A DNA stretch of 64,000 nt from Minisyncoccota bacterium (GCA_041663045.1 JBAZRH010000002.1:7179-71178); one strand, 5' to 3'; counted from the stretch's first letter, positions 1 to 64,000 are shown. Numbers and translations are program-made. Notes: generated by a model from the letters alone, not told the origin.

Positions 1-16
1 CAAAAGAGAAGATAAA

Positions 17-40
17 CGCCCGCCGTAAGAACGGCGGGCG
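17..40 (-). terminator. Perfect GC hairpin (cgcccgccg / taagaa / cggcgggcg) followed by an A/T run; DGR VR-flanking hairpin and/or intrinsic terminator of target gene 1
   Basis: 9-bp all-GC stem with a 6-nt loop. An identical copy at 2810-2833 sits downstream of the second VR. The flanking sequence (aaacgcccgccgtaagaacggcgggcgcaaaaatcaa) is shared by both copies. Confidence 0.7.
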
Positions 41-50
41 CAAAAATCAA

Positions 51-119
51 ACCCCGTCAGAAGTCTTCAATGTTTTAATTTATCTTTAATCACTAAGCGC
101 GTTGGACTTCTGACGGGGT
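51..119. repeat. 69-bp palindromic insertion (15-16-bp perfect terminal inverted repeats accccgtcagaagtc ... gacttctgacggggt) between the VR1 stop codon and the conserved GC hairpin
   Basis: It is absent from the otherwise identical VR2 3' flank (2836-2842 joins caaaaatcaa directly to atctcgagg). It forms a long hairpin and creates the TAA stop of gene 119..970. Confidence 0.7.
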
Positions 120-970
120 TAAATCTCGAGGAGGACAACACGATAAGCGGCAAGCCATGAATCGCCTAGCCAGTCCGCACTGCGAAGCCAACCCGACCCG
201 TCCCAACGCGCAGACGGAACAAACCAGTCGCCGCCGGAACTGCGAACGAGGGAACCGGGAAAATAGAACCATACATCCGTATCTTTCAAAGAGGGTGGTG
301 TCTTGGTCGGGTTTTCAGTAAGCCATTTCCAATATTCCAAACCGGGGATGTGGTGGGTACCAGAGTAAGTATCCGCTAGATGCTTAAAGACATCACAGAG
401 TGGTCTGCCGACAAAGGAGGACAGGTCTGGGATAAAGATTTTGGATTCCTGAATATTTTCGAAATCTATATTCTGCATGTCTGGATTCAACATGTATTCG
501 CCGAATTTATCAGTATCGGTATCATCTTTTAGAGCGGTGTAGTCTTGGTCTTCTGGCTTGATTAGGGTGGGAACAAACCCTTTTTCTGGTTTTCCAAAAA
601 GTCCTTCCAAAATAGCTTTGTTTTGAGAATTGAGAGAAGTAATATCTGGGACAGATTCTTGAGGCAGATCTTTATCGCTTGATAGCATTTCTTTTATTTT
701 ATCTATTTGCTTGTCTGCCCGCAAAAGATCCTTTTGCATCTCTAATTTTCTTTTTTCTCCACTTCCTTCTGGTTCACCCTCTTTGTCATCAAAATCGCCT
801 TTCTCCAGCATGTCTTCATAAATATCTATCTGTTCCAAAGCATAAAGGCGAATATTCTCCATCCGTTCCGAAAGAGCTTGGCGAAGCTCTTCTTGAGTTT
901 TCTCTGGTCTTTGGGATTTTTCTGGAGATTTACGGCCTTTAGCCATCTGGTTTATAGCTTCAAAATTCAT
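119..970 (-). CDS. DGR target protein 1: coiled-coil/charged N-terminus plus C-terminal C-type-lectin/FGE-like variable domain (ends AAYRVVLLEI); no signal peptide
   Basis: The C-terminal roughly 150 aa is homologous to the C-terminus of the 2840..5218 product. The last about 45 codons form VR1 (122-258). Confidence 0.8.
   Translation of the reverse strand: MNFEAINQMAKGRKSPEKSQRPEKTQEELRQALSERMENIRLYALEQIDIYEDMLEKGDFDDKEGEPEGSGEKRKLEMQKDLLRADKQIDKIKEMLSSDKDLPQESVPDITSLNSQNKAILEGLFGKPEKGFVPTLIKPEDQDYTALKDDTDTDKFGEYMLNPDMQNIDFENIQESKIFIPDLSSFVGRPLCDVFKHLADTYSGTHHIPGLEYWKWLTENPTKTPPSLKDTDVWFYFPGSLVRSSGGDWFVPSARWDGSGWLRSADWLGDSWLAAYRVVLLEI
122..258 (-). repeat. DGR variable region VR1
   Basis: Differs from TR (2341-2468) at about 25 positions. 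Essentially all of them are positions where TR has A on the coding strand (AAT/AAC Asn codons in TR become S, D, F, R, L, G codons here). Confidence 0.85.
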
Positions 971-1039
971 ACTAATATGATAACAAATTTAAATATAATT
1001 TAACAGGGTATGATTATAATCTTATAACTCATGGTCTTA

Positions 1040-1899
1040 GATTGCCAATCTTTTCTAGCAAATCTGTCTTGATCTTGTGGGTATTTCCATAACTCAATAA
1101 CCCTAAATATGATAAAACCACTTCCTCCTTTGTATCGGGGAAAATGGCTTGATACATTCTTATTTTTGTCCTCGTCCGTAAGACTCAATATTTCTCAAAA
1201 TGTACCCAACCGAGAAAATCTATTCCAGAGCTCGCGGTTTTTATAAATACCTTGTCCGGATGTAATTCTAATTTTAAATTCTCTGCTAGAAATAATTTCA
1301 CCTTAGGTATCAAACCTTCAAGCCACAACTTATCTCTGCGGTATACCCTTGAGAAAACTGTCTATGACCGTATGAATGACCTGAATAAATCTCGGACATA
1401 CTATATGCCGATCGATTATCTTTTTTAAAATCTGATGGTCAATAGAAGCAAAACATTTTCTAATATCACCCTTCAATATCCAGACGGTTTTGGTATTATT
1501 TAAGCCTTCTTTTCTGACAAAAGACTTAAACCTAGCCAGTGCCCGATGCGTCCCCTTTTCCAGACGACAAGAATATGAATCAAAAATAAAAAATCGGTCA
1601 AAATATGGATATACTGCCCGATAAATAGCGTGATGGACTATTCTGTCTTTGACTGTCGCTTTATGAATATCCCGCAGTTTTGGCTCTCTGATTTGAAAAA
1701 ACTTATATCCTCCGTGGCGATAGGTGCCATTCATAATTTCCTCTTTTAAATCAAAGATACTTCCTGATAGGTTAAGAAAGAAATCCGCAACATCTGCCTT
1801 TTTCTTTTTGCCGTTTCTGAATTCTAACCAACTTCTCATCAGAGATTGATAAGAGAAAATCTCTTCAAACTTGCCAGTGTATGTTTTATCTTTATGCAT
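1040..1899 (-). pseudogene. DGR-type reverse transcriptase, disrupted (frameshifts plus internal deletion removing the motif 4/5 YxDD region)
   Basis: ORF 1330..1899 encodes RT motifs 1-3 (YRHGGYKFFQIREPKLRDI, DRIVHHAIY, FIFDSYSCRLEKGTHRALARF, LKGDIRKCFASIDH) and then stops at GIPQR. A second frame continues DKLWLEGL..LKLELHPDKVFIKTASSGIDFLGWVHF (motifs 6/7). A third frame gives SYLGLLSYGNTHKI (DGR RT C-terminal motif). No YxDD can be found. Confidence 0.7.
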
Positions 1900-1914
1900 T
1901 ATAATAGCTAAATT

Positions 1915-2340
1915 ATGAATATTAAAAAGAAATCATTTTTACCGCCAAAAAAATTATCAGGGATAACATCAAATCTACTGGAAGCTTATGTCTTCTGGCA
2001 AAGTAAGACCAAACATATCCCCAAGATGCTCCGCTATTCCATGGGTGTGCGGATTGATTCTATTTTTGCGGAAATGATAGAGACAGTTTACATCGCAATA
2101 TTTACTTCTCCAGAAAAGAGAGCCCTCTTGATAGATAAGGCTAATACCAGAAATGATTTACTCAAATTCATGCTCAATGTCTTGTTTGAACTAAAAGGTC
2201 TGAAAGAAGACGCCTTCAGTGAAATCTCATTGAAAATGGAAGAGATCGGCCGAGTGCTATACGGTTGGAGAAATCAAGTGGAAAGACAAAACCAAAACGG
2301 TTCGACAAAAGCCGAACCTATTGGAAATGATAAAAAGTAA
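1915..2340 (+). CDS. avd: Avd-like accessory variability determinant (four-helix-bundle protein)
   Basis: 141 aa. The pattern IPKMLRYSMGVRIDSIFAEMIETVYIAIF ... KFMLNVLFEL ... EEIGRVLYGWRNQV matches the Avd / 23S-IVS four-helix-bundle family. Its stop codon abuts the TR. Confidence 0.65.
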   Translation: MNIKKKSFLPPKKLSGITSNLLEAYVFWQSKTKHIPKMLRYSMGVRIDSIFAEMIETVYIAIFTSPEKRALLIDKANTRNDLLKFMLNVLFELKGLKEDAFSEISLKMEEIGRVLYGWRNQVERQNQNGSTKAEPIGNDKK

Positions 2341-2468
2341 CGAGGAGGACAACGCGATATTCGGCATTCCACGAATTGTCTAGCCAGTTCGCATTGCGAT
2401 TCCAATCCGACCCGTCCCAATTCGCATACGGCACATTCCAGTTGCCGTCGGAATTGCGAACGAGGGAA
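2341..2468 (-). repeat. DGR template repeat (TR)
   Basis: Coding-sense translation is SLVRNSDGNWNVPYANWDGSDWNRNANWLDNSWNAEYRVVLL, with 10 AAT/AAC codons. Both VRs differ from it only at its adenines. It is not in a credible gene (ORFs 2318..2548 and 2274..2504 are spurious readings of it). Confidence 0.85.
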
Positions 2469-2809
2469 CGATAGTGCAAAGGCCATCGAGTCCACTGCCA
2501 GCAAGAGGCCTTACCCAATTGTACCGGCTGAATATAATTTGGTATCATAATGCCCCAGTCTTTGCACAGATTTTTTATCTTTTTTCAGAATATGGAACAC
2601 ACTTTTCTTTGAAATTTCGCAGAAAATCCTGGCACCATATATCTCGACACTGCATCGTGAAAGATTCACTCCGTTAAAAGCTTTAGCAGGGTTAATCCCG
2701 CACGCATATTTGCAAGTGCCTAAACAATATAACATTATATCCCCACAATCCAAAAAAATTCGCAAAAACAAGAGAAATCAAAAAACAGAAAGGCAGAAGA
2801 GAAGACAAA

Positions 2810-2833
2810 CGCCCGCCGTAAGAACGGCGGGCG
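2810..2833 (-). terminator. GC hairpin identical to 17-40, immediately downstream of the VR2 stop codon; DGR homing-associated hairpin and/or terminator
   Basis: cgcccgccg taagaa cggcgggcg, placed 7 nt past the TGA of 2840..5218. Confidence 0.7.
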
Positions 2834-2839
2834 CAAAAA

Positions 2840-5218
2840 TCAAATCTCGAGGAGGACAACGCGATACGCGGCACTCCACGAATCGCCTAGCCAGCGCGCA
2901 CTGCGATACCAACCCGACCCGTCCCAAGACGCACACGGCACAATCCAGTAGCCGCCGGAATTGCGAACGAGGGAACCAAAGTTGAAGTAGTATTTGCCGT
3001 CTTTTAAATTCACTCCTTTTGCATCAGCTGGCACTTTGTCCGGATTTTCCAATATAAATTTCCAGTATTCAATGCCTGGTAGTCGGTATTTGTCTGAATA
3101 ATTGTCAATCAGGTGTTTTGCTACTTCCGAAAGTGGTTTACCGTTGAGAGCAGAAAGGTCGGGGACGAAGATTTTGTCTTTTAGAGACTCCCAGTCCAGA
3201 TTTTGAGTATCGGGATTTACAGTAAACTCACCAAATTTAGAGGTATCAATATCAGCTTTTCTGGCTTGATAGTCTTCGGTCTTCGGATCCATGATTATTG
3301 GTTCTATGGTAGTGTCTTTTATTTTCTCATCTGAAATACCCCACATTTTATATGTCTGCTCAAGGAAAGAGGTGAATTCGGTCTTGAGGGATTCGGAATC
3401 AAGAGTCTCCTGTTTTTTGTCTGGCTTGCCTTTTAATTTTCTCCTCATAGATTTACTGAAATTATCTCCCTTTTCGGCATTTTCATCTCCCAAAAGAGCT
3501 TCAGCTTTACCCTTCAATAATTCGGCTCGTTTATGAAACGGGTCAAGCTCGGCGACTTCTTTTAAGCTTAAGTGCTTAATGTCTCCTGATTTTTCTTTCA
3601 ATTCTTCAACCGCTTCTTCACCGCGCATTGCCTTGATAGTATTGAATTTAAAGACATCATCCGGCAAATCAAGCTCTTTTGCGGTGAGAGTGAGTAGGAA
3701 ACCTTTTGAGGCTAGAATCTTGGCAACTAAAATTCTATCTTCTTTGGTGTATTCTTTGAATGTGAGAGCTGTCTTGAATCTTTCGTCCAAAAACTCGGCA
3801 AATGTCCTGCCGTTTTTACCGGTCTGCTTTTCTACAAGCCAAGAAGAGAGGATCGCTTCCACCGAACCTTGAGTCATTACGAATTTCTTGAGTGAATACA
3901 CTTTCCCTGAAGCATCCATCGCACCGGCTTTTCTTGCCACTTCTTTGTCGGTTTCATTGGTATAAGACTCTTGTATATCTGCCATCGCCTTACAAAGGTT
4001 CGGCAAGGTGGTATTCAAATCATAATATGACATATCTAAAGAGCCATCTCTATTCAAAAGGCGAGCAAGCATAATATCATAAGCTTCGTCAGCTGGAGTA
4101 TATTTGACTTCTAAGTTGTTTTGCTCAAATTCGCGAGCGATTTCTGGCGGGAGATCTTGCCTTTCAGGATTCTTCTCGGATTTTAGGTTGGCTGTAAAGA
4201 CCATCTGAAAGCCTGGCTTGATTTCTACGACACCGTTTCCCACAATATTTATCCTATCACCGACTTTTGCATTAAAAACACCTTTGATAAAGACCATTTG
4301 CTCTTTTGGCAAAGCCGTGAATTCATCAAATATAACTGTCCTGCCTTCCATCATTGCTCTTGCAAGAGGTCCGTATATTTCGACGGTTTCTATCGCACCG
4401 TCTTTGGCTGGTCTTATACCTGTCTTGCCCCAGACATTGGATTCTTTTGTCTGTGGATTACAAAAGACCATCTCCGAATCTTTGCCAGTAAAATGCGATG
4501 ATGCAAACCTTGCAAGAGATGTCTTGCCTGTCCCCGTTGGCCCATGTAAGAATATCGGCTTTCCAGTAAGCATTCTGTCCCCTATTGCCTCCAAGGCTTT
4601 TTCTACTGTTGGAGTAACACAAATATGCCCGCTTTGACCAAGATCTTCTTTATATTCTATGAGCTCTGCCTTGCGAAGAGTAATCTGATCAGATTGTTCT
4701 AATCTGGCCTCACTGGCTTCAAGCTCTTCTTTGATTGTCTTGAGCACCGCTTCATTTCTCTTTCTTGTCGGCAAAGAAATCCTTTTATCCAAAATCTCCA
4801 ACATTCTTCGCATTCTAAAATCTTTTAAATCAGAAATATTCTCTACGGTCTTTAGGACATCTGCGATTTCTGGATTTTCCCCAAGTATCGCCTCTTGATC
4901 GATTTGTGAAGAGTTTTCTGCAAGGTTTCCTTCGTATTCTGTTTTCTGTTTTCTAAGGGCTTCTTTGGCACCCTTTAAACCACTATCTTCTGGGTTTGGA
5001 TTTTTCTTATCTTTAAAATCAGCAATCTTAAAAGCAGACGCCTTTTTATCTAAAGCTTCTTTTTCTCCTTTATAGTGCTTCTCAAAGATTTCAGTTTCAG
5101 GACTGCTTTCATCACCCTCTTTTATATCAAGTTCTTGAATTGCTTTCCTCAATTCTTTTCTTCCTTCAGAAATCTCATGAAAATTAGGTATCTTTTCCAT
5201 ATTTAGATTATAAAACAA
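2840..5218 (-). CDS. DGR target protein 2: AAA+ ATPase (AAA_5, MoxR/McrB-like) with C-terminal C-type-lectin/FGE-like variable domain; no signal peptide
   Basis: Walker A FLHGPTGTGKTSLARF, Walker B VIFDEFTAL, then QMVFTANL. N-terminal coiled coil. The C-terminal 150 aa is paralogous to the 119..970 product and ends ...SWDGSGWYRSARWLGDSWSAAYRVVLLEI. Confidence 0.85.
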   Translation of the reverse strand: MFYNLNMEKIPNFHEISEGRKELRKAIQELDIKEGDESSPETEIFEKHYKGEKEALDKKASAFKIADFKDKKNPNPEDSGLKGAKEALRKQKTEYEGNLAENSSQIDQEAILGENPEIADVLKTVENISDLKDFRMRRMLEILDKRISLPTRKRNEAVLKTIKEELEASEARLEQSDQITLRKAELIEYKEDLGQSGHICVTPTVEKALEAIGDRMLTGKPIFLHGPTGTGKTSLARFASSHFTGKDSEMVFCNPQTKESNVWGKTGIRPAKDGAIETVEIYGPLARAMMEGRTVIFDEFTALPKEQMVFIKGVFNAKVGDRINIVGNGVVEIKPGFQMVFTANLKSEKNPERQDLPPEIAREFEQNNLEVKYTPADEAYDIMLARLLNRDGSLDMSYYDLNTTLPNLCKAMADIQESYTNETDKEVARKAGAMDASGKVYSLKKFVMTQGSVEAILSSWLVEKQTGKNGRTFAEFLDERFKTALTFKEYTKEDRILVAKILASKGFLLTLTAKELDLPDDVFKFNTIKAMRGEEAVEELKEKSGDIKHLSLKEVAELDPFHKRAELLKGKAEALLGDENAEKGDNFSKSMRRKLKGKPDKKQETLDSESLKTEFTSFLEQTYKMWGISDEKIKDTTIEPIIMDPKTEDYQARKADIDTSKFGEFTVNPDTQNLDWESLKDKIFVPDLSALNGKPLSEVAKHLIDNYSDKYRLPGIEYWKFILENPDKVPADAKGVNLKDGKYYFNFGSLVRNSGGYWIVPCASWDGSGWYRSARWLGDSWSAAYRVVLLEI
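2843..2977 (-). repeat. DGR variable region VR2
   Basis: About 85% identical to TR, with mismatches confined to TR-adenine positions. It is the 3' end of the AAA+ ATPase gene. Confidence 0.85.
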
Positions 5219-5236
5219 ATCAAACTAATTTACCAT

Positions 5237-6307
5237 CTACTTAACATACTTGGAATATCTGCCCAAAATTTTTGAGAATGCTTCAAGAGATGGATATTTG
5301 TATTGATAGCCGTAAGCCCTCGTGATCTTTGAACCATCTACTGCTATGGGGTATGAGTAAGATTTCCAACCACCTTTTGAGGTTGGCACCTTTCCACGAC
5401 TCAAATGCCAGAAAATAAAGAATACGATTCTCACCATCCAAGGATAAACTGTAATACTTTTTTTATTTACAGCTTTTGCCATATCTTTTCCTAGCACCGG
5501 GTCGCCAGGCGGGCAAATATTGAAAACATCATAATCTTTTTTTAAATCTGAAAAAGTGAGAAGCGAGATAATATCCACGACATCATCTTCATGAATAAAC
5601 TGTCGAAGCCACTTTGGTGTAACAGGCACAAAAGACACCATCTTGGCGATTATCCTGTGAAGCATATTTTCTTTGAGCTGTCCTGAAAGGGCGGACTGCA
5701 AACCAAAACGCACTTTCATATATCTGCCCCTTGGGCCAGTGATGGCGGCGGGTCTGACAACAGCGACTTTTATATCTTTATTTGCTTTCTTTGCCTCTTT
5801 GAATTTCTCCTCCAGATGTTCCTCGCTTATCCTTTTTTCTTCGGCATAAAGATAATCGCTCTTTCTAAAAGGTTCGGCTTCTGTGAAGCGGTGCTCTAAA
5901 GTATTTGTAGAATATGCGGAATATGAAGCGACTGTAGAAAAATGTATCAGCTTTTTGACGCTATTATTTAGAAATGCAAAATCAAAAACATTGTCAGACC
6001 CAGTAATATTCCATTTCCACTGCAAAGCTTTCTGCCCATACATCTCTCGTATCTGCCACGCACTGTGGATGACGATGTCTGGAGCATAAGAGCGGGCATT
6101 GTTCTGCCAGCTGTCGTCCCCGAGATTCGCCTGTATAAAAACTATTTTATTTTTATTTGGATTTTCTTTCAAGAATTCAGGAAGTGGATCTTTGTCTACG
6201 CCGATAATAGTCTCCACATCTTCCCTGCCGGAGAAAATATCAAGAAGCATTGCGCCGACATATCCAGAAGCGCCTGTTATAAGTATTTTGTGTTTCATTG
6301 CCGACAT
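5237..6307 (-). CDS. NAD-dependent epimerase/dehydratase family protein (SDR Rossmann fold)
   Basis: N-terminal [16 protein letters not shown] glycine-rich NAD-binding motif; the size fits the sugar-epimerase family. Confidence 0.6.
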
Positions 6308-6324
6308 AATAGCATTTTCGTAAA

Positions 6325-7632
6325 CTACATTCCACTCCTTGAAATGATCGTCTTTATGGTTCGTAGAAATATTTTTAAATCTATTATCACTCCCCTGTTT
6401 TTGATATAAAACATATCATAGGCAAATCTATCGTGAGTTTCTTCTACGGACTGTGGGGGTTTCTCCTGACTTATCTGCGCCCAGCCGGTAAGACCTGGTT
6501 TTACAATATATCTGAATTTATAATATGGTATGCCATCTATGAGTCTATCCACAAGACCTGCGATATCTGGCCTTGGGCCGATGAGGGAAATATCCCCAAC
6601 AAGAACATTCCAAAGTTGGGGGAATTCATCTATACGAGTTTTCCTCAAGAAATATCCGACTCGTGTAACTTTGTTTACCGACTCATTGACCCAAACACCG
6701 TGCTCATTTCCACCCATCGTCCTAAACTTACGTAATCTTATTATCTTTCCATTAAGACCAACTCTATCTTGTGAAATAAATACAGGGCCTTTATCTTCAA
6801 TCTTTATTGCAACATAAACAAATGGATATAGAATCAAAGACAAAACACCGAGAACAAAAGACCAAAATATATCTGAGATTCTTTTAAGAAGATCATAAAT
6901 TCTCCTGGATAAAGATGAAACATTTTCTATAAACCATGAATAATCTATAATAGTAATAGGGATTTTATGAAAGACATTCTCATATATATTTTCAAGACTA
7001 ATAAAAGAAAAACCAGCAAAAAATCCATCACAAAGCAGTGGTATTATATTTTTAATAACAGGATCATTAAAATCAGCGACAATTACTTTAGCACCACTTT
7101 CTTTTATCTTGGTTAAGAGGTTTTCAATATTATCTATTTTTGAAACAAAAGAAACACCGAGCGCTGGATTGTCTTTGGCTAAATTAAAGACCTCGTCTAT
7201 CTCTTTCCCATTGCCGATAATAACCGCCTTTTGCACTACTGACTTTGAAAACCAAAAATAAATATAAGAGCGCCACAAGAAAGTAATGACAAATAAAAGA
7301 AAGATAAATAGAAACAAATTTGTCTTCGGTGCAACTTCAAAATTCGGTAAGAAATAAAACATCAACACAGAAAAGATCAAATTCGTAAGCATTGTCCATC
7401 CTAAAGCCTCCGGTATCTTTTTCCTAAAAGCCATAAGTTTATTATCATACAATCCGGCTATATACATTGATATTGCCCAAAAAACGAATATAATAGAGAA
7501 AGGATAAAGATGGGAACTAATCACATTTTTATCTATAGGATAACCATATCTAAAAGCTAATATTAGGAATAGTGTCCCGAAAAATAGAATCAAATCTGCA
7601 ACAAAAATACTTAGATATCTAATCTTATTCAT
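6325..7632 (-). CDS. Polyprenyl-phosphate glycosyl-1-phosphate transferase (bacterial sugar transferase, WbaP/EpsE-like)
   Basis: N-terminal TM helices and a C-terminal sugar-transferase domain ([21 protein letters not shown] ... [21 protein letters not shown]). Confidence 0.8.
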
Positions 7633-7646
7633 ACTAAAATATAATC

Positions 7647-8810
7647 ATGTTTCCGCAAAAAAGTAAAGTCTTGTTGGGGATTACAAAATCAAACTGGGGG
7701 GGTGCTCAAAAATATGTCTTTGATTTGGCGACATCTTTACCAAAAGATGATTTTGATATTACCGTAGTTTTCGGCGGAAATGGATTGATGCAGGAGAAAT
7801 TGGAGAGAGCTGGTGTAAAGATAGAGAGGTTAAATCTTGAAAATAAAATAGGGCTTTTAAAGAACGTTGCTGAATTTTTTGCAATACTGAAGATCATTTA
7901 TAAAAATAATCCTGATATATTACATCTCAATAGTTCAAAAATGGGGATTATGGCTGCGCTTGCAAGCAGAATCTGTAATATGATTCCGAGGCACAATACT
8001 AAGATAATCTTCACCGCACATGGATGGGCGTTTAATGAGGATAGACCAATCTGGCAAAGATCACTCATAAAAATAATACACTGGAAAACTGTGTTTATGA
8101 GTCATATGACAATCTGCGTATCGTCCAGTGTAAAAAAACAAATAGAGTCTTTGCCTTTAATAAGGAACAGACTGGTTTTAATAAATAACGGTATATCCGA
8201 TATTCAATTCATCGACAAATCTTCTGCAAGAGAAAAGATCTTTGAAAAAATAGGTGCTGGAAACAAAGACATGTTAAATAACAGATGGATCGGCACTATA
8301 TCCGAGCTACATAAAAATAAAGGTTTGAAATACGCTATAGAGGCCTTCTCCAAAATAGAGAAAAACTTGGCAGAAAATATTTCTTTTATAATAATCGGCG
8401 AAGGGGACGAAAGAGGTCGGCTCGATAAATTAATATCAGAACTCAACCTTTCAGGAAAAGTCTTCCTTGTCGGTAAAATCGATGAGGCAGGAAAATATTT
8501 AAAAGCCTTTGACATCTTTACTCTCACATCGATTACGGAAGCACTCGGTTATGTAATACTCGAAGCCGGAAAAGCAGAGCTACCGGTAGTGGCAAGTGCT
8601 GTGGGGGGTATACCGGAAATTATTGAAAATAACATAAACGGTATTTTGGTGAAAGTAGAAAATATTGAAGAAATCTCAAGGGCTATTGAGATATTAATAA
8701 AGAATAAGGATTTGAGAGAAAAATATGGAAAAGCCTTGAAGAATAAGGTCAATCTTAAATTTAGTATACCGAGAATGATTCAAGAAACTGTTCAAGTTTA
8801 CAATAAGTGA
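7647..8810 (+). CDS. Glycosyltransferase family 4 (GT-B fold)
   Basis: C-terminal EALGYVILEAGKAELPVVASAVGGIPEIIENNINGILV matches the GT4 E-x7-E region. Confidence 0.75.
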   Translation: MFPQKSKVLLGITKSNWGGAQKYVFDLATSLPKDDFDITVVFGGNGLMQEKLERAGVKIERLNLENKIGLLKNVAEFFAILKIIYKNNPDILHLNSSKMGIMAALASRICNMIPRHNTKIIFTAHGWAFNEDRPIWQRSLIKIIHWKTVFMSHMTICVSSSVKKQIESLPLIRNRLVLINNGISDIQFIDKSSAREKIFEKIGAGNKDMLNNRWIGTISELHKNKGLKYAIEAFSKIEKNLAENISFIIIGEGDERGRLDKLISELNLSGKVFLVGKIDEAGKYLKAFDIFTLTSITEALGYVILEAGKAELPVVASAVGGIPEIIENNINGILVKVENIEEISRAIEILIKNKDLREKYGKALKNKVNLKFSIPRMIQETVQVYNK

Positions 8811-9067
8811 TATAATGTAAATGGTTTTATTATTAATTTTCTATAAAAAATATGTCTGTAGAATTCGATAACAATAACAATTTCAATAGGAGCTTTAATC
8901 AATCCGCAAACGTACCGGGTTTGACTGGCTGGATTATAGCAAAAGGCTGGGCCAAAGATGAAAAAACCGCAAAATTATACATGGTTATTTTCTCGTTGGT
9001 TTGTTATGCAATAACTGGCTATCTATTTTTCAAATAAGAAAACTCTTAAAGATAGACGGAAATATTT

Positions 9068-10225
9068 TTATAACCCCAAAAACTCATTTTTTATCGTGTC
9101 TTTGTGGGCATCTCTTTTATAGTGACTCATACCAGTAAGAAGACCGAGTGCAATAAAAGATGAGAGTAAATTCGTCCCTCCATAACTCATAAACGGGAAA
9201 TTAATACCAGTAACAGGCATGAGACCGAGACACATACCAACATTTACAAGGAAATGACTCATTAGAAGTATTGCAATACCAAGCCCAAACAATATCTCAA
9301 AGTTTGTTGCACCATAATACGAAAGTCTCACAATTCTCCAAATTAAAATACCAAATAAAAAAAATAAAATTAAAACACCCACAAGTCCCCACTCCTCGGC
9401 ATATGCAGCAAAGATAAAATCTGTTTTATATTCCGGTAGGAATTGTAATTTTGATTGTGTCCCATAACCGATTCCCTTACCCAATACCTGTCCCGATCCA
9501 ATCGCTATTGTGGACTGATATGCATTGTATCCGGCACCACGAATATCAGCAAGAGGATGTAAGAAGTTTATCACCCTATTTTTTTGGTAATCTTTCAAGA
9601 CATAACCCCAGAGTCCGCCAAATGCCACCACCCCTATCAAAAAGACCAGTGCCAAGTGTTTTTTTGATACTCCTGAGACCAAAATCATACCAAGCCATAT
9701 TAAAAATATAATCAGTGCGGAGCCGAAATCCGGTTGAAGTAAAACTGGCAAAAAAACAATTAGTGTATAAAAACCAGACACAAAAATATGTCTAATATTC
9801 GCTATTTCTACATGTCTTCTGGAAAAATATTTAGCAAGAAGAATTACCAAGACGAGCTTAATAGTATCCGATGGTTGGAAAGCAAAAGCACCAAAATCAA
9901 ACCAGCTTTGTGCTCCTTTAGATATTTTACCTATTGCAAAAAGTATCAGAAGTAGGAAAAGAAAGAAAACAAAAAGAGACATTATCACTTTTGTTTTTTT
10001 GAGGAATCTATAATCGCCAAAACCGAGCAGAAAAAATATAACAATAGAAATCACTAGCCATATTACCTGTTTATGAAAGAAAGTATCAATACCGGTAAAA
10101 GAGTTCATGGTAAAAAGACCAAGAATAGAAATCGTCAAAGTAGAGAAAAACATTATCCAATCTATTCTTAACCTAGACCAAAAATACTTCCCCCCTTCAT
10201 TCCTGATTTCGGCAATTTCTGTCAT
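9068..10225 (-). CDS. SEDS-family peptidoglycan polymerase FtsW/RodA
   Basis: Polytopic membrane protein with the conserved SEDS motifs PSDTIKLVLVILLAKY, GSALIIF, QSTIAIGSGQVLGKGIGYGTQSKLQFLPE, DFIFAAYAEEWGLVG. Confidence 0.8.
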   Translation of the reverse strand: MTEIAEIRNEGGKYFWSRLRIDWIMFFSTLTISILGLFTMNSFTGIDTFFHKQVIWLVISIVIFFLLGFGDYRFLKKTKVIMSLFVFFLFLLLILFAIGKISKGAQSWFDFGAFAFQPSDTIKLVLVILLAKYFSRRHVEIANIRHIFVSGFYTLIVFLPVLLQPDFGSALIIFLIWLGMILVSGVSKKHLALVFLIGVVAFGGLWGYVLKDYQKNRVINFLHPLADIRGAGYNAYQSTIAIGSGQVLGKGIGYGTQSKLQFLPEYKTDFIFAAYAEEWGLVGVLILFFLFGILIWRIVRLSYYGATNFEILFGLGIAILLMSHFLVNVGMCLGLMPVTGINFPFMSYGGTNLLSSFIALGLLTGMSHYKRDAHKDTIKNEFLGL

Positions 10226-10226
10226 A

Positions 10227-10988
10227 TTATTTACCTAAGATTTTTGATATTGTCTCTATTCTATAAACCTTTCCAGAAAATGGCTCTGGCCAAGTGAAGA
10301 CAATATTTTGAGTGGATTCTTTATCTAGTAGATCTATCTTCGTCCTAGAAAAGGCAACGGCATTGTTATTTGAATCATATAGTATTGCAATAACTTCTAT
10401 ATCTTTTATATCTCTCAGTGTTTTATTCCTAATTACTGAATCCAATCTGGGCTTAAGACTTTCTTTTGACAATATATTTGAATCAGACACTATTCCTAGT
10501 TCCCTGTTGTCCATTTTCTGCCACACCGCCCCAGTAGTAAATGTAAAATTGATTCTTGATGGTGTTTTATCCAAAAGATTTATGCCGTCTTCAAATATAG
10601 CAAACTTTTTATTTGGTGGTATATATGCATTGCCGTACTTTTCAAAGAGCAAGACTCCGTCTTTGTCATAGATCTTAAAATTGTATGGAGCGTCGTACGC
10701 ACCGGACCCTATATTTGGATTCTCAATGTAAGCTAAAACATTGTAAGTACCTGAACTCGTAACTTTTGCCCATCTCACCCATTGCACAATAGGATCACTA
10801 TACTCGGCTCTACATATAATCTGACATGGTCCGCCGCAATCTATACCGATCTCACTCTGATTCTTTATTCCATCAAAACAAGTTGCCGTCTTAAATAATC
10901 TTGGGACGACAATAATCAAAATTATTATTATAAAAAATAAAATAATCCCACTAAGATATGTCGCTTTCCTTCTTTGTGCCCAACTCAT
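10227..10988 (-). CDS. Hypothetical membrane-anchored protein (N-terminal TM helix)
   Basis: The ORF is annotated to 11045. The 5' 57 nt overlap the 5S terminator hairpin, so the start is more likely the ATG at 10986-10988 (MSWAQRRK...). Confidence 0.5.
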   Translation of the reverse strand: MSWAQRRKATYLSGIILFFIIIILIIVVPRLFKTATCFDGIKNQSEIGIDCGGPCQIICRAEYSDPIVQWVRWAKVTSSGTYNVLAYIENPNIGSGAYDAPYNFKIYDKDGVLLFEKYGNAYIPPNKKFAIFEDGINLLDKTPSRINFTFTTGAVWQKMDNRELGIVSDSNILSKESLKPRLDSVIRNKTLRDIKDIEVIAILYDSNNNAVAFSRTKIDLLDKESTQNIVFTWPEPFSGKVYRIETISKILGK

Positions 10989-11002
10989 AATACAATTATT
11001 AT

Positions 11003-11034
11003 AACAAAAACCGCCAGATTTTGCATTGGCGGTT
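11003..11034 (-). terminator. Intrinsic terminator after 5S rRNA (aaaaccgccaa...ttggcggttttt)
   Basis: 6-bp GC stem (ccgcca/tggcgg) followed by a U-run on the minus strand, directly 3' of the 5S gene. Confidence 0.55.
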
Positions 11035-11049
11035 TTCTTTTTCAAATAC

Positions 11050-11165
11050 TTTGTTCCGGCGACTAGCTACTTTTCCCACCGAAGTGAGTATCATTGCCTC
11101 AACAGGGCTTAACTTCTGAGTTCGGAATGAGATCAGGTGTGACCCCTGCGACGAATCACCAGAAC
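11050..11165 (-). rRNA. rrf: 5S ribosomal RNA
   Basis: The reverse complement contains cacctgatctcattccgaactcagaagttaagccc, matching the universal 5S CCGAACTCAGAAGTGAAAC region. Length is about 115 nt. Confidence 0.85.
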
Positions 11166-11254
11166 AAAATATTCGAATATTGTGAAAAATTAATCTCACA
11201 TAACAGGTTAAAACAATTGTGTATTTCTAAATTTCCTAATAAGAATCGGATAAT

Positions 11255-14800
<3,546 letters not shown>

Positions 14801-15113
14801 TAGGAAATTTAAAAACCACAATTATTCATCCGCCTACAAGACGGACAAATTTGTTTTAACCTGTTATGTAAAATCAATCGCGCAAAATGAATTATAAATA
14901 ATTCATCGCCCGACTCGTCACATAAACAGTATTTATATCTAACTATTTTCTTCAAGAAAAATAATTAGACTTACCTGCCTGTCTATAATATCTATAAAAG
15001 ACCCAAATCACCCTCTGGTGATAAATTGGTGATATTACGACAGCATGTGTCTCGATTAGAATGGTTATTTTATAACCTTTTTCTAACGAGAGTTATTTGT
15101 CAATTTACAATCT

Positions 15114-15145
15114 TTCCGTAAAAAAAACCGCTTTTTCGCGGTGAT
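15114..15145 (-). terminator. Intrinsic terminator downstream of ndk
   Basis: The minus strand reads accgcgaaaaagcggt followed by an 8-nt U-run. Confidence 0.55.
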
Positions 15146-15391
15146 TTGAGACAACATCTAAATGACGCTGACTTAAACTTTCCGCTTTAAAAATGGGTTT
15201 TTTATCAACATAATCTGTGTAAGGAGTAGTATATACGAAACAAAATAATTTGCAAGGCCTTTTTACACTTTCTCTTGTGTATTTCTCTATCTTCTATTTC
15301 CCCATTAAAAATAGCCCTATTTTAAGGGTTATTTTTAAATCTAAATTATTTTGAGAGATATATTATCTTTATCTAGTCTGTAAAAGAGTCT

Positions 15392-15988
15392 TTATTCAAG
15401 TATTCCATCTAAATTCACATCATAGAGAATAGCATCCTGAATATGTTTATATTTAATTATTTCACTGTCTTTAAACCACAGATTTATCTCCCCTTTAGCT
15501 TCTTCTACATTTCCAGATGCATGGATCAGATTTCTTATCGCCCTGTCGTCTATGTCAGCTATCTGATATGAATCCAAGACAAAATCTCCCCTTATTGTAC
15601 CGACATCTGATGTGAGTGGCTCTGTCCCACCAACTATTTTTCGGACAATGCCCACAGCATGTGCTCCCTGCCAGACCATAGTGATAATTGGACCACTGGT
15701 AAAATACCTTACTAATCTTTCAAGAACCTTCTCTCCAATTACAATAGGATCAGTTGAAGGAGGAGTTATCCCCTTTTTAATATAGCCGGCAATAGATTTC
15801 TCTCCGACTTTTCTGATCCATTCCGGATCTAATGTATAATGTTTTCTGGCTAGATCTTTTGTCGGAACAAGCATCTTCACAGCGACGAGCTTAAGGCCTA
15901 TTCTTTCGAATCTTCCTACAATCTCTCCAACTAATGTCCTCTGGATTCCATCTGGTTTTATAATAACGAAAGTTTTTTCTGTTCTCAT
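15392..15988 (-). CDS. ndk: Nucleoside diphosphate kinase
   Basis: TFVIIKPDGIQRTLVGEIVGRFE..GLKLVAVKML, NLIHASG and the active-site His region. Slightly longer than canonical NDK. Confidence 0.8.
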   Translation of the reverse strand: MRTEKTFVIIKPDGIQRTLVGEIVGRFERIGLKLVAVKMLVPTKDLARKHYTLDPEWIRKVGEKSIAGYIKKGITPPSTDPIVIGEKVLERLVRYFTSGPIITMVWQGAHAVGIVRKIVGGTEPLTSDVGTIRGDFVLDSYQIADIDDRAIRNLIHASGNVEEAKGEINLWFKDSEIIKYKHIQDAILYDVNLDGILE

Positions 15989-16008
15989 GATTATTTTATT
16001 TTAATTAA

Positions 16009-18807
16009 TTAAATTTTCGGCATGATAGGCGTTTCAATCTTAATTTCCGGTTTTCTATATTTCTGCATAATCTCCTCTTCTACAGAAACTCTGTCTTTAC
16101 CATATTTAAGATATGAAAGCTCTTTGACCTTGTCCAGTAAAATCTTGTTGCCTCTTGGCGGCATATTTGTCTCCATACTAAATGGTTTTACTGGTCTACC
16201 ATTTGCAAGTATCTTAACATAAGAATTATGATTATCAACATTCATTAAATCTTTTGCTGTGATAGTCGGTGTAAATTGTTTTTCCAAATACTCTGCGTCT
16301 TCCGAAGAAACACGGAATGCTGCCATAGAGCCAACGTTTCCAAATACAGAATTTTTAATCTTTTCTTCAAGCTGGGCGATGAATTGATGTGCCACAGTAA
16401 GAGAAAGTTTATATTTTCTAGCTTCAGACAAAATAGTAGATATAGAATCTGTCGTTACATTTTGAAACTCGTCTATGTAAAGATAAAAAGGTGGAAGATC
16501 TTCGCCGAATGTATCAGTACGAGAAAGTGCCGCCATTAAAATCTTTCCTACAATAATAAGACCGATAAGATTTGAATTAATATCTCCCAAGCGACCCTTG
16601 GCTAGATTAACAAGAAGGATTTTTTTATTATCCATGATCTCTCTAAAGTTGAAAGCGGATTTCTCTTGAGAAACTATCGGACGCATAATTTCATTTGAAA
16701 GGAAAATATCAAATTTGCTTGTGATATAAGGCACAATATTTGCAAGTGATGATTCCCCCCCTGCCTTCTCGGCGATCTCTTTCCAAAATTGGACGACTAT
16801 AGGATTTTTACATTTTGAAAGTTTGAGTTGTCTATATGTTTTATCTGCAAGCACTCTTGAAACATCAAGAAGAGTACAGCCTGTCTCTGGGTCTTCTATA
16901 ACAAGCATAACGGCATTTCTGAAATATTGTTCAAACATCGGACCTCCGGCCGTCTTCATATCAAAAAGTTTATTAAAAATAGACATCATTTCGTTTACAA
17001 CAAATGTCTTTTGTTCTGGGAATCTTAGATCGTATTCGAGCATATTAAGACCCATCGGCCTTGCCGTGTAACTTGGATCAAAATAGATTACATCTTCATA
17101 TCTTTCAGGTGGAATGTAAGAAAGAACTTCCTGAATGTCGGAACCATGTGGATCTATCATACAGACTCCTTCCCCAGCCAAAATATCCTGACGAATCATT
17201 GTCTTTAAAAGAGTCGTCTTACCTGTACCTGTTTGACCTATAACATAGAAATGTCTAAGGCGATCCTCTGGTGTTATATGTACTTCTGTATTTATATTTC
17301 TGTGTTTATTTACACCCAACAAAATACCATTCTCTGGCAAATCAAGTGGAGCTGGTGCGGTGCCAGCTTTTGTCTGTTTTAATTGTGTTGAACCCCTAAG
17401 CTCCGACTCTGGTAAATGCATTATTGTAGTAAGCTCTTTTAAATTTAAATCTTGTGAATAACTGTCTTTGAAAATTCTGAAAGAAAAATCTTGGCTCATT
17501 CTTGCCAGATCTCTCCCTAAGACTCTATTAAATCTAAATTTATTTCCGTTTGTATTCTCAAATTGATTGAAGGCAGACTCAATATCAGCAATAATAGCCC
17601 CTGCCTCCTCAGTCGTCCTAGCCGAAGCCAAAATCCTTATATTTACACTTGCAAGTTGGCTACTAATCTTATTTTTTATATTATCTATCGCTGTTTGATC
17701 TGGAATCTTCGGTTTGTTTTCACCATCTTTCTTTTCATCGCTCTTTCCAAAAAGCTCTTTCCCGACAGATTTAACACTAGCCCACAAAGAACTGTCCGAT
17801 TTCTCCAAAGCTATTTTAAACTTTTCCCCTTTTTCCATCTCCTTCAACACTCGTTTATAAAAACCTGCCTTAGAAGGATCAGCTGGCTTTACAATAATCT
17901 GTACTGAGGCTCCCTCGCCATCTTTGTCTACTTTAGAAAAGCTATTTATGAGAACGTTCAGTGGATCATAATCATACTGCTCATAAGTCTTTAGTGGGAA
18001 AATATCATTGGTGGAGAGTTCGGCGTATGAACCGACAAAGCTGCCCTGTTCATTAAAAATATTATAATCGTCTTTCTTTTCTAGAATCTTTGCTTCCGGG
18101 AAAATCGAGAGAATCTGCTTTTCAAATAAAGTAATCTTCTGATCTGGAACCGCCATATAGAATATTATTTCATTACTATGATTTGCATTTGTAAGCTCCA
18201 ACACAAAATAGCCAGAATTCGTTGTGTCTATATCTCTTACTGAAAACATACCTGAGAAGAATTGTTCCATCTTTGAGACAAGTTCCTTCAGATTCTTCGC
18301 TTTCTGATTTTCTTCTTTATCAGTATTCGGCAAAGATACTTCAAAGAGAGTCATCTTCAAAGCCTTAAATACTGGGCTTTTTTCGTCCTTATTATTTGAA
18401 AGAAGTCCAGCTTTTATATATTGAACCAGGAATCTGTGGAAATCATCTTCAATATGTGGGTCTTTCATGCGATCGACTACAGACAACGTATTCAAAATCC
18501 CTTTTTCTTGGAGTAAGACAACGAGTTCTTCCATTTTTGAGTCATGCACTTCTGGTGTAAGGTTTAAGACAATAGACTCTACTTCTTTCGGCTTAAGAAC
18601 ATAATCAGGATGTAAAATATCTTCTGGACTTCTATCTTTATGCTCATCAAGCTCTCCTCTTACAACCTCTTCTCTCGTAGTTAATTCACCATTTTCGGCT
18701 ATCTCTTTCTCCTTTTTCAAGACTTCTGAACGCAGAAAGACTAATTCTTCTTGCGGATTAGTAAACTTTTTCTGAGGATTTTCAATTTGGCCGTAATTTT
18801 CTGACAT
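16009..18807 (-). CDS. HerA/DUF87-like P-loop ATPase (FtsK/HerA superfamily) with about 470-aa N-terminal extension
   Basis: Walker A VIGQTGTGKTTLL, an IDPHGS motif, Walker B LYIDEFQN, and a HerA-like EARKYKLSLTVAHQ segment. No TM helices. Confidence 0.55.
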   Translation of the reverse strand: MSENYGQIENPQKKFTNPQEELVFLRSEVLKKEKEIAENGELTTREEVVRGELDEHKDRSPEDILHPDYVLKPKEVESIVLNLTPEVHDSKMEELVVLLQEKGILNTLSVVDRMKDPHIEDDFHRFLVQYIKAGLLSNNKDEKSPVFKALKMTLFEVSLPNTDKEENQKAKNLKELVSKMEQFFSGMFSVRDIDTTNSGYFVLELTNANHSNEIIFYMAVPDQKITLFEKQILSIFPEAKILEKKDDYNIFNEQGSFVGSYAELSTNDIFPLKTYEQYDYDPLNVLINSFSKVDKDGEGASVQIIVKPADPSKAGFYKRVLKEMEKGEKFKIALEKSDSSLWASVKSVGKELFGKSDEKKDGENKPKIPDQTAIDNIKNKISSQLASVNIRILASARTTEEAGAIIADIESAFNQFENTNGNKFRFNRVLGRDLARMSQDFSFRIFKDSYSQDLNLKELTTIMHLPESELRGSTQLKQTKAGTAPAPLDLPENGILLGVNKHRNINTEVHITPEDRLRHFYVIGQTGTGKTTLLKTMIRQDILAGEGVCMIDPHGSDIQEVLSYIPPERYEDVIYFDPSYTARPMGLNMLEYDLRFPEQKTFVVNEMMSIFNKLFDMKTAGGPMFEQYFRNAVMLVIEDPETGCTLLDVSRVLADKTYRQLKLSKCKNPIVVQFWKEIAEKAGGESSLANIVPYITSKFDIFLSNEIMRPIVSQEKSAFNFREIMDNKKILLVNLAKGRLGDINSNLIGLIIVGKILMAALSRTDTFGEDLPPFYLYIDEFQNVTTDSISTILSEARKYKLSLTVAHQFIAQLEEKIKNSVFGNVGSMAAFRVSSEDAEYLEKQFTPTITAKDLMNVDNHNSYVKILANGRPVKPFSMETNMPPRGNKILLDKVKELSYLKYGKDRVSVEEEIMQKYRKPEIKIETPIMPKI

Positions 18808-18844
18808 ATTCTTATATTTATCACAATATTATATCAAATCTAAA

Positions 18845-18892
18845 ACAAAAGTCGCCCCCCTAATCACAGCCAATGTGAGGCGACTTTTATCT
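18845..18892 (-). terminator. Putative intrinsic terminator downstream of 18896..19618
   Basis: 9-bp stem (aaagtcgcc/ggcgacttt) with a long loop, then a U-run on the minus strand. Confidence 0.35.
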
Positions 18893-18895
18893 TGA

Positions 18896-19618
18896 TTAAA
18901 TACCAAGCAATTTTCTCCAACGGGACTTGCCACTATCAGATTTGATTGGTTTTACTTCTTTAACCTCTTTAGTCACAGTGTCTGAAGTATGGCTTTCAAT
19001 CGGAGTGTGTCCAATAATTTCAATGCCATCTTCTGGAATCAATGGGCCATCTGGAGGTATTTCTTCTTCTGGTTTTAATTCTGATTTCGGCATTTTCTCG
19101 AGGATTTCTTTAACTCTATCCCTCAAACCGAATTTATTTGTTATCATCTTTAAAGCTTCTTTGAGGAATCTTGTCCCGTTTAAAGATATGGCTTCATCCA
19201 TATGCTTACACATATCTTTAGTGTTATGTTTATTTATTTCATCTACTTCTGTTATTATAGACTTCAAGTCGTCAATGCTATTTGCAAGACTTATTCTATA
19301 TTCAAATTGTAATTCTTCGATCTTTATTCTTATCTTCTCGTCATCTATATATTGTAAATTTAGTTTATCTTGCCAGTGTCCCTTTTTAATCAAGTCTATT
19401 AAAGCTGCACAATAAACAGAATCTTTATAAGATTCGCTTCCAACTTCACTCTCACTCTTTAATAGAGAAAGGGATAGCAAAAGTTCATTAAAATTATTTG
19501 ATGCTATTACTGCAGACATTGCCTCTTTTGTATTTTCTACATTATTACTCAATCCTGTAATGGGTGTTTCTACCGGATTCTGTTGTCCACTATTGATATT
19601 TAATTTCTCTAAATTCAT
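18896..19618 (-). CDS. Hypothetical acidic protein
   Basis: A 240-aa ORF with coherent low-GC coding composition. No recognisable domain. Confidence 0.4.
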   Translation of the reverse strand: MNLEKLNINSGQQNPVETPITGLSNNVENTKEAMSAVIASNNFNELLLSLSLLKSESEVGSESYKDSVYCAALIDLIKKGHWQDKLNLQYIDDEKIRIKIEELQFEYRISLANSIDDLKSIITEVDEINKHNTKDMCKHMDEAISLNGTRFLKEALKMITNKFGLRDRVKEILEKMPKSELKPEEEIPPDGPLIPEDGIEIIGHTPIESHTSDTVTKEVKEVKPIKSDSGKSRWRKLLGI

Positions 19619-19627
19619 CCTATTAAA

Positions 19628-20395
19628 TTATAGTTTTGTAATTATTTCCGCACCCTTGCTTGTCACTACTACAGTATGTTCAAAGTGGGCGCTCCTACTC
19701 CCATCTTTTGTTTTATATGTCCATCCGTCGTCCGCAAGAATAATCTCTTTTCCTCCCATATTAAACATCGGCTCTATTGCTATCACCATACCTGATTTGA
19801 GCTTGTCACCAGAACCTCTTTCTCCGTAATTCGGAATGTATGGATCCTCGTGAACCTCATAACCAACACCGTGCCCACACAAATCTTCTACCACTCCATA
19901 TCCATTTGCTTTTGCTATCCTTTCTACTGTAAAACCAATATCACCAGTGTATTTGTCCGCCTTGATAGTCTTGATACCAGCATAAAGTGCTAATTTCGTA
20001 GCATCTAAAAGTTTTTGAGATTCAACGTCAATCTTTCCAACCGGCACAGTTATAGCTGAGTCCGTAATAAGACCTTTGTGAGTAAGTCCCATATCAAGAG
20101 ATACAATATCTCCTTCTTTTAAAATTCTAGGGTTTTCATTTGGTATACCATGTACAATCTCGTCATTTATGGAGACACAAATAGACGCTGGATACGGCCG
20201 CATACCCTTTGGTTTGTAATTTAAAAAAGCAGCCTTATCGCCATTATCAGAAACCAATTTTTCAGCCAAAGTATTTAGCTCGGCTGTAGAAACGCCTGGT
20301 TTTACTATCTTAGCAACTTCTTGCAATATCAAAGCCAAACGCCTACCACCCTCGCGTAATATCTCTATTTCATCCTTGGTTTTGATTGTTACCAT
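19628..20395 (-). CDS. map: Methionine aminopeptidase type I
   Basis: Metal-ligand motifs: DIVSLDMG, HGIPNE, CGHGVGYEVHEDP, VIAIEPM. Confidence 0.85.
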   Translation of the reverse strand: MVTIKTKDEIEILREGGRRLALILQEVAKIVKPGVSTAELNTLAEKLVSDNGDKAAFLNYKPKGMRPYPASICVSINDEIVHGIPNENPRILKEGDIVSLDMGLTHKGLITDSAITVPVGKIDVESQKLLDATKLALYAGIKTIKADKYTGDIGFTVERIAKANGYGVVEDLCGHGVGYEVHEDPYIPNYGERGSGDKLKSGMVIAIEPMFNMGGKEIILADDGWTYKTKDGSRSAHFEHTVVVTSKGAEIITKL

Positions 20396-20476
20396 TAGCC
20401 TAACTATACCCCAAAATAGGCTTTTTTCAACCCAAAAATACCCAGTCTTTCTGGAAAGACTGGGTATTTTTGTTCT

Positions 20477-23140
20477 TTATATTTTCTTACTTTTTTCTCT
20501 CACTACCGCTTGTGCTGCAGCAAGTCTTGCAATCGGCACTCTGAAAGGTGAGCAAGAAACATATGAGAATCCTTCTCTATGACAGAATTCTACCGTCCTT
20601 GGTTCACCACCGTGTTCTCCACAAATTCCAATTTTCAAATCTTTCTTCACTCCGCGTCCTTTCTTTATGGCTATGCGGATAAGTTCGCCAATACCTTCTT
20701 GGTCGAGGACTTCAAAAGGATCATAGGCAAAAATATCTTGAGCAACATATTCTTTCAAAAACTTTCCGGCATCATCTCTTGAAAGTCCGGCTCCCATTTG
20801 CGTAAGATCATTTGTTCCAAATGAGAAGAACTCTGCTCCAGATTCCACTATCTTGTCGGCAATAAGGGCAGCTCTTGGAACTTCTATCATTGTTCCAACT
20901 TTATAATCTATCTTAATTTTTGCCTCTTTAATCTTGCTCTCAACAATATTTACTATTCTATCTCTCAAAATAGTATATTCTTTTGTTGTCGCAACTATCG
21001 GAATCATTATCTCCGGAATAACGGATTTCACTTTCTTACCATTTATACCTTTCTTAACCTCTATTGCGGCATCGATGATCGCTGTCGCTTGCATATCATA
21101 AATTTCTGGATATGTAATAGCAAGTCTGCAACCTCTGTGCCCAAGCATTGGGTTGAATTCGTGCAAGTCTTCTATCTTTGCTTCCAATGTCTTCACATCG
21201 ACTTTCATTTCTTTTGAAAGCTCTTCAATATCTTTCTTTTCTTTCGGTAGGAATTCGTGAAGTGGTGCATCTAGAAGTCTAATTGTGACAGAATATCCAT
21301 CCATAGCGCGAAATAGTCCGGCGAAATCTCCTTTTTGATATGGAGCGAGTTTTGCCAAAGCTTTTTGCCTCGCCGGTAGATCTGAAGCCAAAATCATTTC
21401 TCTGACTGCTTTGATACGGGCACCTTCAAAAAACATATGCTCTGTTCTGCAAAGACCGATGCCTTCTGCACCGAATTTTCTCGCGACTTCTGCGTCGTGC
21501 GGAGTGTCGGCATTTGTCCTCACACCTATTTTTCTGAACTTATCCGACCATGACATGAGCGTTCCAAAATTTCCGGAAAGTGATGGGTCTTGTGTGCCGA
21601 GCTTACCCGCATAAACCTTTCCTGTGGAACCATCAAGGGAAATAAATCCTCCTTCTTTTATAACAATCCCTTTATTTTTTATCGTCAGAGTTTTTGCTTT
21701 TTCATTAATAATGATATCCGAGCAACCAGCCACACAGCATGTGCCCATACCTCTTGCGACGACAGCTGCGTGAGATGTCATACCGCCTCTTGCTGTCAAG
21801 ATACCTTTTGAAGAATGCATACCGTCTATATCTTCCGGTGATGTTTCTGTACGAACCAAAATAACATCAAGTCCGGATTTAGCTTTTGCAAATGCTTCCG
21901 AAGCTGTAAAAACAACTTCTCCGACAGCCGCGCCAGGAGATGCAGGAAGACCTTGTGCAATCACTTCCGCTTTGTCTCTTGCAATAGGATCGAGCTGTTT
22001 GTGCAGAAGCTGATTTAGCTGATTTGGATCAATTCTTAATATCGCTTGTTCTAGAGTAATGAGCTTTTCTTTTACCAAATCAACGGCGATACGGACAGAA
22101 GCGGCGGCGGTTCTCTTACCATTTCTCGCTTGCAGTATGTAAAGCTTGCCTTGCTGTATAGTGAATTCCATATCCTGCATATCTTTATAATGCTTTTCAA
22201 CTTTATTGCAGACATTTACAAGCTCTTTGTAAATCGCCGGGTTTTGTTTTGCCAAAGCTGAAACAGGAAGCGGTGTCCTTATACCAGCGACCACATCTTC
22301 GCCTTGCGCATTCATCAGATATTCTCCGTAGAATTTTGCTTCTCCTGTAGAAGGATTTCTCGTGAAGCAGACACCTGTGCCTGAATCATCACCCAAGTTT
22401 CCGAAGACCATGGCTTGTATATTTACAGCAGTTCCGATAAGGCCTTTGATATTATTTATTTCTCTGTATCTTATAGCTCTATAGTTATTCCATGAATTAA
22501 AAACAGCATTTATAGATAGATACATTTGCTTAATAGGATCTTGTGGAAAATCGACACCTTTCACTGCTTTGATTTTAGCTTTGTATTTTTTGACGATTTC
22601 TTTCAAGTCTTCGGCCGTCAAATCTGTGTCGTATTTGGCACCCTTTGTGTCTTTTACATTTTCTAAAATGTGCTCAAAATCGGAATGTTCCATTTCCATA
22701 ACAACGCTTCCAAACATTTGCATAAGTCTTCTGTATGAATCCCAAGCAAAACGGGCATTGCCGGTCTTTTTTACCAAACCTTCAACAGATTTGTCATTCA
22801 AACCAAGGTTTAAAATAGTGTCCATCATACCAGGCATGGAAGATGCTGCTCCCGAACGAACGGATACGAGAAGAGGATCGCTGGCGTCCCCAAGCTTCTT
22901 GCCCATTTTCTTTTCCAACTCTGCAAGCTTGATATCTGTCTGCTTCTTTATTTCATTGTTTATCTTCTTGCCGTCTTCATAATAAAGTCTGCATGATTCG
23001 GTTGTAATAGTAAAACCCGGAGGGACATTGATACCCAAACTTTTCATCTCTGCTAAGTTTGCTCCCTTACCACCCAGAATCTCTTTCATATCCCTATTTC
23101 CCTCTTCAAACGAATAAACGAATTTTTTGTTCTTTGCCAT
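20477..23140 (-). CDS. ppdK: Pyruvate, phosphate dikinase
   Basis: 887 aa. N-terminal ATP-grasp (LGGKGANLAEM), central phospho-His region GGMTSHAAVVARGMG, and C-terminal PEP-utilising TIM barrel. Confidence 0.85.
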   Translation of the reverse strand: MAKNKKFVYSFEEGNRDMKEILGGKGANLAEMKSLGINVPPGFTITTESCRLYYEDGKKINNEIKKQTDIKLAELEKKMGKKLGDASDPLLVSVRSGAASSMPGMMDTILNLGLNDKSVEGLVKKTGNARFAWDSYRRLMQMFGSVVMEMEHSDFEHILENVKDTKGAKYDTDLTAEDLKEIVKKYKAKIKAVKGVDFPQDPIKQMYLSINAVFNSWNNYRAIRYREINNIKGLIGTAVNIQAMVFGNLGDDSGTGVCFTRNPSTGEAKFYGEYLMNAQGEDVVAGIRTPLPVSALAKQNPAIYKELVNVCNKVEKHYKDMQDMEFTIQQGKLYILQARNGKRTAAASVRIAVDLVKEKLITLEQAILRIDPNQLNQLLHKQLDPIARDKAEVIAQGLPASPGAAVGEVVFTASEAFAKAKSGLDVILVRTETSPEDIDGMHSSKGILTARGGMTSHAAVVARGMGTCCVAGCSDIIINEKAKTLTIKNKGIVIKEGGFISLDGSTGKVYAGKLGTQDPSLSGNFGTLMSWSDKFRKIGVRTNADTPHDAEVARKFGAEGIGLCRTEHMFFEGARIKAVREMILASDLPARQKALAKLAPYQKGDFAGLFRAMDGYSVTIRLLDAPLHEFLPKEKKDIEELSKEMKVDVKTLEAKIEDLHEFNPMLGHRGCRLAITYPEIYDMQATAIIDAAIEVKKGINGKKVKSVIPEIMIPIVATTKEYTILRDRIVNIVESKIKEAKIKIDYKVGTMIEVPRAALIADKIVESGAEFFSFGTNDLTQMGAGLSRDDAGKFLKEYVAQDIFAYDPFEVLDQEGIGELIRIAIKKGRGVKKDLKIGICGEHGGEPRTVEFCHREGFSYVSCSPFRVPIARLAAAQAVVREKSKKI

Positions 23141-23316
23141 AATAAATTAAATTACTAATAAAATTAACTCTTAAAACATTAAAAAACATCCTTGCTGGGT
23201 GTTTTGTTCTAAAAACAAATCTAAGACTAAATTATACAAAAAACTCTCCCAAAATACATCTTGACTTAGTCGCCAAAATATATGAGAAATTTTCTCAATA
23301 ATGACTAAAATATATC

Positions 23317-23940
23317 TTATCCCAAAACCTTCTCTATCAACTCTTTGTGAACTGCTTCTATAGTCTGCTCGCCATTTATGTCGAACACTTGGCAATCTTT
23401 ATCCTTATTGAAGAAATCTATGCAAGGTAAGACATCTTTCTCAAACCAAGACATTCTCTTATCAATACCCTCTGCAGTATCATCTTTTCTTCCTCTTGCT
23501 GTAAGTCTATCTGTACACCATTTCCTGCTTGTATTTATATAAATTACTTTATAATTTGGAATACCATAAAACTTCAACATAGCGTCAAGCAACTCTGCTT
23601 CATAAACTATTCTTGGTGCTCCATCAAAAAGCAAATTTTCTTTGCCGGAAAAATTCTTGACAAGATAATTTACCCAGAGGTCTAGAGCCATAGCTCCTGG
23701 CATAAGACCTCCTGATTCTACAACCTTTTTTGACAGAGATTGAGTATAAGAGTCTCCTTTTATAAACTCTCTGAAAAAAGCCCCCGTTTCAATATGTAGT
23801 ATTTTTGAGCCAGTTCTTTCTCCGAGAGACTTCTTAAATAACTCAACCTGTGTACCCTTACCACAACCTGATCTACCAATAAAAATAAAAGCCATCGGCT
23901 CGGCTTTTTTATCTTCCTTATTTTTAAATATATTCAACAT
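23317..23940 (-). CDS. adk: Adenylate kinase (divergent P-loop GRSGCGKGTQ)
   Basis: P-loop, LID-like RLTARGRKDDTAEGI segment, and conserved position after secY in the ribosomal cluster. Confidence 0.65.
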   Translation of the reverse strand: MLNIFKNKEDKKAEPMAFIFIGRSGCGKGTQVELFKKSLGERTGSKILHIETGAFFREFIKGDSYTQSLSKKVVESGGLMPGAMALDLWVNYLVKNFSGKENLLFDGAPRIVYEAELLDAMLKFYGIPNYKVIYINTSRKWCTDRLTARGRKDDTAEGIDKRMSWFEKDVLPCIDFFNKDKDCQVFDINGEQTIEAVHKELIEKVLG

Positions 23941-23989
23941 GAGAAGATTATAGCAATTTAAATTATAAATTCAAAGTTGGGGTTTCTGC

Positions 23990-24168
23990 TCTTCCGTAAG
24001 CGAATGAACATCCCCGCTTTTCTGTGTCCGCAGGCGAGCTTGCACGGTGCGATGTGGTGTAATTTTGCGAAGTGTATTCACGAGCAAAAGTATACCACAG
24101 CGCAAGCCGCCGAGGATTAGGAAATTTTCCGGCTGGGGAAAATTTCTGCACAGAAAAGCGGGGATGTG
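23990..24168. ncRNA. Unclassified structured-RNA-like element, copy 1 (19-bp closing stem acatccccgcttttctgtg / cacagaaaagcggggatgt around a conserved core)
   Basis: The core TCCGCAGGCGAG..GGCACGATGTGGTGTAATT..CACAGCG..CCGCCGAGGATTAGGAAA is shared with 43355-43535. All three helices differ between copies by compensatory changes. It fills the secY-adk intergenic gap. Confidence 0.45.
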
Positions 24169-24177
24169 AGTGAGCCT

Positions 24178-25449
24178 CTAATATTCCCTCATCGTTATCT
24201 GTGCCTCTATTTTTTTAATCAAATCAATAACGACAGATACTACGATAAGCAGGGCAGTACCACCGATAGCGATAGAAGTAATGCCCGTGATTCCTTTTAC
24301 AATAAGTGGCAAGACAGCGATAAAACCAAGGAATAATGCGCCTACGAGGGTGATCCTTGTGAGAACTTTTCCAAGATATTCTGATGTGGATTGACCGGGT
24401 CTTACACCTGGGATAAATGCTCCATTTTGCTGAAGATTCTTTGAAATCTGATCTGGATCAAAGGTGACTGCGGTGTAGAAATATGTAAACAAGAATACAA
24501 GAATAAAATATGATATGGCATATACCCAAGAATTTGATACAAAGTCATTCAATGTTCCGGCAACACCTCTTACTGTTGCATTGCTAGCCGCTGTGGCTAA
24601 AAAATTGAATATCATTTGCGGAAAGAGAAGAATAGACATCGCAAAGATAATCGGAATGACACCTGCCTGATTTACTCTCAAAGGTAGATATGTAGAAACT
24701 CCGCCATAAACTTTCGAACCCCTTATTCTCTTCGCATAAGTCACGGGTACGGGCCTTTCCGCTTCCGAGACAACCACAACTCCATAAATTACTAGAAGTG
24801 CTCCTACAATGAAAAGTATATACATCGGTATTTGGGAAATATCAAAAGATAAAGTCATCTGACTTATCTGCGTAGGCAAACTCGCCACAATACCTGCAAA
24901 AATAATCATTGATGTACCGTTTCCGATACCAAATTCAGTCATAAGCTCACCGATCCATGTAAGAAGCACAGAGCCGGCTGTTATAACCATAATATTTGTA
25001 AGCATACTCATAAAATCTAGGTTTGTTATAACTCCAGATTTTGCAAGAAGGGTCAAAAAACCAAAACCTTGCATGAAAGCGATAGGTACGGTAAGCAACC
25101 TTGAATATTGTGTGAATTTCTTTCTGCCGGCCTCACCTTCTTCCTGATACATTGCCTTGAGTTTCGGAACCATCATGGTCAAAAGCTGCATAATAATAGA
25201 TGAGGTGATGTATGGACCAACTCCGAGCATCATTATGGAAAGATTGCTCATTCCTCCGCCTGAAAATATGTTCAAAAATCCTAAAAATTGATTTCCAGAA
25301 AATAGCGTAGAAAGCTTAGCCGCATCTATACCCGGTATAGGAATAGTAGCCAAAAGTCTAAAAATCACTAATGCGCCCGCGACAAATAAGATCCTGTTTC
25401 TTAGGGTTTTATCCGAAAAAATCATTTTTATTTTATTCCAAAAGTTCAT
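24178..25449 (-). CDS. secY: Preprotein translocase subunit SecY
   Basis: 423 aa with 10 TM segments and typical SecY N-terminus; sits after rplO. Confidence 0.9.
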   Translation of the reverse strand: MNFWNKIKMIFSDKTLRNRILFVAGALVIFRLLATIPIPGIDAAKLSTLFSGNQFLGFLNIFSGGGMSNLSIMMLGVGPYITSSIIMQLLTMMVPKLKAMYQEEGEAGRKKFTQYSRLLTVPIAFMQGFGFLTLLAKSGVITNLDFMSMLTNIMVITAGSVLLTWIGELMTEFGIGNGTSMIIFAGIVASLPTQISQMTLSFDISQIPMYILFIVGALLVIYGVVVVSEAERPVPVTYAKRIRGSKVYGGVSTYLPLRVNQAGVIPIIFAMSILLFPQMIFNFLATAASNATVRGVAGTLNDFVSNSWVYAISYFILVFLFTYFYTAVTFDPDQISKNLQQNGAFIPGVRPGQSTSEYLGKVLTRITLVGALFLGFIAVLPLIVKGITGITSIAIGGTALLIVVSVVIDLIKKIEAQITMREY

Positions 25450-25453
25450 TGGA

Positions 25454-25885
25454 TTATTTTACTTGTCCTCCAGCTTTTTCTATTTTCGCTTTGGCATCTA
25501 CGGAGACTTTGCAATTTGAGATAATTAACTTCTTATCTATTTCACCACCTGCAAGAATCTTTATTGTTGGGTTCTTTCCTGCACCGAGCTCTGCCAGACC
25601 AGCTCTAACAATTGATTTTGGATTAACAGCATCGCCGCTTGAAAAGACAGAACTCAAATCACCAACGTTTATAGCGATAGGTCTTACTCCAAAGCCTTTG
25701 AAAGCATAGCCTCTAAGCTTAGGGATTCTCTTTATCAAATCTCTAATTTCTGGTCTGACTTTGTGCCCGGCTCTTGCGGTCTGACCCTTGCCTCCTCTGC
25801 CAGAAGTCTTGCCTCTTCTACCACCTCTCCCTACGATGGCAACAGATCTATTTGCTGTCTTTCTTTTTAAATTATGTGCCTGCAT
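25454..25885 (-). CDS. rplO: 50S ribosomal protein L15
   Basis: Gly/Arg-rich N-terminus GRGGRRGKTSGRGGKGQTARAG. Confidence 0.85.
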   Translation of the reverse strand: MQAHNLKRKTANRSVAIVGRGGRRGKTSGRGGKGQTARAGHKVRPEIRDLIKRIPKLRGYAFKGFGVRPIAINVGDLSSVFSSGDAVNPKSIVRAGLAELGAGKNPTIKILAGGEIDKKLIISNCKVSVDAKAKIEKAGGQVK

Positions 25886-25886
25886 A

Positions 25887-26615
25887 TTATTTCTTTATTT
25901 CTTTTTTAACTTCAACCTTATTCACAAAAGGTACTTTTACTTGGGTTGTAACAGGCTGTACTGCACCACCTTTTCTGCTAAAAATCTTCAGTGCTTCTAT
26001 AGAAGCTCTCGCAATATTTAGCTTATTTTTTGATGGAGAAATAATCTTTGCTGTAACATCTTTGATACCAGCAAGTTCAAGAATACTTCTGACAGCGCTT
26101 CCTGCGGAAACTCCTCTTCCTGGAGCCGGCATTATCAAAACTCTTCCACTACAATATTTTGCCGAAACATCGTGAGGAATAGACATAGTCTTTGTAAGAG
26201 CGAGGTGCATCATGTTTTTCTTGGCACTTCTATATGCCTTGTCTATAGCGAGCGATGTATCTCCTGCTTTTCCAGTACCAACGCCGATAGAACCCTTTCT
26301 GTTCCCAGCGACAGTAGCTACGCTAAAACTCAATCTCTTACCTCCCTTTGTAACTCTAGTAACTCTTCTGATATTTAAAATTTTCTGATCGAATTCTGGC
26401 TTAACTCTCTCGCCTCTTCCACCAAAGCTCTTCCTAGGATTCTTTGATCTATCTCCGCCTGGGCTTCTACCAAAAGTGCCAAAAGGTCTTGGACCTCTTA
26501 CACCTGGGTTAAAAGCTGGTTTCCCCGCAATAGGAGCGACAGGTTTTGCATCCGCCCTTACTGGAGCTCCCGCAACTGCTATATTATTTGTTTTGTTTTC
26601 TACTGCTGTATCCAT
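25887..26615 (-). CDS. rpsE: 30S ribosomal protein S5 (with N-terminal extension)
   Basis: RVTRVTKGGKRLSFSVATVAGNRKGSIGVGTGKAGD...AIDKAYRSAKKN. No L30 gene lies between S5 and L15. Confidence 0.85.
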   Translation of the reverse strand: MDTAVENKTNNIAVAGAPVRADAKPVAPIAGKPAFNPGVRGPRPFGTFGRSPGGDRSKNPRKSFGGRGERVKPEFDQKILNIRRVTRVTKGGKRLSFSVATVAGNRKGSIGVGTGKAGDTSLAIDKAYRSAKKNMMHLALTKTMSIPHDVSAKYCSGRVLIMPAPGRGVSAGSAVRSILELAGIKDVTAKIISPSKNKLNIARASIEALKIFSRKGGAVQPVTTQVKVPFVNKVEVKKEIKK

Positions 26616-26623
26616 AATCTTTA

Positions 26624-26974
26624 TTAAAATTTAAGTCCACCTTCTCTTGCACCATCAGCTACTGCTTTTATCTTTCCTGTGTATAGAAAGCCTCCTCTGT
26701 CAAAAACAACCTTTTTAATACCCTTCTCCATAGCAAGTTTGGCGATCTCTTTACCAACATTTCCTGCTCTTTCCATCGAACCCTTGCCTTTTACTTTTTC
26801 TGAAGAAAGTCCGACAATAGTAATCCCCTTATCATCATTTATTATCTGGGCATAAACATTTTTATTTGATCTAAAAACAGAAAGTCTAGGCATGAGAAGT
26901 GTGCCAGAAACCTTCGCTCTGATTCTCTTATGTCTTACTTTTATATTTAAACTTTTTGTATTTGAATTACTCAT
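26624..26974 (-). CDS. rplR: 50S ribosomal protein L18
   Basis: [36 protein letters not shown]. Confidence 0.85.
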
Positions 26975-26978
26975 GTTT

Positions 26979-27512
26979 TTATGCGGTCTTCTTACCTTCT
27001 TTTCTCCTTATAACCTCATTTTCAAATCTTATACCTTTACCTTTGTATGGCTCTGGTTTTTTCACAGCTTTGACTGATGCTGCAAATTGACCGACAAGCT
27101 CTTTGTCTATGCCCGACACTGAAATAATGCCTTTATCTGAAGTCACCTTTAGACCTTTTGGAATAGGCATTTTAACCTGGTGAGAAAGGCCTACTTTAAA
27201 AGTCATCTCTGTGGGAGTAACATCTGCTTTGAAACCAATACCCTCTATTATAAGCCTCTTTTCATATGGCTTATTCACACCATCCACCATATTTGAAATA
27301 TGTGATGTATATGTTCCCCAAAGAGCGTTGTTTTCCAAGCTTTCTTTGATTGGCTTAAGTGTTACTTTTCCGTCAACGATTTCTATTGAAATATTCTTTT
27401 TAAATGTTCTTTTCAATTCACCGAGAGGACCTTTCACAGTAACAACACCACCCTCATTTTTGACTTCGGTTTTTGCAGGGATAACTATTCCTTTTTTTCC
27501 AATTCTTGACAT
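26979..27512 (-). CDS. rplF: 50S ribosomal protein L6
   Basis: [20 protein letters not shown]..; two-domain L6. Confidence 0.85.
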
Positions 27513-27516
27513 ATTA

Positions 27517-27912
27517 TTACCAAATCTTAAACATTACTTCTCCGCCGACTTTTTCTTTCTTTGCTTCTTTATCAGAAAGTATGCCTTTTGGCGTTGAAAG
27601 AATGGTGGCACCGAAACCGTTTTTAAATACTTTTATATCTTTTGAACCCTGATAGACTCTCCTCGATGGTTTTGAAATTCTTTGTACTCCGACAATCTTT
27701 GGAGCTTTTTCAACACCGTAAGCAAGTGCGATTTCCAAAAATCTTGAATCTTTACCTTTTTTTGAAACAGCACTGACAAAACCAGCCCTCTTGAGTGCGT
27801 TTGCGACAGCTTCTTTTAGTTTTGATGCTGAAATAGAAACAGACTCTTTGCCTACTCTGTTTGCATTTTTCAATCTTATTATTAAATCTCCTATTGAATC
27901 TGTAATTACCAT
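27517..27912 (-). CDS. rpsH: 30S ribosomal protein S8
   Basis: [20 protein letters not shown]...; 131 aa. Confidence 0.85.
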
Positions 27913-28091
27913 GATGATTTTTTAATTCCAGGAATCTTTCCTTGATTGGCGAATTCTCTAAAGCAAATTCTGCAAAGGTCAAAATCTCTCATATAGCCGT
28001 TTTTCCTTCCGCAACGAAAACATCTCCTCACTACTCGTGAAGCGAATTTTGGTTTCTTTTGCGATCTTGCTACTACTGATGTTTTTGCCAT
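27906..28091 (-). CDS. rpsZ: 30S ribosomal protein S14 type Z (zinc-binding)
   Basis: [16 protein letters not shown]...CFRCGR...CRICFRE...IPGIKKSSW. The ORF as listed (to 28154) is 5'-extended. Confidence 0.8.
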
Positions 28092-28303
28092 AATTAAATA
28101 AAAGCTTCGTAAAGCTCGTCTGTGAATATTAGCAAGAAGTACTAAAAAAGTCAAACAAAGCAGAAGCGTGCGTAGTACCGCGCGTTTTTTACACTTTTAT
28201 TAAGGCGTCAGAAACACCATTACTGGAACTATCTACTTTAGTAATAAAAAATAGAGATCGTTTACTTATGCGGAAATTCCACCTCCACAAACTCTTCTAC
28301 TAA

Positions 28304-29782
28304 CTATGGAGATACCGCACACTGACTAGTACCCGAGTCACAAAAGTTAGAAGCACAACTTGCATTATTGAAACAATAAGCACCTATAGCTCCATCAGTA
28401 CATACGTAATCGGCACTACCTCCGCAATATAGATTTGATTGACAATCGCTTGTCTGTGTACATACACCTCCTAAGGGTACGAGGGCTGCGGCACAAACGC
28501 TACCACTACAGTTTTCTGATTGACATTGATTATTGGCAGAGCAGGAACCTCCGACTGGTTTGAATCCTCGGGTATAAATATCTAATATCTCGTCTGCGGT
28601 GAGGGCGCGGGACCAGATGGCAATATCGGCCATACTACCGGTGAGATACCCACTGAAACTCCCTGGATTTCCAGCAACTCCAAAATGGATTACTCCAGTA
28701 TAAGTCGTGGCTACTGTTTGATTTACTGTCTCTATAAATACTCCGTCAAGATAAACATCCATGTGTTGGTTGTCTCGATAATTTACTGAAATAAGGTGCC
28801 ATGTATTATCCGACATATTTGGATGCGTGCTTATTGCAGAACACGAAACCCACACTTTACAAATCACTGCTTGGAGAGTACTGCCCGTGTAAGATATACC
28901 AGATTGAAGACTCCCGCTACTGGCTGGATTGTAAAAACCGAGCAAATTAGTGTTAGCGACAGAAAGACTGCTTTTATTGAACCAAAAACTAACGGAGTGA
29001 CTGTTAGCTGAAGAAAGAGATACCTGGCTTGAATCAAAAACACTTGTCCCATCAAAACTCCCCGCCTGTGCACCATTGAAACCGTTTGTATATGTCCCTG
29101 TCCACGTCCCATCATTGCCATTCCCCGATGAATCTGTGGAATCTCCATTTAGCTTCCACCAACCTACAAGAGCAGGATCGGTGTAGGGATCAATATATGT
29201 CCCTGCCACTCCCATATATGTTGTCCCTGAGTTGATATTGGCTGCATTTAGAGTTGCTTTGAATGCTACCAGGGCATCATAGATTTCTGTAATGGAGTAC
29301 ATAGTAGCGTTGACTGCATTACTTGTGGTAAGGGTATGGGAGGAGGAAAGGACTCTGGTATAGGGTGATACTGCAAGGTTGTAAATGTCTGCTAGAGAGT
29401 AGCCTGTGGCTGTACCTTGGTCTGTGGTGGGGTAGAGAGAAGAGGAGGAAGCAGAGACTGTCGTAGGAACAGCATCGCCTGATGTTATACCTAAGTAAGT
29501 AGTGCCTGATTTAATATTGTTGGGATTTATGAGATTGGCTAAGAGAGCGTAGATTTCTCCAATAGAGTGGGAGGTAGTAGCTGTAGCTTCTGTAGTAGTA
29601 GAGAGTGTGTGATTACCTGCTGTGGCTTCAGTACCTGCGGTTAATATATTGTAGAGGTCGTTGAGAGTGTAAGATGTGGGAAGGGGGGTGGCAGAAGGGG
29701 TGAGAGAGCCAGCTATAACTACGACAGTGAGAATACCGAGGGAGAAGAGAGTATAAAGAAGTGTACGTTTAAATTTAGGCAT
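28304..29782 (-). CDS. Secreted/membrane-anchored LamG (concanavalin-A-like lectin) domain protein with Cys-rich C-terminal repeats, inserted inside the ribosomal-protein operon
   Basis: N-terminal hydrophobic anchor, three IY-repeat motifs, and a LamG signature LVGWWKLNGDSTDSSGNGNDGTWTG...FDGTS...SFWF...MADIAIWSRALTADEI. The C-terminus carries 14 Cys in C-x5-C-x3-C-type spacing. Confidence 0.7.
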   Translation of the reverse strand: MPKFKRTLLYTLFSLGILTVVVIAGSLTPSATPLPTSYTLNDLYNILTAGTEATAGNHTLSTTTEATATTSHSIGEIYALLANLINPNNIKSGTTYLGITSGDAVPTTVSASSSSLYPTTDQGTATGYSLADIYNLAVSPYTRVLSSSHTLTTSNAVNATMYSITEIYDALVAFKATLNAANINSGTTYMGVAGTYIDPYTDPALVGWWKLNGDSTDSSGNGNDGTWTGTYTNGFNGAQAGSFDGTSVFDSSQVSLSSANSHSVSFWFNKSSLSVANTNLLGFYNPASSGSLQSGISYTGSTLQAVICKVWVSCSAISTHPNMSDNTWHLISVNYRDNQHMDVYLDGVFIETVNQTVATTYTGVIHFGVAGNPGSFSGYLTGSMADIAIWSRALTADEILDIYTRGFKPVGGSCSANNQCQSENCSGSVCAAALVPLGGVCTQTSDCQSNLYCGGSADYVCTDGAIGAYCFNNASCASNFCDSGTSQCAVSP

Positions 29783-29852
29783 TGGTATTATTATATCGTA
29801 ATTTGTAGAGTAAAGAAATATGTGAGGGAAATGTGGATAACTAAATACAAAA

Positions 29853-29877
29853 AGCCGTCCGCCAAAGGCGGACGGCT
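29853..29877. terminator. Bidirectional GC hairpin (agccgtccgcc aaa ggcggacggct) flanked by A/T runs, between rplE and the LamG gene
   Basis: Perfect 11-bp stem, with a T-run on the plus strand and an A-run (U-run on minus) on the other side. Confidence 0.6.
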
Positions 29878-29897
29878 TTTCTATTGTTTCCTTTAAA

Positions 29898-30464
29898 TTA
29901 CTTCTTTACTTCCTCTTTCTTAAACGGAAAACCTAGATAATCAAAGTAGGCTTTGGCTTCTTTCTTACTTTTAGCTGTAGTAACTATAGTAGCTGAAAGA
30001 CCAAAGACATCTTTTAGTTCTTCATCGGAAGTCTCCGGAAAAACTGTGTTCTCTTTGAAACCGATCGTGAAGTTTCCCATTTCGTCAATTCCCTTTGCTG
30101 AAAGCCCGCGAAAATCTTTTGTTCTTGGGAAAGCGATAAATACAAGTTTGTCCAGAAAATCGAACATTCTCTTGCCTCGTAATGTAATCTGATATCCCAC
30201 AGGATCCCCTTCTCTTACCTTAAATGTCGCAATGGATTTCTTAGCAACTTTTAAGACAGCTTTCTGGCCAGTGATTTTTGCAAGTCTGTCGGCAATGATT
30301 TTGTTTTTATTTTTGTCTTTGAGCGAACCGGTACCCGAACTGACAACAATCTTTGTAACCTTAGGCACCTGCATAACACTTGTGTATCCAAAAACTGCCT
30401 TCATGGCATCAAATGCTTTTTTTTGTTTTTCTTTTAGTGAAACGTTTTTCATATCTTTTAACAT
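29898..30464 (-). CDS. rplE: 50S ribosomal protein L5
   Basis: MQVPKVTKIVVSSGTGS...; 188 aa. Confidence 0.85.
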   Translation of the reverse strand: MLKDMKNVSLKEKQKKAFDAMKAVFGYTSVMQVPKVTKIVVSSGTGSLKDKNKNKIIADRLAKITGQKAVLKVAKKSIATFKVREGDPVGYQITLRGKRMFDFLDKLVFIAFPRTKDFRGLSAKGIDEMGNFTIGFKENTVFPETSDEELKDVFGLSATIVTTAKSKKEAKAYFDYLGFPFKKEEVKK

Positions 30465-30763
30465 TAAATTTCCTTATCAGACTTTCTGCTTATCCTAACA
30501 TTTTTCCCGCCTATTTCTTTCTTGCCTATTCTCACACCTTTTCCGCCCTCTACTATCATGACATTTGAAACATTCATAGGCATAGATTTTTCTATAACCT
30601 GACCTTTTGCTCCAGATTTTGTCGGTCTTTGGTGTTTCTTTATTTTATTTATACCTTCAACGATAACAAGATTCTCTTTTGGAAAAGCTTTTACAACTTT
30701 GCCGGTTTTACCATTGTCTTTACCAGCTATCACTATTACACTGTCTCCTTTTTTAATTTTCAT
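30464..30763 (-). CDS. rplX: 50S ribosomal protein L24
   Basis: MKIKKGDSVIVIAGKDNGKTGKV; KOW motif. Confidence 0.85.
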   Translation of the reverse strand: MKIKKGDSVIVIAGKDNGKTGKVVKAFPKENLVIVEGINKIKKHQRPTKSGAKGQVIEKSMPMNVSNVMIVEGGKGVRIGKKEIGGKNVRISRKSDKEI

Positions 30764-30770
30764 ATTGTTT

Positions 30771-31142
30771 TTATACGATTTCTGGCGCTAAAGAAGCGAT
30801 CTTTTGGAAACCTAAGTCTGCCAATTCTCTTGGAATAGGACCGAAAATTCTTCCTGCTATTGGGTCTTTCTTGCCTTTCTCTATTATAACAACAGAGTTT
30901 TCGTCAAATCTGATATAAGAGCCGTCTGCTCTTCTGAATGGTTGTCTTTGTCTTACTACAACAGCATAAAGCACATCTTTTTTCTTAACCTGCTTTCTTG
31001 GCTCAGCTTTCTGCACAGAAAGGACGACAATCTCCCCTATCTTTGCCCATCTCTTCTTCGCACTTCCGAGTACCTTGAAGATACGGCCGAGCTTGGCGCC
31101 TGAATTGTCTGATATTTTAACTATTGATCTTGGTTGTATCAT
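30771..31142 (-). CDS. rplN: 50S ribosomal protein L14
   Basis: MIQPRSIVKISDNSGAK... Confidence 0.9.
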   Translation of the reverse strand: MIQPRSIVKISDNSGAKLGRIFKVLGSAKKRWAKIGEIVVLSVQKAEPRKQVKKKDVLYAVVVRQRQPFRRADGSYIRFDENSVVIIEKGKKDPIAGRIFGPIPRELADLGFQKIASLAPEIV

Positions 31143-31151
31143 ATTGGTGTT

Positions 31152-31406
31152 TTATTTTTCCAAAATTGCAAATCTCTTATTCTTTGAAATTGGTCTTGTC
31201 TCTATTACTTCCACGATTTCACCTTCTTTGTGTTTATTGCCGGCATCGTGAGCCATGAGCTTCTTTTGTTTCTTGATGAATTTGCCATATTTTGGATGTT
31301 TTTTGAAAGAATCTATTGAAATAACAACAGTGTCTTTCATCTTGGTAGAGACAATCTTCCCCTTCAAAACTTTCCCTTTATTATTTTTTACTGAAATATT
31401 TTCCAT
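31152..31406 (-). CDS. rpsQ: 30S ribosomal protein S17
   Basis: KVLKGKIVSTKMKDTVVISIDSFKKHPKYGK. Confidence 0.85.
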   Translation of the reverse strand: MENISVKNNKGKVLKGKIVSTKMKDTVVISIDSFKKHPKYGKFIKKQKKLMAHDAGNKHKEGEIVEVIETRPISKNKRFAILEK

Positions 31407-31415
31407 ATTATTAAA

Positions 31416-31601
31416 TTACTTTGTCTCTTTAGTGATAGTCAAAATCTGAGCGATTTCTCTTTTTAAATTTTTGCCTTCTTTTACATCTTTTATTTTGCTT
31501 CCGGCAATACCAAATCTAAATTTACTCAAAGCCTCTCTTTTTTCTGTAAGCATTTTGGTCAAGTCGCTGGCTGTCTTTTTCCTTAATTCTTTGGTATCCA
31601 T
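31416..31601 (-). CDS. rpmC: 50S ribosomal protein L29
   Basis: 61 aa; KELRKKTASDLTKMLTEKREALSKFRF. Confidence 0.8.
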   Translation of the reverse strand: MDTKELRKKTASDLTKMLTEKREALSKFRFGIAGSKIKDVKEGKNLKREIAQILTITKETK

Positions 31602-31611
31602 ATATTTTAAA

Positions 31612-32031
31612 TTAAATTCTAGCTATCACTTTTGTTCTGACGCACAATTTTGTACCTCCTTTTCTAAGCATCTCTCTGGCCGAGATTTCATCTACACCAT
31701 CTACTTCAAAAAGCACCCTTCCTGGCTTTACAATGGCCTCATAGCCCTGAAGATCTCCCTTGCCTTTTCCCATTTTCACCTCGGCAGGCTTCTGTGTAAA
31801 AGGATGGTCTGGGAAAATTCTCGTCCAAATCTTTCCGCTCTTACTCATTGAGTGAGCAATGGCTTTTCTTGCAGCTTCTATCTGATTTGATCTAATCCTT
31901 CCTGGAGTCGTAGCCTTCAAACCGAAAGAGCCAAAAGAGATCTTTGTCCCTCTTGTTGCAACACCAATCTTGTCAGGGTGTTCCCTGAATGTGTGTGCCT
32001 TTCTAAATTTTACTTTTTTAGGATATAACAT
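31612..32031 (-). CDS. rplP: 50S ribosomal protein L16
   Basis: MLYPKKVKFRKAHTF...KISFGSFGLKA. Confidence 0.9.
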   Translation of the reverse strand: MLYPKKVKFRKAHTFREHPDKIGVATRGTKISFGSFGLKATTPGRIRSNQIEAARKAIAHSMSKSGKIWTRIFPDHPFTQKPAEVKMGKGKGDLQGYEAIVKPGRVLFEVDGVDEISAREMLRKGGTKLCVRTKVIARI

Positions 32032-32036
32032 GGCTT

Positions 32037-32714
32037 TTATGATTGTTTAGGTTTATTATCTTTCTCAAAGATATCGCCCTTGTATATCCAGACTTTTATA
32101 CCAATATCACCGTATGTCATATGGGCTTTCTCTTGGGCGTAGTCTATATCTGCTCTAAGCGTCTGAAGTGGAATTCTTCCTTTTTTTAATTCTTCTGATC
32201 TTGCAATTTCAGCACCACCCAATCTACCTCCAAGATAAATTCTTATACCTTTGACGTCACGATTTGCCATAGCTTTTTCTACTGTCTGCTTCATAACCCT
32301 TCTGAAGGGTAATCTCTTTTCCAAACTCTCGGCTATCATATAAGCAACTATCGCAGCGTTTGATTCTGGTGATCTGATCTCTTCTATATCAAGTTTAAAA
32401 TCAAGAGGGATAGATATCTTGCTTCTCTTGGCGAATTTTAATATTTCTGCTCTTAACTTTACAGAACCTTCTCCGCTTCTACCAATGATAACACCTGGTC
32501 TTGTCGTCTTTATTATAAGTCTAAAGGTTTTGTCATTTCTCTCCATTTCAATAGAGCCAACATACTGACCCCTCATCTTCTTTTCAAGATATTCTCTAAG
32601 TTTTATATCACTCTTCAAAAATTCTTTGTAATTTTTGCCAGTAGAAAACCAGCGAGATTTCCAATCTCTAAGTATTCCCAATCTATGTGCATATGGATGT
32701 ACTGAATGTGACAT
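32037..32714 (-). CDS. rpsC: 30S ribosomal protein S3
   Basis: KH domain VHPYAHRLGILRDWKSRWF plus C-terminal domain. Confidence 0.9.
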   Translation of the reverse strand: MSHSVHPYAHRLGILRDWKSRWFSTGKNYKEFLKSDIKLREYLEKKMRGQYVGSIEMERNDKTFRLIIKTTRPGVIIGRSGEGSVKLRAEILKFAKRSKISIPLDFKLDIEEIRSPESNAAIVAYMIAESLEKRLPFRRVMKQTVEKAMANRDVKGIRIYLGGRLGGAEIARSEELKKGRIPLQTLRADIDYAQEKAHMTYGDIGIKVWIYKGDIFEKDNKPKQS

Positions 32715-32719
32715 AATAA

Positions 32720-33112
32720 TTATTTTGTTTTAGCAATTTTCTTTGGCTTTTCTTCTACTTTTTTGCCTTTCTTTGGCATATTGTCTATTGTGTCTAATTT
32801 TATGAAAACGTGACTTGTTCTCTTGTTTATAGGATATGCCATACCCCTTGCTCTTGGCATTCTCCTTTTCAAGGTGGCACCAGCATCTACTCTAAATTCT
32901 TTTACAAAAAGTTTGTCTGCATCAATACTAAAATTGTTTTTTGCGTTGGCAATAGCGGAATCAAGTAAATCAGCAAGGGGTTTAGATGCTCTCTTTATGA
33001 GAAGTCTGAGATTATTTCTCGCATCATCGACTGTCTTACCAACAATAAGCGAGGCTACCAACCTTACCTTTCTCGGTGACTGTCTATAATCATTTAGTCT
33101 TGCTGTTATCAT
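32720..33112 (-). CDS. rplV: 50S ribosomal protein L22
   Basis: MITARLNDYRQSPRKVRLVASLIVGKTVDDA. Confidence 0.85.
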   Translation of the reverse strand: MITARLNDYRQSPRKVRLVASLIVGKTVDDARNNLRLLIKRASKPLADLLDSAIANAKNNFSIDADKLFVKEFRVDAGATLKRRMPRARGMAYPINKRTSHVFIKLDTIDNMPKKGKKVEEKPKKIAKTK

Positions 33113-33117
33113 GGTGA

Positions 33118-33468
33118 TTATTTTTTGACTGGCTTAGCTTCTGTTGTGGCTTTGGCTGCCTGTGCTGCTGAAACTTCGGCTTCTTTGGCTTTCATATCAA
33201 GTTCCTTCTGCATCTTACCGCCGTGTCTTGTAAACTTCCTCGTAGGAGAAAATTCACCAAGTCTATGACCTACCATGTCTTCTGTAACAAGAACTTCTGT
33301 ATGTTGTCTGCCATTGTGTACGCCAAAATTAAATCCAACCATTTCAGGTGAGATCTGACTTCTTCTTGACCATGTTTTAATAACCCCTGTCTCCACGGGT
33401 TTCTTTCCTGCGATTTTCTTCAATAGATTTTCATCTACGTAAGGTCCTTTCTTTAGTGATCTCGCCAT
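33118..33468 (-). CDS. rpsS: 30S ribosomal protein S19 (C-terminally extended)
   Basis: [18 protein letters not shown]...[13 protein letters not shown]. The L2/L23/L4/L3/S10 genes expected upstream are absent. Confidence 0.85.
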
Positions 33469-33722
33469 TTTTTTATATAATCAAAACAAATAAGCTCTCC
33501 TGAGCTCGAGCCTGTATACTAGCAAAAACAAAAATAAAGTCAACTGGCGAAAAGTTGGCTTAATTTATATATAATAAATCTTGATTAGAGATTAAGATTT
33601 TAATATTTTATGTTACTGACGAAACCCATAATCAAAAAGCTTACTAAAATAAAGACAACAAAGGTGATGAGAAATTTTAGAAAAGTATTATTAAACATAT
33701 TGTTTACTCGTTAATTATAACA

Positions 33723-35276
33723 TTATTCAATATCATAAAAAACTTTTGCCAACACCTTTACACCCCAGACTGGCAAACCAAAAAACTTCCTCCAAAAACC
33801 ACCGGTTGAGCTCGCTTCGTCAAAAGTAGACACCGCCTCGGCAACAGAAGCCACTTGGATATTCTTTATTGAAGGAATGTCCCCGTCCGGCTTAGATGGT
33901 GATTTAGGCCCTGTATTGATATCTTTATTAACAGCCATTTGAGATGCAAAAACTCTCTTAAACTCTGTAATAAAATCATCCGCTTGTGCTTTTGTTATTT
34001 CAACGTCATCAGACTTGGTCTTAGTATCAATCGATATTTGTGATGAGGTTGCAACCGTAATCGATGAACTAATTTTAGAGATTAAGGAGCCAGATGGATC
34101 AAAAAGTGATATAACAATATTTCCAGAATCCACTCTTGAATAATCTTTTGAAATTACCACCTCCTTCCCTGCTCCTATAATAGTATCTTCTGGTATTTCA
34201 AAACTTCCCGAATCTCCGCGTACCTTCCAGTCACCAAGATTTATCTCTGTCTTGCCCATATTTGAAAATCTTAAATCACCAGATGGGAGATAAGAAAAGG
34301 CGATTTCTGGTCTTAATATCTTAACAACCGTCCTAGAAACAGAATTCCTTGTCCCACAAGAGCCGTTTAAGACAATATTATATTCACCGGGGTATATATA
34401 TGTATGATTCACTTCTGAACCAATATTTTTGGTCCCATCTCCGAAAGACCAAGAAAAGGTTGGCGTTCCACATTCTGAGACTTTAGAAGTCTTATATTTT
34501 GCCAAGAATTTTATAGGCGTACCGACATAGGACACTCTTTCTCTGCCTGCTGAAATATCGAATGTTGAATTTTCTTCATAATCACTCAATTCTTCTGGAC
34601 TTGAATGTACAGAAACATATCTTATAGCGGTCTTTGTGATTGTTTGTGTACTCTGATTTGTATTGCTTGTGCTCGTCGAAGTCTCTTTTTCAGTATTCTC
34701 TGTTGTAGTTGCAACATTTTCTGTGGTAGTAGCGTTTTCAGAAGCAGTATTTTCTGCGCCAGGAGTCGGGATAGCAGAAATCCATACGCCATTAACCTTT
34801 TGCAATGATTTACCGTCTCCTTTCGCCCCAATAGAGATATCATAATTTACAGAATCCACTATTGTCCCCGCTTCATTTTTCAACGACAATAACTCGCCTT
34901 CATTGCTAAGAGAAAAAGTACTATCAAAAAGTAAACCGTTATAATCTGGAAAGTTAGTTCTAAATTTTGAAGGATTATCCGCAATAACAGCATAACCTAT
35001 AGAACCTAAAATACTGTTGCCGTCTGAAGCAATTACTCCGTGATTAGTATTAGCCTCAGAAAGTTTAACTTTTGTAATATCTAAGTCCTCATTACTAGAG
35101 TTAAATACTTCTATCCATTCTCTGTCTGTATCTGACCCATCTACATCATACATAATTTCATTAATTTGAAGAGTGGCCGACACATGTCGGGCAAATGAAA
35201 AACCAGTCAATATTAAAATCATAATAATGAAGAATCTACTATATCTTTTGGGCATAATTGAGAAACATTTTACCAC
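33723..35276 (-). CDS. Secreted lamin-tail-domain (LTD) protein
   Basis: Signal anchor, then LQINEIMYDVDGSDTDREWIEVFNSSNEDLDI (LTD signature), a T/S/N-rich linker, and a beta-rich C-terminal domain. Confidence 0.65.
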   Translation of the reverse strand: MVKCFSIMPKRYSRFFIIMILILTGFSFARHVSATLQINEIMYDVDGSDTDREWIEVFNSSNEDLDITKVKLSEANTNHGVIASDGNSILGSIGYAVIADNPSKFRTNFPDYNGLLFDSTFSLSNEGELLSLKNEAGTIVDSVNYDISIGAKGDGKSLQKVNGVWISAIPTPGAENTASENATTTENVATTTENTEKETSTSTSNTNQSTQTITKTAIRYVSVHSSPEELSDYEENSTFDISAGRERVSYVGTPIKFLAKYKTSKVSECGTPTFSWSFGDGTKNIGSEVNHTYIYPGEYNIVLNGSCGTRNSVSRTVVKILRPEIAFSYLPSGDLRFSNMGKTEINLGDWKVRGDSGSFEIPEDTIIGAGKEVVISKDYSRVDSGNIVISLFDPSGSLISKISSSITVATSSQISIDTKTKSDDVEITKAQADDFITEFKRVFASQMAVNKDINTGPKSPSKPDGDIPSIKNIQVASVAEAVSTFDEASSTGGFWRKFFGLPVWGVKVLAKVFYDIE

Positions 35277-35367
35277 TCTATTCTATCGACTCGCAAACTG
35301 TGGATAACTTTTGCAAAGATTCTATTTCGAGAAAGTGTTTTATATAAAATCCTCACAAAATAAAACC

Positions 35368-35395
35368 TCCGGTTTACGCACGGAGGCTCTATTAT
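35368..35395 (-). terminator. Intrinsic terminator after 35429..35818 (cctccg gtttacgca cggagg then U-run on minus)
   Basis: 6-bp GC stem followed by ttttatttt on the minus strand. Confidence 0.45.
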
Positions 35396-35428
35396 TAAAG
35401 TTAAATACAGGTCGGCTAGTTATATTGA

Positions 35429-35818
35429 TTAGTCGATAAGTAATTTGTTTGTAAGAAGCTTCATAAGAGCCACCGCATTCTTCTGTGCCACCTTGCTGTC
35501 TTTGCTCCCTACGAAAGAATTCCATTGTGCTATAACTTCAGCGTCTTTAATCTGTCTTACATCGTTCTCTAGTTGAACACGATCATCATAAGAGATCTGT
35601 TGGCCTTCATTTGTGTTCAAAACAATGTCCACAAAGAGCTTAAGAAAACGGGACACCTGAATATTAGTACCGATTTTATCTTCTTTCTGTACCTGTTGCT
35701 GTTTAAGATTCTCTGTATATTGAATACTGAAAAAAATGTTCCCAGATACCAAGACTAACATGAGAAAGTTTGAGACTAAACGTGTTCTATCTAGAACACC
35801 TGACTGAAGCGTTATCAT
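35429..35818 (-). CDS. Hypothetical small membrane protein
   Basis: 129 aa with an N-terminal TM helix. No known domain. Confidence 0.4.
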   Translation of the reverse strand: MITLQSGVLDRTRLVSNFLMLVLVSGNIFFSIQYTENLKQQQVQKEDKIGTNIQVSRFLKLFVDIVLNTNEGQQISYDDRVQLENDVRQIKDAEVIAQWNSFVGSKDSKVAQKNAVALMKLLTNKLLID

Positions 35819-35864
35819 ATATTTAATAATAATTAATAATTTATAAATGTATTATATCACAATA

Positions 35865-37724
35865 CTACAAACCAAACCACCCTCGCACCCTCGACAACCA
35901 AGGTGTTACAGTTGGGGTTGTTTGTCTTAATACTGGTGCCTTTACTTCTATTATAAGGGTAAGGGGTGAAGCCGATGTTGTTATAATATTTCTACCTGGA
36001 ACTCCGGAAACAAAATTTGCCCTCACATAAGGTCCGTCTTGTGTGAATTTAATAATCTTATCATTCCAAACGGCTGTTACCTCGCCTTTTTTAGTAGGTA
36101 CAAGGGAAATTGTTACGGGAGTACCTGAAGCAATTCTAAAATTCTCATAGAGCTTTCTGTTTGAATCACTTGAAAGCGTTGCTCTCAATGTTGTACTTCC
36201 TGTTGTTAATATAAATAATCCTTCTGGCGGAATTCCTTGTGGCATAGGTAAAGATTTAGGATTTATACCTATTGATACAAGATCTTGTTCTCTGGAAATA
36301 CCAACCGATGCCAAATAATCTTTTAATTTAGGAAACTTATCTAATGTGCTTTTCAGTGGTTCGGGAAGAGGAGAGAAAAGGAATGTGGTTATTTGGGGAA
36401 TAAATGTGAAGGCACCTTTTCCTTTACCACTAAATACTGGTAAGTCTGGAAGTCTAAGAGATTGAGGGATCGTTACCGGCAAAGAGACTGTATTTATCGG
36501 TGCTAAAGGAACTGGTATATTTGGACTTTCTGTTGTGGTTGCTATAAATGGTATGGAAGGTTTTGGATCTACCTTCTTTCCGCCACTATTTATATACACC
36601 ACCCCTGAAAAACCACAATTTGCAGTATTGCTTGGGTCATATTTACCAGAACATACGGCTATTTTCCAACTTGCTCCAAGGACTTTTGGAAGATCTGCAT
36701 CTGAAGCAAAGTGTTTCAGATTAGCTACTGTACTACTACCAAAACCAATGGGTTGGGCATACTCTTCTCCGTAGCCTCCATTAATTAAATATACAAATGT
36801 ATCTGTGGAAGTAGAAATCGGCTCCCAATTTATATTATAATCATTACCTGTAGTCCATTGATCACCGCCCGTTGGATCATAAACAGTAATAACCGGAGCT
36901 AGCTCATCTGGATTCTCACTCTTGAGAGGAGTTCTCTCTATAGTATCTGTAAGTAAAGAACATCCTGGATCCCCTCCAACAGCAGAATAGTCTGTGATGC
37001 CATTACTATCATCATCTATACCATTATTACATTGCGGGCGGTCAGATTGATGTCTCCAGTTTGTAGATACTTTATAATCAACACCTCCACCATTTGCAGA
37101 ATTGAGAGAAATCCAGCCGACATTTTCTCCATAAGCATAACCTGTAAAATCCCCGCTTGAATCTATTGTAACTCCGTATGGTCTTGAACCTAAAGTTGAT
37201 GTACCAAAATCTATCCAGCCGACATTTTCTCCCCAAGCATATCCAGAAAGCCGACCCTCGCCATCATTGGCAACACCGTATTCATCACTTGTACAAGTCT
37301 GTTCATCATTATGACAATTTAGAGAAATCCAACCTATATTTTCTCCATAGACCCAACCCCAGAGACCGTCATCAGCAACATAAATACTACCGCCTGTTGG
37401 AGCAAAATCTATCCAGCCGACATTTTCTCCCCAAGCATAGTGTACTGCCGAGGAGGTGGTTGAAACTGTCCAGTTATTACCAGGAAGTCTTGCTCTTTCT
37501 GCCTCTACGGAATAGAAGATTGTAGCTACACCAAAAAAACGTTTAAGTGAATCACGAAAAGAATAGGCAACAGAAAATAAAATAACAATAGCAATAAAAG
37601 TCAACAAGATTCTAATTAAGGTTGGCTTGTTATTTTCTGGATCCATAATTGAGATAATTATACCATCCAATATCAAAGGAAAGCAAATATATTGAAAACT
37701 GTGGATAATAAAAGACCACCCCAT
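35865..37724 (-). CDS. Membrane-anchored protein with four tandem G(Y/W)x(Y/W)GENVGWI(S/D)(L/F) repeats and a large beta-rich C-terminal domain
   Basis: The repeats are YAWGENVGWIDF, WVYGENIGWISLN, GYAWGENVGWIDFG and GYAYGENVGWISLN. A TM helix is LIRILLTFIAIVILFSVAY. The true start may be the internal MDPENNK. Confidence 0.5.
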   Translation of the reverse strand: MGWSFIIHSFQYICFPLILDGIIISIMDPENNKPTLIRILLTFIAIVILFSVAYSFRDSLKRFFGVATIFYSVEAERARLPGNNWTVSTTSSAVHYAWGENVGWIDFAPTGGSIYVADDGLWGWVYGENIGWISLNCHNDEQTCTSDEYGVANDGEGRLSGYAWGENVGWIDFGTSTLGSRPYGVTIDSSGDFTGYAYGENVGWISLNSANGGGVDYKVSTNWRHQSDRPQCNNGIDDDSNGITDYSAVGGDPGCSLLTDTIERTPLKSENPDELAPVITVYDPTGGDQWTTGNDYNINWEPISTSTDTFVYLINGGYGEEYAQPIGFGSSTVANLKHFASDADLPKVLGASWKIAVCSGKYDPSNTANCGFSGVVYINSGGKKVDPKPSIPFIATTTESPNIPVPLAPINTVSLPVTIPQSLRLPDLPVFSGKGKGAFTFIPQITTFLFSPLPEPLKSTLDKFPKLKDYLASVGISREQDLVSIGINPKSLPMPQGIPPEGLFILTTGSTTLRATLSSDSNRKLYENFRIASGTPVTISLVPTKKGEVTAVWNDKIIKFTQDGPYVRANFVSGVPGRNIITTSASPLTLIIEVKAPVLRQTTPTVTPWLSRVRGWFGL

Positions 37725-37745
37725 GGGGTGGTCTTTTATTATCCA
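37705..37745. other. 20-bp perfect inverted repeat (ggataataaaagaccacccc atg gggtggtcttttattatcc) overlapping the 5' end of 35865..37724 and a TGTGGATAA box
   Basis: Direct palindrome visible in the sequence; probable bidirectional terminator or operator. Confidence 0.5.
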
Positions 37746-37774
37746 TATATTATGAATAAAACTACGCTAAATTA

Positions 37775-37805
37775 GACAAAGAAAAAATCCGCCTTTCGGC
37801 GGATT
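37775..37805 (-). terminator. Intrinsic terminator after the 1235-aa surface protein gene (aaaaaatccgcc tttc ggcggatttttt)
   Basis: 7-bp stem flanked by A and T runs; bidirectional. Confidence 0.6.
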
Positions 37806-37869
37806 TTTTCTTAACCTATTCTTCTATAGCGAATTCCTATAGATAGAACCACAAGAGGTTTTGTTAATT

Positions 37870-40800
37870 TTAGTTTGAGATGAAAGAAGTGTCTGTGGTT
37901 GAGTATGAAGGAATATATGTTCCTACACCTGTAGTGACATCTCCTTCTACATCATCCCATAGGAAGCTTGCGGCAGCACCGAGTTGTGTTGTAACAGCGT
38001 CTGTTCCAACACCAGCTGTAGCTCCGGTGATTGTAGCAAGAAGTCTAAAGGTCTTAGATGATGAAAGAACAAATCCTCCATCGTTAAGAACTATAGTTCC
38101 TGTTCCGTCAGCGTTCATGGCAGCAGTTGTTGAACCTACTTCTGTACTACCATCGTAGATTTGAACTGCTGTTGTTGTTGCTGTTGCACCGTATGAAAGC
38201 TTGATAGGAATTTCACGAATTCTTACAGGGCTTCCTGATACTGTGAATGCAACTCTTGCAATCTCAGTTGAACCGTTAGCCAAAGCGCTTGAGCTATCAA
38301 CAATATCAATTGTAGGAACACCGGCAACAGGATACATAGCGTTTGAAGAAACGGATACGTTGCTTGTTGTTTCAGTATTACCTGACTGATATTTGACTGT
38401 ACCAAGTTTTAGGATAGCTGATACGTTTGAAGGTATACCATTGTTACCAACTGTGTTGTAAGCAACTGTAACTGGAACATCTGTACCAGCATTTGTAACT
38501 GGAACATTAATGTTTAGACCAGAAACTGTTGTTGTAGCACTGAGGGCAACTGACTTTGTAACTCCACCAACTGTAATCGAAGTGATTGCAGGTGAAGCGG
38601 CTGGGTTCATAACGAAGCTCAACTCCTTGATTGTAGCAGCGCCAACTGTAGCCTTAAAGTTAAAGGTTGCAATTGAACTACCTGTTGTACCACCAAGAAC
38701 ATATCTAGCTGAAGGTGATGTAGCAACACGTGTTGGTGCACCTAGTGTACCTGATCCTACTGTAAGAGTCTGACCTCCTACAACTCCTGATGAAGCGTCC
38801 ACATTGCTTGTAACTCCAGCGGCAACGACTTCCAAAGCTGCTGCCAATGTGTTTGTTGTGCTATGTGTACCGTTTGTAGCTGCAGAAATAATAGCTGTAG
38901 CTGAGTTTGTAGTATCTGATGTAACTGTGACTGCTGTTGTAGCGTCAACTGCTGTTACGAGAGCTGCAACTGTTGCGTTAGCATTGATTGCGGCTGTCAA
39001 ACCGGCAGTAACATCTGCAACTGTAGCTGCAGCAGCTGTATAGCTAACTGAAGTACCAGCGACTGTTACTGTGAATACATCTCCTACTTCAACGTTTGCT
39101 GGTGTGACTGAAGCAATTTGTGCGACAGGAGCAATACCACCAACCAAAGTTGCATTGTTAGCTGAAACTGTACCCAAATGACCTGATTCTGAAGCGACCA
39201 AAGTATAGCTGTTTGCAGCTGTTCCTGCTGTTATCGCTGTAAGAAGGATAAGATCATTGGTTGTAGTTGCGGCTGTTACATAACTGCTTCCTGCATTTAT
39301 GTAAGTAACCAAAGCTGCAATCGATGTTGTTGCTGTTGTTGAAGCAACTGATGAAGTATATGTGAAGTTTTGACCCTGAACGTTTACAGAAACAGTATCA
39401 CCGATATCCAAATATCCTGTTGTGAATGTAACTGTACCCGTAGCTGCTCTACCAGCTGAAGATGGGGTCGATGTTGCTGTAACCAATGTCTGTGTATCAG
39501 CAGCATTTGCGACTGAAGCAATAGCGCCTACATCGGCATAGACATCAACTGTCTTTGAACCGTTGGCTGCGATTGTAAAGTCTGTTCCAAATGTTGTTGA
39601 AGCTTGAGGTGTAACTGTCTGTGAACTCTCAGAAATTCTCAAGTTTGACAAAGCGGTTGTAGGCATTGTACCTGACAAACCAACCTTTACACTTGTAACT
39701 CTAACGGCTTCTGAAGAATTTGATGACAAGATGAATGAACCAACTTTAACTGCATTTGTATTAGCAGTAAGAGTCTGGTTTGAATATCCTGCATTCTTAG
39801 AAACTGTCAATGTTCCACCAACAACTGTCATTGTAGGACCAACAAGAGCTGTTGTAGGGTATGAAGTCAATGCGGATGAATATGAACCCTGAGTGTTATT
39901 TGTATAGCTACTCAAAGTAACATAAACCGTAGAACTTGTAGCAATGCTTGTGCCTGCTGAGTTCTTTAGATCTCCTCTAACCTCAAGAGTTGTTGTCTGA
40001 CCTGCGTTGATTATCAATGATGAACCAAGGCTGAACAAAGTTGCTGAAGTTGATGCAACGTTCTGTGTGCTTGAAATTGAAGCACCGTTTGCATAAATCG
40101 CGACGTTTGTTAAATCTTGAGTTGAAGCAACGTTAAGGTAAGAAACTTTCATATTCTCACCAAAAGCTTTTGCTGTGTATCTTGCCAATGTAACACCTGT
40201 TGAACCGTAGACAACGTTTCCGGCTGACAATGTTGTGTCAAGTGACATAGACAATGTACCAGCTGAAATTGTTATTGTGTTGGTTGTAGGAAGTGTTCCC
40301 AAAGCAGCGATTCCAACATTGTAGTTTGAATCTATGATTGAGATATCGGCAACGTTCTGCATTGAAACGCTGAATGTTCTGTTTGAACCATTTACAACGT
40401 CTGCTCTGATTTCAAGACTTCTATTGCTATCAATCTTGTAAGGTGCTGATGTTAGATCAAAAGTGATCATACCATTTGCATCTATACCAGAAGCTGAAGC
40501 AACTTGTATTCCTGAAACGAACAATTTTATGTTTTGTAGTGAATCTGCAGGAACTGAACCGATTACCTTAACAGCTAAGCTTCTAAGATAAACTGCTTTT
40601 CCTGAGAGTGAGAATGATGAACCCCAGATTGTTTGACCCAATGTTCCAGCTTGTACTGATGTAGAAACTGAAGTTGAAGCCAAAGTAACTGTGGAAATAT
40701 CAGATGCAGTGAAAATGTTCATTGAAGCACCTGCGATTGGGTATGAAGCTGAAACAGCTACATTACCAGCTGTAACTCCTGAAAGAGCTACTGCAACCAA

Positions 40801-41577
40801 TTGTCCTGATGTACCAGTTAGAATATTTGATCTAACTGAAATTGTCTTTGAAGTACCAGGGGCAACTGTGAACAAACCTGCACCTGAATTGAATGAAATC
40901 TTACCAGATGAAACTGTGGCTGAATCTGTCAATCTAACAGCTCCTTCAAACAAATAAACATTTGAAAGTGTTGTATCGGCTGAAACGCCAAGTCTCTGTA
41001 GAGTTACATTTGTAACAACGGCTGGTGCAGCTGAGTTGTTTCTAAATGTGTACTCGGCAAGATTTGCTGCAGCTTGTCCGGCAACTATTGAACCAGCAGC
41101 TGGTGATGTGGCAGCCAATGTGACTGACAAATCTGTTCCAGATGGGATAGTTGTTGTGGTTGTGGTTGTCGTAACAGAAGCATTCAATACTGCTCTTGTC
41201 TTAGGACCAACATAACCAGCTGGGGGTGTAATACCCTTTGACAACTGATACTGAATGACGGCGGCTTTGGTCAATGAACCAAAGTAACCTGTTGCTGGAG
41301 AAACTCCGAGCAAGTTCTGCAATGCTGTGACATCTGCACCTCTGCTTCCGACTGTAAGGTCCTTAGCAAATGTGTAAGATGATGAAGCTGGAGCTGAAAC
41401 TGCATTCAATGCAGCTGTAGCAGCGGCGGCTTTGTCAGGAGCGATAACTCCGGCTGCGATAAGCAACTGAAGCATCTCTTGAGCTGTCAAAGCTGAAGCT
41501 GATGTAGCACCAACCAATGATAGAACCATTGTCAAAGCGACAATGCCTGCTACCAATTTTGATTTTGTAATTATCAT
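37870..41577 (-). CDS. Giant cell-surface protein: signal peptide, peptidoglycan-binding (PG_binding_1-like) domain, long T/S/A/V-rich Ig-like repeat array (S-layer-like)
   Basis: N-terminal MIITKSKLVAGIVALTMVLSLVGATSASA. The PG-binding motif is GSRGADVTALQNLL..GYFGSLTKAAVIQYQ..GYVGPKT. The remaining about 1100 aa are a low-complexity beta-repeat. Confidence 0.6.
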   Translation of the reverse strand: MIITKSKLVAGIVALTMVLSLVGATSASALTAQEMLQLLIAAGVIAPDKAAAATAALNAVSAPASSSYTFAKDLTVGSRGADVTALQNLLGVSPATGYFGSLTKAAVIQYQLSKGITPPAGYVGPKTRAVLNASVTTTTTTTTIPSGTDLSVTLAATSPAAGSIVAGQAAANLAEYTFRNNSAAPAVVTNVTLQRLGVSADTTLSNVYLFEGAVRLTDSATVSSGKISFNSGAGLFTVAPGTSKTISVRSNILTGTSGQLVAVALSGVTAGNVAVSASYPIAGASMNIFTASDISTVTLASTSVSTSVQAGTLGQTIWGSSFSLSGKAVYLRSLAVKVIGSVPADSLQNIKLFVSGIQVASASGIDANGMITFDLTSAPYKIDSNRSLEIRADVVNGSNRTFSVSMQNVADISIIDSNYNVGIAALGTLPTTNTITISAGTLSMSLDTTLSAGNVVYGSTGVTLARYTAKAFGENMKVSYLNVASTQDLTNVAIYANGASISSTQNVASTSATLFSLGSSLIINAGQTTTLEVRGDLKNSAGTSIATSSTVYVTLSSYTNNTQGSYSSALTSYPTTALVGPTMTVVGGTLTVSKNAGYSNQTLTANTNAVKVGSFILSSNSSEAVRVTSVKVGLSGTMPTTALSNLRISESSQTVTPQASTTFGTDFTIAANGSKTVDVYADVGAIASVANAADTQTLVTATSTPSSAGRAATGTVTFTTGYLDIGDTVSVNVQGQNFTYTSSVASTTATTSIAALVTYINAGSSYVTAATTTNDLILLTAITAGTAANSYTLVASESGHLGTVSANNATLVGGIAPVAQIASVTPANVEVGDVFTVTVAGTSVSYTAAAATVADVTAGLTAAINANATVAALVTAVDATTAVTVTSDTTNSATAIISAATNGTHSTTNTLAAALEVVAAGVTSNVDASSGVVGGQTLTVGSGTLGAPTRVATSPSARYVLGGTTGSSIATFNFKATVGAATIKELSFVMNPAASPAITSITVGGVTKSVALSATTTVSGLNINVPVTNAGTDVPVTVAYNTVGNNGIPSNVSAILKLGTVKYQSGNTETTSNVSVSSNAMYPVAGVPTIDIVDSSSALANGSTEIARVAFTVSGSPVRIREIPIKLSYGATATTTAVQIYDGSTEVGSTTAAMNADGTGTIVLNDGGFVLSSSKTFRLLATITGATAGVGTDAVTTQLGAAASFLWDDVEGDVTTGVGTYIPSYSTTDTSFISN

Positions 41578-42389
41578 AAACTAATTAATTTTTTCAAAAA
41601 AAATCTTTTCCTAAGTTAACTAATAATAAAGGACTGTGTCCTCCGCTAATAATTTGGAAAGAATTATTTCTTGAAGTATCACGTCAATATTATCTGATTT
41701 GATCCGAAGATCTCCGCAGACTAGAAAAAATGTTTCGACTAAAAACAAATCTTCTAAAACTGACGATAGCCTTTGTGCTTCCAGTTTCGGGACTGACCTT
41801 CCCTAAACTCTCTGCTAACATTTGCACCGGCAAAAATGCAAACGACTTTCTTTCTACTATTCCGACTCTTTTATATTTCCACTCACACAACTACCTTGAG
41901 CAGATAGAAGTTTTTTCGTGAATGGCTCGACACAAAAAAGTTGGATTAGTTTGCGTAAACTAAACTGACTTTCTGTAATCCTGAATATTCTGTTGTCAAA
42001 GTTCTCGACCACTGACAACCGAGCTTGAGCGAGCTCGATGAAAGCGTTTCTGAAAATCAGACATCCCTCTCGGGTCGCCTGAGTAAGCTAGCTTTTGAGC
42101 CAACTTACATAAGGTTTAGTATAGCGCTTTTGGCGCCATGCATAAACCTCAAGCTATATTATATATCCTGCTAGAATATCTAGCAAAATTATAGCTGTGG
42201 ATAACTCAAAATGGGCTTTTTCGGCCCGTTTTTGATACATAATCCACAGGGTGCATTGTCGCATATTTGGGGTCAAAATGCAAGAAAGCACAGAACCTCT
42301 CACAAAAATCATCTGATGTATTTCACCTAAGTATGGACAAGGCTTATATTTGGGATGATTTTTGTGGGGGAATCTAAAATATTGATCTT

Positions 42390-43220
42390 CTAGGACAAGT
42401 AATATTTAGACCATCTACGCTCACCCTCTTTCTTTAAGACACCTTTTAAGACTAGGGCCAAAAGTTCTCTCTGAATTGTCTTTTCACTGCAATCTTTTAT
42501 GTTTTGAGCAAAATCCTTTATAGTTAGGTGCAATCCACTCTTTAGCATTGAAACTATAATGTTTTGTCTGTTATCTTTGTCCTTTATATTCTTTTCTGTG
42601 GGACTCTTTTTCATATCGGTCATTTTGTTAAAGACAGAGCTATTATGGTTGTCCTTTATGTCCTTCTGTCCTTTATAAAAATCTCCTGAATTTCCCGCCA
42701 ACCCTTTCTGTCCATCTAATGTCCTGCCCTGATAAGTCTGAGTCGGGATAAAATTATAGTCTCCGTCAAAGAGATTGCTACCAAAAGCAATCTTGGCGGA
42801 GGACATATTCTTGGACGAACTAGATATAAATTCAGCCAGTTTATCAAATTCATTTGTAATAATTACATAATTGACTTCGGAAATCATACTGCTTATTTTT
42901 GTAATATTTAACATTGAAAACATCTCCCCGATTGAGACTAGGATCTCTTTATTAATACCATCTTCACCCCACACCCTATCGGACAATGCTAGGACTTTAA
43001 AAAGAAGGGTGTTCGCTGACTCTCGGAGATTCCATTTTAGAGCTTCCCTATCGGACAAATAATTGGTCAGGAGATAGATACCAGCAACAAGTCTCTCTGT
43101 CTTTTTATATATAAAAAGGCCATAAGAATCATCACCAAAGATTAAACTGGCATCAACCTTTTTTATAGCCGTCTTTTGATTATTTGGATCTATTTGATTA
43201 TTGTTATTTTGATTATCCAT
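42390..43220 (-). CDS. Hypothetical protein with C-terminal winged-helix-like segment
   Basis: 276 aa with an Asn-rich N-terminus; C-terminal EKTIQRELLALVLKGVLKKEGERRWSKY. Confidence 0.4.
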   Translation of the reverse strand: MDNQNNNNQIDPNNQKTAIKKVDASLIFGDDSYGLFIYKKTERLVAGIYLLTNYLSDREALKWNLRESANTLLFKVLALSDRVWGEDGINKEILVSIGEMFSMLNITKISSMISEVNYVIITNEFDKLAEFISSSSKNMSSAKIAFGSNLFDGDYNFIPTQTYQGRTLDGQKGLAGNSGDFYKGQKDIKDNHNSSVFNKMTDMKKSPTEKNIKDKDNRQNIIVSMLKSGLHLTIKDFAQNIKDCSEKTIQRELLALVLKGVLKKEGERRWSKYYLS

Positions 43221-43354
43221 AAAGTTTGGCTGATTACAATGACTTTTAATAAAATGTCCTTAAAACAAAAGTGTCTTTTAAGTAATGTCTCTTAAAAAAT
43301 CTTTAAGGACGAGCAAATATTTGTGTCCATTATATATGGGACAAAAAAAGATGC

Positions 43355-43535
43355 AAGTTGACAGTAAGTGTATAACTACTTTTGTTGTGTCCGCAGGCGA
43401 GTTTGCTTGGCACGATGTGGTGTAATTATGCCGAGTGTAATCACAAGGCATAATTATGCCACAGCGGAAACCGCCGAGGATTAGGAAACTCTCCGCAGGA
43501 GAGAGTTTCCGCACAACAAAAGTAGTTATACACTT
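43355..43535. ncRNA. Unclassified structured-RNA-like element, copy 2 (26-bp closing stem caagtgtataactacttttgttgtg / cacaacaaaagtagttatacacttg)
   Basis: Same conserved core as 23990-24168. The closing stem, central hairpin and 3' hairpin have different sequences but preserved pairing. Confidence 0.45.
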
Positions 43536-43612
43536 GCTTGAAAATTATTAAAGGGCTGTGATGTGAAGAGAAGGGAGAAAAAAGTTAAAAAATTTGTTAT
43601 AATTTAAGTATC

Positions 43613-45883
43613 ATGGCTATCAAACAAAAAGAAAAAAATGAAAAGAGAACCGGCCTATGGCACGGTGTAAAAAATGAAACAAAACAAGGAATCTGGGCGG
43701 TAACCTTTTTTGTCCTTGCGGCAATTTTTACCCTAGCATCTCTTTCTAAAGCAGGAGTCGTGGGTGATAAGATTTATTATATACTTTCTGTTTTATTGGG
43801 TATTGGATATTTCCTAATTCCCCTTTTCTTTTTTCTTCTATCTGTCTCATTCCTGAAAGCTGAGGAAAGAGAATTTAATAAACTAAAAGTCACTGGTGGA
43901 ATATTTTTCTTTATTTCTGGACTTGGTCTCATAGATCTCGTCTCAAAGACGTACTGGATAGCACAAGGTGGAAAGATCGGTTGGCTCATCTCCACTCCCC
44001 TTCTAAAACTATTCGGTTTCTATGCTAGCACCATTATCCTTGTCGCTGTACTTATTATCTCCTGCCTTGTACTTTTTGAGACAAAGTTAACTGTCGAATC
44101 GATATTGTTCTGGAGAAAATGGAAGAAAACTGAGAAAGAAGGAGTAGAGAATAAAATGGATATGAAAAAGCTCCGAGTCACAAAAGGAGAAGATAACTCT
44201 GAAGAAGAGACGGAGGACGTAGAAAGAGTCGAGAAAGCAAAAAGGCAAGTTAGGGCTGTTGTTGTAAGAAAGTCTGAAGAAGAGGAAGAATTTAAAATGA
44301 CCCCAAGAGCTGTGGGCAACACACAATACACTCCCCCTCCACTATCCCTGCTTGAAAATGACAAAGGCAAGCCAGGAGTTGGTGACATAAAAGCAAATGC
44401 AAATATTATAAAACGTACACTACAGAATTTCGGTATTGATGTAGAAATGGATGAAGTCTCTATCGGCCCATCTATCACAAGATATGCATTTAAACCCGCA
44501 GAGGGCATGAAACTTTCAAGAATAGTCGGCTTACAAAATGACCTCGCCCTTGCTTTAGCAGCTCATCCACTTAGAATCGAAGCTCCTATACCAGGTAAAT
44601 CACTCGTAGGTATTGAAATACCAAATACAGTAAAATCTATCGTAGGCCTTGCCTCTCTTATCGGTACTGAAGAATTCCAGAAATCGGAAAAGCCCCTTAT
44701 GATCACCCTAGGAAAAGGTATTTCCGGTAAATCACATTATGCAAACTTGGCTAAAATGCCCCATGTTCTTGTGGCAGGATCGACCGGTTCCGGTAAATCT
44801 GTCACAATTCACACTATCATCACTTCCCTACTTTATAGGAATTCCCCAGAGAATCTTAAATTCATAATGATAGACCCAAAGCGTGTGGAACTTACCTTGT
44901 ACAATAAAATCCCTCATCTTTTAACACCAGTTATCACAGAAGCCAAGAAAACTATCCTCGCTTTGAAATGGGCGACAAAAGAAATGGATCGCAGATATGA
45001 TATTTTAGAAGCAGAAGCATGTAAAGATATAGATTCATATCATAAAAACATTCTCTCTCCGGAGTTGAAGAAAATAGAGGAACTCAAGAAAAAGGGACAA
45101 TATGACCCAGAGAAACATACAGCACCAGAGCTTATGCCTTACATCATTGTCGTTATAGACGAGCTTGCTGATATTATGATGTCTTACCCGAGAGAACTTG
45201 AATCTGCCATAGTTCGTCTCGCACAAATGTCACGTGCCGTCGGTATTCACCTCATACTCTCAACACAAAGACCTTCCGTAAATGTTATTACAGGGCTTAT
45301 TAAAGCAAATGTTCCTGCAAGAATAGCCCTTCAGGTGGTATCGCAGGTTGATTCAAGAACTATTCTAGACACAAGCGGTGCAGAAAAACTCCTTGGTGCC
45401 GGAGACATGCTTTATCTCGGTGGAGAAATGTCAAAGCCCGTAAGAATCCAGTCAGCCTTTATCTCTGAAGCAGAAGTCAAGGGGGTTGTAAAATATTTAG
45501 TAAATGCATATAGGGATGAGCTTATTGGCGGAGAATTAAACCTTACACCTGAATCTGTCGGCGGAGAAAACAGCGACGCCCTCGGCTCCATGCTTGAGGC
45601 CGGAGAGATGGGTGAAGACGACGACATGTATGAACAAGCGAAAGATGAGGTTATAAAAGCTGGCAAGGCTTCCACTTCATATATTCAAAGAAAGTTGCGC
45701 CTAGGATACGCTAGGGCAGCAAGAATTATGGATATGCTTGAACAAAGGGGTATTATAGGTCCGGGCGATGGTGCCAAGCCAAGGGATGTACTCGTAGGAA
45801 GTGCAGCCGAAGCAGAAGAAAATAAGTTGAAAGAGCAAATAGCAGAAGCTGGAGTGGAACATAAAGATGGAGATTATCTATGA
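43613..45883 (+). CDS. ftsK: DNA translocase FtsK/SpoIIIE
   Basis: N-terminal TM helices; motor domain VLVAGSTGSGKSVTIHTII, IIVVIDELADIM, LILSTQRPSV; C-terminal gamma winged helix YIQRKLRLGYARAARIMDMLEQRGII. Confidence 0.9.
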   Translation: MAIKQKEKNEKRTGLWHGVKNETKQGIWAVTFFVLAAIFTLASLSKAGVVGDKIYYILSVLLGIGYFLIPLFFFLLSVSFLKAEEREFNKLKVTGGIFFFISGLGLIDLVSKTYWIAQGGKIGWLISTPLLKLFGFYASTIILVAVLIISCLVLFETKLTVESILFWRKWKKTEKEGVENKMDMKKLRVTKGEDNSEEETEDVERVEKAKRQVRAVVVRKSEEEEEFKMTPRAVGNTQYTPPPLSLLENDKGKPGVGDIKANANIIKRTLQNFGIDVEMDEVSIGPSITRYAFKPAEGMKLSRIVGLQNDLALALAAHPLRIEAPIPGKSLVGIEIPNTVKSIVGLASLIGTEEFQKSEKPLMITLGKGISGKSHYANLAKMPHVLVAGSTGSGKSVTIHTIITSLLYRNSPENLKFIMIDPKRVELTLYNKIPHLLTPVITEAKKTILALKWATKEMDRRYDILEAEACKDIDSYHKNILSPELKKIEELKKKGQYDPEKHTAPELMPYIIVVIDELADIMMSYPRELESAIVRLAQMSRAVGIHLILSTQRPSVNVITGLIKANVPARIALQVVSQVDSRTILDTSGAEKLLGAGDMLYLGGEMSKPVRIQSAFISEAEVKGVVKYLVNAYRDELIGGELNLTPESVGGENSDALGSMLEAGEMGEDDDMYEQAKDEVIKAGKASTSYIQRKLRLGYARAARIMDMLEQRGIIGPGDGAKPRDVLVGSAAEAEENKLKEQIAEAGVEHKDGDYL

Positions 45884-46233
45884 CCGATAGGCATAAAACA
45901 AGAAAATGGATAAAGATAATTTCAATAAGTACTTTTACTCTGTTCGTAGTTTGCTATGCTCTTTATGAGGTACAGAGAATAGCCTATGGACCAAGAATAA
46001 CAATTCTTACACCAAAAAATGGTTCCCTTGTATCTGAATCTTTTGTTAATATATTGGGTAAAGCAGAAAATATTAAGGATATAAGTATGAATGACAGGAA
46101 AATCTTTATAGATGAAACTGGTAATTTCGATGAAAAAATCCTTCTATCTTATGGGTATAATCTTATAACACTAAAAGCAAGCGATAAGTTTAATAGAAAG
46201 ACAGAAAAAACGCTTGAAATCGTTTACAAGTGA
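45880..46233 (+). CDS. Hypothetical membrane-anchored protein
   Basis: 117 aa, overlapping the ftsK stop (ATGA), with one TM helix. Confidence 0.4.
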   Translation: MTDRHKTRKWIKIISISTFTLFVVCYALYEVQRIAYGPRITILTPKNGSLVSESFVNILGKAENIKDISMNDRKIFIDETGNFDEKILLSYGYNLITLKASDKFNRKTEKTLEIVYK

Positions 46234-46276
46234 TTTGTAAGTGTGATAAAATGAAGACAATTATAATTTTAAAAAA

Positions 46277-47350
46277 ATGGCAAAAAAAATAAAAGAAAAA
46301 AAGATTGAAGAAGAAGTAAGAGAAGACGTTACTACTGAAGGAAAAAGCACAGAAAATAAACCTAGCAAAGCTAGTATGAGTAAGATTGAAGATGCGATGC
46401 AGGCTATCAAGACAAAATTTGGTGATGAAGCGATAATGATGCTTGGAGAAAAACCAAAAGTAAATGTAAATTCCATTCCAACTGGCTCTATCGGCCTTGA
46501 TGCGGCACTTGGTGTTGGTGGGCTTCCCCGTGGAAGAATAGTTGAGATATTTGGCCCAGAATCTTCAGGAAAGACCACTTTGGCACTTCATGTAGTAGCT
46601 GAAGCACAAAAGATAGGAGGTATTTGCGCTTATATAGACGCAGAACATGCTATGGACCCAGAGTATGCAAAGAAACTTGGCGTAAAGCTCGATGAGCTTT
46701 TGATTTCCCAGCCAGATACAGGCGAGCAAGGACTTGATATTGTGGACAGCTTGGTTCGCTCCGGCAAAATGGATGTCATTGTCATAGACTCTGTGGCTGC
46801 ACTTACACCGAAAGATGAAATCGAAGGCGATATGGGAGCGTATCATGTCGGTAAGCAAGCAAGGCTTATGTCGCAAGCACTTAGAAAGCTCACCGCGATA
46901 GTGGCGAAGTCAAAGACAATAGTAATATTCATAAATCAAATCAGAATGCAGATAGGTGTAATGTTTGGCAATCCGGAGACAACTCCAGGTGGAAAAGCTT
47001 TGAAGTTTTATACTTCGGTAAGGCTTGATATCAGGAGAATCGCACAGATAAAGAAAGGCGAAGAAATAATGGGCGGACGAGTGAGAGTGAAAGTTGTGAA
47101 AAATAAAGTGGCAGCACCTTTCAAACAAACAGAATTTGACCTTATGTATAACGAAGGTATTTCAAAAGAAGGTGAAATGCTCGCCCTCGGTGAGAAGATG
47201 GGCATAGTCAAAAAATCCGGCTCTTCTTATGAATACAATGGTGAGAAGATCGGCCGTGGTTATGATTCTGCAAGAACATTCTTAAAAGAGAGTCCAAAAG
47301 TCGCAGATAATATATTGAAAGTGATAAGAGAGAAATTGAAAGAGATATAA
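46277..47350 (+). CDS. recA: Recombinase RecA
   Basis: [20 protein letters not shown], loops L1/L2 and [25 protein letters not shown]. Confidence 0.95.
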
Positions 47351-47354
47351 AAAA

Positions 47355-47440
47355 ATACAAAAAGGGCGGGCGTTTCGCACCCGCCTCTTGTATAAGAATT
47401 TACAAAAAGAAAACTGCCGCTCGTAATGACACGGCAGTTT
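47355..47440 (+). terminator. Two tandem intrinsic terminators after recA (gggcgggcg tttcgcac ccgcc; ctgccg ...cggcag tttt)
   Basis: GC hairpins followed by T-runs on the plus strand. Confidence 0.55.
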
Positions 47441-47468
47441 TCCGTTGTCATTCGAGTCGGCAGTGTAT

Positions 47469-48014
47469 TCAGCACTTGAAGCCGTCGGACCGATCGTGCC
47501 ACCCACTCATAAAGAAGTACGTGACATTTTCGAGTTGTCCATCTATTTTGTCCAGGTCTACTGCGATATCACATATACCACCAGTCTGTTCGACGGTCGG
47601 CTTGCATATGCGAATCTTCCCAGATTTAATGTAAGGAAACGCGACCCAATAGTATAAATACCCGGCCGCGAGCTCACATAGGTGTTTAGCCTGTTCTTCA
47701 TTCAGAAGTGAGTATTTCCTCTCATAAGCTTCTTTAAGAAGGTTTCTTACTGTCGGCGGGCTTGCACGCCACTCACAGTTGCGAACGCACGCCAATCTCC
47801 ACAAATCAGCTATTCCATTGGGTCTCAGGCGAGCGATCTCCCGCATCAGGAATATATAATCATCCTTGGCGACGGGGAGCAGAAGTTTCCGCAACTTCTC
47901 TGGATTCCCGATGAGCTCTTTCATCCGATCACAACTGATGTTCCGACTTAGTGCATTTGCAATGGCCGCTACGAATCCTGCAGTAACTCCGTCTAGGGTA
48001 TCGTTTGTTTTCAC
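47469..48014 (-). CDS. Hypothetical protein, GC-elevated (about 48-50% vs 36% background), Cys-containing
   Basis: 181 aa with no recognisable motif. Composition is atypical for this window. Confidence 0.4.
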   Translation of the reverse strand: MKTNDTLDGVTAGFVAAIANALSRNISCDRMKELIGNPEKLRKLLLPVAKDDYIFLMREIARLRPNGIADLWRLACVRNCEWRASPPTVRNLLKEAYERKYSLLNEEQAKHLCELAAGYLYYWVAFPYIKSGKIRICKPTVEQTGGICDIAVDLDKIDGQLENVTYFFMSGWHDRSDGFKC

Positions 48015-48267
48015 AACTTTCTCCTTCGACTTTCTTTTTTTGTTTACTGCTACAGCTTTTCACCACACGGTTTTGTGCTATAGCAGAAAGATGACTAAGA
48101 TATAATCAACTTTCTGCTATAGCTAAAACTCCAAGTGCTTATCAAAGAACTATCCTACTAGTATACACCTTTTGAACCCATTTGTCAAACTTTTTCGCAT
48201 TTTGTTATAGAAACAGCCCAAAAATGGCTTCGAGAAGCCCTTTTCTGGCGATTCCTCGTCATTGCAA

Positions 48268-48345
48268 TCCTCCCCGATTGTCATTCCGGCGTAGGCCGGA
48301 ATCCAGACTTTTCTGATTCCTGGATCCCATTCTTCAATGGGATGA
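48268..48345. repeat. Cloverleaf-like four-stem element, copy A (closing stem ttgtc/gacag; hairpins attccggc-gtag-gccggaat, ccag..ctgg, tccca..tggga)
   Basis: A second copy at 61712-61797 has the same closing stem and junctions but covarying hairpin stems. Confidence 0.5.
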
Positions 48346-48378
48346 CAGAAGAGGGGTTTCGCGAAGCGAAACCCCTCT
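48346..48378. terminator. GC hairpin gaggggtttcgc gaa gcgaaacccctc with a 3' T-run (plus strand); lies between efp stop and element A
   Basis: 12-bp stem visible in the sequence, followed by tttctttat. Confidence 0.5.
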
Positions 48379-48419
48379 TTCTTTATACTTTAAAAACTTT
48401 ATGAACTTTTAACTTCTGC

Positions 48420-48992
48420 CTAGCTATTGACCCTCCCCGCATAATCCCCCGTCTCTGTATTTACCGCGATCAATTCACCTTCTGTGATAAACAGTGGTGC
48501 CAAGATAATAGCTCCGGTCTCAAGAGTAATCTGTTTTGTGCCACCACTTGAAGTGTCCCCTTTCACTGCCGGAGGAGCATCTGTCACTTTCAGCTCTACT
48601 TTTATAGGTATCTTTACTCCGATAATCTTTTCTTCAAAAATCATTGTCTCAACTTCACTGTTTGGTTTCAAAAACTTTCCTGGAGTTCCGATAAGATCTT
48701 CACCAATCTCAAATCTATCCGCCGGATTTTTTGGATCACAGAAGAAAAATTTACCTTTATTTGTGTATAAAAACTTGGCATCCTTATAATCTATTTCCGC
48801 TTCCTCCACCCTTTCAGAGACATGATAAGAAACCTCAGTAACTTTACCTGTAATCATATTCTTCATCTTCACGGCATTTACTGGTTTTCTCTGTTGTTTT
48901 CTAAAAACATGGGAATTTAAAATTTCATAAGGCTGACCCTCATGAATTATAAACTTCTTCTCTACGACTTCATTATACTCAAGCATTCCCAT
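48420..48992 (-). CDS. efp: Elongation factor P
   Basis: C-terminal GDTSSGGTKQITLETGAIILAPLFITEGELIAVNTETGDYAGRV; three OB-like domains. Confidence 0.8.
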   Translation of the reverse strand: MGMLEYNEVVEKKFIIHEGQPYEILNSHVFRKQQRKPVNAVKMKNMITGKVTEVSYHVSERVEEAEIDYKDAKFLYTNKGKFFFCDPKNPADRFEIGEDLIGTPGKFLKPNSEVETMIFEEKIIGVKIPIKVELKVTDAPPAVKGDTSSGGTKQITLETGAIILAPLFITEGELIAVNTETGDYAGRVNS

Positions 48993-49055
48993 TTTAGTTA
49001 GGTATTAGGTGTTAGTTTCTAGCTGTTATAGAAAAAATTTCCTAAAAACTATTAA

Positions 49056-49256
49056 TTAGCGAGCTAGATAAGGTATAAGTGCCATAAATCTGGCTCTTTT
49101 TACTGCTTGAGCGAGCTGTCTTTGGCTTCTTGCAGAAACATAAGTCTTCTTTTTACCCTGCACTCTTGCATGGGGATTCAAGAACTTCTTAAGAAGCTCT
49201 ACATCTTTGTAGTCTATTTGTTTAATATTATTTTGTGAAAAAAAGCACTGCTTCAT
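49056..49256 (-). CDS. rpsR: 30S ribosomal protein S18
   Basis: IDYKDVELLKKFLNPHARVQGKKKTYVSARSQRQLAQAVKRARFMALIPY. Confidence 0.85.
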   Translation of the reverse strand: MKQCFFSQNNIKQIDYKDVELLKKFLNPHARVQGKKKTYVSARSQRQLAQAVKRARFMALIPYLAR

Positions 49257-49267
49257 ATATTTTATTT

Positions 49268-49723
49268 TTAAAATGGAATGTCTTCTGGATTAATCTCTTC
49301 TGTTGGATATTCTATGGTATCCATCTCTGGTGCTTTCGCCTTTGGAGCCGTTGAGCTTGCTTCTACTGGCTTACCTGACGGGATACCACCACCTCCACCA
49401 ACTCTTGGCCCAAACTGCACTCTGTCCGCTACTATCTCCGTCCTATAATTTTTCTTCCCTTCTGTCTCCCAACTTCTTGTCTGCATTCTACCTTCAACCA
49501 AAACATTGCTACCCTTCTTCAAATATTGAGCTGTGGTCTCTGCCTGTCTACCAAATACTACTATGTTGTGAAAATCTGCAGATTCTTGCTTAACACCATT
49601 TTTGTCTTTCCATACTCTATTTGTGGCGACAGAAAATGATGCTACCTGAATACCAGATGGAAGTGATTTGAGTTCTGGATCTCTTGTAAGATTCCCTATG
49701 ACAAATGCTTTGTTTAAATACAT
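49268..49723 (-). CDS. ssb: Single-stranded DNA-binding protein
   Basis: OB fold MYLNKAFVIGNLTRDPELK...; acidic C-terminal tail ending DIPF. Confidence 0.9.
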   Translation of the reverse strand: MYLNKAFVIGNLTRDPELKSLPSGIQVASFSVATNRVWKDKNGVKQESADFHNIVVFGRQAETTAQYLKKGSNVLVEGRMQTRSWETEGKKNYRTEIVADRVQFGPRVGGGGGIPSGKPVEASSTAPKAKAPEMDTIEYPTEEINPEDIPF

Positions 49724-49732
49724 ACTTATATA

Positions 49733-50275
49733 TTATACTTTTACCTCTTCTGACACAAGCTCATCTATTGATTTATCTATTTCTTCGATAGATGCTGGCT
49801 TTGCTTCTTTCGCTTCTTTTACTGCCATTGGTTTTATCTTTGCTTCTTTGTCAGAAAATACTGTAATCTTGGGAGAATACATTGTGTTTCCTCTAATAGT
49901 TTTTATTACCAAATATCTCAAAAGAGTATCACTTCCTTTTAACGCAGATTCTATCTTTGTTATATCTCCGCTAAGGGGAAGATTAAACTTAATCCAGCCA
50001 AAATATGCTTTATCAAAGGTCTTATACTGACCTCCGAAGGCTTTCTTTATTGAATATGCAAGAGGTCTTAGTTTAGGAATTTCTTCGGATATGATTTCGG
50101 CTTTCTCTTTGTTCAAGATGGCTTTTACTTTCTCTACTTCAGCGGGTATTCCCTCTTCTGCAACAGAAGAAATGACATGGTATCCGATTTCGTATACCTT
50201 TTCCTCGTTATTTTTGACTACTTTTTCCTTTTTACTCATGCGCGTAAGATTAGCACAATATTTTTTAAAAAGCAA
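49733..50275 (-). CDS. rpsF: 30S ribosomal protein S6 (C-terminally extended)
   Basis: KVYEIGYHV..., LAY motif, and the conserved rpsF-ssb-rpsR order. Confidence 0.65.
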   Translation of the reverse strand: MLFKKYCANLTRMSKKEKVVKNNEEKVYEIGYHVISSVAEEGIPAEVEKVKAILNKEKAEIISEEIPKLRPLAYSIKKAFGGQYKTFDKAYFGWIKFNLPLSGDITKIESALKGSDTLLRYLVIKTIRGNTMYSPKITVFSDKEAKIKPMAVKEAKEAKPASIEEIDKSIDELVSEEVKV

Positions 50276-50414
50276 CGGGAGAATATGATCCTTTGTAGGC
50301 GAGCGAAATAGTATCCTTTTTGGAGACTCTCGGAATGCGACGGCATGAGAGGGAGCAAATTTTCAGCAGAAAATTATGCGTGCTCCAAAAAGGATACTGT
50401 TGAGCGAGCCTATT

Positions 50415-51758
50415 CTAAAACTTCAAAATATTCTCAAACTCTTTTGTATCTTTGAACTTACCGACGATTGAAAGATTCAAACTTTCATTTTTGAAAATCC
50501 TTTCGGCAACATATTTTATGTCCTCTGCCTTTACAGACTTTATCTCTTTTATAATATCATCCGGATTTTTCATATCTTTTCTCAAAATTTCTTGAAAACC
50601 ATAAAAGTCAGCAATATCATCTGACGATTCAAGACCAAGATTGAGTCTGCCAATCAAGCACTGTTTAACCTTATTCAATTCATCTTGACCGACAAGCTCT
50701 GTCTTTACCTTCTTAAGCTCGGCGAGTATTGCTGTAATCCCCTCTTTTATTCTCTTACTATCAAGACCAGCAGAGACACCAAAAACACCGTGATCTGTAA
50801 GTGCATCGTTCTCCGCACGGACATAATAACAAATACCAAGATCTTCTCTCATTTTCTGAAAAAGTCTTGAGCTCATACCTCCTGAAAGCACAGCCGTAAG
50901 CACTCTCAAAATGCCGTTATATTTATTGTAAGTATCAAAAGTGCGAACACCAAGCACTATATGTGACTGATCGGTGTCTTTATAAAATACAGAAACTTGC
51001 GGAGCTTTTTGAGATTCAATCACTTTCTTCTTTTCTTCTTTCTTCCACTTGCCGACATTTTTGAAAGCGAGAGTTATTTTCTTGATAATATCTTTTTCAT
51101 TGAATCTACCCGCAACGATGACGGTGGTAGCCTTGGCGACATAGTGCTTGTTCCTGTAGTCTATAAAATCTGCGCGTTTTGTCTTCAAAATATTTTCTTT
51201 CGGGCCGGCTATACTCCATCCAGCGGGCTGATTACCATAGAGAAGTTTTAGAAATTCATATTGAACTTTGTGCTGTGGGATATCATTTATCATGTTTATC
51301 TCCTCCACAATCACACCCTTTTCCTTTTCCATTTCTTTTTCTGGAAAGACGGGATTTAAATAAATATCAGATACAACATCCAAAATCTTATCTATATTCT
51401 TATAGTCGGCCTTTGCATAATATCCTGTGTATTCTTGAGATGTAAAAGCATTGTAATGCGAGCCGATACCATCTAGCTCTTTTGAAATATCTGAAGCAGT
51501 GGGGCGCTTCACTGTGCCTTTGAAACACATATGCTCAAGAAAATGGGAAATGCCGTTATTTTCTTTATTTTCATATTTTGAACCGGCTTCGACAAGGACA
51601 AGCACTGTCGCTGTCGGATTCTCCTTCATCGGAATAGTGATAATCCTCAAACCATTTTTTAGAATTTTCTTTGTGTATAACATACGAATAATTATGCGAA
51701 TATTACGAATGGCTACGAATAAAAATCGGAGACCAATACGATGTAATAAATATATCAC
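50415..51758 (-). CDS. M16-family zinc metallopeptidase (insulinase/pitrilysin-like)
   Basis: Inverted zinc motif HFLEHMCFKGT and a downstream E; about 430-aa two-lobe architecture. Confidence 0.75.
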   Translation of the reverse strand: MIYLLHRIGLRFLFVAIRNIRIIIRMLYTKKILKNGLRIITIPMKENPTATVLVLVEAGSKYENKENNGISHFLEHMCFKGTVKRPTASDISKELDGIGSHYNAFTSQEYTGYYAKADYKNIDKILDVVSDIYLNPVFPEKEMEKEKGVIVEEINMINDIPQHKVQYEFLKLLYGNQPAGWSIAGPKENILKTKRADFIDYRNKHYVAKATTVIVAGRFNEKDIIKKITLAFKNVGKWKKEEKKKVIESQKAPQVSVFYKDTDQSHIVLGVRTFDTYNKYNGILRVLTAVLSGGMSSRLFQKMREDLGICYYVRAENDALTDHGVFGVSAGLDSKRIKEGITAILAELKKVKTELVGQDELNKVKQCLIGRLNLGLESSDDIADFYGFQEILRKDMKNPDDIIKEIKSVKAEDIKYVAERIFKNESLNLSIVGKFKDTKEFENILKF

Positions 51759-51828
51759 AGATTGGGGGAAATAATAAATAAAAAAAGCGACCGGTCACTC
51801 GACCGATCGCTATTGAATCGCCACAGAA

Positions 51829-52299
51829 TCACGTAGCCAGACTGATTGATTCTTCGGCAGCTATACGCTCCAATTTACTCAATGTCCGCTTATTGGCAGA
51901 TTCCTTGGAGATAAGACTGTGGTATTGTTTCCTTATTTCAGGAATGAACAATTTACCACGCCTGCAGACCTTAAAAATCAAGCCTTCACGAGAGCCGTCG
52001 TATAGCTTAAACCACATGTCCTTAACTTTGGAATGGTCAAGAACCTCCAGACGACCACCAGCCAGAACTTTTGCATACCGAACCAAGACACACAGGCTGT
52101 GCAGATTCAGTACATCGCAGATGTCTAGGGAACACCCTTGCTTTTGAACGCCTCTTTCTGTCTGGTTTCGTTTAAGCCCGCCGTGCTCATGTACGGCCCA
52201 GACACCGCCGAAGATTTCTTTTGCGAGCTCCATTCCCTCTTTCAAATCCGGGTTACCGGAATGAATTTCGACTACCAACACTGACAATATCCTGCTCAT
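51829..52299 (-). CDS. Hypothetical protein, GC-elevated (about 47%)
   Basis: 156 aa with an HEHGG segment. No family recognised. Confidence 0.35.
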   Translation of the reverse strand: MSRILSVLVVEIHSGNPDLKEGMELAKEIFGGVWAVHEHGGLKRNQTERGVQKQGCSLDICDVLNLHSLCVLVRYAKVLAGGRLEVLDHSKVKDMWFKLYDGSREGLIFKVCRRGKLFIPEIRKQYHSLISKESANKRTLSKLERIAAEESISLAT

Positions 52300-52379
52300 A
52301 TATTCCTCCTGTTTTGTCTGTTTCCTTACAATGTTCTTCTAATAATCAAACTACCAGAGAATCAAAATATGTCAAATCA

Positions 52380-52412
52380 AAGTGGCGGGCGACCGAAGGT
52401 CGTCCGCCACTT
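52380..52412 (-). terminator. Intrinsic terminator after glyQS (agtggcgggcgacc gaag gtcgtccgccact)
   Basis: Long GC stem right after the glyQS stop codon. Confidence 0.55.
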
Positions 52413-52418
52413 TGATTT

Positions 52419-53774
52419 TTATACTAATTTCTCTTTCAAAAATTCAATTAAGTTTTTTATATCTATTCTCTCCTGTTTTCCTGTATCTCTATCTCTCACC
52501 GTCACGGAATTATCTTTTTCAATAGTGTCAAAATCTATCGTTACGCAAAACGGCGTGCCTATTTCATCTTGCCTTCTATATCTTTTGCCGATATTGCCGT
52601 TATCATCAAACTCCACTGCTCCGAATTCTTTTTTCAAATCTTTATAAATTTCTCTCGCTTTCTCCACAAGTTGCGGTTTATTCTTCAGAAGCGGAAATAC
52701 CGCAACTTTCACCGGCGCAATATTAGGGACGATTTTCAGATAAATTCTCTTTTCTCCACCGAGCTCATCTTCTGTATAAGCATCGGAAAGCACAGCAAGC
52801 ACAGATCTATCAAGGCCTAGTGAGGGTTCTATGCAGTGAGGCGTGATTTTCTCTTTTTTCTCTTCATCAAGATATATCAAATCGACTCCGCTACTCTTCG
52901 AATGCCTACCGAGATCATAATCTGTCCTGTATGCAAGACCATAAAGCTCGCTTGTGCCAAAAGGAAAATCAAATTCAAAATCTATAGTGCGTTTGGAATA
53001 AAAAGCTCTGTCTGCATCTGGTATTTCATGTTCATGCACATGCTCTGCTCTCAAACCTATCTCTTTTGTCCAATCAAGCATTTCTTTTCTAAAATGCTCA
53101 AAGGTCTCCTGCCATGCTTCTGGCTTTATCAAATATTCTATCTCCATCTGTTCAAACTCTCTTGAGCGGAAAGTAAAATCTCTTGGAGCTATTTCATTTC
53201 TAAATGCTTTACCAACCTGCGCCATACCAAAAGGAAGCTTTGGATGAAAAGAATCTACAATATTTTTATAATTTACAAACATGCCTTGAGCCGTTTCTGG
53301 TCTCAAATATGACACTGAATTCTCATCTTGAAGTGCGCCGACATTGGTCTTGAAAAGCATATTAAACTGCCTCTCCTCACCCATCTCCCCGCCACAGTCA
53401 GGGCATTTTCCGCCTGAGGCGGACCCGCCTTTGGTGGGCTTTTCTAACTGGTCTGTACGAAATCTCTTCTTGCATTTCTTGCACTCAGAAAGCGGGTCAG
53501 AAAAGTTGCCCACGTGGCCGGTGGCTTTCCAGACATTTTGATTCATAAGGATAGAAGCATCTACACCATACATATCTTCTCTATCAGTAACAAACTTCTT
53601 CCACCAGGCATCGCGGATATTATTTTTCAAAGCTACACCAAGTGGCCCATAGTCCCAAGTACCGGCAAGTCCGCCGTATATTTCTGAGCCCTGAAAAATA
53701 AAACCTCTTCTTTTACAAAGAGAAATAATATTTTCCATCTTTACACCTCCTTCTGTTTTTTCTTTTTTTGCCAT
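52419..53774 (-). CDS. glyQS: Glycyl-tRNA synthetase, dimeric (alpha2) type
   Basis: N-terminal RRGFIFQGSEIYGGLAGTWDYGPLG GlyRS signature; class II core and anticodon-binding domain. Confidence 0.85.
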   Translation of the reverse strand: MAKKEKTEGGVKMENIISLCKRRGFIFQGSEIYGGLAGTWDYGPLGVALKNNIRDAWWKKFVTDREDMYGVDASILMNQNVWKATGHVGNFSDPLSECKKCKKRFRTDQLEKPTKGGSASGGKCPDCGGEMGEERQFNMLFKTNVGALQDENSVSYLRPETAQGMFVNYKNIVDSFHPKLPFGMAQVGKAFRNEIAPRDFTFRSREFEQMEIEYLIKPEAWQETFEHFRKEMLDWTKEIGLRAEHVHEHEIPDADRAFYSKRTIDFEFDFPFGTSELYGLAYRTDYDLGRHSKSSGVDLIYLDEEKKEKITPHCIEPSLGLDRSVLAVLSDAYTEDELGGEKRIYLKIVPNIAPVKVAVFPLLKNKPQLVEKAREIYKDLKKEFGAVEFDDNGNIGKRYRRQDEIGTPFCVTIDFDTIEKDNSVTVRDRDTGKQERIDIKNLIEFLKEKLV

Positions 53775-53812
53775 ATTGTTTCTATAATAACCAAAAATGT
53801 ATTTTTCGCAAA

Positions 53813-55732
53813 TTATTTCACCACCTTACCAGAATCTGAAGAATATTCCGGGTCACTCTTTGTGCCTGTCGTAACTGTCGCTCCATCTGCCCCAACTATA
53901 GTATTCGTAAATGTGTCAGTACCACTAAGCTCCACATTTTCTATAAGAGAAGGTTCACTTCCTACCTGACTCAAGCTTGGCGTTATAGAAACATTAAACG
54001 AAACTTCTCGTGAAGGAGATGTAAATCCCGCCCCAGCACCAATGTTTCCTATATTCCATATCACTCGCCCACTCTCTTGATCAAAAGATATATCTTCAGA
54101 AGATGGACTCGTCAGATTGTTCCATTTGATATAGTTTGGAAGTTGTCCTGTTACTTTCACACCACCAACGTCATTCAAAGAGTCCGTAACTGTCCAAATA
54201 ATAGTATAAGTTGTCTCTTGTTCAGCTTTCGGCGGGATAGGACCACTGTTTTCAAAAGGCCCCATCGATCTATACCCATTTGATACGATTCTTATGTCTG
54301 AGATTATTTTTACCCTCTTTGAATCAGAATACAGGAGCTCTTGTGGGACGCTCGCCCCCTGCACTCTCTTGCCTATTACACTTACATCCATGTAAATATC
54401 TGGGTTGGTAAAAGCAGATCCTGTCTTTGTCTGAGAGCTAAAAGAAGAGAAATTAAAAGATAATTCCCCCCCTGCCCCAGGAGCAATAGACGCCAGTGAT
54501 TCATTTGATGTTTTATCAAAAGTAATTAAATTATCAAGAGAATTATAAAAACCGTTTTGAACTTGAATGCTCGATTTATTCAATATGCCCCCTCTTAGCT
54601 TTATCTGAACAGAGACATCATATACTTGGCTTGGAAGATTGTTCTGCCAATAGATGTCTGCACGTGTTTGCTGACCGCTTTGTATTGCTACTTCTCGAGC
54701 ATTGTTTCCATTTATGGCAAGATTTATACCAATAAACGGTTTCTTGATTGAAACAGTACTTGAATACGCAGAAAATATAGTACCTATACTTCTCGTATCC
54801 AACTTGTCTGGCGTCCCTACAGTAAACTTAAATACTCTCTGTTCACCATCTTGGCCCTGAACCTTTCCAGATATCTTTACTATCCTTTTTTCACCTGGAG
54901 AAAGATCGCCAATATTCCAAACACTACTATCAAGTGAAGATGCTTGTGGAGAAGCAGATATAAAATCAAAACCAAAAGGATAGTCTGCCTTGAGCATCAA
55001 GTTTTTTATCACACTGAGAGAATTTGAGGAAATTTCAACATTAAAATCAAGCTTTTGATTTGAATTTATCTCATCAACACCGGTAACTTTCAAATTTACA
55101 GGAGCAGAACTTACGAGCACTGTGTATGTCTTTTCTTTATAGAAAATCGCATTTGAACCAGGGACTCTGTATTCAACAGTAAGTTTTATATCTCTTTGTG
55201 TATTTTCTTCACCAAAAATAACAGCTTTTATCAACCGCCTCTCGCTCTTACCGACATTTATATCGCCGAGAACTTCGCTGTATCTTGTGAGTGGAGTTGA
55301 AAGATCATCGGGGCTTCTCGTACCGTCTGGATATGCGATTTTTAAATCGACAACCTGAAGATTTACATTATTTTTGTTTTGAACTTCAATATCAAGAGGT
55401 AAGGTATCACCACCGGCGACAGAGACAGGGCCTCTTATCAGAATATCTATATTGTCCCCAGATATTAGATTACCACCAGCAAAAAATTTAAATGTGGCAA
55501 AACCAGCCGCCAGTACAAAGAAAATAAAGGTACCGAGAAGAATCTTAGTAAAAGGAAATTTAAAGTCTGACTCTTTATTCAGATCAGTGTTAGACCAATC
55601 AGTACTGACTCTTTCTATTCTTGGCTTCAAATCATGCCTTCTCTTGGCGACTACAGCGTCTACGTTTTGAGAATAAAGAGCTTCTTTTACCTCCTCTATC
55701 TTGTCTTTTTTATTTTCATCTTGCTCAAACAT
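53813..55732 (-). CDS. Hypothetical large membrane-anchored extracytoplasmic protein
   Basis: 639 aa with one TM helix near residue 65 and a beta-rich remainder. Confidence 0.4.
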   Translation of the reverse strand: MFEQDENKKDKIEEVKEALYSQNVDAVVAKRRHDLKPRIERVSTDWSNTDLNKESDFKFPFTKILLGTFIFFVLAAGFATFKFFAGGNLISGDNIDILIRGPVSVAGGDTLPLDIEVQNKNNVNLQVVDLKIAYPDGTRSPDDLSTPLTRYSEVLGDINVGKSERRLIKAVIFGEENTQRDIKLTVEYRVPGSNAIFYKEKTYTVLVSSAPVNLKVTGVDEINSNQKLDFNVEISSNSLSVIKNLMLKADYPFGFDFISASPQASSLDSSVWNIGDLSPGEKRIVKISGKVQGQDGEQRVFKFTVGTPDKLDTRSIGTIFSAYSSTVSIKKPFIGINLAINGNNAREVAIQSGQQTRADIYWQNNLPSQVYDVSVQIKLRGGILNKSSIQVQNGFYNSLDNLITFDKTSNESLASIAPGAGGELSFNFSSFSSQTKTGSAFTNPDIYMDVSVIGKRVQGASVPQELLYSDSKRVKIISDIRIVSNGYRSMGPFENSGPIPPKAEQETTYTIIWTVTDSLNDVGGVKVTGQLPNYIKWNNLTSPSSEDISFDQESGRVIWNIGNIGAGAGFTSPSREVSFNVSITPSLSQVGSEPSLIENVELSGTDTFTNTIVGADGATVTTGTKSDPEYSSDSGKVVK

Positions 55733-55764
55733 AAAGAAAATTGTTCACTTAATATTATACCATA

Positions 55765-56349
55765 TCAAAGGTGGGTTTCCTTGAGTGCCCTGTTTATTTC
55801 TGACACAGCTATTTTGTTCTTGGATGAAAAGTCAGAAAGTATTTCAGGAGTTAAATTCGTACCTTCTGCAAAACTAGTCAACCCTTCGGCTTTTTTTATG
55901 TATCCAAGGAAATGCATTATCCTCAAAACTGTCAGAGTTTCGACACTCTTCAACTCATCTGGAGAAAGGTCGGCATCTCGGCATAAAATATAAGCAGATT
56001 CTACACATTCAAAAAGTCTTTCATTTTTTTCTTCACCGTGAACGAGGCGTAAGAGTAGAGCAGATGCATTGAAAAGCACAGTGAGCTTGCCTTTATTTTT
56101 TATAACACCATTTTGCACTATCGCCTCGGCGTTTGTAATACGCCAAAGGTCTTTGCCTTTTACCACAGAAACTTTCGTCAGTGAAAAGACCTGCAAATGC
56201 CCCTTAAGTTTTGATTTTGCTAGTCGTACGCCTTGAGCCGTCGCTTTTATAAAACCCAAATCTCGTGTAAGCAAAAAATACAAGCGATTCGCCTCCCCCA
56301 TCGGTATACTTCGGACGATTATGGCCTCGGTGGTGTAGATATGGTGCAT
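55765..56349 (-). CDS. recO: DNA repair protein RecO (short form)
   Basis: N-terminal OB fold TEAIIVRSIPMGEANRLYFLLTRDLGFIKATAQGVRLAKSKLKGHLQVFS. Confidence 0.55.
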   Translation of the reverse strand: MHHIYTTEAIIVRSIPMGEANRLYFLLTRDLGFIKATAQGVRLAKSKLKGHLQVFSLTKVSVVKGKDLWRITNAEAIVQNGVIKNKGKLTVLFNASALLLRLVHGEEKNERLFECVESAYILCRDADLSPDELKSVETLTVLRIMHFLGYIKKAEGLTSFAEGTNLTPEILSDFSSKNKIAVSEINRALKETHL

Positions 56350-56512
56350 GATTGATTTTTAAGGAATGATAATGACTATATAAAATCATCACCCCGTGAA
56401 ATGCCGACATTGACGGCGTATTTCACTGGGGTTGTATAAATAATAACACAACAAAAAGAAAAGGCGTTGCCATGCATATAGCACAGCAACGCCTGTAATC
56501 ATATGACCGATC

Positions 56513-57274
56513 TCAAACCTTCTTCACCGCAAGGAATGAATGAGTTAGACCAATACCCAGTTTAGTTGCGACAAAATCAATTGGATACAGGCTAGGGCTC
56601 ATATCTGGGTTATTCCCCACAACCGCAGTAACAACATTAATAGGGCTTACCGTGTTCTCAGGAGGAAGCACAATGACTCTCCTCCCGACGCCATCGATTT
56701 TGGGGAAGTGGTACCTCATCAGATCGGTGCTATTTAACCAAATCCCAAAAGAACAAAACTGTCTCAACGATGGTGCCTTGTATCCCATACTTCGAATCGT
56801 GCTAAGTGTGAGTCCAAATGGCATGTCTTTCCAGAAGCGAATAATCCCAAATGTCGCCTCTTTACTACCATCATCAGATTCTTCGCAAAGAATCTTTCTT
56901 ACCCCAGAAACATTCATACAGTGCATACTAACACTCATACTAGTGTTCCGTCCCACAGCGAACAGTGCATCCACATCATATTCGGGAGTGTCAATTTGCA
57001 CAGTCTCAATAGACGGTGGGGTTTTCTCAACCATCTGAAGGGCAATACTGCTGAAGATTTCGTCCTGTTGATCCTGTGTTAAAGATCCAACAAGGAGTAA
57101 AACCTCTGGTGGAAGATTATTTCTCTCAAATGCTCTGACAAGGCAAGAGATGACATCTGCTCCACAACCATTTCCAAGCCTCATGGCTTCAAACAATGCC
57201 CTCTGACCACCGATTCTGATTATTTTCTGATACGTGGACATAGCTCGCTCCTTTCTTATGTACCAACCCCTCAC
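56513..57274 (-). CDS. Hypothetical protein, GC-elevated
   Basis: The probable start is the internal MSTYQKI. No recognised domain. Confidence 0.35.
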   Translation of the reverse strand: MRGWYIRKERAMSTYQKIIRIGGQRALFEAMRLGNGCGADVISCLVRAFERNNLPPEVLLLVGSLTQDQQDEIFSSIALQMVEKTPPSIETVQIDTPEYDVDALFAVGRNTSMSVSMHCMNVSGVRKILCEESDDGSKEATFGIIRFWKDMPFGLTLSTIRSMGYKAPSLRQFCSFGIWLNSTDLMRYHFPKIDGVGRRVIVLPPENTVSPINVVTAVVGNNPDMSPSLYPIDFVATKLGIGLTHSFLAVKKV

Positions 57275-57366
57275 CCAAGCGTCGTGCTCGAGCCCCAGGT
57301 CGGATTTGTAGTGAACTTGCCCAAAGAAACATTACTCCCGAAGAGTTTCAAAGTCAAACACAAAAG

Positions 57367-57405
57367 GGCGTCCCCCACCCGTGCACAGGTGGTGGACGCC
57401 TCTTT
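57367..57405 (-). terminator. Strong GC hairpin downstream of ileS (ggcgtccccca...ggtggtggacgcc)
   Basis: The inverted repeat ggcgtcc / ggacgcc with inner ccacc/ggtgg pairing lies 45 nt past the ileS stop. Confidence 0.5.
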
Positions 57406-57449
57406 GCTTTGTATTTGTTCTGTACTTGGCTATACGATAGCCAAGTAGA

Positions 57450-60400
57450 TTAATTTATCTTAATCGTCATCTTCATTCCCTCTATCACCACTTCCTTTCC
57501 ATCTTTTACTTCCCCAAATTTTATATCTTTCAGCCCTGTGACTTTTTTTATTTCAGCCGAATATTTTTCCAAAATCTTCTTGCCAACTTCATCTGTATCT
57601 ACAACAAGCCCGACAATATCATTAGGATTCAATTTACTTTCTTTTCTCAATTCTTGTATCGAGCGGACAATATCTCTCATCATTCCTTCTTCTTTTAGCT
57701 CTGGGGTAATATTCGTATCAAGTTCGAAGGGTGCTCCATCTTGTGATATGTTTTCATCTAGAACAACTTCTTTAACATTTACTTCGTCTCTTATTATAGG
57801 AGATACTTCATCCCAGAAATTAGGTTTTTTTAAAGAGTGTTTAATTGTTAGTCTAGCCAGAGGCTGGCGAACTTTTATTCCAAGCTCTGCACGTTTCATT
57901 AATGCCATATTGACATAGCTTCTCGCCAGGCTCATCGTGGCGAGAATATCTTTCTCTTCTTGAGAAAGCTCCACCACATACTCCTCCGGCCAGCTGTCCA
58001 AATGCACACTGAGCTTTTCACCGCCGATTTTTTTATACAAATCTTCCGCCAAAAACGGCATCGATGGTGCAATAAGCTTCGACAATGTAAGTATCACTTC
58101 TTTCGTGGTCGCTATTGCCGAATCTCGGTCTGCTAAATCATCTGACTTGAATCTATCGCGTGATCTCCTCAAATACCACGTCGAAAGGTCTTCCACAAAA
58201 TCATTTATCGGCCAAGTGGCTCTATCAAGCTCGTATTTTTCGGTAGAATTCGTCATTTGCAAAGCTGTCTCTTTCAATCTCGCCAAAACCCATTTATCCA
58301 AGATATTTTTTGTCTCTTGTTTTTCGCTTTTCGTTTTTCGTTTTTCGTTTTCTGTGTACATCTCATAGAAAGAATAAACATTTTGCAATCTCATTATCAC
58401 TTTCTTCACCACTTCATCCACGCCTTTGTCCGAAAAATACAAATCCTGCGCCTTTATAACCGGCGAGGAAAGTAAATAATATCTCATGGCATCGGCACTG
58501 TATTTGTCCACAAGAAGCATCGGAGCTGTATAATTCTTTAATCTCTTGGCCATCTTTTGACCATCCTCTGCAAGCACAATACCGTTTACCACCACATTTT
58601 TATATGAAGCTTCGCCAAAAAGCGCGACAGAAAGCACGAGCATAGAGTAAAACCATCCTCTTGTCTGATCAAGACCTTCAGCGATGAAATCTGCTGGATA
58701 TCCAATACCCTTTTCCGGATTAAACTTTTTCAAATCACCAAATGGATAATGCGATTCTGCATAAGGCATCGAGCCCGACTCAAACCAGCAATCAAAAACT
58801 TCCGGTATGCGACGCATTTTGTCTCCGCAAGCGCAAGCCATTTCCAATTCATCTATAAACGGTCTGTGCAAATCCAATTCATGATTCCTATTGTGCGGAA
58901 TCGGGGCAAATTGCAATTCTTTCACTTCACCATTGTATACAAAAGGCTTGCCTGCTTCTCTTACCGCCATCAATTCTTTTGGTGTCATACCCACCGCTCC
59001 ACCAAACATAAGCCAAATAGGAGTATTATGGGAAACTATCAAGATTTTCTTTCCTTCATGCTTCTGATTTATTTCATATAAGAAATCCGTCATCCTCTTT
59101 TTGACTGCCATATAATTCTCTCCCCCTTCCGGTGTTTTCCAAAACTTCGCTTCACGCGATTCGAAAAATGCCTGATATTCCGCATCCGGTTTACCGTCAA
59201 GCACTCCCACAAATATTTCATGTAGACGAGAGTCATAAACAATTTTATCTTTTGAATATCCAATACCGTCGGCGATGATCTCTGCAGTTTCTTTTGTTCT
59301 CAAAAATGGAGAGCAATATATAATATCGATATCGGTCTTAGATTTCTTCAGATTTTCTCCCGCTTCCTTCGCCTGTTCTCTGCCATTGTCCGTAAGATGA
59401 TGCTGGGTCTTTGGATTTGAACTCAAAATTCCCAAGACATTGCTTTCCGCCTCGCCGTGTCTTACAACAAAAAATCTATTATCTCTTGTCGTTTTCTTTT
59501 TTATATCATCTATCGAGCCGACAAATATTTTACCTTCGCATTTATTACATCTCCATACAGGGAGCGGTGCGCCCCAGAATCTTGAACGAGAGATTGCCCA
59601 GTCGCGAGCGCCTTCAAGCCATTTGCCGAATCTCCCCTCACCGATTTCGGGTGGAACCCACTTTATTTCCTGATTAGCTTTTATCAAATCACTTTTTATC
59701 TTTGTAACTTCCACAAACCAAGAGCTCGAAGCGTAATTTATGAGCGGAGTGTCGCATCTATAGCAATGCGGATATGAATGCGTGAATTTTTCTTTCGAGA
59801 AAATCGTCCCCGCTTTTGCAAGATATTTTATAATTTCAATATCGGCTTTTTGCGGATCTTCTTTTGGTTTCACTTGTCCGGAAAAATCTTTGACTTCATG
59901 CTTAAATGCACCGTCCATACCAACATGCTGAATAAAGGGAAGTTTCTTTTCCCTACCAAGATTCATATCGTCTTCACCAAAAGCTGGAGCAATGTGCACG
60001 ATACCCGTGCCGTCTTCTGTCGTCACAAAATCCGCTCCGTAAACTTTGAAACCGTTTTCTTTATTTTTTAATTTATCATTATTGTAATAATCAAAAAGAG
60101 GTTTGTAAGATTTGCCGACAAGTTTTTTACCAGAAACTTTTTCTAGTATCTCGTAAGGTTCTTTGATTATTCCAAGCCTGGATTCCGCGAGAATATAATT
60201 CTCCTCACCCATTTTTATCTTCACATATTCTATATCTGGATTCACCGCCAAAGCGACATTTCCCGGCAAAGTCCAAGGGGTGGTCGTCCAAGCCAAAAAG
60301 AAGGTTTGGGGCTCGTCTAGAAGCTCAAATTTGGCCGTCACAGAGATGTCGGTGATATCCTTGTATCCTTGACTGACTTCAAAATTCGACAGTGTTGTAC

Positions 60401-60986
60401 CGCATTGTGGGCAGAGATGCATAGATTTAAAACCCTCGTAAACTAGCCCTTTTTCTTGTAGTTTTTTGAAAGCCCACCAAACACTTTCTGTGTATGAAGA
60501 ATCCATCGTCCTGTAATCATTTTCCATATCCACAAAACGCCCCATTCTCGGAACAATTTTCTTCCAATCATTTACATAAGTAAAAACTTTTGATCGCGCA
60601 AGATCATTAAATTTCTCCAAACCAAAATCTTCAATATCTTTTCTTGATTTGAGGCCGATTTCTTCCTGAACAATATTTTCCACCGGCAATCCGTGGCAAT
60701 CCCAACCCCAACGCCTCGGCACGTGGTATCCGCGCATAGTTTTATATCTACCGACAAAGTCTTTCATCGTGCCGGCAAGAATATGTCCAAAATGTGGAAG
60801 ACCTGTGGCAAATGGAGGTCCGTCATAGAAAACATACTCGCCTTTCGGCGCTTCTTTTTCCAGAGTCTTTTCGAAAATTTTATTTTCCTGCCAGAATTTC
60901 AGGACTTCTTCTTCTTTCAATGCGAGCTTAGATTTATCACTAGCCTTTTGAGCTTTATCTTCGCCCATCGCTTTATTCACTTTCAT
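57450..60986 (-). CDS. ileS: Isoleucyl-tRNA synthetase with an inserted histidine-phosphatase (RHG / PGM-like) domain
   Basis: HIGH motif (PHFGH), KMSKS, editing domain, and Zn knuckles (CYRC, CNKC, CAC). Between CNKC and the DVWFDSG-equivalent (EVFDCWFESG) lie about 210 aa. This insert carries FVVRHGEAESN near its start and LIVSHNTPI near its end, the two catalytic-His motifs of the histidine phosphatase superfamily. Confidence 0.8.
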   Translation of the reverse strand: MKVNKAMGEDKAQKASDKSKLALKEEEVLKFWQENKIFEKTLEKEAPKGEYVFYDGPPFATGLPHFGHILAGTMKDFVGRYKTMRGYHVPRRWGWDCHGLPVENIVQEEIGLKSRKDIEDFGLEKFNDLARSKVFTYVNDWKKIVPRMGRFVDMENDYRTMDSSYTESVWWAFKKLQEKGLVYEGFKSMHLCPQCGTTLSNFEVSQGYKDITDISVTAKFELLDEPQTFFLAWTTTPWTLPGNVALAVNPDIEYVKIKMGEENYILAESRLGIIKEPYEILEKVSGKKLVGKSYKPLFDYYNNDKLKNKENGFKVYGADFVTTEDGTGIVHIAPAFGEDDMNLGREKKLPFIQHVGMDGAFKHEVKDFSGQVKPKEDPQKADIEIIKYLAKAGTIFSKEKFTHSYPHCYRCDTPLINYASSSWFVEVTKIKSDLIKANQEIKWVPPEIGEGRFGKWLEGARDWAISRSRFWGAPLPVWRCNKCEGKIFVGSIDDIKKKTTRDNRFFVVRHGEAESNVLGILSSNPKTQHHLTDNGREQAKEAGENLKKSKTDIDIIYCSPFLRTKETAEIIADGIGYSKDKIVYDSRLHEIFVGVLDGKPDAEYQAFFESREAKFWKTPEGGENYMAVKKRMTDFLYEINQKHEGKKILIVSHNTPIWLMFGGAVGMTPKELMAVREAGKPFVYNGEVKELQFAPIPHNRNHELDLHRPFIDELEMACACGDKMRRIPEVFDCWFESGSMPYAESHYPFGDLKKFNPEKGIGYPADFIAEGLDQTRGWFYSMLVLSVALFGEASYKNVVVNGIVLAEDGQKMAKRLKNYTAPMLLVDKYSADAMRYYLLSSPVIKAQDLYFSDKGVDEVVKKVIMRLQNVYSFYEMYTENEKRKTKSEKQETKNILDKWVLARLKETALQMTNSTEKYELDRATWPINDFVEDLSTWYLRRSRDRFKSDDLADRDSAIATTKEVILTLSKLIAPSMPFLAEDLYKKIGGEKLSVHLDSWPEEYVVELSQEEKDILATMSLARSYVNMALMKRAELGIKVRQPLARLTIKHSLKKPNFWDEVSPIIRDEVNVKEVVLDENISQDGAPFELDTNITPELKEEGMMRDIVRSIQELRKESKLNPNDIVGLVVDTDEVGKKILEKYSAEIKKVTGLKDIKFGEVKDGKEVVIEGMKMTIKIN

Positions 60987-61020
60987 GAATAAGATTGTAG
61001 CAGATTTTTATATAAAAAAA

Positions 61021-61047
61021 CAGCGCTTCCCTGGCGGGAAGCGCTTT
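61021..61047 (-). terminator. Intrinsic terminator (cagcgcttccc tggc gggaagcgctg + U7 on the minus strand)
   Basis: 11-bp stem followed by ttttttt, at the downstream end of the GC-rich segment. Confidence 0.65.
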
Positions 61048-61077
61048 GAAGGTAGATATTACTCTATCTTCTGATCT

Positions 61078-61580
61078 TTCTTTGGCGGAACACCCCAGTG
61101 GATGTGGCACCAAGAGAAATGTCTCTGCAGACTGCTCCTTTACCAATACGTTCTTGGAGTTGCCTCTTGAGAACACCTCTTTCTTTAAGAGACATAAATG
61201 TCGATTTCCGTCTTTTCCCTATACCCTTCATTTTCACCTCCTTATTCCGAGATACACTGACGAGGGATTTTATGAACACTCGGCGATTCCAGATGCTGGC
61301 ACTTACCTGCACGCTGGCTGGTCGTCCTAGGATTCAGTGGATGTGGTCGGAAAAAAGCATTTACAAATCCAGACCCTTTCCTGGCTTTCACCCACTTTCT
61401 GAATTCCTTGGTTCCACCGGGTGGAAACGGCTTTCGTCGCTTATTCACTCCCACTCTCCTCCAAGACAGGATTCTTCGGCATCGGAAACGCCCCTCCAGC
61501 GACCACGCCCAAATGAGGGTGGTCTTCTGGGGAATCTGCGACTTCCTCACAGACCGGCTCTTTCCCCAAGCCAAGCAATT
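61078..61580 (-). ncRNA. Candidate RNase P RNA (rnpB) or other structured RNA; GC-rich (about 50%) segment with no convincing ORF
   Basis: The minus-strand transcript contains GAGGAAGUCGCAGAUUCC (resembling P4/CR-I AGGAAAGUCCGGGCUCC) and CAGAAAGUGGGUGAAAGCCAG (resembling CR-II CAGGUAAGGGUGAAAGGGUG). The ends pair (UUGGC / GCCAA), and a strong terminator follows. Both strands carry only short overlapping ORFs. Confidence 0.35.
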
Positions 61581-61711
61581 TCATTAGCCTGTTCGTTGTA
61601 GGTCCATATTGTTTCGGCATTATTTCTCCTATTGTTTGGTTGTTTTTGTACAAATCTGTTCCTAAAAGATATTAACCCGAGAAGATATTTGTGTCAATAG
61701 TTCCGTAATAT

Positions 61712-61797
61712 TTCAATAGCTTGTCATTCCCGTGGAAACGGGAATCCAGTTCTGGCTTCTGGATCCCAGATCTAGTCTGGGATGACAGAAAAGAAAT
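61712..61797. repeat. Cloverleaf-like four-stem element, copy B
   Basis: ttgtcattcccgtggaaacgggaatccagttctggcttctggatcccagatctagtctgggatgacag has the same architecture as 48268-48345. It lies between the argS stop and the GC-rich segment. Confidence 0.5.
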
Positions 61798-61801
61798 ATG
61801 A

Positions 61802-63565
61802 CTACATCTTCTCCGGTGCCTTTATACCTAGCAGATTAAGACCATTTTTCAAAACCACAGTAAACGCTTCCGTAAGCGCCACTTTATAAGAAGAGTTTTT
61901 GTCTTCTTTATCTACTATCTTCCCTTTCGCATAAAAACCATTGAAAGACGAAGCAAGCTGTATCAAATATGTAGCAATATGATTTGGCGCATAGTCCTTC
62001 CCCGCCCTTTCCACTATTTCAGGAAATCTATAAAGCATTTTTTCTAACTCAAATATTTCGTGTCCCCTTTCTTTCGTATTTCCGGAAATTCTTTCATCCT
62101 TCGCTTTTCTCAAAACAGATTTCGCTCTGGCATATGAATATTGCAAGTATGGCCCGGAGTCCCCTTCAAAAGAAATCGATTTATCGAAATCAAAAATAAT
62201 ATCTTTTCCGGTCACCTGTTTTAATATTGAATATTTGAGAGCTCCAACCGAGACTTCTTCAGAGACTTTCTCTCTTTCTTTCTCTGACATTTCTCTCCCT
62301 TTCATCTTTTCTTTGATTGTATCCTTGATTTTATCAATCAGAGATACTGCAGTCACAACCTGACCCGTCCTTGAAGACATCTTGCCGGTCGGTAGTCTAA
62401 GCATGCCGTGAGACAAATGTACTGTCTTTACGGCCAATTCTGGGAAGACAAGACTCATTGCTTTCAATAAGACTTTGAAATATTCATTAATCTCATTGCC
62501 TGTTATGACAATTGATTTATCGTATTTAGTTTTATCATATTTAATCTTTGCAAGGCCCAACTCTTTTGCCTCATAAGTTGGAAGTCCTTCTTTGTTTATA
62601 AATACACGAGTATGTAAACCGTAATTCTCCCCTCTAAAAATTATCGCTCCGTCGCTCTTTTCAAAAACTTTCCCTATATTTTTTTCGACGATTTCTTTCC
62701 CAAAAGGACCAGTCTCACTTTCGAAGAATTTATTATCAAAACTTGTCCCTAGAATTTTATATATGTCTTCAAAGTATTCTAAACTAATCTTTCTACCCCA
62801 TTTATATACTTTATTTGCTAAAGGGTCAGATCCATCATAGATATTCTTGTTTATCTTTAAAATATCTGCTTTCGCAGCTAAGTCCCCTTCGTAAGCTTCT
62901 GCACCATACACATACGCCTCACCTAGAGATGAGGCTGAGTATTTTTTATCTGAGAATAATTTATCGATGTCTGGTTGCAAGACAATGATTCCATAAATAG
63001 CTTTGGCCACATGCAAACCCACATCACCCTGATAACAGGCACGCTTTACGTTTGCCCCGTTTGCTTCAATTATTCTTGAGACAGCCTCACCGATAGAATT
63101 ACTCATCAAGTGACCAATATGAAATTCTTTAAAGGGGTTTGGGTCAGTATACTCAACTACGATTTTCTGACTTCTCAGATCTTTATTTTTTCCGAACTTC
63201 TCACCAGATTTCAAAATCTCTTTCACACTATCCGTAAAAAAGTTTTTGGAGAGATAGAAATTTATAAAGCCCGGGTCGGCAACTTCTATTTTTTCTATTT
63301 CGGCGGGTTTCCTTTCCAAAATCTCGGCTTTGATCTTTTCGGCAAACTCACGCGGATTTTCTGCCACAGCTTTGGCAAGTATCATGGCAATATTTGAAGA
63401 ATAATCCCCATGCGAAATATCTTCCGGATGTTCCAGGTTAATTTTTGGTATCTTGCTTTCCTCTATTTGAAGCTCCCAAAGAGCCGTCTTTATAGCATTT
63501 TCCAATATATCGCGAATCATATGGGTTAATAATACGCTATTTTCCATAAAAATCCAGAATATCAT
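61802..63565 (-). CDS. argS: Arginyl-tRNA synthetase
   Basis: Class I HIGH-like FHIGHLMSN, KMSSRTG (KMSKS variant), and a DALR anticodon-binding C-terminus. Confidence 0.85.
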   Translation of the reverse strand: MIFWIFMENSVLLTHMIRDILENAIKTALWELQIEESKIPKINLEHPEDISHGDYSSNIAMILAKAVAENPREFAEKIKAEILERKPAEIEKIEVADPGFINFYLSKNFFTDSVKEILKSGEKFGKNKDLRSQKIVVEYTDPNPFKEFHIGHLMSNSIGEAVSRIIEANGANVKRACYQGDVGLHVAKAIYGIIVLQPDIDKLFSDKKYSASSLGEAYVYGAEAYEGDLAAKADILKINKNIYDGSDPLANKVYKWGRKISLEYFEDIYKILGTSFDNKFFESETGPFGKEIVEKNIGKVFEKSDGAIIFRGENYGLHTRVFINKEGLPTYEAKELGLAKIKYDKTKYDKSIVITGNEINEYFKVLLKAMSLVFPELAVKTVHLSHGMLRLPTGKMSSRTGQVVTAVSLIDKIKDTIKEKMKGREMSEKEREKVSEEVSVGALKYSILKQVTGKDIIFDFDKSISFEGDSGPYLQYSYARAKSVLRKAKDERISGNTKERGHEIFELEKMLYRFPEIVERAGKDYAPNHIATYLIQLASSFNGFYAKGKIVDKEDKNSSYKVALTEAFTVVLKNGLNLLGIKAPEKM

Positions 63566-63616
63566 CGTCGGGGCTGTTGTAGTATAATTGTAGTATTAAT
63601 AACTAATCAAAATACT

Positions 63617-64000
63617 ATGCAAACAAAAACAACAGCAAAGGATTTTTTCTTATATTTGGGAATTATGATCGGACTTTATGTCAGCTCTGTAACATTTATT
63701 ATGCTAATGTTTCAAATTATCAACAAACTCTTCCCTATTGCCGGAGACTATACTGGTGGAATAGAGGGATCGATACGAGTAGCGATGGCAGCACTTATAA
63801 TATTCTTTCCGGCATTCTTGTACTTATTGAGACTTGCAAATAAAGATTTGGTTAAGCTTTCAGAAAAAAAAGATTTGTGGGTAAGGAAGTGGCTTATATT
63901 TCTAACACTCTTCGTCTCTGGCTTGGCTATAGCGATAGACCTCGTCACTTTGATTTACAGATTTCTCGGTGCGGAAGACTTGTCTTTGAGATTCTTCTTG
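63617..64000 (+). CDS. Hypothetical polytopic membrane protein (partial, runs off the window)
   Basis: ATG at 63617 followed by 128 sense codons with no stop; hydrophobic helices. It is absent from the ORF track, presumably because no stop is reached. Confidence 0.45.
   Translation, partial: MQTKTTAKDFFLYLGIMIGLYVSSVTFIMLMFQIINKLFPIAGDYTGGIEGSIRVAMAALIIFFPAFLYLLRLANKDLVKLSEKKDLWVRKWLIFLTLFVSGLAIAIDLVTLIYRFLGAEDLSLRFFL

Follow-up and report, generated by a model that had tools for sequence, protein, structure and literature searches.

A type-2 isoleucyl-tRNA synthetase with a nested histidine phosphatase domain in Candidatus Paceibacterota

Few enzymes have been studied as thoroughly as the aminoacyl-tRNA synthetases, and domains added to them usually mean added biology such as editing, membrane anchoring or signalling. 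Lineage-specific domains inserted in class I synthetases are already known; in cyanobacteria the CAAD domain has been captured by class I synthetases, most often by ValRS but also by IleRS (PMC4893482). The case described here resembles the CAAD synthetases in that monomeric class I synthetases have repeatedly captured a domain which also exists as a standalone protein, and in that the capture is confined to one lineage, with alternative insertion points and at least one case derived from the fusion of neighbouring genes (PMC4893482). The CPR module differs in that it is itself an enzyme, its active site intact, and lies inside the CP3 loop of the catalytic domain, sometimes in tandem.

The synthetase part of the protein resembles the type-2 IleRSs (Priestia megaterium, 8C8U; Thermus thermophilus, 1ILE; MupA/MupB), with all IleRS domains and motifs and the type-2 C-terminal domains, and it shares the CP3 zinc knuckle with the Thermus enzyme, but it differs from type-2 IleRS in ~200 extra residues that form a second enzyme domain in the CP3 zinc-knuckle loop. 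This insert has the same fold as PspA/iPSP1 (4IJ5/4IJ6), PhoE/YhfR (1H2E/1EBB), CobC (6NRU/6E4B) and GpgP Rv2419c (4PZ9) (Foldseek E 2e-13 to 1e-9, TM ~0.65-0.7), the same catalytic set of RHG, Arg, Glu and His and a corresponding size of ~190-210 aa. Unlike these proteins, to which it is only 21-26% identical, it carries its own signature, SH-x-x-P-[LI]-W, and the members of its clade are never free-living: they occur inside IleRS or as a gene immediately upstream of ileS.

Two other fusions can be compared. The NCBIfam entry NF040702 (ileS_w_GNAT) also comprises IleRS with an extra enzyme domain, but that domain is an N-acetyltransferase, and the present protein, which scores 324 bits where the cut-off is 1999, is not a member. 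In the RNase H/acid phosphatase of the Rv2228c type (NF005567) a CobC/PhoE-like phosphatase is combined with a nucleic-acid enzyme and the insert matches the phosphatase half (82.5 bits, below the cut-off of 326), but there the fusion with RNase H is end to end. No description of an IleRS with a nested phosphatase was found in the literature searched; new are the operon form, the IleRS copies at two sites and the copies in ValRS. In many uncultivated CPR species a synthetase that is essential has a second, apparently active enzyme built into its catalytic domain.

The ileS gene and its neighbours

The features of the locus within the window (the whole 64-kb stretch of DNA analysed) are listed below, with conservation given for two sets of homologues, 113 close ones and 52 diverse ones, the latter down to 38% identity.

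57450..60986, (-) strand: whole gene, type-2 IleRS with nested histidine phosphatase; a single uninterrupted ORF of 1178 aa plus stop; TIGR00392
59481..60986, (-) strand: IleRS N-terminal part, aa 1-502; aligned to 8c8u 13-478, tRNA-synt_1 at 28-504
60783..60794, (-) strand: HIGH motif, HFGH, aa 65-68; H68 kept in at least 90% of the 52 diverse homologues
60273..60290, (-) strand: Thr-rich motif of the editing site, WTTTPW, aa 233-238; W233 to T239 invariant
59571..59609, (-) strand: CP2-CP3 linker ARDWAISRSRFWG, aa 460-472; from the sequence
59538..59549, (-) strand: CP3 zinc knuckle, first half, CNKC, aa 480-483; C480 and C483 in 113/113 close and at least 90% of the diverse homologues
58827..58835, (-) strand: CP3 zinc knuckle, second half, CAC, aa 718-720; motif and homologue conservation
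57453..58874, (-) strand: IleRS C-terminal part, aa 705-1178; aligned to 8c8u 471-851 and 938-1022, Anticodon_1 at 897-1043, DUF5915 at 1088-1177
58542..58556, (-) strand: KMSKS motif, KMAKR, aa 811-815; K811 and K814 invariant
61802..63565, (-) strand: argS, ArgRS of 587 aa, conserved upstream neighbour; Pfam and synteny
55765..56349, (-) strand: recO, conserved downstream neighbour; Pfam RecO_N

The length of 1178 aa proposed in the first-pass annotation agrees with the open reading frame, and an identical protein, MFA6227323.1, is named 'class I tRNA ligase family protein [Ca. Paceibacterota]'. Annotation pipelines give only this family name, so that the nested domain is left unannotated and the name ileS or valS is absent. 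A search with Pfam returned tRNA-synt_1 in two stretches, His_Phos_1, Anticodon_1 and DUF5915, while with NCBIfam the protein scored above the equivalog cut-off of TIGR00392 ileS (874.5 bits vs 621.4) and reached ~750 bits with a MupA/MupB-like model. The top PDB match was 8c8u (IleRS2, E=1e-219), aligned over residues 24-499 with the alignment resuming at ~688-700, and the C-terminal organisation is that of type 2, with Anticodon_1 plus DUF5915 and IleRS2 structures as the nearest ones.

The first 502 residues comprise the first half of the Rossmann fold, the CP core, the CP1 editing domain, CP2 and the beginning of CP3, including the first zinc knuckle, and residues 705-1178 the remaining CP3, the second half of the Rossmann fold, the anticodon-binding domain and the type-2 C-terminal domains, with further motifs at 705-709 (DLHRP) and 733-738 (CWFESG). 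In the CP1 editing domain, for which editing-domain entries of the PDB were matched, the columns of WTTTPW at 233 and GTGIVH at 326 are invariant. The synthetase part would be expected to work normally, because HIGH, KMSKS, the editing site and the zinc ligands have all been retained.

In 58 of 63 related loci recO is found downstream of ileS, and the adjoining recO identifies the present locus as the orthologous ileS locus. The order argS-ileS-recO, in a neighbourhood that according to Pfam is purely housekeeping, supports a housekeeping role of this IleRS, with charging of tRNA-Ile and editing of Val-tRNA-Ile as its predicted activities.

The yeast counterpart of the CP2-CP3 linker, 453-ARDWNVSRNRYWG-465, lines the pocket of the tRNA CCA end (PMC7955072). 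The insert comes after this linker, a position that was counted in favour of the explanation preferred below.

The nested phosphatase domain

58875..59480, (-) strand: branch-1 histidine phosphatase insert, aa 503-704; PF00300; 2-7 aa in insert-less orthologues
59454..59462, (-) strand: RHG motif with R509, nucleophile H510 and G511; R509 and H510 invariant in 113 + 52 homologues
59298..59300, (-) strand: R563, second phosphate-binding Arg, in the SPFLR motif; invariant in 113 + 52 homologues
59217..59219, (-) strand: E590, presumed general acid/base; in 113/113 close homologues and at least 90% of the 52 diverse ones
59028..59030, (-) strand: H653, second catalytic His; invariant in 113 + 52 homologues

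The first-pass annotation had described an IleRS with a complete branch-1 histidine phosphatase inserted, and the profile match to PF00300, the conserved catalytic residues, the AlphaFold model and the Foldseek search all bear this out. His_Phos_1 was matched at aa 506-672 (E=5.7e-37, 127.7 bits vs a cut-off of 21.7, profile positions 2-166 of 194), and the motifs quoted earlier were all recovered (CNKC at 480-483, RHGE at 509-512, VSHN at 651-654). Alignment with six insert-less orthologues (946-981 aa), which have 2-7 residues at this site, confirmed a large insert and reduced its size from about 210 to ~200 residues (aa ~503-704), with the zinc-knuckle cysteines retained on both sides and a conserved linker, APIPHNRN, included in its C-side end. 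RHG and LIVSHNTPI had been taken as the bounds of the fold; both motifs are present, but the fold runs ~45 residues past the latter, to a last strand at 688-691. The earlier placing in a Zn-knuckle/CP2 region is right as to the zinc-knuckle loop, whereas the site is named CP3 in the nomenclature of PMC7191050 and PMC7955072; another paper puts the region in 'CP2'.

AlphaFold modelled the full-length protein with a pLDDT of 90.3 and a pTM of 0.84 (90-97 for the insert region within that model) and the insert alone with 88.9 and 0.87. A Foldseek search with the insert model gave 305 PDB matches with E<=1e-3, of which histidine phosphatases and mutases made up 50 of the 50 matches listed, with PspA, PhoE and CobC at the top. 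Conservation of the insert (0.71) is comparable to that of the anticodon-binding domain (0.73), and judged from such sequence comparisons the insert is under purifying selection. The signature SH-x-x-P-[LI]-W surrounds H653 and is common to the nested and standalone forms. The insert is a complete branch-1 histidine phosphatase domain, predicted to be active. That it would instead act purely as a spacer in the structure or offer an additional surface for binding tRNA or phosphate is highly improbable; appended non-catalytic domains are common in synthetases, for example the cyanobacterial CAAD (PMC4893482), and the standalone forms are very basic, but more than 100 diverged sequences show no change in the nucleophile His, the two Arg or the second His and hardly any in the Glu, and each copy in those multi-copy proteins that were inspected retains R, H, R, E and H.

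When compared with the curated NCBIfam cut-offs, the insert fell below those of every characterised histidine phosphatase subfamily. This holds for dPGM (dPGM_arch 97.8 vs 225, PRK01295 47.1 vs 316, GpmB 46.9 vs 261), for PspA (70.3 vs 350; PRK13463 71 vs 277), for CobC (TIGR03162, 67.1 vs 162.9) and for SixA (45.3 vs 74.5). E. coli GpmA has E-R-H-Y-G around the catalytic Glu and H-G-N-S around the second His; set against these motifs, the insert has HEIFVG and SHNTPI at the places of the dPGM substrate signature. Among the PADLOC defence models no match to the insert was found, and the standalone form gave one chance match of 14 bits.

The histidine phosphatase superfamily also includes protein phosphatases, namely SixA, PGAM5 and Sts. 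A domain tethered in cis could accordingly dephosphorylate the synthetase or a partner, for example reversing inactivation by a HipA-like kinase, and the partial SixA match of 45 bits is in line with this. The chance that such a reading is correct appears slim, as the SixA score lies below its cut-off, the architecture is the larger one of PhoE/PspA type, the PADLOC models give no match, self-protection needs no tandem arrays and no kinase was seen in the neighbourhoods examined.

Operon, tandem and ValRS forms

The survey of CPR IleRSs suggested by the first-pass annotation showed the insert to be widespread. PF00300 was detected in 120 of the 120 best protein clusters (identity 100% down to 58%), and in the retrieved Paceibacterota genomes all 80 species-level loci contained exactly one copy, in IleRS and at the same site. 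Among the best 150 representatives (50% identity) 101 combine the domain with a class Ia synthetase in one polypeptide, 100 of them IleRS and one ValRS (P0140). That the insert is a chimera of the assembly, an intein or a mobile element with no function for the host has a practically negligible probability. Inteins likewise target conserved sites of essential genes, a superficial resemblance, but no fewer than 80 independent genomes, counted at species level, and 120 protein clusters share the same in-frame architecture, the composition matches that of the host gene (GC 0.405 in the insert, 0.403 in the rest), Pfam detects only His_Phos_1 in aa 503-704 and no Hint or endonuclease domain, and the domain is, as noted, under selection; the recurrence and the host-like composition refute it.

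In related Patescibacteria of diverged lineages the same phosphatase subfamily forms a separate gene of ~190 aa, frequently overlapping ileS, which in 10/10 standalone cases lies between argS and an insert-less ileS, in the syntenic slot seen in the window. The spacing to ileS ranges from a 20-nt overlap to ~100 nt and is at most 40 nt in nine of the ten. Fused loci retain the argS-ileS-recO synteny, with an argS-ileS gap of <110 nt in ~20 loci, and neither the 64-kb window nor any fused locus contained an additional standalone copy.

Some IleRSs have two phosphatase copies, at two sites. The second site precedes the anticodon-binding domain and corresponds to a loop that is empty in the IleRS of the window (AlphaFold pLDDT <50 at 884-888) and filled by another copy in some related IleRSs:

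58305..58352, (-) strand: loop aa 879-894, second insertion site; from the mapping of P0176, P0195 and P0205

In the ValRS of Gracilibacteria/Peregrinibacteria 1-4 related copies were found in 71 of 120 ValRS hits, inserted at either of two points and mostly in the homologous CP3 loop. These copies form a distinct phosphatase lineage in a CPR clade other than Paceibacterota. Among ValRS relatives of identical synteny some have the module and some lack it, and no standalone copy lies nearby, so that the module is dispensable at least there. Fusions with ArgRS and TsaC are rare one-offs and look like by-products of gene adjacency.

A possible, although less probable, reading of these forms is that a metabolic phosphatase of PspA/PhoE type, serving a purpose outside translation, had its gene in the ileS operon by chance and that reduced genomes later fixed it as a fusion solely for the sake of co-expression or stability. 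Its nearest solved and characterised relatives (PspA, PhoE, CobC and GpgP, at the low identity given above) act on small metabolites and not on RNA or protein, the all-housekeeping neighbourhood offers no clue to a substrate, close ValRS relatives do without the module and the ArgRS and TsaC fusions look accidental. An insertion into an internal loop rather than end to end is, however, hard to explain as an accident, and this reading leaves unexplained the second IleRS site, the tandem arrays of up to four copies and the distinct lineage in the homologous ValRS loop of another clade; the standalone gene moreover adjoins ileS in every case across diverged lineages. The occurrence of the partnership as neighbouring genes, as a nested domain and as tandem arrays, and in two paralogous synthetases, is a classic signature of a functional link, and if that link has nothing to do with translation, it would illustrate how functions become bundled in reduced genomes.

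Proposed role of the phosphatase

On balance it seems probable, if only just, that the gene encodes a housekeeping type-2 IleRS whose nested histidine phosphatase, predicted to be competent, works in association with the synthetase as part of a bifunctional enzyme and, within this same assessment, that the nested phosphatase is the in-frame form of the separate argS-ileS gene of neighbouring Patescibacteria lineages. By homology, the nested domain would hydrolyse a phosphomonoester via a phospho-His510 intermediate, with R509, R563 and H653 holding the phosphate and E590 donating a proton. Selection, we infer, would favour a phosphatase that is produced together with a class Ia synthetase and stays attached to it. 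Given two loops in IleRS, two points in ValRS and 1-4 copies or a co-translated neighbour, it would most likely act on a phosphorylated species encountered at the synthetase, and our best guess for its identity, in preference to PPi, is a tRNA with a phosphorylated 3' end or a nucleotide. We know of no step in isoleucine or valine charging that requires a phosphomonoesterase, and the substrate could point to a new step in the way organisms with minimal genomes handle tRNA or nucleotides.

A more specific proposal, which we consider rather unlikely, is that CPR class Ia synthetases recruited histidine phosphatases more than once (Paceibacterota IleRS, Gracilibacteria/Peregrinibacteria ValRS) and that the phosphatase acts on the synthetase's own tRNA, for example by removing a 3'-phosphate, a cyclic phosphate or a toxin-added pyrophosphate at the mouth of the synthetic site. 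If this were true, the charging enzyme would also repair or quality-control the tRNA end, an activity new to the histidine phosphatase superfamily and a form of editing new to synthetases.

A role in handling pyrophosphate or a phospho-intermediate, or as a moonlighting module, had been suggested in the first-pass annotation. Hydrolysis of the PPi (or AMP) from activation would pull the reaction forward and keep the proofreading cycles of IleRS and ValRS, the two synthetases with heavy editing, irreversible. IleRS, ValRS and the rare ArgRS and TsaC partners all release PPi and AMP, several copies would mean a higher local capacity and the 64-kb window showed no inorganic pyrophosphatase. We nevertheless judge such product removal very unlikely, as PPi is made by every synthetase while the module is on IleRS and ValRS only, the ArgRS and TsaC fusions being singletons that reflect gene adjacency, and no branch-1 histidine phosphatase acting as a pyrophosphatase is known to us. 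The window also encodes a pyruvate phosphate dikinase (PEP + AMP + PPi -> ATP), suggesting that PPi and AMP are probably conserved, a mild argument against mere disposal of PPi.

A weak hint in favour of the preferred explanation comes from the standalone forms, which match SmpB and IF3 of the same loci in basicity, in a comparison confounded by the generally basic character of small proteins in those genomes.

A histidine phosphatase nested in the IleRS of the window

The protein encoded by ileS in the window (database entry MFA6227323.1) scores 874.5 bits against the NCBIfam model TIGR00392, the cut-off being 621.4, and is assigned to IleRS as a MupA/MupB-like type 2 enzyme. Pfam divides its tRNA-synt_1 match into two stretches with His_Phos_1 (PF00300) in between at aa 506–672 (E=5.7e-37, 127.7 bits, gathering score 21.7), while Anticodon_1 and then DUF5915 follow C-terminally of the phosphatase. 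The first-pass annotation had proposed a complete branch-1 histidine phosphatase inside the IleRS, which is supported by this Pfam match, by conserved catalytic residues and by an AlphaFold2 model. All the motifs it named could be located in the protein, and the editing motifs were likewise found.

The ileS gene and the motifs of its product
57450–60986, minus strand: ileS, IleRS with nested phosphatase, one unbroken ORF of 1178 aa
aa 65–68: HFGH (HIGH motif)
aa 480–483: CNKC
aa 509–512: RHGE
aa 559–563: SPFLR
aa 590: E590
aa 651–654: VSHN
aa 705–709: DLHRP
aa 718–720: CAC
aa 733–738: CWFESG
aa 811–815: KMAKR (KMSKS motif)

Judged by its sequence, the window protein is a bifunctional polypeptide with two predicted, intact active sites. 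An alignment with six insert-less orthologues (946–981 aa) confirmed the insertion boundaries, as only 2–7 residues stand opposite ~200 extra residues of the window protein (aa ~503–704) and both halves of the zinc knuckle are retained on either side. The best solved relative, IleRS2 (8c8u), matches residues 24–499 and picks up again at ~688–700. The RHG motif and the second His motif both lie within the insert as originally described, but the phosphatase fold does not end at the latter and runs ~45 residues further, its last strand being placed at 688–691 by AlphaFold2. This model, run on the whole window protein with a 52-sequence alignment, has a pLDDT of 90.3 and a pTM of 0.84, with values of 90–97 in the insert. 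The C-side linker, APIPHNRN, is conserved within the clade of the window and modelled with confidence, and the geometry of the insert looks fixed within that clade.

The region had initially been labelled CP2, which is defensible because a 2026 preprint groups it as "CP2"; in the nomenclature of yeast/Candida IleRS it is CP3. In Thermus IleRS CP3 bears a zinc motif, and its topology differs among the solved IleRSs (PMC7191050). The segment directly preceding CP3, the CP2-3 linker with the sequence ARDW..SR.R.WG, forms the lining of the pocket that takes up the CCA-end of the tRNA (PMC7955072). This linker corresponds to aa 460–472 in the window IleRS.

The solved structures that come closest in both sequence and fold are those of small-substrate phosphatases, with 21–26% identity and a TM of about 0.65–0.7.

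Near structural relatives of the insert
Novel-type phosphoserine phosphatases: 4IJ5/4IJ6, 5ZKK/6M1X
PhoE: 1H2E/1EBB
CobC: 6NRU/6E4B
GpgP: 4PZ9
Riboflavin-pathway phosphatase: 9MMH

The insert does not reach any curated NCBIfam cut-off (dPGM_arch 97.8 bits vs 225, PspA 70.3 vs 350, CobC 67.1 vs 162.9 and SixA 45.3 vs 74.5) and lacks mutase-type residues near the catalytic Glu and the second His. For these two reasons it is classified as a member of the histidine phosphatase superfamily that belongs to none of the characterised subfamilies, and a glycolytic phosphoglycerate mutase was ruled out on the same grounds. A search with defence-system models gave no match.

Conservation of the nested form and its two-gene counterpart

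When surveying IleRS of CPR bacteria the same insert was found throughout the best 120 protein clusters and the best 80 species-level loci. PF00300 is present in 120/120 of these clusters, without exception over the range of 100 to 58% identity, and their source names read "class I tRNA ligase family protein" (Candidatus Paceibacterota / Minisyncoccia) or "isoleucyl-tRNA synthetase". The best 80 loci from species-representative genomes, with record titles of Paceibacterota, Taylor-, Vogel- and Zambryskibacteria and Parcubacteria, all (80/80) carry a single phosphatase domain inside IleRS at the same site, and no standalone copy was found within 10 kb of them. An exhaustive search with the insert alone against 1.84 billion representatives gave 14,686 matches; in 101 of the best 150 of these the domain is part of the polypeptide chain of a class Ia synthetase, namely 100 IleRSs (IleRS parts down to ~38–40% identity) and one ValRS, P0140.

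Across 113 full-length homologues R509, H510, G511, R563, E590 and H653 are invariant, and the mean column conservation of the insert (0.71) compares with 0.73 for the anticodon-binding domain and 0.58 for the C-terminal domains. A more diverse set of 52 sequences shows no change at R509, H510, R563 and H653, nor at the catalytic and editing residues of IleRS. The nested architecture, with its predicted active phosphatase, is conserved in many species. The insert and the remainder of the gene have GC contents of 0.405 and 0.403 and GC3 values of 0.378 and 0.388, respectively. An assembly artefact, a chimera or an intein was ruled out because the insert recurs across 80 genomes and 120 clusters, matches the rest of the gene in composition and lacks a splicing domain.

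When the phosphatase domain from a rare fusion with ArgRS served as the query, the search retrieved standalone His_Phos_1 proteins of ~190 aa, and ten of their genes were inspected in their genomic context. All ten are located directly upstream of an insert-less IleRS gene of the same type and on the same strand, with distances from a 20-nt overlap up to ~100 nt (≤40 nt in 9/10). In these loci argS lies just upstream of the phosphatase gene, and recO together with a gene for a DUF11/CLIPPER protein lies downstream. The same gene order is found in the window.

Genes of the window in the order of the two-gene loci
61802–63565: argS
55765–56349: recO
53813–55732: DUF11 protein

Among loci with the fused form argS is upstream in 49 of the 60 that are testable and recO downstream in 58 of 63, and the interval between argS and ileS is <110 nt in ~20. 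Since the order argS-ileS-recO is shared, the nested gene of the window is the orthologous housekeeping ileS. In the loci compared the phosphatase is encoded between argS and ileS or lies in the CP3 loop, with no locus having it in both places, and the signature SH-x-x-P-[LI]-W after the second catalytic His is common to standalone and single-copy nested forms. The nested architecture is evolutionarily interchangeable with the tightly linked two-gene form.

In the window the gap between argS and ileS (60987–61801, 815 nt, GC 0.45) contains no trace of a former standalone phosphatase gene, no ORF that matches a protein family and no Rfam match at gathering score, and has neither conservation in nor similarity to related loci. 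Between ileS and recO there is an ORF of 253 aa (56513–57274, minus strand) with no Pfam or PADLOC match and no homologue across 80 related loci. Some lineages of the two-gene type have a conserved 296-aa protein just upstream of the standalone phosphatase (loci L081, at about 5020–5910, L083 and L084); it has no Pfam match and is not present in the window.

Related insertions in ValRS and other fusions

Some IleRSs from metagenome collections hold two phosphatases, either in tandem in CP3 (P0134, P0232) or with one in CP3 and one in a second loop, which connects the catalytic core to the anticodon-binding domain (P0176, P0195, P0205, P0229). The catalytic residues are intact in every copy examined, whereas the P-x-W signature seen in single-copy forms is missing from both copies. 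In the window protein this second loop (aa 879–894) is the sole internal low-confidence stretch of the AlphaFold2 model.

The ValRS P0140 carries four phosphatase copies, and when it was used as a query 71 of the 120 best ValRS matches (P0391–P0509 and P0140, loci L096–L098) had one to four copies, the source names being Gracilibacteria or Peregrinibacteria. The main site, ~29 residues past DWCISRQ and ahead of DTWFSS, is the loop homologous to the insertion site in IleRS, and a minority site lies upstream of DWCISRQ. The IleRS architecture is paralleled by related insertions in ValRS. In a rough neighbour-joining tree without support values the ValRS copies form a grouping distinct from the copies associated with IleRS, and they lack the P-x-W signature, which suggests that the module in ValRS was recruited separately. 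In a subset of them Gly or Ala replaces the catalytic Glu in the alignment, and an Asp follows two positions later. Close ValRS relatives with identical synteny may either have or lack the module, and no standalone phosphatase was found beside insert-less valS in the two loci checked.

Two further fusions, each a single example, have a C-terminal phosphatase belonging to the IleRS-associated subfamily; an ArgRS (P0265, 689 aa), not recovered in a larger database, and a TsaC/Sua5 protein (P0236, 387 aa), for which no further example was recovered. In P0265 the phosphatase begins immediately past the normal ArgRS C-terminus, and this fusion is readily explained by the adjacency of argS and the phosphatase gene. 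The closest relatives of the TsaC fusion are again IleRS-linked. A general link to adenylate-forming enzymes, which the two fusions had suggested, is weakened by these observations.

The closest precedent for the capture is CAAD in cyanobacteria, which like the phosphatase also occurs on its own and which class I synthetases, most often ValRS and also IleRS, have acquired more than once, with alternative insertion points and in one case via fusion of neighbouring genes; CAAD is, however, a non-catalytic membrane anchor past the catalytic domain whereas the phosphatase is an enzyme inside CP3 (PMC4893482). NCBIfam also has families for fusions of RNase H with acid phosphatase and for an IleRS bearing a GNAT domain. 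In the searchable, non-subscription literature neither IleRS nor ValRS was found to be described with a phosphatase, and a 2026 survey of 96,219 IleRS sequences describes none in IleRS.

Possible role of the phosphatase and other features of the window

The finding is larger than first noted and concerns a partnership of phosphatase and synthetase that is conserved in CPR bacteria. Depending on the lineage, the module sits in one of two IleRS loops, at one of two ValRS positions or beside the synthetase gene as a co-translated neighbour, and it is present in single or tandem copies; from this variety of arrangements we infer that selection maintains the phosphatase together with the synthetase. 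A serious rival is that a metabolic phosphatase merely hitch-hikes with ileS. The anchoring of the insert beside the linker of the CCA pocket is compatible with the phosphatase acting either on the 3' end of tRNA or on a nucleotide. So, weakly, is the strongly basic nature of the standalone forms (L081–L090; pI 9.8–10.3, net charge +8 to +14 per 100 aa), which is similar to that of SmpB and IF3 of the same loci, where small proteins are often basic, and exceeds that of the synthetases (0 to +5). The nested copies are near neutral.

A simple disposal of PPi or AMP by the phosphatase is disfavoured, as a gene for pyruvate phosphate dikinase is present in the window. This enzyme forms ATP from PEP, AMP and PPi, and its presence implies that the organism uses PPi and AMP for ATP synthesis. 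Nor is any member of this branch of the histidine phosphatase superfamily known to be a pyrophosphatase.

Pyruvate phosphate dikinase gene and its neighbours, where the ribosomal-protein/secY cluster ends
23317–23940: adk
20477–23140, minus strand: pyruvate phosphate dikinase
19628–20395: map

Within the ribosomal protein cluster, in the L5-L6 interval, an ORF of 492 aa (28304–29782, minus strand) matches Laminin_G_3 (ConA-like lectin), and the 2-kb bin around it has a GC skew opposite to that of the adjoining bins. The 23S rRNA match (11233–14804, minus strand) spans 3572 nt against a 2925-nt model, giving ~650 nt of insertions, and is adjoined by the 5S gene (11054–11163, minus strand); neither a 16S gene nor tRNA genes are found anywhere within the 64 kb. 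The Pfam match of nucleoside diphosphate kinase (15392–15988, minus strand, 198 aa) is split into two stretches, which suggests an internal insertion in this protein as well. A short ORF (1330–1899, minus strand) with a weak RVT_1 (reverse-transcriptase) match under the gathering score lies near a gene for a 792-aa AAA_5 protein (2840–5218, minus strand), and this neighbourhood may be the remnant of a retroelement.
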